Assembly (NCBI RefSeq): GCF_032062105.1
Contig: NW_026932470.1
Coordinates: forward strand, 186,001 to 250,000
Source of the DNA: Saccostrea cucullata
Lineage: Eukaryota
Reading direction: 5' to 3'
Length of the DNA: 64,000 bases
In this document: piece after piece, positions 1 through 64,000 of the stretch
Layout: every line of letters starts with the position of its first letter
Position numbering within the stretch: position 1 is the first letter of the stretch
Made by a program: the position numbers and the translations under genes
Notes under the pieces: model-generated
Seen by the model: only the letters and a program-made list of their open reading frames with translations
What the model was told of the DNA's origin: nothing
The model's database searches: none

Positions 1-3000
1 GTACATCAAATGGACCAAAGTTCCCAAACGCTTCCCAGATTGTCTTTCCGTCATCGTCCTGTTCCACAAAACGAACCTGGATATCATCTACAAAGTAAAC
101 AATACAGATACTCATTATATTTGCAGAAATAAACCAAACTAAACCAAAACAGGCATTGTGTTACATAGCATCCTTATAATTAATCTTTTAAAAGCATGTA
201 CATGTATATTATTTGATAAACAGAATTTTTATGCAAAACAGCCAAGGCTTGGTTTTGAGCTCATTTTATGGTGGAGAAAATTGATCTTTAGCTTTTCCAG
301 ATGACCTTAGTAAAGATATAAGGAAATTAGGAAACAATGTTACAATATGTTCGTTTCAAAGCTGACCTTTTTGCACTCTTTCACACAGTAGAAAGACCTC
401 TTCATTTCCAGTACAGCAGCCTCCATATTTGTCCATACGACAGATCTTCAAGGCATTGGCTCCAGGGGCCTCTAGAAAAAGGATTGTCAAGATAAAAATT
501 ATGTTTTCCCTTATTTCAAATCAATTTTCAGTTCATTGTGTGTATAAACATACTACAGATCATGCTACATAAAAGCTAAATTGTTTTAAGCGAACATATT
601 ATCATATGAATATGTGTACTCTAACATTTTTAATGAAAGCAAACATTATTCCAGTTTATACTTACACTAATATCATCAACCAACGGAATTTATAACCCAA
701 TCATTGACTCCCTGAGGATGATTCCCTGTATGTTATGGTAATACTTACTGCTGTCGTATATAGCCGTAGACAGTACAGGTGGGAGGAGGTGGAAGTTTTT
801 GCCGCTCTCGTCGCGGAGATAAGCCTGGAAGCACAGCTTAACCACATTCAGCTGCATGTCTTTGGCTAACTGACTGGCCTGACTGCTAGCCTGGCTTTTT
901 TCATCATCTTCAAAGTTCAAATTGGGACATGTTAGGTAATAAAACATAAACGGATTGGACAGCAGGCATTGCCTTTGTAAGCCCTCTCTACAGTGGAAAG
1001 GGCATCATAAAAGTTATATTTGCATTGCAATAATATGAAAAAAAGATTTAAAAAAAAAACTTTTCTTTGAATGCATAAATTATAAACTTTACTTTTCATT
1101 ATCTTTTTTATTAAGCGAAAAAGATTTTGAACATTTTGAAAATACAGTTGAACTTAGGTATCTCCAGAACTGATACCATGATTACCACAGACAAGCCAAA
1201 GTTAACCTGAAGTTCCAGTCACTAATTCTTTAAGTAGAATTTCATCTAATTTAATGAGTACGGTATACATGTATATTACTATATATATTTTTATGCCCCC
1301 ATAATCAAAGATTCAGGGGTATATAGGTTTTGCCCTGTCCATCCGTCTGTCTGTCTTTCTGTCCGCCTCTTTGTCTGCAAAACTTTAACCGTGCTCATAA
1401 GATTTGAGTGGGTGGGGCTACAGCTTTCATATTTCACAGGTGTATTCCTTGTCGCAAGACCTTCCTTTGGATACCAACAATTTTGACCTTTTGACCTTAA
1501 AGCTTAAACTTTCGAGTTTGACATGCATTTTGAGAAAATCCAATCCTCACCATAAGGTGCCATACAGTGCTTCACAAACACATCTTGTTTTTCTTCTTTT
1601 ACCTGATAAATCCGTTTGGGCGTTGAGATTTCCTAGTTTGACTTGTTTATCGAGTTTCATGGACTCTAGTATTCTGTACTCTATCACCTCACTGGCCTTT
1701 CTTCTGGTCACATGCTGAATACACAAGTTTGGAAATCTAAAAGGGAATGACAGGCAAATGTCATAACTTGTATAACACAGATCTGACAGTGTGGGAGAGA
1801 ATACAATTTTTGAACTATAATAACCCCTGGCCCTAGGGGGTCTTGAATCCACACTAGTCTAGTACATTGTAATGATCATGCCTTCTTTTCTGACTCAGTG
1901 GTCATGGTGGTTCAGGGAAAGAATCCTTCGCCTTGCTAATTATTTAGCAATAATATTATCATGAAGTACATCAAGGGTTTACAGAAAATCTAGGAATTAT
2001 TAATTTTGAATATTTCCATTTAAAAAATCTTTTAAGTTTGAACAGAATTCACAATAAAGAGTTTATGCAATTGTATAACAAGAAGATTTAATTCCTTAAA
2101 ACAAGTGCAAATTCCCAATAAAACCTCTTTCTTTAGATTAATATACAACCTTAGAATTTTAAATTCTTCCTTATACAAGATATTAAAAACAATTTCACAG
2201 GCATTTTTCCTTTTTATATCAGAATTACTGGGAACTATCAAATCACTTTCTTTAATGTGTTACTTAAATAGACACGTGATTCAATGTCGACTTACGTGAC
2301 TGTGTTCTGGTTGGGCTTTAATTCGACAATACACGATCCATTCGAACAGTTTTTGCCCACCAGTTTGTGAGCATGAGGCTTAGGGATTGCTTCATTTGTC
2401 ACCAAACTGACCACAATACGAGCTGATCCACTGTAGTTTCGTATCTGTTTAAAAAAAATAAGTTTATTCATTTTAAATACATTATTAGAGGGCTTATTGT
2501 TATCTGGTATAATATATTCATATTTTTACAATCAGTGACAGTTAGTTGTTAGGAACCAAATTGAAATGTACACTTTAATCTAATTACAGAACATTTAATT
2601 TTGAGACAAACCCTGATGGAGGGAAATGTTTTCCTGTATTTCTCGCTCTTCTCTCCCTGGAGTCCCCCATGAGATGGTCCCTCACATTCGTATCGGAATC
2701 GGAATCCCCGGGCCTGAGGCTGCTCAACAATCTCTACATATGGCTCTATTAAAAATTAACACATCGTAAAAATTATTATCAAAAGAACTTTCATAGAAAA
2801 ATTAATACATATGTTTCACGGAAAATGAGCTTTGTTTAAGGAAGGCTGGAGGATAGTGGAGATTCTATGTATAGTATATCATGTTCATGTTCATGTTTTA
2901 ACCATCTGAAAGGTGGTGATATGTAATACTAAGTATATCAATTTAATGTTAATTTACCATCCGTTGGGTGGTGGTACTCTGAGATTATCCCCCCATTATG

Positions 3001-3054
3001 ATCCATTTTCACCATGGGATTCTCCACAGAGTCATAAGAATCATCATGCTCCAT
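1..3054 (-). CDS. NFKB1: NF-kappa-B class I (p105/p100/Relish-like), N-terminal Rel homology region; continues beyond window start
   Basis: GT-AG exons in consistent phase: 3054-2958, 2745-2612 ([30 protein letters not shown]), 2444-2296 (HAHKLVGK), 1736-1603 ([11 protein letters not shown]), 907-749 ([20 protein letters not shown]), 471-367 ([27 protein letters not shown]), 87-1 (DDIQVRF..WEAFGNF). GPSHGGL is the p50/p52-class signature. The symbol denotes the class only. Confidence 0.93.
1290..1589 (+). mobile_element. Short non-autonomous Helentron/HINE-like element in NF-kB intron
   Basis: Starts ttttatgcccc..ggggtatatag, followed by a (gtct/gtcc) microsatellite and gaccttt motifs; ends cacaaacacatcttgtt. 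A related copy lies at about 57997-58540. Confidence 0.65.
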
Positions 3055-3821
3055 TGTCTGAAAAACAGTGATGTAAGTAAAAAGGTCTCAGGGAAGTTAA
3101 AGATTGTAAAGTGGAAGGTCTAAGAGACTTGAAGAGATGTAAATGTATGGGAAATTATCCCATTCAAGTGGGAGTGAGAGTAGTAGGAGACTTAAGAGTG
3201 GGAAGAATGTGGAATTATATGGGAAGTAGTATTGTTCAAGTATTGAACAAGCTAATTCAGAGAATTCGTGTTAGGGAAAAAGAGAATTTGTAGAATTATT
3301 AAATGTATACATGTATACTGAAGCAAATAAAATATATGTATGTCAATATGCATATAAAGATTTGATTGCTTATGCTTCATTGTGTATATAGAAGATTTTT
3401 TTATATGGAATTTTTATCACACTGTAATGATGTGAGAGACCCCTCATGTTTGAAGCGAGACATATCCACTAGACCACGGAGCTTAACATGGGAAGTATAT
3501 GCAGAAGTGAAGTCACATACATGTATATATTCATGTTTTCATGTTCGGTATTCTCAAAATTTTACACAATCCATGGTGTTTGATTTATTTAACCTTTATT
3601 AAACAGTTCTAATAGATGTTATAAGAACATAAAGTCCGCCGAGAACCTGTTTTATACGCAATAAAGCTAAAAATAGGACATGTAGTACTATAAATACTAA
3701 TAAAACAAACGGGGCGGGGCACTTTGAGGGCGAGAGACGTCCTAGGGAGTTTTGATATAAAATTACATTGCATAAGCTCAAAATCTTCTTGAAATATCGC
3801 CCGGAAATAATAGTATTACAC

Positions 3822-4174
3822 ACAGAGAGAATGTATAAATTTACGACCTTGAACTTTTTTCAAGATCAAAATTATTAGGCCACAGGGAGTTGTTATATAA
3901 AATTTCATACCAATAACTCAAATGGGAAATTGTGGAAACGAAATTGTTTTAACAGACAGAATTTGCTTATTTATGACCTTGACCTTTGACCTTTTGACCT
4001 CAAAATCAATAGGGGTCTTCTTTAGTCTACAGGGAGTTGCTATGCTAAATTTCATTGCAAAAGCTCAAAGGGTTCTCGAGATATCGTGTGGAAACGAAAG
4101 CGTTACAGACAGACAGAAAGACGGACGGACAAACCCAAATTAATATCCCCCACTTTTCAAGTGGGGGACAAAAA
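3822..4174 (-). mobile_element. HINE-like element fragment
   Basis: tgaccttgacc motifs, (acag/acgg) microsatellite and terminal hairpin cccccacttttcaagtggggg. Related to about 59545-60130. Confidence 0.55.
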
Positions 4175-4465
4175 GTGGTTAACAAAAATAGGTGAAAATC
4201 GGGCAAGAAAAAGCCATTGAACTGCTGATTGTTGCCTGAAGAATCACATTTTTGCCTCAAAATTATCTGATAGTTGGTCTTCTTTGGAAATTGGACTAGT
4301 TTTAGACAAGATAAGGCAAAGAAATAATTTTTAAATGATGGCTTTACAGTAAAATCTAATGAACCAGGGATGCACAGCTCATTGTAGAGCTAGTCATGAT
4401 CTGAAACAATATGCTATGTCATGTTTTACTGATAAGTTCAGTGTGCAGAAAGAAACAAAACCAAA

Positions 4466-4797
4466 TTAAGGTCAGACGACACGTTTCTAAAATATATGTT
4501 TTGTATCTCTTGGTATTATATGAAAAAAAAATAATTCAAATTCGTCATTCTCTTCTGATATCTACATCGTTTTAAAAATATTTCTAAATATAAGTACACC
4601 AAAAATTGTAATATAGGCCATTCAGAAAATAAGGGTTATATATAAGAAATATGACCCTGTGGTATCTTGTGAGTTGTCCAAATACCTGGTAAGGTACCCT
4701 AGTTTTTTGTGAGGAAACTTGTTAAAGTACCTGGACTTCAATGACAAATTCTTAGAAAAAATTATATATTTTTTAGGAATGTGTCGCCTGACCTTAA
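4466..4797. mobile_element. MITE with TTAA target duplication (Kolobok-like)
   Basis: TTAA-ggtcagacgacacgtttcta ... taggaatgtgtcgcctgacc-TTAA, imperfect TIRs of about 20 bp, GG..CC termini. Confidence 0.75.
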
Positions 4798-5587
4798 AAC
4801 CAAATCAAGGAGGGCAAATGTTTCAGCTGACTTACACAGTAACTGGTGTTCTTTCACGAAAATTTCGAAACTAAATGATTATTTACACAAATTACACACA
4901 AATTTTTAATATGCCTTTGCCTTTAGAATCATCACAGATATGTTTATAATAAATCCTCTATTTACGGTATTTGTATCCCAAATCTGAGACCTTGCACTTT
5001 TGGATGGGTTATGATGTCTAGTAGCTAACGGTCAAGGTTAGCCATACTTTCTTCTATCTAACACTAGCACAGGCCTGACATGTCCTCTGTTATCTCTTGG
5101 TTATTAAAAAAAAATCCTAACATAATTAAAAACGATGAAATCAGTTCTATCTGATTTATAAAACATTCCGAAAGAAATTAACATAAACAATGATAATTAT
5201 CGACATTTACTGATGCATTTACCACACAAAGTTGATGTTTACTAATTTGTGAATATCATAAACAACATTTTTATTATTAATCATCTCTGGAACCATTTTC
5301 AGAAAATATGATTGACAAGTTGCCTCCCTTGAAAGTAACATTATTGTCTTATTTTAAATGCTTAAATACAAACAGGAACCAGAAAGAAACGTTGTTTATT
5401 ATTATTAATCCGTTAAGATTATAAATATTGCCCTCTAGTAATATACAGAACTTGTTTTCTTACTGATCGATGTGCATTACAAGATGCGCTATAAATAGAT
5501 TCACAAGCTATTACAAATGTGCGTTTTAGGCTTGAATGTCTGATTAACACGCGATGAATTGTGGTTAAAATGTTAAAAAGGACTCAC

Positions 5588-5745
5588 CTCTAACTAAATA
5601 CCGAAAGAAATTTCAGTATATGTCATTTAAAGCTTTGAGTTTTCGTTGTTTTCCTTCGTGATATCTTTCTTTTAAAAGCATATGGAAATCCCAAAATTAG
5701 GGAATTTCCCTTTCCTTTCTATTGGATGATTTGGTCACGTGGAAA
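5588..5745 (-). promoter_or_regulatory. NF-kB non-coding first exon and promoter with two kB sites, CCAAT box and E-box
   Basis: Donor GAG|GTGAGT at 5588; GGGATTTCCA (5692-5683); GGGAATTTCCC (5700-5710); CCAAT (5725-5721); CACGTG (5736-5741). Confidence 0.7.
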
Positions 5746-8599
5746 ACATCAAGCTCTGCTGCGCGCTTTGTTTTAAAGTCATCACACTGCCATGCTACAG
5801 ATGAAAATTTCCTTTAAAACCGCTGTGACAGTAGGTCTCATTAAAGGACTCCATTATTTGAAGAAACTTATAAGGACATTACTGTTTTCATGCAGTCTGA
5901 CAAAAATGACTGGAACAAACTTTGGAAAGTGTGACAGGGCAACCACTTGACCAGACGCACTGCTATGGAACTCCATAGCTGCCATATCTGGGAATGAAAT
6001 GCTTTGAAGAGTGCACTAACATGTAATTTTTCCCCTATTGTATATTCACTTATATAGATCACACAGACATCATATCCTTAAAGGGGAGGAGCTTCTTTTT
6101 TGAAAAGATAGACACAATATACATATAGGCTTGCCTTTTTTGTTTGTTTTCCCCTTTTCAATTTGCTTGCCTATTCTCAAATACTAGTATCTGACATTTT
6201 CCATGCTCTTTAATGAATTTGATATTTCATGTGCCAGGCATGTAAAATATCAAAATCGTAAAAAAGCCTAAAAAAACCGTCATATTTTGGACTTACCCTA
6301 TCATTTGCCTATGGATCATCTAGACTCAGTTGAACTGTTGTCCACCTCAGATGTCTGTATATATCTCTCCATCTCAAATTAGGAGAGACACACTTTATTA
6401 TGTCCCAACTGTTTCAAACAAAAAGCTATAATACATGACTTTTGCAAGAAGCACTGAAGTTTACAGTCGACAGCTTACTTTGAGATTTTTAAAAACATAT
6501 GTTATATACAGGGGTAAGGAACTGATAATAGATAATTAAACCTTATAGTGGATGGAGCTATGCTGTTAGGGGCAGTAACATGAATTACCTATATGCAGAA
6601 CACAGAAAATCTGCTAGGAGACATTATATAACTTTAAAATATTTCATTTGATAGTATTAAAGTGTCTGCTTTCAATTCCATTTTCTAAAGGAATCAAGTG
6701 CAGAACAAAATATTCTGAAAGAAAAACAGCAGAAGTTAGATGAGATGGGAAGAAAAGGGGTTGAGGATAGGGTGATGGTTTTTCTTTCCTTGATATATAA
6801 TACATGTATATTTAATTAACTTTTAAGCTAAGTATTTATATCACAAAAGAAAATTCATACATTATAATGACCCATATTAGTCTAAATTTAAGCTGTTGAT
6901 TATAAAAGTCAAGAGTTCTAGCAAAAGTCAATTGAAATCTGAAAGTGTGACTATTTTTTGTACACCTAAGTATGACAATAGTATTCCCATTTAAAAAGTA
7001 TTCTCCTGTTCATAAATGAAGGGGAACAAATATGATGATAGACATTTTTTTTTTTTTAGAAATTTAACATATATTGTCACATGAAGTCTCCCAACTTCCT
7101 GAAATCTAGGCTAATAATGATAACAGAATGAGTAGGATGCATGTGGATGTCAAATATGTACTGATGGGGAAAAACTGCAAGGAAGCGTAACATCTGGGAA
7201 ATTATAAGGCCTAAGAGGGCTGCAACTGGGATGATACTTATACATTTTTTTTTCAAATATCAATATGTTTCACAAAATTTGAGCCAGAATATGATATGTG
7301 TCATGAACTGATATTTTGAAATGGTTATAAAATCTTATTTTTGTATTGAAATGAACAAAACTATAAAAACATTTCTTCACAATTGTGAATAATTCATTTA
7401 AATACCAGTAATAGTGAAGAAAAAAAAATAGAGTTACCTCTTAAATTCCTTTAACTTTTTGCTGAAGAAAAATACCCACTTAAAATTTTAAAATAAGATT
7501 GCTTTACTTGCCTGTCACTATTAAAAATAACCTGTTTTATACTATTGTAGCAGGTCTGGTGTTCATATAGCCTGTACTTCGCGTTGTGTTTATTTTTTTG
7601 TTTTGAGACGACTTTCTGAATATAAGACCTCTACATTAGATTATACCTTGGAAATATTTGTAAATTGTAATGAACTATAAAAGAAAATAAGATTAACAAG
7701 ACTTTACAATTTATTACCAATCTTACAGTACGTTATAATAGTACACAATATGAAGACCTTAATTCCCAAACCCAAATATGGCCTAACTTAACCCAAATAT
7801 AGTCTAACCTAAGTAGTAATATAATTTAATTAAGACAGATGAACAAGGGACGATTCCAGTATATGAAGAGTTTAGCTAGCGAAACCAGCTGTCTCCCTCC
7901 CCGATCTAATAGTTGCATAGCTTTATATATGAAAAAGGAACAAAAGAAACTGTCAAAAACCTTATTGGCCGAAAGATAAAAGTGGGCGTTTCCAAATAAA
8001 ACGTGGACAATTTACATCGGGATCGAAATGTAATAATTATGAAAACGTAAATAAACCTAATCTGTCACACTATTTTGAGTAAATTTCATGAGACCTGCAG
8101 TCCAGAATATTTTTAATAGTAATGGGAAGTAACTTGAATTGCTTATCATGTAATCTTATGATAAAAATACAATGCTTTCAAGTCGCAGTTTAAACTACAT
8201 GTTGTTCACAGTATAGGGATATATCATTGATTGAGGAAGAAGTGTTAAAAGTTGCAATTCCTACTATTTTAATCAGATTTCAGTAGTTACCAGGGGGAGT
8301 AGGATCAAACTTATTTCAGTACCAATTTTTTTTACCACTTAACCTTCTTTGACTACACTGCCACTTGTACCTGCATGTTCTAAGCCCTTTGTTAAGTAAA
8401 AATAATAGAGCTTCAGTCCTGTTACAGACTTTTGCTTTTTGTACATAGCCATTTTGTTTGATCTTCAATATATTTTGGTTAAATGGAATTTTTTCACAAG
8501 AGTCATTAGTGCTAGCTGATGAAATGTTTAAAAAACAGTTATAACCTCCCTAAATAGGGCGTGTTTATTTACATTGTTGGGGGTATTTTCAGACGGAAT

Positions 8600-11500
8600 G
8601 TATAGACAGTTATGACAGATGTTGCTGATTGGGCGGCCAGCCTCCGGTGTGACTTCAGGTCATTTCCCCGTACACCTGCAGTTTCCATTTCAACCAGAAC
8701 AAGCCTACATATTTCTACAGTGCACAGAACAAGTTCTCACGATTTACTGGTGAGTATTTCTCCATGTCAAAGCTTGTTAAAGTCGTAGTAATCTCAAAGG
8801 CACAATATGGAAATTCTAATAGCATATTTTTATTGTAAGTTTATAGCTGTTCCATTATAATGAGATTTAAATACATATAATGATTTAAAAATACTTTCAG
8901 CACTAGTGAAAGAGAATTTAATTAAATTGTGAGATTTTAAAAAAAGGTAATAATATTAAATCATTTAATACCGGTAAATTTCCTGCAGCATCAGCAAATA
9001 CATGTTTGAATAGCATTTGAAACATTTATCAATGCTCTGTACTGAATGTACTTTGAAAAAAAAAAATTTTAACAATTAATTACTGTTTCGTTTAGAATGC
9101 TTTTGATTGGAATACTTAAAGTGATCAGGCTGACAAGCAAGATTACCACTGGTCCTGCAGAAGGTCTGAAATGTCTGATGAAGTCAGCAATTTTAGTGAT
9201 TTATAATTGTCTTTTTTTTCCAGGGGTAAATTAAATTTATAAATTGTGGAAACACTGAGGAAAAAAATACCCTATAATTGAAAAGAATTTAATATAATAT
9301 AAAGCTTAACATGTGTGTCTGGTCATTTATCAGGAGTGTGGGGGTTAAGCAAATAGATATTTACCATGAAATGCCCCACTGATAGAAGTTTAAATAGGTT
9401 TAAATACTGCATTTCAAGAGTTGCCTGGATTGTTCAAGAGTTGCTTATAAAAAGGTCATAGATCATCCTGACCAGTCTCAAATGAACACAACACACATCC
9501 TATAAATCTTACCTAAGAGATAAAATGTATAGATATTTAATAGTGCTGCATGAAATGAGGATTTTAGATATGGGCCAGAAAAAGACCTCAATTCAAACAG
9601 CTATTTTCAGTCAAAAATGTTAATTATATGAATTATTTTTATGCTTTATAAATTCAGTCTTTGTTAGTTTACCAGTGTCTTAAATTTAATATGTTGCCAT
9701 ACTAAAAAATCTGAATCTTTTTGGCATCAGATACACTGTAGTACAGTTAAGTAAGGGGAAGTAACTGAATTCTCTTTATATACTAGTGCAGGCTTTTTAA
9801 TGCAACTTCAAGGATTAATTGAGCATTAAAAATTGTGTGGGATGATCAAGGCATACTTTTTTCATTTATTTAAATAGATGAGAATAAAACCAGAATATTT
9901 TGTATTTAAAAGCGTGAAAACTTTATTGAATCATTAAAAGTTGTTCCAAGGTGACAAATTATCACAGCTAGGTCATTGAATGCTATAAGTGATTAACTAT
10001 ATTAAAGGTACACTCGCCAAAATAGCTAGTTATATTATCTTAAAATCTGGCTTCATCATCAAAAACCAGGATAATTCTTCAAATTGATGCAGGAAAAAGG
10101 AAATTTGATTTGTATGTATAGTCAAGGTCTCTGATGGTATAATTGTGTTGACCGTAAAGTGAACTACTAATTTACATCAACAGATGAAAGAATATTTAGA
10201 ATCCTACTGCACGGGCTTCATCAGAGGGGAAGAGTAAGCTGATATGAATGTTTAGCAGAGTTTCTGTGTACCATTATACTGCATGGTAAATTAATTTGGG
10301 TATTTTAAGAGTCAGTTTTCTGAAGAAAAACATTGACATGCTATTATACTGCAGACAGATCGGTGTTGGTTTATCAGAGCTCGGGAACTGTTAGTCTCAT
10401 TTTGTGATGAAAAACTGGTAAAGCATTGGTTTGTTTGTTTTAGGATGGGAAACATGTGACAGCCTGGCTGGTGAACTGGTGAGTGTGGGGTCACGACCCG
10501 GCCAATTTATGTCGTGTTGGTAAATATTGGACAAAGCTTGATAAGGAGATTCTGACACTGTGACACAGGGTGGCGTACTCTTGTGTATGGTCAGATTGTC
10601 AAGTGGTCTGGGGCTATTTTCACAACAAAGGTTTGAATTATTTAAATGAAAGCGATTCTTTCCTGCTTATTAAATTTCAAAATATTTCTCAATGAAATTT
10701 AAATGGGAGTTTCTGCTTAAAACATGATGTATGGTTTTTATTTATTATAAAAATTGTCTACAGCAGGTAAGTTTGATTAGCTAGCAGGATCAGGCGATAT
10801 TACCTATTGACGTAATAATTCAGCCAAAATTCATACTAGTACATGCATTTGTATTTAAAATGACTCAGCTTTTGATTGCACTCAAAACTGTTAACAGCAT
10901 TTAATGAGGAGTTAATGTATCCCATGGCTAATTGATGTAAAATATATAAAATAATTTTTTTAAACTTTGAGGGAAAAAATATTTCAAATATTTGAATAGG
11001 GATCAGATTAAATTAACATATTTTTCCACTTTTTCTTTCATTGATGCCACCAGGGATATGGTTCATTATAAATGTCCTTTCCTTGTAAAATAATAAATTT
11101 GACTAAAAAAAAATTGATTGGGTTGTGTGACCTTTTATAGAAAGCCTGTTTGACACCCTGTGGTGCAGTATAACTGTTCTCAGTCTCTGGGGACAATGGG
11201 TGACAATGGACTATCAGATACCTTATTGGTGCGTGATTCTCTGCCAGCAGGCTATAACCCTCTTCACCTGTAGGCCCATCAACACAGGGTGAATGCCTCC
11301 TCAATGGGGACTAAATCCCCCTGTTTTCATGCTAACAAAGAATAGAAGGTCCAGTTCCAAAGTTTGTCTCTAATTTGTAACAGGATTTCGTGGTTGGTGA
11401 TACTTGAGTGACCATTAAAAGCAACTTTGTTGCTGTGGAGAAAACAAATACGGCAATGAAAGCAGGGGTTGAACACTCAGTTTAGAAATGAGAAACAGTA

Positions 11501-12915
11501 AGATGAGTGAAATATAAAATGTGGTTAAGGGTCTTAACAATTGTTTAGTGATCAAATTTTATCACCCATTGAAAATATACTTAAGATTTATGGGGCTGCA
11601 ATTTTAACCTTATAAAGTCAGTTGGATTTGATGGCCCAGGCCTATATTACAAAGGGATTAACTAAAATAGGGAAAAGTAGCAAAAATTATTACCTTCAAA
11701 ACTCATAAAAATTGATATTCTTTCATGAGTAAACAAATGTTTGACAGCTTTAACACTTAACCCTTATAAACTATATGAGTACATGTACTATTGTATTCAA
11801 GCAGATTCATAAAAACATATGAATGTATGAGCCTTGATTGAGAACAGATCTTGAATGAGGAGGCACCCTTTTGTAGTGGGAAGGTCAAGTACTATATTTA
11901 TTTGCACTCAAACATTTTTTGTAGGTTTTAGGTTCAGTGGTCCCTCATTCTTTTCTGTGAAAAAATTTTAATTAAATCATACTTTAGAAAAAAGCATGAA
12001 AAACAATTTTACTGCCATGTATGGGAGGGCACACAGATTATTTCTTAAATAATAATTTATAATCATGATAATGGTGCAAATATATGTCAAACCAAGACTT
12101 CGTATAGCACTGTTTTTTTTATTTAACAATGTTACTTGGGAATGCTCTAATTATGAGAATTTAATACTTAAGTTTAAAGAAATTAAGTACATGTGCAGCG
12201 AAATAGGTTGCATGACTTATAGAAATTCAATTTTTCTTGTTACGGTATTTCATTTTGATTGTAATAAATAAGCATTTTGACAAAGACTCTGGTCAACATC
12301 TAATACATTTAAAGAATAATCAAGTGAAAGTATAATAGAATATCATGGCATGTGAGTTTATGCTTAATTAAGCTGTATGAAAAGAAAGGTGTTTTATCTT
12401 TTTCATTAACGGATACTGTTACATTTAATATATGCCACTGCACTGTAATTTGTTGCTTGCTCCCTCTAATTTCACTGGAGATTTTGGTTACATCTCTTAA
12501 TTCACCTCTTGGAGATTTATCAAATATAGGGTTAGAGTGCTTAATGCAGAATTTTTTTTGTCAACTGTGAAACAAATTAAATGTGTTAATACTTCTGAAA
12601 GATTAAAAACCACTCTCTGTTTGTAACCCCTTGAACTTTGAGGTTATTTAAATACACAGTCACAGTGTTTACAATTAAAGAGGCATTTTAAGTAAGTTGT
12701 AATAGGTCGGCTTTGTTAAAGCTCAGAGGGAATCTTGTAGCTTTTTTTTATTACGATATTAAACATTTACATACAGGCTTACCCTGGGAACACTAAGTGG
12801 AATGGAGCTAGCTGATTGGTTGAATGTGTGGGCTTGCCTGATCTCCTGATACTCTGATCGTGGGCAGCATAGCGCACATTGGGGATTGAGGATATAAACA
12901 CAAATACAGTGAGTT
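8600..12915 (+). promoter_or_regulatory. Candidate alternative promoters and non-coding first exons of the GalNAc-transferase
   Basis: GC-richer islands ending in GTGAGT donors near 8750, 10479 and 12909, two of them preceded by GCTGATTGG (inverted CCAAT). An acceptor ttttgtag at 16793 lies just upstream of the ATG. Confidence 0.4.
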
Positions 12916-15900
12916 CAAATTTTTACTATTTCTACTTTTTTAAAATTACTTTCTTTTTGAAATTTGATTTTTTTTAAAAATGTATAGATATAAGGTTTTT
13001 TAAAGATTTGTATTGATGTTTTTTTTTTTATTATGTATTTTTTTAATGGAATTTTTAATACCCATTGATATATTCTCGTAATTTGTCAGTTGCGTTACCT
13101 GCAGGATATTTGGGTTTTACTCAGGTAGACTTAGTTCAGATATTTGAAATGAGAAAAAATTGAATCAAATGCCAATGCTTTTATCTAATTTAATGACATT
13201 TTTTTCTCTGAAATTAAAAAAAAAATTTAAATTTTAATATCCACTGAAATTTTGTTCATGTTATATAGTTTGGATTCTTTTAATAACGGAGTATAGGCAT
13301 GTTATTTATACATGGTATATCAAAGTTAAAATTACAAATGCTCATTTTAAATGGGTTTTAGTATTCCATTCCCGTAATTGCACTTATTAAATGTTTGGTA
13401 GTTAAGTAGAAATTTAATCAATATCAATTGAATGTATTTAAACTGCATGCCTGAATGTCATAAAAAGAATTTTCTTTTGTTCAGCTCTCAAATTAAAGTA
13501 ATCAACATGCATTTCATGTACTGAAATTTTATAATAATATATATCATTGTAAATTTGAAAGGGCAACTTTACATTGACCAGAATTTTGCATGATGACTAG
13601 GATTTCTGGCTTGTTTGTGTATCGGTAGAGTTTTAGAGTTTCGACATATCAGGGGAGCCTTGGATATCAGACCGTATCTTATACTTCTAAGTGTCAGTAA
13701 GATCGTTGTTATTCTGGGGACACGAGACACCAGGGATGGCAGAAATCGGCATGTTCCTTCCTTTGATTCTGAGAACTGAGCTTGTGACACAGAGACAGAC
13801 ATTGTATCTATTTTAATGACTGATAACAGACTGATAACATGCATTGAGATATATCGTCTCTTTGATGTTCTTTGAGTGAGGATGGTAAATCCTTTAGTAA
13901 TATTGTATTCTGTGTAATTGATACAGGACTAGATATAATGGCTTTATTCTGAATATTTTTTACCTATGACCACCTAGCTCTTCAATTCATTGCAGTGCTA
14001 CAAGTATTCAATGGTGCAGTAACTACGGTATGCATCACAGTTTGTGCATATGCAGTCTAAGATTTTATTTTCCTAATGAAAGATTTACTTTTTGCTTAAT
14101 TTGTCTTGTTTGCTTGTTTTTATTTGTTTGTTTTTGAATTTTTTGGCTATTAAAAATATGTTTATGAGAAGGCACAGATTTCAGAAAGAAGCTAGGAGGA
14201 AAATTAATTTTGGTGTTCTTGTACTTGTTTTTTTTAAATTTCTGTCTTGCTGCTCTAGAATTTTCATGGATTATCTAGAATTAATTTTTCTGACTTTTAT
14301 TCTTAGGTTACATCCATACATTTATTGCTACTTGATCTTTAGGTGTAAAGTTAATTGTAAGTGACAGGTCAGGATGTTGGGGGGAGTCTATAGAGTTCAG
14401 GGGAGATCACTCTCTGATAACAGGTGAACTAGATCTGTGCGTTATAGGATCCAACTCTAATCTGCTTAGTGGCAGATGGTTGTATCATAATAATAATTTA
14501 AAGGTGTAAAATTTGAGGGTGCATGTATTATGATCTTCTTATGTATACATATATATACGGAGTCAGACTCACACTAAAGCTGGAAATTCTTTGATGTGGA
14601 GGGAATATGAGGTCCTGAATTGTTGTTGTTAGTTGTAATCAGCTATTAGTCTGTCAGGATACCTTTGATGAAATCATTCTAATCTCTGTAGGGATCTCAT
14701 GAAGCACTCTTCAAGGCTAGACATGCAAGTGCTTCCGGAGTCTGTGTTGTTCCCTTTGTGAAGTCCCGGGAAACTCACCTGCAATAAGCAATATACAAAT
14801 TGTCTCATTGAAAACACTCCGATTAGTGGCAGTGAGAACCCCTCGGTTTGACAGAATCATACTTAAGGAGGAACATGCCAGAGAATGTCCTTTTTCTTTC
14901 CATTTTTTTCTTTAATGAAGAAAAACAATTTGGATTTAATCGACTTTCTGCTGTAGTGATGGGTGACTGTAATGTTATCATTGCATGTTAGAAGAGAATC
15001 GGCCTTCCTTGTGTAGGGTACTGGGGTATGCCACAGATTTTATCTTTTACCGAGAATGAATTTCATTAAATGAGAATTTGTTGACTACTGTGGCAGACAG
15101 GGGAGATTTATTTTGAATTGACATGTTGGTGACAAATTAGCTGACACTCATTAAATTCTCTGTCAAAATATTTTACTGCAGCAAGTCTCTGTTGCTATGA
15201 AAAGTCAACAGGAGAGTTGAGAAGCCAGTGAAGCTCACCTGGGAAAGGGTCCTCTGGCTCCAGCAATGTGCTTGATTGATTGGGTTCTGATTTGTGTGGT
15301 CCCAAGATTGAGTAAAAGTTTATGACATTTCATCTCTTTGAGTTGGCAGATGAAAGAATTTTTTTTTCTTTGTACTGAAAGTTTTAGACATCTGGAAAAC
15401 ATGTGTACTTTGTTGAAATGTGATGAATGTTTTCTTGGAAGTCTGGCTGTAAAAGATTTAGTGTTAACAAATATACTGGGTTGATTTCTTGCTTTATTAG
15501 ATGGATTCAAAAGTTCCAATTTGGTGGGGAGGTGCTGGTATTAATTTAAAAAAAAAGTTCAGTGATACAAGAAACCATATATAGGACCCTTTGACAAGGT
15601 TTTCATGAGAATCATCAATCACATTAATGGTATTTGCTATTTTTGTAAACTAATGGGCTGTGTTGCCCAAAGTTATATTCTGAATAAACTACTAATACAG
15701 TGTTCTTTCCTATCCCCTCCCTCCATAATACACCACTGAAAATATGAAATCTGTATACGGTTATGAATTGTGAAAGCTGTGAAAGATGTAAAATTATTGA
15801 TAAATTGTATTTTAGCAAATTGATTTTATAAGCACATAGTCTAATCCATTTCTTTGGGACATGCTTACTCAATTAAAGGTTTGAGAAGTTGTCTCCTTCA

Positions 15901-16822
15901 GATTTAGGAGAACACTGATAAATTGATCTAAATAATTGGGAAACTTGTACTATTTCACAGGTACTTTAGTATAATGAATTGTGATTTATTATGAGTTTAA
16001 TTTTCAATATTCTCCATGTTGGAACATATTACTTCTTTTAAATTGAACTGTAAACTGAAATTTGGTCACTGATATATTGCAGATATTAAGAAATTTTTAA
16101 TTAGGGTAGCAAACTATCTACATGATCCGTCTTTGCTATTATTTTTGGAAGAGAATAATCCAAATATAGAATTCGATACTATTTTTTAATTTTATAAATA
16201 CCAGGAAGGAATAGAATGACTCTTAAAAGTCTGACATTCTTCAAATTATTTTTAAAAGATTGAATTTAGGATAAGAGAAGAATAATAGAACTGGTTGACA
16301 GATTGTCTGATCTATTGAGCATATGTAATAAAGGGGTTACTGGTGATTGTCTGAGGTGTGGGGCACGATGATTGTGATCACGAGCCAAATTAAATCTCTG
16401 ATCCCCGATCTTCTCACTGTGTTGACAAAAACTGCAGTGCATTAGCTGACTTTTTTGTGGTAAAGACTGACAATACAGTTTTGCAATTATATTGAAAACC
16501 TTGAAGGAGAGATATCAAAGGATATAAAAAATTTGAAAATGTCCCCTAATGATATTTAATGAGAGTATTGTACGCATGGGAACATGGGTAACTGGCACAA
16601 CTCTCCAAGATTTAGCTTTGGAATGACTCGTTAATAATATGGAAACATGAAAATATCCCATTAAAAAGTCATTTTTATTTTTGGGTCAAAGCATACTTCG
16701 GAAAATTATTCATTTTAGATGTAAAATAATGTAATTTCATGTAAGGGGATATCTAAATGACCTCCGTTAATTTTCATGGATATTATTTTGTAGGGTTGGT
16801 GACATGAGAGAAGGGAACCAGG

Positions 16823-18346
16823 ATGGGGAAGCCCATGCCACGCGTACTGGTCCTCCTATTTCTGTTGTCCGTGTTAACGATGGTCGTCATCACTAGATGG
16901 GGTCTCGTCATGGACAACATCTCGACAACAGTCCCCCAGCAAACCCGCCACACCCGAGAATTATTCCAGGCCGCCATCGAGGAATCAGAGAAGAGACATC
17001 AGAACAGGATTGAGGAACTTCAAAGTAGAATCAGAGACCTGGAGGGGATTCTCGATTCCCAGAGGTTACAGCGGGAAAATGTAACGGCCAGCGTGAATGA
17101 GTCCGAGAGTCAAAGTAGTCAAGTACACAAGTACCTCAGTGAGAAACTTCAGGCAGCTGAAATCCTTCATGGAGTGGAAATGAAAAATGAATTTGAGATG
17201 ACGGCATTCAACAGATTTACACTGAACAGGATTTATCTGGTGGACCCAGGGCTGGGGAAGAGAGTAGTGGAGAAACCGATAGGTTCAAAGAGGAGGGACT
17301 TGTACGACGTCATCTCTTATAGTGTCAGCATACTGAATGAACAACGCAAAAACATGTCCAAAATTTTTACTGCTAGTGATTTTATAGAAGGAATATACAG
17401 GACAGACCCTGCTTCTGGGACGCACTATGAACTTTATTTCAGAAATATCAATTCTAAGGAATCGGGGAGATACTCAAAAGTTGCTATTCTTAAACCGTTT
17501 GGTCCATTAATGACTGCCATCAACACCACAGTCAGAACCAGGGAAACCTGGATAAATATCATACTCCCTTTAAAGGGAAGGTTGGATTCTCTGGAAATAT
17601 TTATGAAAAACTTTGTAGATGTTTGCATTGCAATTGACAAGCATATTTACTTAACTATTGTTTACTTTGGGAAGGAGGGGCTGGACACTGTGAAAAATAT
17701 AACTAAAACCGTCAGTCACACCCATGGATATAAGTTCATGAGAGTCATCAACGTGAATGAAGAATTTTCGCGGGGAAGGGGCCTTCAGATTGGAATAGAA
17801 ACCTGGAGGAGTAAGGATGTTGTTATATTCATGTGTGATGTAGATATCATATTTAATGCTGAATTCTTAGAAAGGTGTCGACTTAATACCGAGAAACAGA
17901 AGAAAGTTTACTATCCTATTGTTTTCAGTTTATTTAATCCAAAATTGGTTTATTCTCTAGAAAACAGAACAATTCCGTCCATCAAAAGACAATTAGTGAT
18001 CTCCAAGACGACGGGGTTTTGGAGGGACTTTGGTTACGGAATGACATGCCAGTACCTCTCAGATTTCCAGGCCGTGAAGGGGTTCAGTGAGGGGATAATA
18101 GGCTGGGGTGGGGAGGATGTGTTTTTATACAAAAAGTACGTCCGCAGCAACATGATAGTGGTCAGAGCCACAGATCCAGGGATATTTCACTTGTGGCATG
18201 ACAAGGTGTGTCCGGTCACTTTGTCTGCGGACCAGTACAGGGGTTGTATCCGGTCCAAGTCCCTTAGTGAGGCCTCTCACGCACAGCTCGGTATTCTCGC
18301 CTTCAAGGACCAGATAGACATTCAAAAACTCCAAAAGAAAAAGTAG
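16823..18346 (+). CDS. CSGALNACT: Chondroitin sulfate N-acetylgalactosaminyltransferase (CHGN family), type II Golgi membrane protein, single coding exon
   Basis: 507-aa ORF with N-terminal TM helix and coiled-coil stem. Motifs DFIEGIYRT..GTHYELYF, FSRGRGL, FMCDVD (DxD), YYPIVFSLFNP, GFWRDFGYGMTCQY, GWGGED and HLWHDKVC. Confidence 0.93.
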   Translation: MGKPMPRVLVLLFLLSVLTMVVITRWGLVMDNISTTVPQQTRHTRELFQAAIEESEKRHQNRIEELQSRIRDLEGILDSQRLQRENVTASVNESESQSSQVHKYLSEKLQAAEILHGVEMKNEFEMTAFNRFTLNRIYLVDPGLGKRVVEKPIGSKRRDLYDVISYSVSILNEQRKNMSKIFTASDFIEGIYRTDPASGTHYELYFRNINSKESGRYSKVAILKPFGPLMTAINTTVRTRETWINIILPLKGRLDSLEIFMKNFVDVCIAIDKHIYLTIVYFGKEGLDTVKNITKTVSHTHGYKFMRVINVNEEFSRGRGLQIGIETWRSKDVVIFMCDVDIIFNAEFLERCRLNTEKQKKVYYPIVFSLFNPKLVYSLENRTIPSIKRQLVISKTTGFWRDFGYGMTCQYLSDFQAVKGFSEGIIGWGGEDVFLYKKYVRSNMIVVRATDPGIFHLWHDKVCPVTLSADQYRGCIRSKSLSEASHAQLGILAFKDQIDIQKLQKKK

Positions 18347-20592
18347 TCTTCCTTCTATTATGTCCTCTCTAATCTTTTACTTTGCTGTATTATCATATTT
18401 GGGTAAAATTTGAGAGTTTCTTTACAAAAATGCCACAATTAAGGTAGATTATTATTAAATTCCCATGTATTTAGGACATTTTTATGATTTTCAAGGAGAT
18501 TTAACACCTGGTATCATGATATTCCAGCTAGGGCAGCTACTTAAAGAAGTTATAGGCCTAATTGTCCTTGCTATACTTATAAGTGCATTGAATAGAGATA
18601 TCTAGGAATTATAATTTATAAACCATATTTATCTTGAGGTACTACTCGCCCTCAAATTTTGAGTACTCTGAGTAAATATTTTCCTCCATATGCTCAGACA
18701 ATCAGGGAGAAGATATGTATAGAATATATATATAACACTTATTCTTCAATCTTTAAATGTTCACTGAAAATAACCATTAGACAAATCTACCAAAAAAGAC
18801 CATAAGAAAATTAAAGTCTTCTACATTGTATTTGAAAAAAAGGGGGGGGGGGGTTATAGTTCTTTGTTTTAATTTGGTGCTAATATGTTTCTTAATTCAT
18901 TTTTATATATCTATAATAGTATACAGACTTAATAAGGAATTGAACTGTTTTCATTTTGCACTATTTTCAGTCCCTTCTCTCTGTATGACAGTGTATGATT
19001 GTGTTCAGATAGAGAAATTCTAGTCTTATTTTAACATTATAACTTTTATACATTCAGAGGTTGTATTACCTGGCAGCACTTGTTTTCTATTAAAATAAAC
19101 TCTGATCTTTAAAAATGTTTGTCATTCTTTTTTGTACAAGATCGATTGTTTTGTGAAAAACAAATAAAAAACAATCTAAAGGGAAGATACAGAAATGCAG
19201 ATGCAGAAGGATGAGAATCAATGACCTTGACCTTAAAATCAAAAGGATACTTTCTTATTAAGGTAGGGAGATTCAGCACCTTAAATTTCTTTGCAAACAC
19301 TCGAAGGAAAATTATCCCAAAACACATAATCCAATTAAGGCATTTCAGACCTTGAGCATTGACCTCAAAATCAATGATTGCCAAAGATTTCATTACAAAA
19401 GCTTAAGGAGAACTTGATTAATCATTTGAGAACTTTTTTTCTCCAATATTGGAATTTCTGACTTTGATATTTTGACCCTGGAATTGATAGGGTCTTCTTT
19501 GTCCAAGTTGTAGGGTATTGCATATACACATGCATGTGCTTCACAAGGAAAGGAAATTATCATTTGAAAACCACTTTATGTAATACCTATATTAATTTCT
19601 TTTACCTTGAACTTTGACCTCAAAATAAATCATCTGTAGTGTACTTTTTCTGACCTTGACCTACTCTCTTGATCATTTCAAAATATCCAAGATCATTGCT
19701 TTGGATACTGAGAGGTTTCTAATTATTAATCAAATACTGAAATTGATGCAACTTGGGCTTTGAAACAAATTTTTAAAAAGTAGATCACTGACCTGAATTT
19801 GAAATTGTTTTAGATGTATATTTTGGACGCTGGGGCACAATATCAAACTTTTTTAGTTGGGGAATGTTAGGCCCTCCAGCATGTCAACCCAAAAGTTTGT
19901 CACTGCAACCTACTTTAAAATTTGCATATTTCAGATATTAATTGACCTAAAATCGTCAAACTTTTTCTGTTTTGTATCTTTAGTTTTTGGAGTGTGTTGA
20001 TAGGGACCAAATTTCGTAGTTTCATGGCTATATTAAATTCGTTCAACTTTCGATGCATCTTGAACCTTTCTGGTGTGTCAAATAAAATTTAGTTCATCGG
20101 GTCCTACTTTTGAAATTTCAAAGCGTTAAAAAAATATACATGTAGGTCAATTTAGTTTCGATTCTCAGCATATCACGGGAAGTATAAGGAATTTCGGAGT
20201 GAACTTTGGTAGTAATGTAGATTTTTTATATTTTAAATGGATTTGAATAGAAAGTGAAAATCATGATAATTTGATGTTTAAATATTTTATTTTTAATGTG
20301 GGTACCTTATGTAAGGAGTTCCATACCTTTACTTTTTTTAACACCCCAATTATGATTTTTTTTTAGTGGGATTAGATCGACCTAAAGGCCTGTCGTTTCT
20401 CTGAATTGTGTCCAAAGAAGAGGGCGGACGCTAAATGCATGAAAAAATGTATCAATTGTTAAATACATCAAACAAAACCCTCATGGACGTGCCAAAGTAA
20501 CATTTTCAAGCTCTTGATTTTGAAGCTCTCGATCCTCGTCATTAGTTTTAGATTCACAGAACCAATGCCATCTGCATATATATAGTTGGGAG

Positions 20593-20773
20593 TACAGCAA
20601 AACTCGTTTAGTACGAACACGGATTAATTGCGAATTAACGGATATAGCGAAGTCATCTTGGATCTCCAGCTATATAAATTTAATGAATTTCTTATACAGT
20701 TATAACGAATTACGGATATAACGAAGTAATTTCATAGGTCCTAGTGACTTCGTTATAACCGAGTTTTGCTGTA
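20593..20773. mobile_element. Tc1/mariner(pogo)-type MITE, TA target
   Basis: TA-cagcaaaactcgtttagtacgaa ... ttcgttataaccgagttttgctg-TA; internal repeats of cgaatt(a)acggatata. Confidence 0.8.
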
Positions 20774-21489
20774 CATTCACCCAATACGGAAAGTATCATT
20801 TTTGCATACGACCGTTTTAATCAGTTTTTAAGTTGACTTGTAAATTATTATTAATTGATAAAAAAAAAATAAAGAGCTACTTCTTCAAATAGAAGTCACA
20901 TGTATTATTTTAAAAAAATGGCCCCGTGTCTGTTCACAGCAAATGGAAAGTGTCTTGTCTGAGTTTTATCTCGGGATGCCAAGTCTCAATTACGAAGCCA
21001 AATTTATCAGGAGTTGGGATTTTAAGCCAGAGTTCATGAATTAGGCTTTCGATTTTGCAAGTGTAATGTAATTTTCTACAAAGATAAAATTTATAATAAT
21101 CAGTGCTTTTAATAACAGGTTTAATTAGTTTAGGTTTTTCCGTGTAATTTTTTTTTCCGGAAGAAAAACTGTCTCTGACATAGTCCTGAACACCACCCAT
21201 CTCAGAAAAATGGATCCATATACAATGATATGGACACAACGAAAGAAATAATGTCGGGAATCTTACTATGTTTAATAGCTACAGAATGCAATTTCCCCAT
21301 TATACCCCAACCATACAATATTATTATTCCTTTATTTAACATAAAAATGTAAAACTTTACATCTTACATGATACAATTGATGTTCATTGATCACTCAATA
21401 CGTTTTTTATAATTATATTACCTTTACCGATTTCTTACAATAAAAAAGTTATGCAGTAAAATGTGAATAATTCCCTAGAAATCTCAGTG

Positions 21490-21935
21490 AATGGACTAAT
21501 TCCCCGTGCGTTAGTTAAATGAGCTAATCCCTGCTTCCGTCCCTGCTTCGGAAGCTAATTTCCAGGTTATCCGTAATCCTCTCTATTTTACTTTTGAATC
21601 AGTCTGATATGTTAATGGACTAATTTCCGTGCGTTAGTCTTGAAGCTAATTCCCTGCCATTCGTAATCCTCTAAAAAAAAAAAAATAGGGTAGTAGGAAA
21701 CAAGACTATTATTTTTTTTTGCCTTGGCAAGATTCCAGTTCCCCAAGGCCAGGACTATTTCCCAAGGCGCAGCCGAGGGAAATTGTCCTGCATGGTGCGC
21801 CTCGGGAAATAGTCCTGGTCGAGGGGAACTGGAATCTTGCTAACTCCCTCAGTTACATGTATATACTTTTTAACTGTTTTATTATACCGATACAAAAGTA
21901 AAAAAAAAGTAGAGGATTACGAATGACGGGGAATG
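21490..21935. repeat. Foldback element with central GC-rich hairpin
   Basis: Near-perfect inverted arms gcaagattccagttcccc..ccaggactatttccc / gggaaatagtcctgg..ggggaactggaatcttgc (21727-21840). Outer ttcgtaatcctct / agaggattacgaa inverted pair, plus a direct duplication at 21490-21670. Confidence 0.7.
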
Positions 21936-22163
21936 ACATTTATGTATGTCTTTTGAAACATTTCTAATTTTCTAAACCTAGGAAGAATGAAATTTTTAGG
22001 GATTGACCATTTGTTTTTACAGTCAATAAAAAAAGTTTCATTTTTACACAATACATTACGTTTTTTGATTGTGAAAATTTGGTTCAAAACCGAGGGCGAA
22101 TTTTGGCGAAAAGAGTCATGACGTCATAGTGGCTGAAAACAAAACTCAACGTTCCAATCAAAG

Positions 22164-23162
22164 ATGTCACGTAGCAAAGGATCGTCAATAAAGCGACTTC
22201 TCTGTTCACGAACGGGACAGGAAAAGGGGGATGTCTATGGTGAAGATTATGAGAAAATGCAGACGGAAACTGAACTCCTCAAAGCAATGGTGGAGAATTT
22301 CGAGGGGAAGTTGGACCGTCTGCTAATGTCCAGCGATAGAGAACGTCAACTTTCTGACCTTATCAAAGAGAAAGGCGAAGGTCTAAAAGCTGAAAATGAC
22401 GATCTGAAGCAAGAGAACAAGCGACTTGATGCAGCCAATCGAGAATCAGAAAAGGAGTTGGTTGTGGCTTTAAGTAATTACAGGGCACTTACCACAAAAC
22501 ATTCGTTTACAACAGACATGTTAGAGATGCTGAATAAAAGAGTAAAAGACTTGACAGAAATCATTGATAAACACAAGGAAGAGAAAGCGAATCTTCAGGG
22601 AGAGCTGAAAGTCCTGAAAGACACGACCAACAGCCTTAAGTCGCAGCTAGCGATGGTGGACGATGGTAAAGCCTTGTGTGAATCCGAATATGAGGTACTT
22701 ATCAGAGAAAAACGACAGTTACAGGCACTACTGGTCAAACAAAACGAAGCTAACCAAAACAGACTGCGCTCGGCATGGATGCGCTTCCATCAGATGAAAG
22801 AAGAGCGTGACGAGCTTGTCGCCCAAGTTTCTGCACAATCTCCTCGAACACGCACGCCCAAATTAATGGCGGCACTTCCTGATACAAGTAAATTGGACTC
22901 TGGCATCATTACCGCGTCAGGAAAATCCCCAGAACAAATGATATTTGAAACCAGAATAATGAAGCTGGAGATGACACTGTTTCGTAGAAATAAACTGATA
23001 GAAAATCTGACACAGAGACTTAAGAACCATAACCCAGAATTTTCTTTGTTCCACGACCCCGAGGTGGCGGCGTATGTCGACGATGAACTAATGCAGGACG
23101 TCCAGCTGTCGGACTGGGATGTGGACTCCCAGGTCAGCTCCGACTCACAGTTAACATTGTAA
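22164..23162 (+). CDS. Intronless coiled-coil protein of unknown function (332 aa)
   Basis: Long ORF with raised GC and E/K/L-rich heptads. CRE TGACGTCA at 22119-22126 upstream; two AATAAA signals directly after the stop. Confidence 0.8.
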   Translation: MSRSKGSSIKRLLCSRTGQEKGDVYGEDYEKMQTETELLKAMVENFEGKLDRLLMSSDRERQLSDLIKEKGEGLKAENDDLKQENKRLDAANRESEKELVVALSNYRALTTKHSFTTDMLEMLNKRVKDLTEIIDKHKEEKANLQGELKVLKDTTNSLKSQLAMVDDGKALCESEYEVLIREKRQLQALLVKQNEANQNRLRSAWMRFHQMKEERDELVAQVSAQSPRTRTPKLMAALPDTSKLDSGIITASGKSPEQMIFETRIMKLEMTLFRRNKLIENLTQRLKNHNPEFSLFHDPEVAAYVDDELMQDVQLSDWDVDSQVSSDSQLTL

Positions 23163-23583
23163 ATAAAAGAGTCAATAAAACTTCAAAATATTGCAGTATT
23201 AGTCTTTATATCAAAGGGACAATTACTTAATGAACCAGATCCTGTTTTAATTAACTCCCTCGACCTGTTTCATCATAATGTTGCACACATACTTTTTTTT
23301 TTTTTAATTTACTTCTTTATCACGTAAAACACAACAAAATGCATTTCAATGCATTAACTATATTATGATAAATTCAAAATGTCCATGAACTATTTTTTCA
23401 AATAGTACATATATGCTAAAGAAGTCAAACATCTGTTTTCTAAAACATTATCATCCAAATAAATCACGAAAAAACATGTCCTCAGTAAAATGCAAGAATA
23501 TGACGTCTATGCACCAAATGAACGAACTCTTGGTGTTATCACACTTCCAACACACCCCATATCCAAGTGCCCGCTTGGTTTGG

Positions 23584-26500
23584 TTATAACGGTCTGACGA
23601 GGTCCGGGGCCTGGGCCAGCAGAGCGTCCTGTATAGCACTGGTCAGCCCCTTCAGTCTGGACAGTCCCTCCAACAACTCACCAGCCCCGTCTCTGAAACA
23701 AACATATTTTTTCAATTTTTGAGATTAAGGTTTGAGACAAATACCTATTACTTATTTATGCTGAGATTCCGTGTCAGTCAAAATATCCAGCCGAAATAAA
23801 TCCAATAACAGTTTATTGTTTAAAAAAAAAACAACTAAGAAGTCAGTAAATATATAAGGATTTATTTACTATTAAGTCAGTAAATATATAAGGATTTATT
23901 TACTAAGCATCCATAAAAGTGAGATTGTGGAAGGCTTGTGCAAATTTTACGGAAAGATTATGGGTGATATACGCATTTTACAAAGTTCCCGTAAACCGTG
24001 CGGAATTTACGGCAAGTTTGCGTGAGTCCATCCTTCATATTTAAAAAAATGATGTCACCTTGCTTACTGTCATATAATTTTACCAAATCAGACAAGAAAA
24101 AAAAAAAACATCGGTTCTACTTGTATGCGAGATATCATCGATTCGAACCGAAGACAGACTTGCAAGTTGAACAAACCCCTTCCCTCCTAAAAAAGAGAAA
24201 ATATTACAAAACGGAAACAAAGCAGGGATATAGCATCATTTTAGAGAAAAAAGGAGGGGGGGAACTTACTTGCAAAAAAAAAAAAAAAAAAAAAAACAAC
24301 GGGGGGGGGGGGGTAGGTTCCAACTTCTTTCAGTACCAAACTTTATTCAAACACTACTATAAAAACACGTTTTTGACTACTTTTAAACAGAAATATGGAA
24401 CCAGACTTTCAGTGAACATTTCCAACAGCAAAAAGTTAAATTAAAAAAAGTGTGTGTGTGTGTTGGGGGGGAGGGCTCTGTTGCTACGTGCCTGCAAGGG
24501 GTGCCCTTGATTTTTCTACACTAGACACAATGTGTACACCTTCACATAATCAAGAGCAAAGGTGTAAACCAGCTATATCATGCACAGGGCAGTGTTGCTA
24601 AATGCACCAAAAATTCAATAATGGCGAAAATGTCTCGAAGGGTAAAACTGCATTTTTTTCCATTTGAGATTACTGTCAAGTACTAGTATTTGTTAGATCA
24701 ATTAATGATTGTAAATTGTGGTAAGTAATTTTGTCTCATGTTTTATAGCATCTGGTTGGTCAGACCATGGGTTTCCAATAATGGTTTTATAGGGAAAAAA
24801 AAGAAAACTCTTGTTTTTAAACCTTTTTTTAAATATAAATAATCAAAAATAAGCTTTCAGCCGGTTTGGGTGAAAAAATCACCGTATCTTTTTATAAGCA
24901 CCTCCTATTTATACACACTCTCTTTTTATATCAGTAGACAAACTTTATAAATACATTATAGTGATAAACAATGACAACTTCTTAGACCTTTGAAACATGC
25001 AGAAAAACATGTTTTCCGAACTCTGCCAAAGCCCAAGATGATGTGCTTGTATTGACAAGTTCAGAAGCAAGAAATATAAGAAAATAAATTAAATAAGTCA
25101 TCCATATCAGAAAAGAACCATTTGCGTAAAAGCTTTAGAAGTTAAAGAAGAAATTAAACCAGGGAAGTGAAAACTTTGAGGAACATTTGAACAGTTCTGA
25201 GGTACGTACCTGAGAAGTTCACTGCAAGTGTCTGACGGGTTGATAGACATCACATTAAAGATGGCTCTCATTGCATGCATCTTGACATGACTGTTAGGGG
25301 ACTTCAAACATTTGAATATTATCACTGGTAACATGTTTTTCTGAAAGATAAGGCTAATCTAGGTATATTTTTTATCTAACAATTTTTCATCTAAGGCATA
25401 GTGTTGAAAGAATCTTACAATCTTGCTGGCATTTTGCTGAAACCTGGCGAAGTTTGCCAGTCCCCTGGCGGTGTGACTCTGTAAGTCTGGGTTGGTGTCA
25501 TCTCTTTTTAGCAGCTCTCCCAGGCCATCTAATAAATCTTGTAAACCTCCCTAAAAGAATGGATTTTTAGAGAATTTTGAAAGACCAAGACAACATTCAT
25601 TTGAGTGCATCAATCAAAGGGAAGCAATACTGAAGGGATGTACTCAGATTTTGTTATTTAGCTTCATAGACTTCTTCCCTAGCCAAGGGTTTCTGATACG
25701 CTTCTTGTTCTCTCCTCATAAACCCAATGTTAATGAGGAGAACAGGATATCAGAAACCCTTGGCTAGCTAAGATACTCCATAGAGTTAGGGGAATATTAC
25801 CTGGACTTCACTACTTGTAGCCAGGTTAGCTATGAGACAGGCAGTATTACAGAGTAGGGAGAAGATTACCTGGTCATCACTACTTGTAGTCAGGTTAGCT
25901 ATGAGACAGGCAGTATTACAGAGTAGGGAGAAGATTACCTGGTCATCACTACTTGTAGTCAGGTTAGCTATGAGACAGGCAGTATTACAGAGTAGGGAGA
26001 AGATTACCTGGTCATCACTACTTGTAGCCAGGTTAGCTATGAGACAGGCAGTATTACAGAGTAGGGAGAAGATTACCTGGTCATCACTACTTGTAGTCAG
26101 GTTAGCTATGAGACAGGCAGTATTACAGAGTAGGGAGAAGATTACCTGGTCATCACTACTTGTAGCCAGGTTAGCTATGAGACAGGCAGTATTACAGAGT
26201 AGGGAGAAGATTACCTGGTCATCACTACTTGTAGTCAGGTTAGCTATGAGACAGGCAGTATTACAGAGTAGGGAGAAGATTACCTGGTCATCACTACTTG
26301 TAGTCAGGTTAGCTATGAGACAGGCAGTATTACAGAGTAGGGAGAAGATTACCTGGTCATCACTACTTGTAGTCAGGTTAGCTATGAGACAGGCAGTATT
26401 ACAGAGTAGGGAGAAGATTACCTGGTCATCACTACTTGTAGTCAGGTTAGCTATGAGACAGGCAGCATTACAGAGTAAGGAGAAGATTACCTGGTCTTCA

Positions 26501-29500
26501 CTACTTGTAGCCAGGTTAGCTATGAGACAGGCAGCATTACAGAGTAAGGAGAAGATTACCTGGTCTTCACTACTTGTAGCCAGGTTAGCTATGAGACAGG
26601 CAGCATTACAAAGCACTTGCTTGTTTTTGGGATTCCCCCTGATGGCTTTCTGTATGGAACGACCAGCAGTGAAGTCCTCCTATGATCAAATTACAGCACA
26701 CAGATGCTAAAAACCAACTTTACCACAAAATAGCATTTAATTTACCTCTCTAAATTTTTTGATTTTTTTTTTGTGTTTACCTGAACAATCCTATGTTTCT
26801 GCCAGTTTGAACCCAAAGAAAGGAAACAAATGGTTTTTAATGCCACCTCCTGCATCTGTTGATATACATTTATAAAACTTAAAATTATATTTCTAGTTAA
26901 GAAATAACTGGTTAAGAATCTTTGAATATTTGATCACTAATTGTAAAAGTTAAATAGGTTGTTATTTTCATATTTTTTTCGAAAGTAAACAACAACTAAA
27001 CTAAAATCCAGTTTATCATTATTACATGTATGTATCAGCATTATTTAATTAAAACATGCATATAAATATTAGAAAATCAAAATAAAGATAAGTGATCTGG
27101 AACCAAAAAACCCATAGAATATTAAATCCAATAGTTGCAGCATAGGAAAAAGACAGAAAATGACACTCTGCAATATTAAATCAAGCCAAAAATTAAATCA
27201 CTTCAAAAGCCAGTAACTTTTACTGAATTACCGTATAATTTCAATTTAGCAACCACCTTAATTTGTTATTTTTAAAATAGACTTGGATCATAAAAATTGA
27301 ATTTGTTAAAATTTATAGAAAAAAAGGATCTAGAGGGGTGATCAAGGGGGTCTAGACCCCCTCTCCCTGGAATTTGCAGAGTTATTAAATTAATACACTA
27401 AACCAACTAAAAATGACTTTTGACCCCACGTAGAAAATGTAGACCGTTTCTTGAAAATCCAAATCTGTGTTAAGTTGGTATGAAAAGTCCTAGGTGTATG
27501 AAACTTGAAAAGTCAATGACTAACATCCTCCATCATCGAAATAGCTTTTAAACATTTTGGAAAGGATTTTACTCTTTTTTTGCTTGTCAAGAAATTTCTG
27601 GGTTGGAATTTTTTTTACTTTAAGAATGAGGCCCTTTATTTCGCTGGTTGCTAAAGAAATTGTTAAATGGTATTACTAGACTAGTGATAAAACCCATAAA
27701 AAACAAGAATGTAACTCAAACTAAAAGATGAAATTGAGAAAAATTAGAAGCAAATATTTTTGCCAATCACAACAATTCTGTTCACCTTCTGGGTGGATCA
27801 GCATGTTATACTGGATTCACTGGAAATATATGGGGTGTAAATGTAACAAATTTCTAAAATAATTTGTTGAGATCTCTAAAGACCCATGCATACTATTAAG
27901 GAATATAACAGTTCGAATTTAATTGATTCAATTTGATTGATGATAAGAAGCCACTTTCATTTGTTAAGAAAAGTGTGACGTTTAATGGATTCAAAATGGT
28001 AGAATTATGTGCCATGTTATACCTGTTCATCTTCTGAGCCAGCCAGTGAGCATACAGAAGTTAAGACGTTCAGTGGACTCTCTAGGATTTTATTGTGTGT
28101 ACTCGTGTCCTCCGCAATCAAACTGAGTGTGCTCACGGCTACGAGTGACACGGCATTACAGTCAGACGTACAGCTCAGTCGAAGAACAGGCTCCAAGGCC
28201 CCATCCTCCAGGGCTGTCAAAAGAGAAATGAAAATCAAAGGAAAGATGGCTAACCTTATTTCTGTTAATTTTCATCTGACAAAAAGCAAAAGCAAGCATT
28301 AAAGGAACAAAAATTGTACATTTTTTAACTTTCAAAAGTTGTACTTTCAGCATTATTTTCTATTGAATTTTAACTCAGTACCTTGTGAAGTCTTAACATT
28401 TACTTAGTGAAGAATCTGCGATACCTTTACTCTTCAGATCAGGGAGTCTACAGAAGATTTTCAGCGTACTGATCCCCTCCACTAGGGTCTGTTCACAGGT
28501 CAACGCCGTCTTTGACAATATGCTGCAATAACACCATAATTTAGTAAATTTACAGCACAAAATCACTGAAACACAGAATATCATTCTATTCCCATTACAT
28601 CTACTGATTAAAGAGTTCAAAATGCTAAAGTAAATACATCATATATTGACTGTTTAAAACTTTATCTTCGGAAGACCTTGACTGTACAAAATTTTAAAAG
28701 AATTCCGGGTAATAATTGTTCAATAGGTCTGCTAAACGTTCCTACCTACAGATTGCTTTGATGGCCCCAGCATCTGCCAGGTATCTGTGTAGGGGTTGAT
28801 GAGTGGACAGGATCTGAAGACCAGCAATGACCTTACCCTACAGAAAAATAAAGTCCAACTTTACTCTACACAAAAATAAAGTTCAACCTTACCCTACAGA
28901 AAAATAAAGTCCAGGATCAATCTTACCCTACAGAAAAATAAAAGTCGGGGATAACCTTACCCTATACAAAAATAAACTCCAACCTTATCCTACAGAAAAA
29001 TAAAGTCCAACCTTACCCTACACAAAAATAAAGTCCAGGATCAATCTTACCCTACAGAAAAATAAAAGTCGGGGATAACCTTACCCTATACAAAAATAAA
29101 CTCCAACCTTATCCTACAGAAAAATAAAGTCCAACCTTACTCTACAGAAAAATAAACTCCAACCTTACCCTACAGAAAAATAAAAAACTAGAGGTACTGT
29201 GAGCGATGAGCTCACTAAATGATACCCCCGGCCTCCACATAGCTATAATGGCAAAGTCCATGTTTTGCTGTGGCCGTGAAACCCAAAATATGTGTCGGAT
29301 CAAAAAGTAAAATAGGAGGTGCACAATGGCAATACATGTATGTAATAAAGATTCTGTGAAAGTTTCATCAAATTTCATTCAGTGGTATGAGAGGAGTTGC
29401 GGATAAGAGATGGGTACCCCAAAGCCTTACCCTACGGACGGAATACTATATACCCTCCCGCTTTTCAAGCGGGGGGTATAATAAAGTCCAACCTTACTCT

Positions 29501-32500
29501 ACAGTAAAAAAGTCCATTCTTACTCTACAGGGAGATAATGGTCAACATCAACCTTAGACTACTGAAATATAAAGGCCAGCAAATTAAGGGCAATGATAGC
29601 CTAACCTACTGAAAAAAGGCCAGTATCTCAAGGTCATTTATAACCTAGCCCGCTGAAGACTAAAAGGCAACAACTCTAGAAAGTCCAGTTAGAGGACAAT
29701 ATATGCAAAATAAAAAAGATAAAATTTAAACTAGTGTTAATTAAGAAACATACATGTTGACAGAAATAAAAATGATCAAGAATTATGTATAATTTGTTAC
29801 ATTAAGTAATTAAATATTAAATATTGCTGACATACCTGTATAACAGGGTGATCATTCTTTGCTAACATTATTAATGCCTGAACACCACCAAGTTCAACAA
29901 CCTGAAGTACATGAATTCAAAAACTTTGTCAATCTTTAAAATAATACTTGACATTGCATAACATCTTAATTGTTTAGGATTATGTATGTCTGGATATAAT
30001 GAAAGAAAAGATAAATCTAAGTCCTACCTTACAGAGGCCTGTGATTTCTCCACACTGACTGACAAGGTTATTGGCAGCTTCTGATTTAAAATTCTACAAA
30101 TATTTTGTGCACGTAAATAATAGTGGTACCTGAAGCTCTACATTTAATTAATGTAATTTTTAATTATTCAGAATTAAGAAATGAAAGTGACTGTGTGTCA
30201 CATGTGACCAGGTGTGTGGAATGTGTTTAAGGTGCTAGTTACCTGTAGAGGTGAGAGTGACTTTTCAAATGAACACTGTCACATGTGACCAGGTGTGTGG
30301 AATGTGTTTAAGGTGACAGTTACCTGTAGACCAGTAGAGGTGAGATTGATTTTGTGATGAACTCTGTCACATGTGACCAGGTGTGTGGAATGTGTTTAAG
30401 GTGACAGTTACCAGTAGAGGTGAGAGTGACTTTGTGATGAACTCTGTCACATGTGACCAGGTGTTTGGAATGTGTTTAAGGTGACAGTTACCTCTACAGG
30501 TGAGAGTGACTTTGTGATGAACTCTGTCACATGTGACCAGGTGTATGGAATGTGTTTAAGGTGACAGTTACCTCTACAGGTGAGAGTGACTTTGTGATGA
30601 ACTCTGTCACATGTGACCAGGTGTGTGGAATGTGTTTAAGGTGACAGTTACCAGTAGAGGTGAGAGTGACTTTGTGATGAACTCTGTCTCATGTGACCAG
30701 GTGTGTGGAATGTGTTTAATGTGACAGTTACCTGTAGACCAGTAGAGGTGAGAGTGATTTTGTGATGAACTCTGTCACATGTGACCAGGTGTGTGGAATG
30801 TGTTTATGGTAACAGTTACCTTTAAACGAGAGATTGATTTTGTGATGAACTCTGTCACATGTGTCCAGGTGTGTGAAATGTGTTTAAGGTGACAGTTACC
30901 TGTAGAGGTGAGAGTGACTTTTCAAATGAACACTGTCATATGTGACCAGGTGTGTGGAATGTGTTTAAGGTAACAGTTACCTTTAAATGAGAGATTGATT
31001 TTGTGCTGAACACTGTCACATGTGACCAGGTGTGTAGAATATGTTTAAGGTAACAGTTACCTTTAAATGAGAGATTGATTATGTGATGAACTCTGTCATA
31101 TGTGAACAGGTGTGTGGAATGTATTTAAGGTGACAGTTACCTGTAGAGGTGAGAGTGACTTTGTGATGAACTCTGTCACATGTGACCAGGTGTATGGAAT
31201 GTGTTTAAGGTGACAGTTACCTCTACAGGTGAGAGTGACTTTGTGATGAACTCTGTCACATGTGAACAGGTGTGTGGAATGTGTTTAAGGTGACAGTTAC
31301 CTGTAGAGGTGAGAGTGACTTTTCTCATGAACACTGTCACATGTGACCAGGTGTGTGGAATGTGTTTAAGGTAACAGTTACCTTTAAATGAGAGATTGAT
31401 TTTGTGATGAACTCTGTTATACGCAAGTGAGTTAAGGCTACATATAGAGGTTTCTATGCAAAATATCTAATTAAATTCGATAATTGCTCTACCTACCGCA
31501 CAGAAAATGTTAAGACTTGTTTTCTAATACATTCTTGGTACCCAAGACATGCGATAGCCAGTACACATTATTACGTCATATTATGACGTCATCGACCTCT
31601 ACTACACACGTTTATAAGAAACATCAACAAAATCGCTTCGGCGCAAGGGCATACCTTACTTTGTTTTACAGAAACAAGGTATAAAAAGATGCAGGATATT
31701 CCAAGGATTTAAGATATTGCTGCACAAATGTTGGGACTGCAATTTTTTAGTTACTATTCGTGCAGTTTTAAGTTTATATAGGGTAAAAATTCACAGTCCA
31801 GAGTAAGTTTTATAAAATTTTAATTGATTTAGAAAGCGCATAGGATTTGTGCAGCAATTTTATTAGTTTCAAGAATATTCTCCTTAATATTATACACTAA
31901 TTATTTTAAATTAGATAGGATATGCCCTTGCGCCGACGTGGTTTTGTTGATGTATTTTATTACCTTGAATGGGAGAGAATAATGACGTCATAATATGACG
32001 TCATAATGTGTACTAGTATAAATATGCTGTGGGTACTAAGTATGTTTAAGAAAATCAATTTGAACTGTCTCTGTACATAAATTATACAACTTATGAATTT
32101 TTAATTGCTCATTTGCATAAAAATGTCCATGTTTAGCCTTAACTTACTTGCGTATGTGACTAGGTGTGTGGAATGTGTTTAAGGTAACAGTTACCTTTAA
32201 ATGAGAGATTGATTTTGTAATAAACTCTGTCACATGTGACCAGGTGTGTGGAATGTGTTCAAGGTAACAGTTACCTGTAGAGGTGAGATTGATTTTGTGA
32301 TGACCTCTGTTACATGTGACCAGGTGTTTGGAATGTGTTTAAGGAGACAGTTACCTCTACAGGTGAGAGTGACTTTGTGATGAACACTGTCACATGTGAC
32401 CAGGAGTGTGGAATGTGTTTATGGTGACAGTTACCTGTAGAAATAAGAGTGACTTTGTGATGAACTCTGACACATGTGACCAGGTGTGTGGAATGTGTTT

Positions 32501-35500
32501 AAGGTGATAGTTACCTGTAGAGGTGAGAGAGACTTTGTAATAAACTCTGTTACATGTGACCAGGTGTGTGGAATGTGTTTAAGGTGACAGTTACCTGTAG
32601 AGGTGAGAGTGACTTTTCTCATGAACACTGTCACATGTGACCAGGTGTGTGGAATGTGTTTAAGGTAACAGTTACCTTTAAATGAGAGATTGATTTTGTG
32701 ATGAACTCTGTTATACGCAAGTGAGTTAAGGCTACATATGGAGGTTTCTATGCAAAATATCTAATTAAATTCCATAATTGCTCTACCTACCGCACAGAAA
32801 ATGTTAAGACTTGTTTTCTAATACATTCTTGGTACCCAAGACATGCGATAGCCAGTACACATTATTACGTCATATTATGACGTCATCGACCTCTACTACA
32901 CACGTTTATAAGAAACATCAACAAAATCGCTTCGGCGCAAGGGCATACCTTACTTTGTTTTACAGAAACAAGGTATAAAAAGACGCAGGATATTCCAAGG
33001 ATTTAAGATATTGCTGCACAAATGTTGGGACTGCAATTTTTTAGTTACTATTCGTGCAGTTTTAAGTTTATATAGGGTAAAAATTCACAGTCCAGAGTAA
33101 GTTTTATAAAATTTTAATTGATTTAGAAAGCGCATAGGATTTGTGCAGCAATTTTATTAGTTTCAAGAATATTCTCCTTAATATTATACACTAATTATTT
33201 TAAATTAGATAGGATATGCCCTTGCGCCGACGTGGTTTTGTTGATGTATTTTATTACCTTGAATGGGAGAGAATAATGACGTCATAATATGACGTCATAA
33301 TGTGTACTAGTATAAATATGCTGTGGGTACTAAGTATGTTTAAGAAAATCAATTTGAACTGTCTCTGTACATAAATTATACAACTTATGAATTTTTAATT
33401 GCTCATTTGCATAAAAATGTCCATGTTTAGCCTTAACTTACTTGCGTATGTGACTAGGTGTGTGGAATGTGTTTAAGGTAACAGTTACCTTTAAATGAGA
33501 GATTGATTTTGTAATAAACTCTGTCACATGTGACCAGGTGTGTGGAATGTGTTCAAGGTAACAGTTACCTGTAGAGGTGAGATTGATTTTGTGATGACCT
33601 CTGTTACATGTGACCAGGTGTTTGGAATGTGTTTAAGGAGACAGTTACCTCTACAGGTGAGAGTGACTTTGTGATGAACACTGTCACATGTGACCAGGAG
33701 TGTGGAATGTGTTTATGGTGACAGTTACCTGTAGAAATAAGAGTGACTTTGTGATGAACTCTGACACATGTGACCAGGTGTGTGGAATGTGTTTAAGGTG
33801 ATAGTTACCTGTAGAGGTGAGAGAGACTTTGTAATAAACTCTGTTACATGTGACCAGGTGTGTGGAATGTGTTTAAGGTGACAGTAGCCTGTAGAGGTGA
33901 GATTGATTTTGTGATGAAAACTGTCACATGTGACCAGGTGTGTGGAATATGTTTAAGGTAACAGTTACCTTTAAATGAGAGATTGATTTTGTGATGAACT
34001 CTGTTATACGCAAGTGAGTTAAGGCTACATATAGAGGTTTCTATGCAAAATATCTAATTAAATTCGATAATTGCTCTACCTACCGCACAGAAAATGTTAA
34101 GACTTGTTTTCTAATACATTCTTGGTACCCAAGACATGCGATAGCCAGTACACATTATTACGTCATATTATGACGTCATCGACCTCTACTACACACGTTT
34201 ATAAGAAACATCAACAAAATCGCTTCGGCGCAAGGGCATACCTTACTTTGTTTTACAGAAACAAGGTATAAAAAGACGCAGGATATTCCAAGGATTTAAG
34301 ATATTGCTGCACAAATGTTGGGACTGCAATTTTTTAGTTACTATTCGTGCAGTTTTAAGTTTATATAGGGTAAAAATTCACAGTCCAGAGTAAGTTTTAT
34401 AAAATTTTAATTGATTTAGAAAGCGCATAGGATTTGTGCAGCAATTTTATTAGTTTCAAGAATATTCTCCTTAATATTATACACTAATTATTTTAAATTA
34501 GATAGGATATGCCCTTGCGCCGACGTGGTTTTGTTGATGTATTTTATTACCTTGAATGGGAGAGAATAATGACGTCATAATATGACGTCATAATGTGTAC
34601 TAGTATAAATATGCTGTGGGTACTAAGTATGTTTAAGAAAATCAATTTGAACTGTCTCTGTACATAAATTATACAACTTATGAATTTTTAATTGCTCATT
34701 TGCATAAAAATGTCCATGTTTAGCCTTAACTTACTTGCGTATGTGACTAGGTGTGTGGAATGTGTTTAAGGTAACAGTTACCTTTAAATGAGAGATTGAT
34801 TTTGTAATAAACTCTGTCACATGTGACCAGGTGTGTGGAATGTGTTCAAGGTAACAGTTACCTGTAGAGGTGAGAGTGACTTTTGTGATGACCTCTGTTA
34901 CATGTGACCAGGTGTTTGGAATGTGTTTAAGGAGACAGTTACCTCTACAGGTGAGAGTGACTTTGTGATGAACACTGTCACATGTGACCAGGAGTGTGGA
35001 ATGTGTTTATGGTGACAGTTACCTGTAGAAATAAGAGTGACTTTGTGATGAACTCTGACACATGTGACCAGGTGTGTGGAATGTGTTTAAGGTGATAGTT
35101 ACCTGTAGAGGTGAGAGAGACTTTGTAATAAACTCTGTCACATGTGACCAGGTGTGTGGAATGTGTTCAAGGTAACAGTTACCTGTAGAGGTGAGATTGA
35201 TTTTGTGATGAACTCTGTTACATGTGACCAGGTGTGTGGAATGTGTTTAAGGTGACAGTTACCTCTACAGGTGAGAGTGACTTTGTGATGAACTCTGTCA
35301 CATGTGACCAGGTGTGTGAAATGTGTTTAATGTGACAGTTACCTGTAGAGATGAGAGTGACTTTTCAAATGAACACTGTCATATGTGACCAGGTGTGTGG
35401 AATGTGTTTAATGTGACAGTTACCTGTAGAGGTGAGAGTGACTTTGTGATGAACTCTGTCACATGTGACCAGGTGTATGGAATGTGTTTAAGGTGACAGT

Positions 35501-38467
35501 TACCTCTACAGGTGAGAGTGACTTTGTTATGAACTCTGTCACATGTGACCAGGTGTGTGGAATGTGTTTAAGGAGACAGTTACCTGTACACAGGGATCGA
35601 CACGAACTTTAAAACCATAGTTGTCAACAGTGGTAGCCATTAATAATTTCCACTAGCCCTGTTCATGTATTAGTTGTCCAGCAGCCAAAGGCTGGTGGCC
35701 GAGTCGCGAAGCGACGAGGGGGATAGGTGTGGGAGGGGGTTTCCCCCTCCTGCTAGTGAGGATACGGGGGGCCTCCCCCGGGAAATTTTTAAAATAGAGA
35801 TGCCAATTCCTGCATTCTGGCTGTATTTTGGATAAAAATTGTTACTCTATGAAGTATGACGATAAAACATATGTTTGAAATTAAATTGAACAATGATCAG
35901 TTACATTGTGCGTAAATTATAAATATTTTTGTTACTCTGATTGAGTGTTTGGTAAAATTTACAGTAGTCCTGCAGGGTAAGTTTAAAGGCATGTTTAGTA
36001 GCCCGACCTCAATATTCAGTTGTCCCGTGCCAGCGGGCTACTGTAAGTGTCGAACCCTGGTACAGGTGAGAATGACTTTGTGATGAACTCTGTCACATGT
36101 GACCAGGTGTGTGGAATGTGTTTAAGGAGACAGTTACTTCTACAGGTGAGAGTGACTTTGTGATGAACTCTGTCATATGTGACCAGGTGTGTGGAATGTG
36201 TTTAATGTGACAGTTACCTGTAGAGGTGAGAGTGACTTTGTGATGAACTCTGTCACATGTGACCAGGTGTATGGAATGTGTTTAAGGTGACAGTTACCTC
36301 TACAGGTGAGAGTGACTTTGTGATGAACTCTGTAACATGTGACCAGGTGTTTGGAATGTGTTTAAGGAGACAGTTACCTCTACAGGTGAGAGTGACTTTG
36401 TGATGAACTCTGTCACATGTGACCAGGTGTGTGGAATGTGTTTAAGGTGAGTTACCTGTAGAAATGAGAGTGATTTTGTGATGACCTCTGTTACATGTGA
36501 CCAGGTATGTAGAAAGTAATTAAGGTAACAGTTACCTGTAGAGGTGAGAGTGATTTTGTGATGAATTCTGTCACAGGACGACAAGACTCGCACACTCTCT
36601 CTGGATCCTCCAAACCAAGCTGTGGTAAGGGAATCTGTAAAGACAGCATTTGTATATATTCATCAATAATATGTTGACATTGCAACTGTTAAGGCGAGCA
36701 CAGATTAATTTAGATCAGGCTTATCAAACCGCACATGAAATTTGGTGCATCTAGACTCTGATGTCACATGATACTGTATAGCAGGTTAAAATCGCGGTCG
36801 GAAAAGATCGCGATTTGTTCAATTTTCAGCAAATCGAGGTCGTTTGAATTCGCGGAAAGGCAAAAATCATACATTTTTTAATAGTACTTGCCAGCATTTT
36901 TCTTTACGTATATATTGTGTGAACTGTTATTTTCAGTCTATATCTTAGTATTATCTTACGAAAGTCTGTTCATGTATATAGAGTATATCAGACAGGAAAG
37001 GAAAGTCTATATATTGTGTCAATTTTGAGCCTGATTAAATAATAATGAAACACCGGACTGATCCAGATTTGAAGGCAAAATAATGTTACGCATTCAGAAT
37101 ATTTTTTATTTCCAAGTCCAAATAAAAAAAAAATATATAGTAGTCAAATTGTTGAACTTTTAATCATATAATTGAAATTAATTAATTGTCTTTACCCTGT
37201 TTACTTCGAAAGTGCCTTGATTAAAGGTAATGACTGATTGATAGGCATGGGTGAAATTATACAAGCTTGTTTAATTAAATAATTACATTGCACGTCTACT
37301 AGATGGCAAAACTACCGTCATCGTATAGAAATTAATTTAGCAATAAATAAGCTTTACAAAACACCAACAACTACGTGTTTGTATACACTCTCATAATTAT
37401 AATGGTAGTCTACATCTAATTTACAGATGATAATAAAATTTCAGTTTATCCTTATGAACCTTTTCAAGAACTATTCACTGTATGTTGAATTCGCGGAATT
37501 TCTTTTTCCGCGAATATAGCGAATATTAACTCCGCGAGTTAATTTCCTGCTGTACAGTATCATATGTAAGTTGCATTTACCAAAAAGAATCCTGAACAGC
37601 CCTGAAAGTCAACGAAGAACATTTCATATACTATTTATCTCCAAAATATATCCATTAAAAAAATCTAGCGAGTTAACATTTTGTTGAACTTTTCCCATTA
37701 TTCTCACAAGACATAGCTTTAACAAGCGATGCATTGTGGGTCCAGAGTAACTGCGAAAAAAATTTTTTTTTTTTTGATCAATGTGCAAAGTCTTGCTTTA
37801 AGAGCTCGCAGTGAGCTATCATTCATGATTTGAGTACAGAAAGCATTCTCAAAAATTATAAATAACTATCTTAAAACTTAATTCATCACATTGCTGCATG
37901 TACATTTATAAAACTGTCTTTTGTCAAAGAAGCATGTAACAAAACATTTCAAAGCTTGTATACTGCTCACAAAAAAATTGTGGGAAATGTTTCCTCTGTA
38001 TACCAGTGTAAAACTTTGCTTGCCCATTGTGACCCCATCCTATCCCTTGGAGTTATGATCTGAACAAAAATTGTTAATTTACACTGTGTAATAAAGGCCA
38101 TGTTTACCTTTTCATTACAGCACTTGCTGCAAAAAACATTTCCACATTGGCGGCAGTGGTGCTTCCTTCTCAGCTGATTAAACTTGTTTTTACACCACTG
38201 ACAAGCAGACACTTCATCATCTGATATCCATCTGTAAATAAAAAATACTTCTTCAATCAAATTTACATCTTTCTGACTTTCTTTTATGTACAAGTCACTT
38301 GCCAGGAAAAACGAAAGGATGCGACAGATCGAAATTGAAAGTAGGATATGATCTTCTGCTTTGTACCTGTTTTTCAGAAGAGTAAAATTCGTCGAAGAAA
38401 ATACATCAGTTAAACCTTGGACAACTGCCGGAGTAATTAGTCTTCCCTCAAGTTTCACTGATGTCAT
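23584..38467 (-). CDS. FYVE zinc finger + armadillo-repeat protein (about 442 aa, 12 coding exons)
   Basis: Exons 38467-38367, 38231-38108, 36634-36536, 30093-30028, 29901-29836, 28837-28746, 28522-28425, 28213-28023, 26679-26560, 25550-25419, 25340-25210, 23692-23584. All GT-AG, phases match, total 1329 nt. FYVE motifs [15 protein letters not shown] and ERVC; ARM-like segments [44 protein letters not shown] and TARGLANFA. Confidence 0.88.
25679..25767. repeat. Short hairpin or mini-MITE
   Basis: Perfect 20-bp inverted repeat ctagccaagggtttctgata / tatcagaaacccttggctag, plus inner tctcctcat / atgaggaga. Confidence 0.75.
25790..26612 (-). repeat. 12 x 69-bp tandem array made of the 3' end of exon 9 plus its splice donor
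   Basis: Unit translates LCN(A/T)ACLIANL(A/T)TSS(E/D)DQ|VIFSL. Every copy retains CAG|GTAAT and no stop occurs until after copy 12. Confidence 0.95.
28830..29530 (-). repeat. About 14 x 28-bp tandem array made of the exon 6 splice acceptor, interrupted by a HINE
   Basis: Minus-strand unit tggactttatttttctgtag|ggtaaggt; 124-bp higher-order period (ccaggatcaa at 28911 and 29035). Confidence 0.9.
29186..29481 (-). mobile_element. Short HINE/Helentron-like element inserted in the acceptor array
   Basis: aactagaggtactgtgagc..gctcac at one end and tataccctcccgcttttcaagcggggggtataa hairpin at the other. Inserted in the A-run of a unit, with the array resuming afterwards. Confidence 0.7.
31420..32154. 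mobile_element. 735-bp long-TIR MITE, TA target, copy 1
   Basis: TA-cgcaagtgagttaaggcta ... tagccttaacttacttgcg-TA; imperfect inverted arms extend about 300 bp. Confidence 0.88.
32714..33448. mobile_element. 735-bp long-TIR MITE, copy 2
   Basis: Near-identical to copy 1, at the same position within the 80-bp unit. Confidence 0.88.
34007..34741. mobile_element. 735-bp long-TIR MITE, copy 3
   Basis: Near-identical to copies 1 and 2; spacing 1294 and 1293 bp. Confidence 0.88.
35591..36059. mobile_element. Non-autonomous hAT-like element with 5-bp TSD
   Basis: GTACA-cagggatcgacac ... gtgtcgaaccctg-GTACA. Removing it restores the unit sequence acctgtacaggtgag. Confidence 0.85.
36772..37559. mobile_element. 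MITE with TA ends (Tc1/mariner-like)
   Basis: tactgtatagcagg..aatcgcgg ... ccgcgagttaatttcctgctgtacagta; subterminal gaattcgcggaa motifs. Confidence 0.8.
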
Positions 38468-38827
38468 TATTATATCTTTCTATGCAAAATATCAGATCAT
38501 CTTTTTTACCAAAAACGATAAACTTCAGCTCCGCCCATCTATTCAAATTCCGATCCCGACTTTTAAAATTTAGTTTCTTCAAATAGAATTGTTTTTCATT
38601 CTATCTATTTTATAGAACAGATATTCATAAGATATCTACATAATACTTAACTTCGGTAGAATAAACAAATTTGTCGTTCACATGTCAACGTTTTGTTTTT
38701 CATTGATTTTGGGTTCGTTGTTCACTTTATTAAAACCCCATTTTGCGGGAAAATGGAAAATTAGATGTTATGATTGTGTTGCTGTGGATGGTATGCAGAG
38801 TAGTTTTATGGCAATGAAAAGGGAGTG
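38468..38827. promoter_or_regulatory. Bidirectional promoter shared by FYVE-ARM and FAAP24
   Basis: Divergent ATGs 360 bp apart; E2F consensus GCGGGAAA at 38745-38752. Confidence 0.65.
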
Positions 38828-41800
38828 ATGGATAACGACTTAGATCTTTCCTCTCTTGTGGAAAAAACTCGTAACATAAATGTACCTATTGGTCACATAA
38901 TTGCTTCTCAGAAATGGAGGAATTCAGAACTGCATTACAGTTTACAGAGTAAGAAAATAAATCAACTTTCACACGAAATGCAGAATTTCTCTGAAGTCAG
39001 ACCACAATATTATGATTCTTCATGCCATTTTGAGAGATTTCTGTTTTCTCTTAGAGGGGCGGGGTGTGTAGGTGGGGTGGGGGTAGTTAACCATGAAAAC
39101 TCCAGGGTTCAAGATTTATGTATTTGAATGAAAACTTCATATAAATATACATCAGATCCAGTACAATCACTAGATTTTGCTACATAGCTAGAATTACCCA
39201 TGTAGCTTTACTTACCTACCCTTTTAAGCATTGGTATGGACTAAAAATCTTTTAATTGGTACTATATTGACTGAATGATATGATTTTGTAGGTAATGTAC
39301 AGGTCCTGTTTGAGGATGATCTTGGAGTTGTAGACTTTTTTCCCTCCAGTAGACTTGGTGTGGTCTACCTCACAGAACCGGACTTAGTGGCATTCTCAGG
39401 CCAAAAGAAGAAGTTAGCTAAGCTAAGAAAGGTTAGAAATCACATGCAAAACAGCAAGAATCCTAAGGTCTCTAATCACCCCTTTTAGAGACTCTATGAA
39501 CAAGTAATAGTCCATGTTTAAATGACTCAGTATATCCTGCTTTAAAAAATAACGGTGCTTTTGAGTAACATATTAGTTCATTGGAATTTCTTAAGGTCAA
39601 GAAATTATTAAAGCCTGGAAATTATTAGGTCGAAATATTTATAGTTTGTAGTATAAAAATTGGCAAGATTTTACATACATGGAGTTCATTTGCATCTTTT
39701 GGATACATTCAACAATTTGATTTTTTTCATCAGTAATTAAAAGAATAACTTGTTTTTGGAATATTTAGAATCCAGTTGTCATCCTGCAAAGATGAATTAA
39801 TACTTGTATTGAGAACTTCTGTTATTTCTATGAAATAAAGATGATGACCCTAAGCTACTCTGATACATACTATTATGATTTAAGGCTGACCGTGTTCAGG
39901 CGGTGGTCCTTGCTGAGAAGACCCCCACCAGCGGTCAGTATTACCCAGAGGTCCAGAAGTTCTGTCTCATGGATCTAGGCTTCTCCGTCATACCAGTACC
40001 AACTCAAAAAGAGGCAGCCTCAATACTATCACAAATGGTTAGTCCAAATTTCTACAAAATAGTAAATAGTAGGGATGTCAAAATATTAATTTTCCGTAGT
40101 CGAACATTCGATTGCATTATTCGAACGATGGTCGACTATTCGGAGAATTTTTAAAGCAGCGTGTTTTTGAAATCTTTTTAAGATAAACTGGAAAATTGAA
40201 ATAAATTGGAAATGGGGAATTGAAAACACCCACTATCCACACCTCCGATGAAATTGTTAAATACTGTTTGTTCCATAAATGCAAATGTTCCTAAGCATTT
40301 GAAATTGAAATCATAGAGTTATAAATATGATTGGTACAAGTCAATTAAATAAATTTCATAGTCCAGTATAGCGTTGCATAATTTACTACGTACAATAACA
40401 AAAAAGTAAGTGATTGAGAAATAATTATCGCGGTATATAATTACTGTATTTTCCATATGTACAATGAGGAAAATTATTTATGTACTGTGACTGTGTTTGA
40501 GCTTTTATTCTTCTGAGGAAGTATACGATACAGCTCTATAGTTTGAGGAAGGACCCTTTTTCAATTTTGAGATAAGAATTTCATTATCACCCCTTTTTTC
40601 CTGCATTTATTTAATATTCGAATGTTGTTTCATTATTCGATCGTCTGTCCATTCGACTGACAGTCGAATAGTCGACTATTCGTTGACATCCCTAGTAAAT
40701 AGGGATTTAGGTTACCTAGTGTTCTGTTGTCATTGGTAAAACTTGGCCCCATAACTTTTTTAATGTAGAAAGATACATTAACTTTATCATGTTCATTTAA
40801 AAACTTCATGACCAAATTTAATTAAGCAAACCCACCTTAAAGCATCCTTACTTAAAAGGGATTCACATAATTTATTTAAATAAATGTACAAGCCTCTTCA
40901 CAAGAGAAGACAATCAGGGGATAAGACTGGTATATTCATTTAGAAATTTCCCTTAGCATCTTCTCACAGGTGTTTGAATTCATGCAAAAAACAAGAATCT
41001 TTTAACTGTATAAATTTCTTGAGGTCTTGGACTTAGTGAAAGTGCTTGATATGTTTAAAATTTACCAGTATTTCCAGAGATACTTTCCTCGTTTGTAGAA
41101 CTTTCTTTTTCAAGAACAGCAGGGCTACAAGCAAGGGTAGATCAAGTCTGTTCAATTAACTAATCTAGAGCAAAGAGTAACAGAATTGTGAAATTTTGCT
41201 TGAAATTCTTATAGCCATAGCAAGCACCGTCATGTGTATTTATGTTTATTCAAATTTGGCTCCAGAGTAGAGATGGTCCACAACAATGTTTTAACTTCAC
41301 AATATCCAAAAAAAAAATCCTCAAATATCCTGCAAGATCAGCAATGCCATAGACTGTTGCATTGATAAAAAAAATAATCATGTTGTAAAATTATTGTTAA
41401 GATATTTCTTAAGACCAAAAAATGCTCATTCAAGTAGGATACTCAACACATGTGACAGGGTACATGGACTTATCATTGTACTAAAACCAACATAACATTG
41501 TTTTTCTTTTCTTTTCTTTTTAGCTCACCTCAACGAAGTTGGGGGGAGCTTATGTGATACCCTCGGCGTCGGCGTCCCGGGTTAAGGTTAAGTTTTTTGG
41601 AGCAGTTTTCTTTTTAAGTACTTCTATGTCCTATATTGATTAGACATGCATGGAAGATGTTTCTAATGTGTTTCATTGTAGCAGTCAAAGTTTCAGATGC
41701 TGCAATTTCAGCAAAGGAATGACCAGGTTAATGTTTTTGGTGCAGGTTAACATTTTTGGTGCAGTTTTTGGTGTAGGTCTCATATCCAAGTAACTATAAG

Positions 41801-43381
41801 CCCTATGTTGACCAAACTTACACGGATGGTACATCTTAGGATGCATACTACCAGACTTGCTTCAGATGCTGAATCTGACCTACATTTTCCGGTTGAGTGA
41901 ACAGGTTAAAGTTTTTGGTGCAGATTTCATTTCGAAGATACTAGGAGCCCTATAATGACCAAACTTGCATGGATGGTACATCTAAGGGTGCATTCTACTA
42001 GGCTGGCTTCAGAAGCTGAATCTGACCTACATTTTCCGGATTAGTGAAAAGGTTAGTTTTTTATACAGGTTTCATTTCCAAGTAACTTTGAGCTCTACAT
42101 TGAACAAACTTGCATGGATGATACATCTTAGGATGCACACTAATGGACTTGCTTCAGATGCTGAATTCGACATACATTTTCCAGATAATAGACCTCGTAA
42201 AAGTTATGGGTGCAGGTCTATCACCAAGAAACTATAAGGCTTATATAAACCAAAGTTGCACAAATGATGCATCAAGGGATAAAAACTCTCAATCTTGCTT
42301 CAGATGCTGGATTTTAATTACATTTTCATGATGAAGAACTAGTTTTAAGTTTTTATATAGGTCTATTCCAAAGTATCAAAATTGCATAAATTTTGCTTTT
42401 TTGGATGTACACTTTTTGTTGGTTAATTGTGTGACTTAATTTGCCTTACTTAAAGACAACATTCATTGAGGTGAGCTCTGTAATCTCTGATTACTTATGT
42501 TTTTTTATGGAGGAAATTTTTTTTAATAGCTAGCATGCATAATTTTAAGCATGTGTATGCCAGTCAGGAGTTCCTTATTGGTAGCTTTCATTGTTTTCTA
42601 GGTGGTCAGTGAGAGCCACACAAATACCAATCCATTTCTGAGGAGGAAGATCTATCCTTTAGATGAAGCCTTACTGGCCACTGTCAAATGTATTCCAGGC
42701 CTTGGGGGCGTCAAAGCTCGGGCTCTGCTGGAGGGATTGGGAAGTAAGAGATTATGTTTCAAGACTTAAATGTGAATTTTGAAGTAGTTGGTGCTGATGT
42801 TGCATGTCCTCAAATCTTGTACATTGATATTCAGTATTGAACATGTGTAGAAACACTCACTGTACAGTACAATTGAGTGTAATATGTCACAGGTGAGCCT
42901 TGTGGTACATGGCCTATTTAGCACCTGTCATTTTTTGATAGACCGTGTTCATACATAACATTTATAATGTTAAAGAAAGTAAGGGCATCTATATATATAA
43001 GACATATATATGAACCGGAGGAGAAATTGTCAAATAATTAGAGCTGTAAGTGTTTATAATAATCTCATATTAAAGTTCTTTTTATAGAAGCATAACAATA
43101 TAAATTCTGATTTGATTTAATTGCCTATAACCTTCAAATTTTTCACCAACATACATGTGTCATTAGTGAGGTGTGCAGCTGAACCATTTATTCCCATGAG
43201 TGACATAAAGTTGTTGCACTTAACAAAGTAAAAGTTTCCTGCATAACCTTGCAGGTGTTGATAGAGCATGCTTTAACTGCATGTTATTTCATATTGTGTA
43301 GTCTTTGAATTTAGCTCAGTTGATCCTTCTTTATTTCTAGGTATTGAAAACATATGCAGTGCCTCAGATCAGGTAAACATC

Positions 43382-43442
<61 letters not shown>

Positions 43443-43499
43443 CTGTCGTTGTCGTTGTTGTTGTCGTCGTCGTAAACTTTTCGCATTTTCATCTTCTTC

Positions 43500-43586
<87 letters not shown>

Positions 43587-44975
43587 TGCCCTTTTCTAAG
43601 GGGAGATAATCATGAATTTGTTAAAAATTAATGGCATTTTTAAAAAATCTTCTTCTCCAGAACCGCTGGGTCAGGAAAGATGAAACTCATGTGGAAGCAT
43701 CCTCAGTTAGTGTAGATTCAAGTTTGTTCAAATCGTGAACCCAGGGGCAAGGGTGGGGTCAAAATGGCCGACCTAAGTTTTACATAGGAATATATAGGAA
43801 AAATCTTTAAAAATCTTCTTCTCCAGTACCACTGGGCCAGGAAAGATAAAATCATGTGGAATCAGCCTCAGGTAGTGTAGATTCAAGTTTATTCAAATCA
43901 TGACCCCCGGGGTAAGGGTGGGGCCAAAATGGCCGACCCAAGTTTTACATAGGAATATATAGGAAAAATCTTTAAAAATCTTCTTCTCCAGAACCACTGG
44001 CCAAAGAAAGATGAAACTCATGTGGAATCATCCTCAGGTAGTGTAGATTTAAGTTTGTCCAAATCATGACCCCCGGGGCAAGGGTGGGGCCAAAATGGCC
44101 GACCCAAGTTTAACATAGGAATATATAGGAAAAATCTTTAAAAATCATCTTCTCCAGAACCACTGGGCCAGGAAAGATGAAACTCATGTGGAATCATCCT
44201 CAGGTAGTGTAGATTCAAGTTTGTTCAAATAATGACCCCCGGGGCAAAGGTGGGGCCAAAATGGCCGACCCAAGTTTTACTTAGGAATATATAGGAAAAA
44301 TCTTTAAAAATCCTCTTCTCCAGAACCACTGGGCCAGGAAAGATGAAACTCATGTGGAATCATCCTCAGGTAGTGTAGATTCAAGTTTGTTCAAATCATG
44401 ACCCCCGGGGGTAGGGTGGGGCCAAAATGGCCGACCCAAGTTTAACATAGGAATATATAGGAAAAATCTTTAAAAATCATCTTCTCCAGAACCACTGGGC
44501 CAGGAAAGATGAAACTCATTTGGAATCATCCTCAGGTAGTGTAGATTCAAGTTTGTTCAAATAATGACCCCCGGGGCAAAGGTGGGGCCGAAATGGCCGA
44601 CCCAAGTTTTACTTAGGAATATATAGGAAAAATCTTTTAAAATCTTCTTCTCCAGAACCACTGGGCCAGGAAAGATGAAACTCATGTGGAATCATCCTCA
44701 GGTAGTGTAGATTCAAATTTGTTCAAATCATGACCCCCGGGGCTAGGGTGGGGCCAAAATGGCCGACCCAAGTTTTACATAGGGATACATAGGGAAACCT
44801 TTTAAAATCTTCTTTTCAAGTACTTCAAAGCTATGATTAGTGATATTTATATGGAATCATCCTCAGGTAGTGTAGATTCTAGTTTGTTCAAATGATGAAC
44901 GCCTGGAGGGGGGGGGGGTGGAGTAAATTCAAGCCTGATGTGCTCAGGTGAGCGCTGTGGCCCCTGGGCCTCTTG

Positions 44976-45007
<32 letters not shown>

Positions 45008-45053
45008 GTTTCTGATCAAAATTTGTCCGTCGTCTGTCGTTGTCGTCGTTGTT

Positions 45054-45098
<45 letters not shown>

Positions 45099-45147
45099 AA
45101 GAACCACTGGGCCGATTTCAACCAAACTTGCTACAAAGTATCCTTGA

Positions 45148-45208
<61 letters not shown>

Positions 45209-47787
45209 ATGAATTAGAGAAAAATTAATGGCATTTTTAAAAAATCTTCTACTCAAGAACCATTGGGCCAGGAAAGATGAAACTCATGTGGAATCATCCT
45301 CAGGTAGTGTAGATTCAAGTTTGTTCAAATCATGACCCCCGGGGGTAGGGTGGGGCCAAAATGGCCGATAAAAGTTTAACATAGGAATATATAGGAAAAA
45401 TCTTCTTCTTAAGAACCACAGGGCCAGGAAAGATGAAACTCATGTGGAATCATCTTCAGGTAGTGTAGATTCAAATTTGTTCAAATCATGACCCCCGGGG
45501 GTAGGGTGGAGCCAAAATGGCCGATAAAAATTTAACATAGGAATATATAGGAAAAATCTTTAAAAATCTTCTTCTCAAGAACCACAGGGCCAGGAAAGAT
45601 GAAACTCATGTGGAATCATCCTCAGGTAGTGTAGATTCAAGTTTGTTCAAATCATGACCCCCGGGGGAAGGTTGGGGCCAAAATGGCCGATCAGTATTTT
45701 ACATAGGAATATATAGGAAAAAATCTTTAAAAATATTCTTCTCAAGAACCACAGGGCCAGGAAAGATGAAACTCATGTGGAATCATCCTCAGGTAGTGTA
45801 GATTCAAGTTTGTTCAAATCATGACCCCCGGGGGAAGGTTGGGTCCAAAATGGCTGATCAGTATTTTACATAGGAATATATAGGAAAAATCTTTAAAAAT
45901 CTTCTTCTCAAGAACCACAGGGCCAGGAAAGATGAAACTCATGTGGAATCATCCTTAGGTAGTGTAGATTCAAGTTTGTTCAAATCATGACCCCCGGGTG
46001 TAGGGTGGGGCCACAATGGCAGATCAAAGTTTTACATAGGAATATATTGGACAAATCTTCCTCTCAGGAACCATTGAGACAATATGAAAGATGAAACTCT
46101 TGTGGAATCATCCTCAGGTAGTGTAGATTCAAGTTTGTTCAAATCATGACCCCTGGGGGTAGGGTGGGGCCTAATGGCCGATCAAAGTTTTACATAGGAA
46201 TATATAGGGAAACCTTTTAAAATCTTCTTTTCAAGTACTTCAAAGCCATGCTTAGTGATATTTATAGGGAATCATCCTCAGGTAGTGTAGATTCTAGTTT
46301 GTTCAAATCATGACCCCTGGGGGTTAAAATTCAAACCCCCTCCCCCCCCCCCCCCCCCCCCCCCCCCACCCTTTCAGTAAACTTTCAGTTCTGATCTCAA
46401 ATGTGCTTTTTCCTATCCAATTGCTCAGGTGAGCGATGTGGCCCCCTGGGCCTCTTGTTATTTTTATTTTAGTTCATTTAATAAACGGTAAACAAATTGC
46501 CCCACTTTAACTTGAACTTTGAAATATCTTTTTTAACCTTTTAGAAGATCAGTCACAGTAAAGAGAGAGAGAAAATTTTATTTTAAATTTACAACAAATT
46601 CCAAAGACAACGTTTATGAAAGAGTTATCTCTCTTATTTAAATATTGTACTTTAACATAATGAAAATGCATGTACAGTGATAGCAATCCCTTTTGCACTG
46701 AGATAATTTGAACTTAAATTAGGATACCTTGGTTTACTCAGTTGACCAATATGCTATGTGTTTTTATTAATCATTGTGTGTCATCCATCAGGTTTTAATA
46801 TTTTATACATTTTCAGCTTCTTCTCTGGATCCACTGCACCATTTTCAACCATATAGCATCTATGGGTGAAGGGGAGTTAAAATTATTGAAATATGCCCAC
46901 AAACTCTGGAGCTTGAGGGATGGGGCTAAAACCATTCAAATTAATGCAATCCTTAAAAATCTTATTTACTTCTGGACATGAAGCAGTCAAACTGTTGGCA
47001 CGATTGTAATAAGCATTAAGCCCTCTACCAAAATTGGGTGAGAGGTACTGGGGTTAGGGTGGGGTTCTGTTGATTACAAAGTAAAACATGCATTAATTTT
47101 TTTGAAAAATCTCTTTTCTGGGAATTAAGTCGATGAACGAAGTTTATGATTCTGACAAGGAAGGATGCCTCTTCGAAATTGTAAATTTTATGGCCCCTGG
47201 TCAGTGTTCTGGTGTTAGGATGGAATTGTATTGATACATAATGAAAATGCATTCATTCTTTGGAAGTGCTCCTCTGTATAAAACAATAAACTAAGTACAT
47301 GTTTATGATGACCAATGGTTTCTAGTCCAGAATTATGAAATATGTAGCCCCTGGGTCAGGTTTTACATGATTTTACATGTACAGTATATCAAAAATGCTA
47401 AATGATTTGAATATCTTCTCCCTTGCTCTTTGGTATTAAGAAACAAAATAAATGTGTAGTTATGATATGCAAAAACCATCTGAGAATCAGGGGTTCCTGT
47501 GGGGTGAGGGCTCTACTGATTAGATAGTGAAAATTCATTAATTCTTTGATAATCCTTTGCTCTGCTTTTGGATATTAACTAAATAAGCTAGGCATAAAGT
47601 TATGATGAGCAAAGATGTCTCTTTCAAAATTGTGAATTTCATAGCCTCTGGCTTAAAATGAGAACCCATTTCAACTGTGAAAAAGTTGTTACTTGATAAA
47701 TGATTACATTTTCTTTTGTAGGAACTCTCCGTGATAATAGGCAAAGCTGGTGCTGAAAATGTCAAGAAATTTCTGAACAAGAGCTGA
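38828..47787 (+). CDS. FAAP24: Fanconi anemia core complex-associated protein 24 (217 aa)
   Basis: Exons 38828-38948 (VPIGHIIASQKWRNS), 39292-39431 (LFEDDLG..VYLTEPDLVA), 39885-40037 (EKT..QYYPEVQKFCLMDLG), 42602-42743 (NPFL..IPGLGGVKA, HhH), 43341-43372, 47722-47787. Total 654 nt in frame; closely matches the FAAP24 sequence as I recall it. Confidence 0.92.
40070..40694. mobile_element. hAT MITE with 8-bp TSD
   Basis: GTAAATAG-tagggatgtcaa ... ttgacatcccta-GTAAATAG; TCGA-rich subtermini. Confidence 0.92.
41520..42501 (+). mobile_element. HINE/Helentron-like element with internal ~130-bp repeats
   Basis: ttagctcacctc start and gaggtgagct end (subterminal inverted repeats), ggcgtc microsatellite, and repeated ccaaacttgcatggatggtacatct units. 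Confidence 0.8.
43385..44977 (+). mobile_element. HINE carrying a 166-bp Cg170-like satellite array, copy A
   Basis: ttagctcacctgagccgaaggctcaagtgagc start, (gtc/gtt) microsatellite, 166-bp period (ggaaagatg at 44171, 44337, 44503, 44669), end ctcaggtgagc..ggcccctgggcctcttgtt. Confidence 0.9.
44976..46459 (+). mobile_element. HINE carrying a 166-bp satellite array, copy B, head-to-tail with copy A
   Basis: Same termini; junction cctcttgTTagctcacctgag. Confidence 0.9.
46720..47690 (+). mobile_element. Decayed HINE-related sequence
   Basis: Degenerate aaattgtaaatttcatggcccctgg-type repeats and aaatcttct motifs. Confidence 0.45.
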
Positions 47788-47811
47788 TGATCTCCTTTTT
47801 CTGCTTTATTG

Positions 47812-48283
47812 GTTAACTGAGCCAGCGAGTTTTTCTGATAAAAGTGTGTCCAGCATCTGTTGTGTGTTGTCTTTCACATTTTAAACTTCTAAAAAACACA
47901 GGACTGATTTTTTTCTATTTTATCTTTTCAAAAAAAAAAAATCCCTGGTGAAGGAAACGTTAAATTTATTCAAGTAATGACCCCCTCTCCACCCCTTGGT
48001 GTGGGTTAGCACATTTTTATATAGGAATTTATAGGGAAAATCTTTAAAAAATTGTCTACTCAAAAACAGAAATCTATAATTAGTCATATTAATAAATACT
48101 GAAGCATCATCAGGTAGTTAAGATTCAAGTTTATTTATAATCATTACCCCATAGAGATAATATTGGGTCAGGATAGGAGATCAAATTTTTACATTAGAAT
48201 ATTGACAGAGGGGGGAAAATGTTGATGAAGAACAGTAGGGCTATAGTGACTCAGGTCAGTCCTGTGGTCCATGGGTCTGTTGT
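47812..48283 (+). mobile_element. Decayed Cg170-type HINE
   Basis: One degenerate unit (agggaaaatctttaaaa..catcaggtag..agattcaagttt) and end ctcaggtcag..gtggtccatgggtctgttgt. Confidence 0.55.
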
Positions 48284-48294
48284 ATAATTTTACA

Positions 48295-48990
48295 CACTTA
48301 TATGAAGAAAAACCAACTGCATATTTCTGGGAGGTCAACATTACCACTACATATCCAAAAATTTCAACACATTACCACTACATTTTTTCAAAATTCTGAC
48401 CGATCATTACCGCTTCATTTTTTTTTTGGCCAAAAACAACTCATTACTGCTAGCGCTAGATATCGAATCAGCCAGGTATGGTACACATGTACAGAATATG
48501 AGTTCCAGTCAACAGAATTCACTCTCTATGAGTGAAGTACAATTTTGATTTGATTTCTTATCAGAATGAGTATATACATTTCTTTAGTTGGAATGTAATT
48601 ATTTAATGACACTTGAACATTATGTTTACTATTAAAAAGTTTGTAACAAATCGCGGGAATGCCGGATTACTTTACAATACAGCAGTACGACAGTGTGAAG
48701 ACTGTGTGTTTTATCTACAAAGAGTGCTTGATTTTAGAATTTTTAAAGTGTTTTATTAAATAAAATAGATTTTAATAAAAAAAGTTTTAATAATATAAAA
48801 CATCCTGCTCAAGTCCTTCTTTCACCTCCATCATAAGTAGTTGGCTTACGAAAGAAGCAATGTAGCGGTAATGTATACTTTTATATATAGTGGTAAAGTA
48901 ACGTTTTTGTAGCGGTAATGACTATGTAGCAGTAATGAAAATTTCAGTGGATTAAAATGTTGCGGTTTTAAAAATACGCATTTCACACGT
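48295..48990. mobile_element. Probable DNA transposon relic with inverted subterminal repeats
   Basis: Left cattacc(a/g)ct motifs mirrored by right gtagcggtaatg motifs; termini not resolved. Confidence 0.5.
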
Positions 48991-49763
48991 TAAAAGTCAC
49001 AATCAGGCAAATGTAATATGAATTCTGACTTATAATTATGATAATTATATATTTAATGATTAAATCAAATAATTTATATACAACTGTAAATAATGTTCAA
49101 TTTATGCATGCTCAGAAACTGGTTTGATTGTTAAAATCACCAAGGTTTTTGCTAAAAACTATTTTTAATTAACTTATATTTTTTCTTAGATTTAATTAGA
49201 AGAAATGTATTAGTGTGTCAAAACTAATGTTTTTCCTCTTTTGAAATCATAGGATGTTACTAGCCAAATCATTTCAAATTTAATGATCATTACTTTTTCT
49301 GTCAAAGAAAATGGATTTTTCTACCAATTTAAAAATACTGCTGTTGATGTTATGTCATATTGTCTATTCGACCTATCTCCTTAAAATACAATTTTCAAAA
49401 AAATCAAAGGAAAATTTGGAAGCCAGACTTGTATCAAATGATTTCAAATATAAACATGTTAGTTAAAGCCTCATTAAAATTTAATTAAATCAGAGAAAAT
49501 GATTTGTCCTTTTTGTTGTATCCAGGAATCTCGAGGTAGATTTTAAGGTTTAGAGATAAGAGATGTGTCAAATTACAAACACATTATAATGGAATTAGAA
49601 TTTTCTTGAAGCCATTTGCAAAAATTAGCATCTGACATACATATTCAAATTATGCTGAAGTACATGTAACCCTTTGAGACACCAAGAACATAGTGGATAT
49701 ACTGGTACATATCTCTCTTATTAATCCATCATCTTATGATATCCCTCTGTATGGACAAATATA

Positions 49764-49943
49764 TACTGTTGAAATTTGGTATCTCAAACACCCATACCTC
49801 AAATAAAATGGGTATGTCAAAGTGATATTTGAGTCCAGACCACTTCTTCTTTGAGTATTATACCCTCGATATCTTGATACCTTGGATATCTCTTAAGTTT
49901 TTTCTTGATCCCACAGAGTCTGAGATATTGAAGTTTGACTGTA
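49764..49943. mobile_element. Degenerate TA-target MITE
   Basis: tactgttgaaatttggtatctc ... gagatattgaagtttgactgta; related fragment at about 1143-1230. Confidence 0.55.
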
Positions 49944-51605
49944 TGTATTTGCTAAAGATACAAGCCATCCTACTAGTTTGGGCAAGTGGGTAAACCCTTC
50001 AGCTCAACTGGTCAAGCACTGAATTGTCATGCAAGAAGTACTACCAGGGTTCAAATCCATCTGGAGACACAAACCTGTCTCTATTATTTTAATCTTCCTC
50101 AGATGTGGCTTAATATTTAAACAACTCATTCATTGCTTGTTTTCTTTATTTTATCATTTCAACACAGTAAATAATCATTACACATGATCAACATAATGAT
50201 CATAACAAATATTGATATACGTGATAACATACTTATTTGCTCATCTTTAAGTTAACCTGAGCGTCCGGGGAAAATTCTAAGACACGGTCTACATACACAC
50301 ACACAAACACACCAGGCCTTATCACTCCCAGCTCTCTCGCTCAGAGTGACCTGTACCACTCACTAACAGTATAGAAATCTAACAAGTCAGTAGACCATTC
50401 TTATTTACAAGTTACATTAACCAATACATTCTATTTATACAGTAATAGACATCAGTTGATGATTTCAAGACTATAATATTATTTGGTATTCTTGCCTTCT
50501 CCTTTGGTCATATGGATGCTCATTAATATTTGTTCACCATTAGATTCTATAAATACCTGACTAATATAAAGACTATGTCTGTAAATAGTCATGACCTTGA
50601 GAGACAAACTGAGTAAGGTGAAAGGTCATGACCTCTAAAACTGATAAGGAGCGATGTGGAGATACAAATTAAGGCGAGACACACTCAAACAAAAAAATTC
50701 CTCTACATATGAGGGTGAGGAAAATTCTGAACCCCTATATCAAAGTCTGTCCTATTTTTGACAATAAATATTGAATATGTATTGAAGTGAAACTATCAGC
50801 AAACTTAATTTTTGACAGCAGTTAATAAATAACACCTATTACAACGACATTCCTAGAACAAAAGTGTTAATTCATCTTGAGCACTTTCTGATCGCAGTTT
50901 TCCAAATACATATAATATATATATCATATATATACTATTTCATTCAAATAAATATTTCTGTATATATTTTCACTGAAAGCATTCACAATATGATAACAAT
51001 GTTATTGCTAAAAAAAAAAGTCAATAAACTGATTATAAAACAGTACTGACTGATAAAATGTTAAAAGTAGATTTCTACAAATTTCGGCATAAACTGTACA
51101 ATAAATATCTAAAATGGTGTACATTATATCAAACTAATAAAAATTTGTGTTTTCACATTGCACTGTCATAACATTATTTCAATAAATTAATAATGCAACA
51201 TTTGTCTGTTTTCAATATCTCATTGATAAATTACAGTGTTGAGGTAATGACTATGTACATGTAAAAAGTTAACAACTAAAAGTACAGTAACAACATGCAT
51301 CAGTCAGAGTCCAAATAACACAGGATATACAATCAATGAAGCCAGCATATTTATAAGAAGGGTTTTCATCTTAAAACAGCTGATCTTAGCAGACATCACA
51401 TGTCAGACTAAATGACTAAATTATAAATGACTGGGTTATGTCCCCTTGTTCCATTTAGTGTAAGAGCATGTGACACCTCATGGATATGACTGTTGTGCAG
51501 TAGAACACAGGCCATGATATGGTGTCGAATGCTGGGGGCAGGTGCTCCGGGGAGAGAATGACCATTGTCATGTCATTTGGCAACACTAACTACATTGGAC
51601 TTAAT

Positions 51606-54600
51606 TTAAGACTTTTCTATAGATTCTGCTGTGGGGTTGCCATACTTGGTAAAGACTGATTTGACATAGTCTGCTAGTTCACCTTGTTTTTCTTCCCCTC
51701 TTTTGATGAAGGAATGTTTCAGAAGTTCCACATAGTTGGGGCGAGTTGTTACACTTTTTTGTAAGCTGTAAAACAAATCATAAAATTAACTTGTAATGAA
51801 TATCTGTCGAAATCATTAACAACCTATCAAAGTTTCAAATGCATTAATATACAGATGATTCAGGTATGATGTCAAGATCTAAGAACTAAAATGTACCATT
51901 TAGTGATGAAGTCCTCAAATTCTGCTGAGAATTCCCCTGGGGGTAAAGTGGGGGGAGGGTCCTGAACAACCTGTTTCAGCTGCTCAAATGGCGTTTTCCA
52001 GGTCGGATAGGGAAACTGACCAGTGGCCAACTCAATCTAAAGTAAAATATAAAATATAAAGCATGCATTCTCTGTTTTCCACACCTCACTGAGATCATTA
52101 CTAAATCATTTTACTATTAGAGAACCCCCCTTATCTGTCTATTGCTTTCCTTACCATTGTAATTCCTAAACTCCACACATCTGATCGAATGTCGTATCCC
52201 TTCTGTCCAGATTCTGGGTTAATTCTCTCAGGCTGCAACAAATATAAAGTTTTTAACCATTTCTCTTTCATGTAAGCTTAGATAGTGATTATTCATTCTA
52301 TTCCATAACATTTACTAAACAACAATAAAGATATTTTGGTTATTTTGATACATTGACCTTTCTTTTCCTTAAAAAACAAAAACAGGATGCACATGTTGAG
52401 AAATAACAAAATTAACATTTAGAAGAAGCTGATAATACTGAAGATTATTACTTAAAATTAAAAACAATTTTACAACAAGGGTTGAAGAAATTTTCAAAAC
52501 AGTGTGAAGTATTATGTCATTTAAAAAGACTGAGACTTACTGCCATGTAGGGTTTACAGCCAGCATCAATAGTTTTGGCCACGGAGTCTACAAGGTAACC
52601 ACTGATTCCAAAATCACAGATCTTGACCTGCCCCTTCTCGTTGATCAGGATGTTAGATGGCTTTACATCCCTGTGGATTACCTTGAGCTCAGACTGCAGG
52701 TAATGCAGGGCTTTAACTACCTGCACAGGTAAAAATAAACACAGATTGATTAATAGACCTGGTTTAACACTGAGACTTATAGAAATTAAAACCACTAAGA
52801 AAGTGTACAGCATTTAATTTTTCTGGAAGGGGGGTGTTTGCTGGAAATGTAACTTGAACTTGAAGACCAAATTGCAATGCTCTCTTCTGAATGACTTTAA
52901 AATTCTTGCTGATTTTGTTTATCAGTCCCTGAATTTTGAGATTAATGCAAAAATAGGTCAGCAGAAAATACAGAAATTATCTGAAAGGAGGGGCAAACAA
53001 GCCACCCCACTAAGCTTTTACAAGTACAGAGTGTGTAAATAATGCGGGGGACACTAGGACTTAGCATATTGTGTCCTTTGATCAGGTCAATGTAGAAAGG
53101 TGTGCTCTTTTGTGAGATCAAGTGTTTACTGAAGTATCCTATAATGAGGTCAAAGTGGATGGGGAATTTTGTAAAACTATATGCATTAATTTAGATAAAT
53201 ACAAATATATATATTATTGAAAACCTACAAATGCCTAGGGACAGGTCCCACCCAATCCCGTACACTATGGGCTGCTAAGCACCTGCATTTAAATATGTAT
53301 ATACTTACAGAAAAAGCTACACTACTGAGCACGTCCTCTGGGATACGGTCCTTGTTCTCATAGATTTTCTTATAAAACTTGTCAAGTGGTGCATCCATCA
53401 CCTCCATAACGATCCAAACATCTCCCTAACATATCAAATACATAAAGTTTAAAATTATCCCTGCCTGGTGTTGAAACAATAATGAAAATATAATTATAGT
53501 GTGTTTAACATTTTTAAGGGATCTTTTTAAAATATCAATTAAATTTTTTTTCTTTTTTTTGGCTAGCATAATTTGAATTTTCAAACAAAACTTGAACTGA
53601 CTTCTCTGAAGAGGGCCCCATAGAAAGTGACAGTGTAGGGACAGGATCCACTCCTCATATTGACATCTAGATCCATCAGCAGTCTCTTCTGCTCCTGACT
53701 ATTCACTGTCATAGGGATTCTCTGTAACCATTACAATGCACACATTACTAATGCTCTACAGAGGTAACACTCTCACACAGAAAGCTTGTGTTTATTCTTT
53801 AAACATTGAATTTTGGCAATCAGTAAATATTATTCCATAAAAGATAGTAAAACGGGAAATCTAAAAGGAAGTATAAAATTCTGGACATCAATAAAGAGGT
53901 CAGTTAGGACAAACGTCATATAATTCTCAAGCCAGCTAAAAACGCTTCCTGGCAGCATATCTCGCACACAACGGTGAAACTGATAAAAGCAGGTAATGTC
54001 AGATAATAACAGTTGGTAAGATTTCAGTTAAGGTGCACATTCCTACAATCTTAAAATACTTAGAGGTATACATCTACCTGTAGTAAAGAATAGAAACTTG
54101 GTACTGGTGCCATTAAATGCTATCCTTTGAGCACAATTCTTATCTACAGACACATCAATCATTTATAGTTTGAAAAGAAACTGATACCTTGACAGCAAGA
54201 ATGGCACCACTGGGGCGGTGCCGAACAAGGTCCACAATGCCATAGGCACCACGTCCCAGATTTCTGATAGTAATAAGATCCCCTGCATCTATCTCAAATT
54301 CTTTTCCCTCAATCTGGATTTTCACTTTGGAATCTGGAATTCCAGGTCTGGAAAAAAAGCAGGATGTCCATATAAATTTTGATTATCTTCTAAATTTCAT
54401 AAATTATCAGAAAAATATTTCCATCGTTCTATTTAAAGTTTTATTTGACATGTTGACAAGTGATATCAGATAACTCATGGTACATAATCTGATATTTTCA
54501 TATGGAAAATCTTTTAAATTAAAATTTGGGAGCAAAACATTAACTTGTACTTCTTTTGATTTGCTAAATTCCCAGCATTTTTAAATATTAATAATACATG

Positions 54601-56237
54601 TACATTAAAAAATCATGTTAGAAAACCTAACAGGTGCCCACTGGTATTTACTGCAGGAATTTTTCACAAACTATTGTTTTTTCCAGACTTCAGAAAATTT
54701 GCCTGGATCAGAGAAGGAAGTCAGGCTAAATTCAAGATTGGAAATTTACAGAAAGCATCAGCCTGTTTCCCATTACTATTGTCTATGCTTATACAAAAGT
54801 CTTAACTCAGCTACTTTCACATCAAAGAGGAAATATAACACTGTGAAAACCGAAAGTAATGAATGTATGTCACTCTGGCCTAGATTTACTTACACCTGAA
54901 CTGGAGTTTGCTCTTCCTCCCTTGGCATGGAGATTTTTGTTAGGCCTGGAGGGCGTCTTTTACCTGGAAAAAAAAAATACAAATACATACACTTACATGC
55001 ACTCATTATTAAACTCAGCCCATACCAACCATGTCCTGGTTATAAACATGCAACAAAAGTACAATTAATGTACACTACCTTTCCACTTCATTTTTCTCCA
55101 CTGCAATGTTTCATCTGACAGTGTTGTGTATTTTTCACTGTGATAAATTGATAGGCCCACATTTTTAATAGGTGGGAAAAACCCAGATAGCAGTTTCTAA
55201 AATCTTGTGTACGTAAAATCTTGTGACCTTCAGCATTTGTAGGAGTGCTGATGGGGAAAACATGATACAAGTGTTATATGTCAGCCCCCACTAACCCCGA
55301 TCAATAGATCACAATAGTGAGAGAAACATCCTGATTACTGTCTAGTTTTTATAACTGTTTACTCTTTGTGGCAACGAAATATTTCCCAATGTCCCAGACA
55401 TGTTTACTGAGACCGACTTCTGGGAGAAAGGTGACCAGGTACAAAATTCAGACAAAGCTTTTAACTGTATCGCTAACAAAACATTTACCCCATACTTAGG
55501 AAAGTGGATGATCTAGAGCAGTACTGGTTTAAAACCCTAGACCACACTATGATAGGCATGCATGGCATTTATGGAATGTCCAATTAATATAAATGTTATG
55601 AATTGTTTATATAAAGGTTATATAAAAATGACACCATTATTTTATCAATATATGATGTTAAGATATTGACCTATATGCACTCTTTTGATACTTATTTGTA
55701 AAGATATACACTTCAATACACAGGATTTCTATGTTTTACGAAATGCATAATATAAAATTATTAAATTCATGCATTAATTAAATGCAAATTCATTGAGTGT
55801 ACGTATATATATCCTGTTTCTTTGTTAACAATTTTAATAACAATTTGGCCTTCCACTGGGGGACACAGAACACACCTGACCCCCTCCCCCTAGGATACCT
55901 GACATTAGGAGAGACAAACTACCTGTGACAATGACCAGTACCTTTTCTTGGAGAATCCTTGGGTGACCCATTAATCCCAGCATTATATTTCACTGGTAGA
56001 GGGTTAGCCATCATTTTGCTTGTCAGTAATCACATAAACAATCCAATTCACTCTCACAGAAATTCAACCCAAAAATGCCCTTAGGAAATCAATACACAAA
56101 AATATTTTTCTTCTAAATTTCCAGGAATGCATGCATGTTTACAATAGATTTTGGCACTGAGCACATGATCATATCCGGATGAATCATCAAATACTATTGG
56201 TCAATCTACAGAGTATTATTTTCCCCTTGATCACACT

Positions 56238-56271
<34 letters not shown>

Positions 56272-59200
56272 CTGTGATTTGATTGGCTGTTATAAAGGTT
56301 AAACTACATAAAGGGGACTACCCAAATCGTGACTGCTGTGTTCGTACTCCGCTAGGTGACAGGCAAAACAATCTTCTCATGAATATTCATTGATATAAAA
56401 ATATCTTCAGGTATATATAGTGAGAGTCATGTTTTATCTACATGGCTTTTACTTGAAATTAACATACATACATTATCCTCGTACACCTTTCTGTGGATAT
56501 TTAATAGGAGAAATTTTTCTTTGGCATTAAAAATTTGAATATGTAACAATTGGATTGAAGCAAATATGCATTTAATGAAATTTAGTAATTATATCCCTGT
56601 ATATCTTACATGTGCAGTGTCAATTTTAATCTACATTCTTTAAAAATCATGCAGCTCCGAATTCTGCATGTTAAGCCTACTTAATTTAGACTGAAAATGT
56701 GTTGATATAAGAGTGTAGTACACGGTAGAATAGAGTTTTTGTCAGTTTCTCAGATTGTCATTTTTTTGGTTTGACTATCATAATACATTAAATGCTCTTA
56801 ATACCAAGAAAAATGAGAAATTACAGAACACCCCGGGCCCCCTTCCCCAAGGGAGTAGGCAATATTTAAGTCCCAAATTTGATATGTCTTAATTTAATAG
56901 AATTGTTAGCTGATAAATCTATAGAGAATGAAAAGTTAGAGAACTCCATATTCATAAATTTGTCTCATTTATATAGAATACAAACACAATTAATCTATAT
57001 TAAAAGATTACGCCAAATAAATATATATGTTATATATTTTTCATTTTTCATACCAAAATTCTTAATTAATTAAATAATTACTGACGAAAACTTATTGAAA
57101 AACGAAAAAATTCTGATTTCAAATTATAGACTTTGTAAAAATAAACAGTAAAATTTCTGATTTTCCAAATATTAACTTTTAATTATGAAAGTATAATCAA
57201 TAGTTTCTCTGTTTCAGATTTGTGACTGCAAGGGTTTTTAAAAAGAAATGATATTATATATTAAGGGTTTTCCATAGCTTATTTATATCTATGATATTAG
57301 AGTTTCAAGTGTAAGTTTGTTTTTATCACATGGACTATGGGGATGTGATCACATTTATTTTTGTAACAAACTTTGAACTATTTACAAACATCAACAGTCC
57401 AAGTAAAGGGCAAAATATTGAAGTCCTGCTTTTACAATTTAGGAGATTGAAGTACTACATGTATATAGCTATTATTCTAAATTACATGTACATCTCTCAC
57501 CACTTTATTAAGTATGCTTAGTTGCTTTACAAATTAGTTATATTAAAGACAATTTCCCAGCCTATGAAAATTTGACCTGCACAAAAAGTGCTAAATGGAA
57601 ATTTTGAAATAAAGAAAATATTGCTAAAATCCGGGCCCACTCAACTCACCCATGTTTTAAACTGATTACCTTTTAATTAATTAGAAATTTTAAATTTTTG
57701 TACATGTACCTATATCTAAATTGAACACGGAAATTCTAATTCTAATAACTGAGATTGCCTGTTTCTGGTGTTTCAGTGACTGGAATGTACCAGTAACTAT
57801 TTATGGGCTGGCATATTGTAACTGTCATCTGTATTTGTCCTCCATTCCAAAAAAATTAAATAATTAAATTAATGTTACTGCTAAAATTAGAGTTTCTGAA
57901 ACAATTAAAACTGCATTTATTTAAACTTTAAGGCCAAGAATCAGATATACCAATTTTCTCTACTTCACATGTATTTACCAATGTTATTTTTTTTTTATTC
58001 CACCCCACATTGAAGATTTAGGGGATATAATTTTGCTTTGTCTGTCTGTTTGTCTGCCTGTTTGCATTAACATTGCCCTTTACTTTTGATTACTTCTTAT
58101 TTCATATATTATGTATTACTCCTGACAAGATGTTTCTTTATATATGTGACCTATTGACCTTGAGGTATGACCAACATTTGCAAAAATTTACAAAACTTTA
58201 ACCTTGGCCATAACTTTTTAAAAGTTATGCTATGACTTTCATGTCTACATGCAGGTCTATTTATTTTTTTAGACAACATCTTCTTTGGGTACCAACATAT
58301 ATGATCTGTTGACCTTAATCTTGGAGTTTGACCCACTTTTATATAACTTTACTTTAGAATGGTTAGTGGTTGGCTTTCGTATTTCACAGGTATATTTATT
58401 GAGACAACTATTTCTTTCTTTAGGTATTAAACCGAAATTCTTAATCTTTCGACCTTAGACTTTGACTTGCATCTGAAAAACTTTGACCTTTGCCTAATGT
58501 AATCTTATGGGACATCAGTGGTTCACAAACACATCTTGTATAAAAAGTTAAAGTCAACATCATGGAGTAAAAATCATACAGCATTTTGGAAAGGCCTTGC
58601 CACAGTTTATAAACATGTAAAATATGAAAGCCTTTCTTCTCTTTTATTTTGTGATAGAAAGATTAATTAAAATTCCATGCAAGTATTTATCTATTTAGTA
58701 TTAGGGTGGCCAATCCTAACCCTGGCTCCATGGGTTGTTAATTTCGAACATGCATTCCCTAAGGTGCTTTTTTTACTGACATGTCTATTGAATAAATGGT
58801 CTTGCTTGAAAGATTTTCCTCCATATTTATTCCAATGAAAATCTGTATCCCGTTGTGACCCCAAATACCTACCAAGATTGATTGTATGTTGTTTAATGTC
58901 TCTCCAGAGAATTTTTCACTCATATGGAGATGCCACCACTTGCTGGTGGAGAGTTTGTCCTATGCTTGGCACTAAGGACCATTGAGCAATGAGGGATCTT
59001 TTTCATGCCAGCTACTACTGTGACACGGGACCTCTGTTTATACAGTCTCATTCAAAGGACTGGTCTCTACGTCCCACAGTGGGATAGGAACCCTCAACAT
59101 AAGGATCAACTCCTTACTTCGCGACTATAGAGAAGACGCTCTAACCATTGGGCCACGTGGGCAACAATACCTACCAAGATAGATGACTCCTGGTTGCAAT

Positions 59201-61007
59201 GATTTGAAGAAACTTCAAAACCTGATGATAGTACTGTTGCATATGAATACTATACTAAACATACATTTTTCTGCATGGGATTTATTTACACTATGTATGT
59301 GGACACAAATATTCTTTAGATTTTTAATTTAATGTGCAAACAATGGCAATACAAGAACTCCAAACAATTTTTAACCCCATTTTGAACAGATTTTAATTGT
59401 AAATCTGCACATTTATGACCATCATGAAATAGAAAATTGACAATTCACTAATCAGGTCCTGTTTTGTACCCAACCTACCCAGAGGTACATAACTTGAACA
59501 AACTTCTACCTGCAGAACTTGAGGATGCTTGTATATAAATTCTGTTGATATGACAAAACATCACCCTTAGGGGAAGAAAAATATTTATCAAGTTTTTATT
59601 CCTCTGCTTTCACAAAGTGGGGGAAATTAATTTCGGATTGTCTGTCCATCCATCTGTCTGTCTGTAACACTTTCGTTTCTGTGCAAAATCTCAATGTTTG
59701 GAAGCTTTTGCAGTGAAATTTTACACAATAACTCCCTATGGCCTAAGAAGACCCCTTTTGATTTTTGAGTTTAAAAGGTCAAGGTCATAAATTCTGTTTA
59801 AACACTTTCATTTCCAGGCAATATCTTGAGAAGCTCTTGCAGTGAGATTTCATACCATATCTTCCTATGACCCATGGAAGACCCCTGTTTATTTTGAGGT
59901 CAAAAGGGCAGAGGTGGTCAAGGTAATAAATTCTCTCTGTTTTAACACTTTTGTTTCCACAAAATATCGTGAGAAGTTTTTGCAGTGAGATTTTATACCA
60001 TAACATGAATTTAAGTTCCTATGGTCCAAGGGCAACCCATATTTATTTCGAGGTCAATAGGTCAAAGGTTGTAAATTCATTCTCTGTGTGTGTGTAAAAC
60101 TTTCATTTACAGGATAATATCTCAAGAAGCTTTCAAGCTTTTGCAATGCAATTTTTATACTGTTTCCCCCTATAGCCAGACTTGCCCTCCTTGAATTGTC
60201 CTTGCCCCCCCCCCCCCTTCCCATTTGCTCTTCTTTTTTTGTAACAGGTTCTGGGACACAGATTCTCTAAATTAGCTTGTTCCTCTTTATATTCCTTATA
60301 CAGATGTATAATTTTGAGCCTTTTTTGCTCTCTCCTACCCAATTTCAACAAACTTCACTCTGTACTTCTTGAAGATCTTTTATATTTATATGATTACTGT
60401 TCCTGCTATAGCTGACACTACTAATACTGGCAACTGCTTAATGGTTGCAATTAAAACTCATAGTAAGTATGATATATAATAATTATGAAAAATATCTTTC
60501 ATTTATCTAAAATATAATGTAATTTAAAGTTTAATAATAATTAAACTTTGTATGACCTGGTTATCTAATTTGCTTTATTTTCTAGGGGATTTTTTTCTTT
60601 CCATGCAGACACCTGCACTTTTAGTGATAAGTCAAAGTTCATTCCTTTTTAATATTTATATCATCTTAATGTTAAATGCTAACAATTTTCTTTTGCACTT
60701 TGCAAATTTGCTGAGGCAGTCAAATTAGGGAAGTCTAAGTGAATACCTCCGAAATTTTTTATAAAATTATTTATGCACAGTGAGGCAACCTTAAATAGAA
60801 TTTTATTTTATTTGCTATATAAAAATTATTTTTCTATCCTAATGTTGAAGTTTCCTAGATAATCTTACGATATTATTGTATAATGTTACATATTTAAGGT
60901 ACAGGACATCACGTTAGTAGGAAACAACCAGTTGTACCTTGAATAATAGACAAGTTTGATGTCTTATATGTTAAAATACTTTCAATTTCTAAGCATTAGT
61001 ATATATT

Positions 61008-61043
<36 letters not shown>

Positions 61044-61418
61044 GCCTTTAGTCTAGATACTTTTTAATCATGCAAAGGTCATTAACTCCAAAAGGGTAAT
61101 GTTCAAGAAAAACTAGGTGCAAACTTCCAAACCATTTTTGGTTATTAAATGGTTCTGCTTAAGCTCGTCGAATTTCTTAATTACTTAAATAAAATATAAA
61201 TTCCAATATCTTATGATACACAAATGATCTATCGCTCTGCGAAAGTGCACGCTCGAGAGTGGGCCAGTAGGTCATTGGCTTAGACGAGACGTTCTACAAA
61301 ACCACGAGACGTGCATTCCTTACTCCTATGGCTCAAATGCAAGTCCATACGGCTAAAGAATGATGCTAAACGCAATGTGCACCGAAACAAAACAGTTATC
61401 AGCTAGTTTACCTGGCAT
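51606..61418 (-). CDS. MAP2K6: Dual-specificity MAP kinase kinase 3/6 (p38 activator), about 343 aa
   Basis: Exons 61418-61412 (MPG), 54963-54894 (D-site [10 protein letters not shown]), 54347-54188 (LGRGAYG..LAVK), 53721-53602, 53425-53309, 52720-52541 ([23 protein letters not shown]), 52232-52155, 52036-51897, 51765-51606. Total 1032 nt in frame. SVAKT is the MKK3/6 activation loop. Confidence 0.94.
55942..56014 (-). CDS. MAP2K6: Alternative first coding exon of MKK3/6
   Basis: (M)[23 protein letters not shown] followed by a phase-1 donor AAG|GTACTG, compatible with exon 54963. Confidence 0.65.
57997..58540 (+). mobile_element. HINE-like element (same family as 1290-1589)
   Basis: gtct microsatellite, aaactttaaccttggccataa, end cacaaacacatcttgt. 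Confidence 0.6.
58879..59165 (-). mobile_element. tRNA-derived SINE with 15-bp TSD
   Basis: Flanked by AATACCTACCAAGAT at 58864-58878 and 59166-59180. Minus strand has A-box-like gtggcccaatggttagagc, B-box-like gggttcctatccc and a caat-repeat tail. Confidence 0.85.
59545..60130 (+). mobile_element. HINE-like element with ~140-bp internal repeats
   Basis: ctgt microsatellite and three gcagtga(g/a)attt..cctatg..gaccc units. Confidence 0.6.
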
Positions 61419-61428
61419 GATCCCCGAC

Positions 61429-61481
<53 letters not shown>

Positions 61482-62018
61482 CAAGTCTTCTACACGTGCA
61501 CCTCAAAATCAGCTAAATGCTTCCTTAAAGACAGTTATTGTAGCTCCTGGACCGCTAAAGCATGCTAGTTTTTGCACACTTTGATAACTGCTGCAATTTC
61601 ATAACCCCTTGATGTCACGGTACTGCCTGTTGCAATGAACCTGGCTAGTGCGAGGGAAACCCGCTGACGTCACGAATGACTCAGAGAGACGGGGCTTGCC
61701 TTCTACAGAGACAATAACAATCAAACTGTTACTAAGCATTTGTCTGTCTAATTTAATTTCAGTTTTTCTTATAACATTTTTATTTTTACATTGTAATATT
61801 TAAAAACAACAATACTATATCTCAAAAAGTATCTAAACAGAATTCAAAATATAAAGCGCTTGTGGCAAAGCCTTCAGGTCACGTGAGAACAAAATGGCGA
61901 ATGACAATGACTGACTCGAAGTGCACATTCCTCAGGATTAATTACCAATTTCGTAGGTAGAATGAGACAATTTTTTAACCTGAAACACAGTGAAAAAAGA
62001 CATTTTTAAAAGACTAAA
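61419..62018. promoter_or_regulatory. Divergent MKK3/6 and tweety promoter region
   Basis: GGGAAACCC (61654-61662), TGACGTCA (61665-61672), TGACTCA (61677-61683), GTCACGTGA (61878-61886), AAAATGGCG (61891-61899). Confidence 0.65.
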
Positions 62019-62135
62019 ATGAATTCCTATAAGGATGTGTGGTATGTGAGGATACTACACGATTTCCCTCATTTGAACTTTTCTTTCCACGAGACAAACT
62101 CAACATTTGATCCTGAAAACACCAGTTACCAGGAG
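62019..62135 (+). CDS. TTYH: Tweety homologue, first coding exon (gene continues beyond window)
   Basis: MNSYKDVWYVRILHDFPHLNFSFHETNSTFDPENTSYQE|GTAAAC matches the tweety N-terminal pattern (W..LLH..P...F.F......F.P....YQ). Confidence 0.8.
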
Positions 62136-62731
62136 GTAAACCACTTGTTACTTAAAATTTAATTTAAACAATCTTGTTTGAAGTTCTCAATGTAGCAAGA
62201 GTGATAAAACAATGAACAATCAATACCCAAAATATGTAATGGACAATAGATTCTCTTTACTTTCAGTTTCAGGATGAACTACTTCTTTGTAAATCCTGGA
62301 TCAGGAATTTGTTTTCTATAACCAAGTTTTAATATATTTTTGTTTTGTTTTTTTACATATTAGGGATTGGGAAGGCAAAAATGTATATCTGACTATATAT
62401 AAAATTGTTTGCAAAAAAAATGGTCATTTAACCCCCGTTTGGTGGTCAATCGCCCATATCGGTGTCTTTTTTACTTACCAAATGGTGGCCTTTTTTATTC
62501 AAATCCAATTTTTATTAAAATAAAGCAAAAGCGCATTTACTTAGGCATTGGAGAATTTTAATTAACAAAATAATCACACATTTAATACAATTTAGTCAAT
62601 TTTCCATGTGTAATTTCTGTGAAACTTCGTAAAAATGAAAGCCACAGCTGTTCTGGATGGCCAAACTATTTGCTCAAACAATACGAAAAATTATTTTGTT
62701 GTGTAAAGTTCGGTAAAAAATAAATATTTAG

Positions 62732-63711
62732 TAGGGATGTAAAATCGGTCAATTTTTAATACTCGGTTACTCGGAGATCGAGTAAGTAAAAGTCTAAATA
62801 AATATGAACATGTAAAACATTGAAATAAAACCACATGGTCTGATGGGAGGTTTACCTGTAAATGTGTTGTAACAATTAGGACATGTCAACTTTATGCCAG
62901 ACGAAATTTAATCTAACATTTTTTAAAGTCCAATTTATTTATCAAATAAATACGAGAAATAAAATCATAAATGGCTCACAGTGGTTTTGTTTAAAAAAAT
63001 AATCTGTTCCCTAATTGTAATGTAACTCTATCAATGCGTTTGACGTCCAAGTGATAAGTCGTCAGAGCTACATGTACAATATCAACTTGATCAAGTTCTA
63101 ACAGAGCGGATTTACGATCTTCGTACACTTTTCGATCATTGATTTCATCAAAATTACGAGGCGGTATGTTGTAGTTTGGTGCAACGATGGACATTAGATT
63201 TTTAAAACCTTATAATTCAACCATTTGCATTAATTGGCACGTAATCAAACGCATCCATATCAACAATCGCACGTGCAATATCGTCTGTCTCTTTCCCTGA
63301 GAATCTACGGCTTCTGGAGAATTGACAAAATTATCTAATTTATTTAAACATATATAATAGACCTTAAACGATGTTCAATGAAAACAAAGAATTAGAGCAA
63401 ATTAAACATAAGGGTAGAAGACAGCCGAAGGTGAGAAGAGCCAGGTAGGTAGCAGGTGCTTGGTCACGGTAATTACTGCACAAACACTGCCACAGGCGAT
63501 AACGGTCATTTAGAGGCTCAGGAAACCCTAATTACTGTATGTACAAGTGCAATGAACATTTTACGTTTAAAACCGATATTTTAATGCAATAATAAATAAG
63601 CTTAGAAATATTTAAAAATATACATCCGAGTAACCGAGTACCGATTTTAGTATTCGATACTCGGACGTTCGATCGAGTACCCGGTTAACCGGGTACTCGT
63701 TGACATCCCTA
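62732..63711. mobile_element. hAT MITE with 8-bp TSD
   Basis: ATATTTAG-tagggatgt ... gacatcccta-ATATTTAG; cgagta/tactcg subterminal motifs. Termini shared with 40070-40694. Confidence 0.92.
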
Positions 63712-64000
63712 ATATTTAGACAAGAGGTGCTAGTCTAGAGTAACGATCTGCGTCTATATAAATCTCTATAAAATCCTGTTAAACACGAGCTCCTTGTATC
63801 TTATTCGTTCATGGACACACACTTCATTTCTTTTTTAAGGCGCAACGCACTTCAAGTGCTAGCAATAATCTTTAAGTATAGATTTTAATTTATTTATTTA
63901 GTTTTTAAAATTCAAAACAATGCACAAAAATTTACGTCATCTAAATAAACAGTTTGTATACACACACTGCGCAGCCCAGTCCAACGCTGCGCTAGATTTA

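What the first reader, a model, noticed from the sequence alone, without database searches (positions are those of the whole stretch)
25790..26679. In-frame ladder of 12 splice donors: possible variable-length ARM protein
Seen: the unit is 69 nt, exactly 23 codons, and stop-free across all 12 copies. Each copy ends in a phase-0 CAG|GTAAT donor compatible with the exon at 25550. Exon 9 could therefore be 120 + 69n nt (n = 0-11, maximum 879 nt), adding repeats of [23 protein letters not shown]. Established: ARM helix 3 with its conserved Asn (here ANLA) lines the ligand groove. Inference: donor choice would multiply this helix. Copies nearest the exon keep NAA/SED and distal ones mostly carry NTA/SDD, recording the order of expansion.
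Basis: partly seen in the sequence, partly recalled or inferred. Interest (0 to 1): 0.8.

Follow-up and report, generated by a model that had tools for sequence, protein, structure and literature searches.

The report
Splice-donor minisatellite in an oyster intron
A 69-base piece spanning the end of an exon and its splice signal has been copied 12 times head-to-tail into the next intron of a hooded-oyster gene; this is a known kind of repeat ("mirage" or F7-type minisatellite), most likely spliced out, and I found no evidence that it makes a variable-length protein.

Summary
There are 12.0 copies of a 69-nt unit (51 nt of exon end plus 18 nt of intron). Each copy carries a phase-0 CAG|GTAAT donor, and the coding frame stays open through all copies.

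The window is Saccostrea cucullata. The gene is LOC134235190, a 467-aa FYVE plus armadillo-repeat protein. A GT-AG splice walk over the window reproduces RefSeq XP_062573290.1 exactly only when the first donor (26560) is used. That is the only isoform in the protein collection. Thirty orthologues from molluscs, annelids and echinoderms keep ...[17 protein letters not shown]|G... without any insertion.

S. echinata and Ostrea edulis have a single donor at this junction, so the array is young and lineage-specific. The open frame is about what chance gives (roughly 1 in 5). Copy variants are 3 nonsynonymous to 1 synonymous.

In the same transcript, intron 3 holds at least 22 identical decoy donors that would all bring in stop codons. 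The gene is nevertheless under strong purifying selection (dN/dS 0.04), so this spliceosome must pick the exon-proximal donor there.

This type of repeat is already described (amphioxus "mirages", human F7, PDGF, LMNB2; IFI6 and CBS use a few extra donors). This scan has also met it several times on other DNA of this genome.

The parts
23584..38467 (-). Coding span of Saccostrea cucullata LOC134235190, a FYVE + armadillo-repeat protein of 467 aa with 13 coding exons
   Evidence: The exact GT-AG splice walk reproduces P0040 = XP_062573290.1. Pfam gives FYVE 71 bits and Arm 37.6 bits. AF2 pLDDT is 91 and Foldseek hits ARM proteins at E about 1e-11.
26560..26679 (-). Coding exon 10 (120 nt, phase 0 at both ends, aa 305-344). 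Its last 51 nt form the exonic part of repeat unit 1.
25783..26610 (-). 69-nt x 12 tandem array. Unit 1 straddles the exon 10/intron 10 boundary and units 2-12 are intronic.
   Evidence: TRF; the unit table; the array occurs only at this locus in the 1.17-Gb assembly
26558..26559 (-). GT of the authentic (first) donor, CAG|GTAATC, the one used in the RefSeq product
25799..26490 (-). Eleven reiterated pseudo-donors. Their last exonic nt would be 26491, 26422, 26353, 26284, 26215, 26146, 26077, 26008, 25939, 25870 and 25801.
25551..26559 (-). Intron 10, 1009 nt. Of this, 759 nt are extra repeat copies and the remaining 250 nt or so match the 274-nt intron of S. echinata in size.
25419..25550 (-). 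Coding exon 11 (aa 345-388), the acceptor partner of the donor ladder
30196..36575 (-). Context: 80-nt arrays in intron 3 that re-copy the last 39 nt of exon 3 plus its donor. They hold 22 exact CAGGTAAC decoys, are out of frame, and bring in stop codons.
28830..29185 (-). Context: 28-nt array that re-copies the acceptor of exon 6 plus its first 8 exonic nt

Best explanation
This is a young, lineage-specific minisatellite of the 'mirage' or F7-IVS7 type in intron 10 of S. cucullata LOC134235190. A 69-nt segment straddling the exon 10/intron 10 boundary was duplicated in tandem. The breakpoints share a CTC microhomology, which suggests replication slippage. The duplicate was then amplified and homogenised by unequal exchange to 12 copies. 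The authentic donor stays attached to the intact exon, so the spliceosome takes the most upstream (exon-proximal) donor. The eleven downstream copies are removed as part of a 1009-nt intron, and the protein stays at 467 aa. That the unit is 23 stop-free codons is a by-product of its origin (51 of the 69 nt are coding sequence) and of chance. Shown here: the structure, its absence in two relatives, the identity of the first-donor product with the RefSeq protein, and the conservation of the junction. Inferred: the mechanism of origin, and that pseudo-donors are silent in vivo.
For: - **Array anatomy:**
- **First donor in the annotated product:** an exact 13-exon splice walk equals XP_062573290.1 using donor 26560. 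That protein and the S. echinata orthologue are the only two members of their 90% cluster, and both are 467 aa.
- **No protein carries the repeat:** searches covering 52-817 aa found none.
- **Relatives lack the array:** S. echinata has one donor and a 274-nt intron 10. O. edulis has one donor and a 527-nt intron 10.
- **Junction conserved:** it is insertion-free in 30 orthologues apart from one likely mis-predicted Apostichopus model (P0025), with N329, C332, N336, L337, A338 and Q344 invariant.
- **Gene under selection:** dN/dS is 0.04 at dS 0.375. The copies are 96.5% identical on average, and interior copies differ at no more than two positions.
- **No constraint on the copies:** variants are 3 nonsynonymous to 1 synonymous.
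- **Internal control:** intron 3 carries 22 exact decoy donors at 80-nt spacing. An in-frame stop lies 14 codons past exon 3, so first-donor choice is obligatory there.
- **Period not selected for frame:** of four donor-side arrays in this gene in two oysters (69, 80, 52 and 26 nt), only one has a period divisible by 3.
- **Literature:** F7, PDGF, LMNB2 and the amphioxus mirages use only the authentic site (PMC1557585, PMC3087553, PMC3902484).
Against: - No RNA reads could be laid.
- A RefSeq model may rest partly on protein homology.
- All 12 donors are equal in intrinsic strength, and in-frame products would escape nonsense-mediated decay.
- In human IFI6 (12-nt unit) and CBS, the two pseudo-sites nearest the authentic donor are also used (PMC1557585).
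- If intron definition prevailed, the last donor would restore the ancestral intron size of about 250 nt.
Confidence: 0.77

Rival explanations
1. Splicing is leaky. The first donor dominates, but the second (and perhaps third) pseudo-donor is used at a low level. This would give minor mRNAs with +69 or +138 nt and proteins with one or two extra [23 protein letters not shown] units, as non-adaptive noise.
For: Donors are identical and extensions are in frame and stop-free, so there is no decay filter. [quoted passage not shown] Copy 2 is 100% identical to copy 1.
Against: Arrays with comparable spacing (F7 37 bp, PDGF 81 bp, LMNB2 100 bp) are silent. No isoform is annotated or present in the protein collection. 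The insertion would fall in a loop next to invariant residues.
Confidence: 0.15
2. One reading: regulated donor choice makes a functional ARM protein of variable length, multiplying the helix-3 surface, with copy number polymorphic between animals.
For: The frame is open across 12 copies, the donors are phase-0, and the repeated piece is an H3-like helix with the conserved Asn.
Against: - The open frame is expected by chance at about 0.2.
- Copy variants are mostly nonsynonymous.
- A 23-aa unit is not an ARM repeat (about 42 aa, three helices). The read-through folds with low confidence, pLDDT 53 and pTM 0.28.
- The unit's helix [16 protein letters not shown] is very hydrophobic (Kyte-Doolittle mean about 2, computed by hand).
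- The array is absent from two relatives, and the junction is invariant across phyla.
- Sibling arrays in the same gene are out of frame.
Confidence: 0.03
3. The array, or its copy number, is an assembly artefact.
For: Tandem repeats are error-prone in assemblies. The genome is fragmented (23,869 contigs). No independent reads were laid.
Against: The copies carry an ordered pattern of variants with distinct edge copies, which is typical of real arrays. The same genome and O. edulis carry many analogous arrays. The contig is continuous, with no N in the window.
Confidence: 0.03

Closest known systems
Human F7 intron 7 37-bp VNTR (Borensztajn et al. 2006, PMC1557585)
   Same: The first monomer spans the exon/intron boundary. 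The authentic donor is followed by identical pseudo-donors. Only the most upstream one is used physiologically, which the authors explain by 5'->3' scanning.
   Different: The F7 unit holds only 4 exonic nt, is not a multiple of 3, and has 5-9 copies. The unit here holds 51 exonic nt, is in frame, and has 12 copies in a mollusc. Silence of the pseudo-donors is not shown here.
Amphioxus 'mirages' (Adh3, troponin C, globins BflGb6/9, PGBD5; PMC3087553, PMC3902484)
   Same: These are minisatellite-like tandem duplications of exon/intron boundaries, 10-160 bp, on the donor or the acceptor side, and several can occur per gene. They show concerted evolution with divergent edge copies, and mRNA splicing is normal.
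   Different: The phylum differs (cephalochordate versus bivalve). I found no paper describing them in oysters in the held library.
Human IFI6 (6-16) 12-nt minisatellite and the CBS intron 13 VNTR
   Same: The boundary-spanning minisatellite provides many donors. In IFI6 the unit is in frame, so extra donors add amino acids.
   Different: In those genes the two proximal pseudo-sites are shown to be used (as cited in PMC1557585). The units are much shorter than the 69 nt here, and use is untested here.
Human LMNB2 (100 bp) and PDGF (81 bp) boundary minisatellites
   Same: The unit size is similar to 69 nt, and only the authentic donor is used (as cited in PMC1557585).
   Different: These are vertebrate genes, and I did not check frame or exonic content.

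Membership tests
Exon/intron-boundary minisatellite ('mirage' / F7-IVS7 type) | Head-to-tail array of a 10-160-bp unit | tested here: met
   69 nt x 12.0, 98% matches, no indels
Exon/intron-boundary minisatellite ('mirage' / F7-IVS7 type) | The first unit spans an authentic exon/intron boundary, so the real splice site is reiterated in the intron | tested here: met
   Unit 1 is the last 51 nt of exon 10 plus 18 nt of intron. The exon boundary is fixed by an exact match to XP_062573290.1.
Exon/intron-boundary minisatellite ('mirage' / F7-IVS7 type) | The mature mRNA uses the authentic site and the pseudo-sites are silent | not testable with these tools
The support is indirect: a single 467-aa RefSeq product, no longer isoform in the collection, and obligatory first-donor use in intron 3.
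Exon/intron-boundary minisatellite ('mirage' / F7-IVS7 type) | Concerted evolution with divergent edge copies, and a young, lineage-specific origin | tested here: met
   Interior copies 4-11 are nearly identical. Copy 12 keeps the ancestral intron letters also seen in S. echinata. The array is absent in S. echinata and O. edulis.
Exon/intron-boundary minisatellite ('mirage' / F7-IVS7 type) | Copy-number polymorphism or instability | not tested
   Only one copy of the locus is in the assembly, and no reads were laid.
Multi-donor minisatellite that diversifies a protein (IFI6 type) | Unit length a multiple of 3 and stop-free in the coding frame | tested here: met
Multi-donor minisatellite that diversifies a protein (IFI6 type) | Transcripts that use more than one of the repeated donors | not testable with these tools
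   There is no RNA evidence, and no such protein in the searches.
Armadillo-repeat protein with FYVE finger | FYVE zinc finger and ARM repeats above the Pfam thresholds, with an ARM superhelix fold | tested here: met
   FYVE scores 71.1 bits against a cut-off of 27.8, and Arm scores 37.6 against 20.6. AF2 pLDDT is 91. Foldseek hits designed ARM proteins, importin-alpha, Vac8 and beta-catenin at E 1e-11 to 1e-9.

The most novel reading that the evidence does not exclude
The ladder is really used. S. cucullata would then make a set of LOC134235190 mRNAs differing by 69-nt steps, and so FYVE-ARM proteins with 1-11 extra 23-aa helix units. The range would be set by a copy number that varies between animals. 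That would be a natural case of a minisatellite turning intron sequence into repeat protein sequence.
Probability: 0.04. Interest if true: 0.6.

Novelty: new member of a known kind. Interest (0 to 1): 0.25.

Why it matters
Taken alone this is an ordinary, probably silent intronic minisatellite, and the gene model is unaffected. It has two modest uses. First, it is a clean natural test of 5' splice-site choice in a mollusc: twelve identical, in-frame donors 69 nt apart, whose products would not be decayed, so even rare use would be visible. Second, it adds to the evidence that boundary-spanning "mirage" repeats are frequent in oysters. They arise repeatedly in this one gene: three junctions in S. 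cucullata, two in O. edulis, and none in S. echinata. Why they arise so often at junctions is still unexplained.

Tried and rejected
- **RNA evidence.** The look-up of sequencing runs listed 22 runs, each holding only 5-7% of the words.
- **Transcript-derived protein fragments.** I looked for Saccostrea fragments that would show the exon 10-11 junction. None are on record, and the look-up of encoding contigs has no record for P0040.
- **Pfam on the read-through.** This gave only spurious repeat-driven hits such as PrlF and Glyco_hydro_100, which I disregarded.
- **AF2 of the read-through alone.** Confidence was low (pLDDT 53), so it is not informative beyond showing helices of about 18-20 aa.
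- **The joined spliced model.** I did not build or search it. Exons were handled by reference, and the splice walk returned coordinates only.
- **The big representative search.** I did not use it, because the word searches had already settled the family and the absence of longer isoforms.
- **A mobile-element origin.** Rejected: the unit is purely local sequence and occurs only at this locus.
Full report
**Observation**

Tandem Repeats Finder reports one array at 25782-26610 with period 69, 12.0 copies, 98% matches and no indels. Read on the minus strand, the unit is TGTAAT...GACCAG|GTAATCTTCTCCYTACTC. Translating 26679-25790 gives 296 codons with no stop: [23 protein letters not shown], then [17 protein letters not shown] and VIFSLL repeated.

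A unit table puts the last exonic base of the twelve donors at 26560, 26491... 25801. The 9-mer is CAG|GTAATC eleven times and CAG|GTAATA once. Possible exon lengths are 120+69n, up to 879, and all are phase 0.

**What the gene is**

A word search with the read-through found a family of proteins of about 467 aa carrying FYVE and Arm domains. It occurs in oysters, gastropods, a chiton, an annelid and echinoderms. The best hit was Saccostrea echinata LOC133204408. Its 90% cluster has one other member, S. cucullata XP_062573290.1 (LOC134235190, 467 aa).

All exon pieces of the window are 100% identical to that protein. A codon-by-codon GT-AG walk over the minus strand reproduces it exactly with 13 coding exons. 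In that walk:
- Exon 10 is 26679-26560 (120 nt, phase 0 at both ends).
- Intron 10 is 1009 nt.
- Exon 11 is 25550-25419.

So the window is S. cucullata, and the annotated product uses the first donor of the ladder. The walk returned coordinates only. I did not build or search a joined spliced sequence.

Pfam gives FYVE at 71 bits and Arm at 37.6 bits. AlphaFold2 with 30 orthologues gives pLDDT 91. Foldseek matches designed armadillo proteins, importin-alpha, Vac8 and beta-catenin.

Helix 324-337 ([14 protein letters not shown]) is followed by a loop at 338-347 that holds the exon 10/11 junction, Q344|G345. N329, C332, N336, L337, A338 and Q344 are invariant in the 30 orthologues.

**Is the array old or shared?**

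It is neither.
- The S. echinata locus (L001) has no tandem repeat at this junction. Exon 10 ends CAG|GTATCATTCCCCTTACTC and intron 10 is 274 nt.
- Ostrea edulis (L008) also has a single donor, and its intron 10 is 527 nt.
- In the window, 759 of the 1009 intronic bases are extra copies. The remaining 250 or so match the ancestral intron size.
- Copy 12 keeps intron letters (ATTCCCC) that are also seen in S. echinata, the usual unhomogenised edge copy.
- The unit boundaries share CTC in the S. echinata exon (GTGCTC|TGTAAT) and intron (TTACTC|AGATT). This hints at a slippage-type first duplication (this is inference).
- In the 1.17-Gb assembly the unit occurs only at this locus.

**Is the open frame meaningful?**

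Fifty-one of the 69 nt are coding sequence and so are open by descent. Only two things had to fit: the period (1/3) and six intronic codons (about 0.64 at 35% GC). That is roughly one chance in five.

Other results agree with chance:
- One + strand frame is open through the array as well.
- The variable columns among copies are three nonsynonymous (A>T, A>T, E>D) and one synonymous, as expected without protein-level constraint.
- Four donor-side boundary arrays exist in this gene in two oysters: 69 and 80 nt in S. cucullata, 52 and 26 nt in O. edulis. Only one has a period divisible by three.

**Which donor is used?**

I could not observe this directly. The look-up of sequencing runs listed 22 runs with small shares.

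The indirect evidence is as follows.
1. The only protein on record for the locus is the first-donor product. Searches covering 52-817 aa found no sequence with the DQ-VIFSLL junction.
2. The junction region is insertion-free in the 30 orthologues across three phyla, apart from one likely mis-predicted Apostichopus model, P0025.
3. There is an internal control in the same pre-mRNA. Intron 3 (6442 nt) is filled with 80-nt units copying the last 39 nt of exon 3 plus its donor. It holds 22 exact CAGGTAAC decoys, and an in-frame stop lies 14 codons past the exon.
4. The gene has dN/dS of 0.04 at dS 0.375 against S. echinata. A working mRNA therefore requires the exon-proximal donor to be chosen over many identical decoys. 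The same rule applied to intron 10 gives the 120-nt exon.
5. The read-through peptide folds with low confidence (pLDDT 53, pTM 0.28). A 23-aa unit is also not an ARM repeat.

**Comparison with what is known**

Minisatellites whose first unit spans an exon/intron boundary are already described.
- **Human F7 intron 7 (37 bp):** only the most upstream donor is used, and the pseudo-sites are functional but silent (PMC1557585).
- **PDGF (81 bp) and LMNB2 (100 bp):** only the authentic site is used. **IFI6 and CBS:** the two proximal pseudo-sites are also used. All of these are as cited in PMC1557585.
- **Amphioxus "mirages":** described in Adh3, troponin C, globins and PGBD5, on either side of an exon, with normal splicing and divergent edge copies (PMC3087553, PMC3902484).

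The present array meets the structural criteria of this kind. I found no paper in the held library that describes them in oysters. Earlier notes of this scan report the same type at several other places in this genome. I checked the literature they name, but not their genome-wide counts.

**Verdict**

Low-level use of the second or third donor remains plausible (about 15%), because such products would be in frame and stable. This is a new member of a known kind, of low to moderate interest.

Noticed in passing
window 30196-36575 (minus strand, intron 3): 80-nt arrays re-copy the last 13 codons of exon 3 ([13 protein letters not shown]) plus its donor. They hold 22 exact CAGGTAAC copies, and the period is not a multiple of 3, with stops in frame. 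This served as my internal control for first-donor choice.
   Followed up: partly
window 28830-29185 (remnants up to about 29530), minus strand, intron 5: A 28-nt array re-copies the acceptor of exon 6 (TTTTTCTGTAG) plus its first 8 exonic nt (GGTAAGGT). An unrelated element of about 300 bp interrupts it at about 29200-29500.
   Followed up: partly
L008:3281-4154 and L008:9216-9527 (Ostrea edulis orthologue): Independent boundary arrays occur in the same gene of another genus. One is 52 nt x 16.8 on the exon 3 donor, the same junction as in S. cucullata but with a different unit. The other is 26 nt x 12 on the exon 8 donor, with some copies mutated to CAAGTA. S. echinata has none in this gene. 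The recurrence at junctions is unexplained.
   Followed up: partly
L008:10071-14335: A 52-nt array of about 67 copies lies in intron 8 of the O. edulis orthologue. Its unit (…ACTTAGATGTAGGATGTT…) loosely resembles the acceptor and start of exon 9 (CAACAG|ATGCAGGAGGTG), so it may be a decayed acceptor-side array.
   Followed up: no
L001:125-362 (S. echinata, neighbouring PND-domain gene on the other strand): A 39-nt x 6.2 array contains ACTTAC, which is GTAAGT on the gene's strand. It may be another donor-boundary array.
   Followed up: no
window 25783-26610, inside each 69-nt unit: Besides the donor, each unit carries a pyrimidine-rich stretch ending in CATAG, followed directly by CTAAC (a branch-point-like motif). 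The array therefore also reiterates acceptor-like signals.
   Followed up: no
window 16823-18346 (+): A 507-aa open frame carries a chondroitin N-acetylgalactosaminyltransferase domain (PF05679, 284 bits). It looks like a neighbouring gene with one large exon.
   Followed up: partly
window 43643-46324 and 41763-42371: 166-nt satellite arrays (7.6 and 5.6 copies) and a 147/292-nt repeat lie upstream of the gene. I did not examine them.
   Followed up: no
They lie in intron 8. I worked beside them and masked them in my scripts.
   Followed up: no
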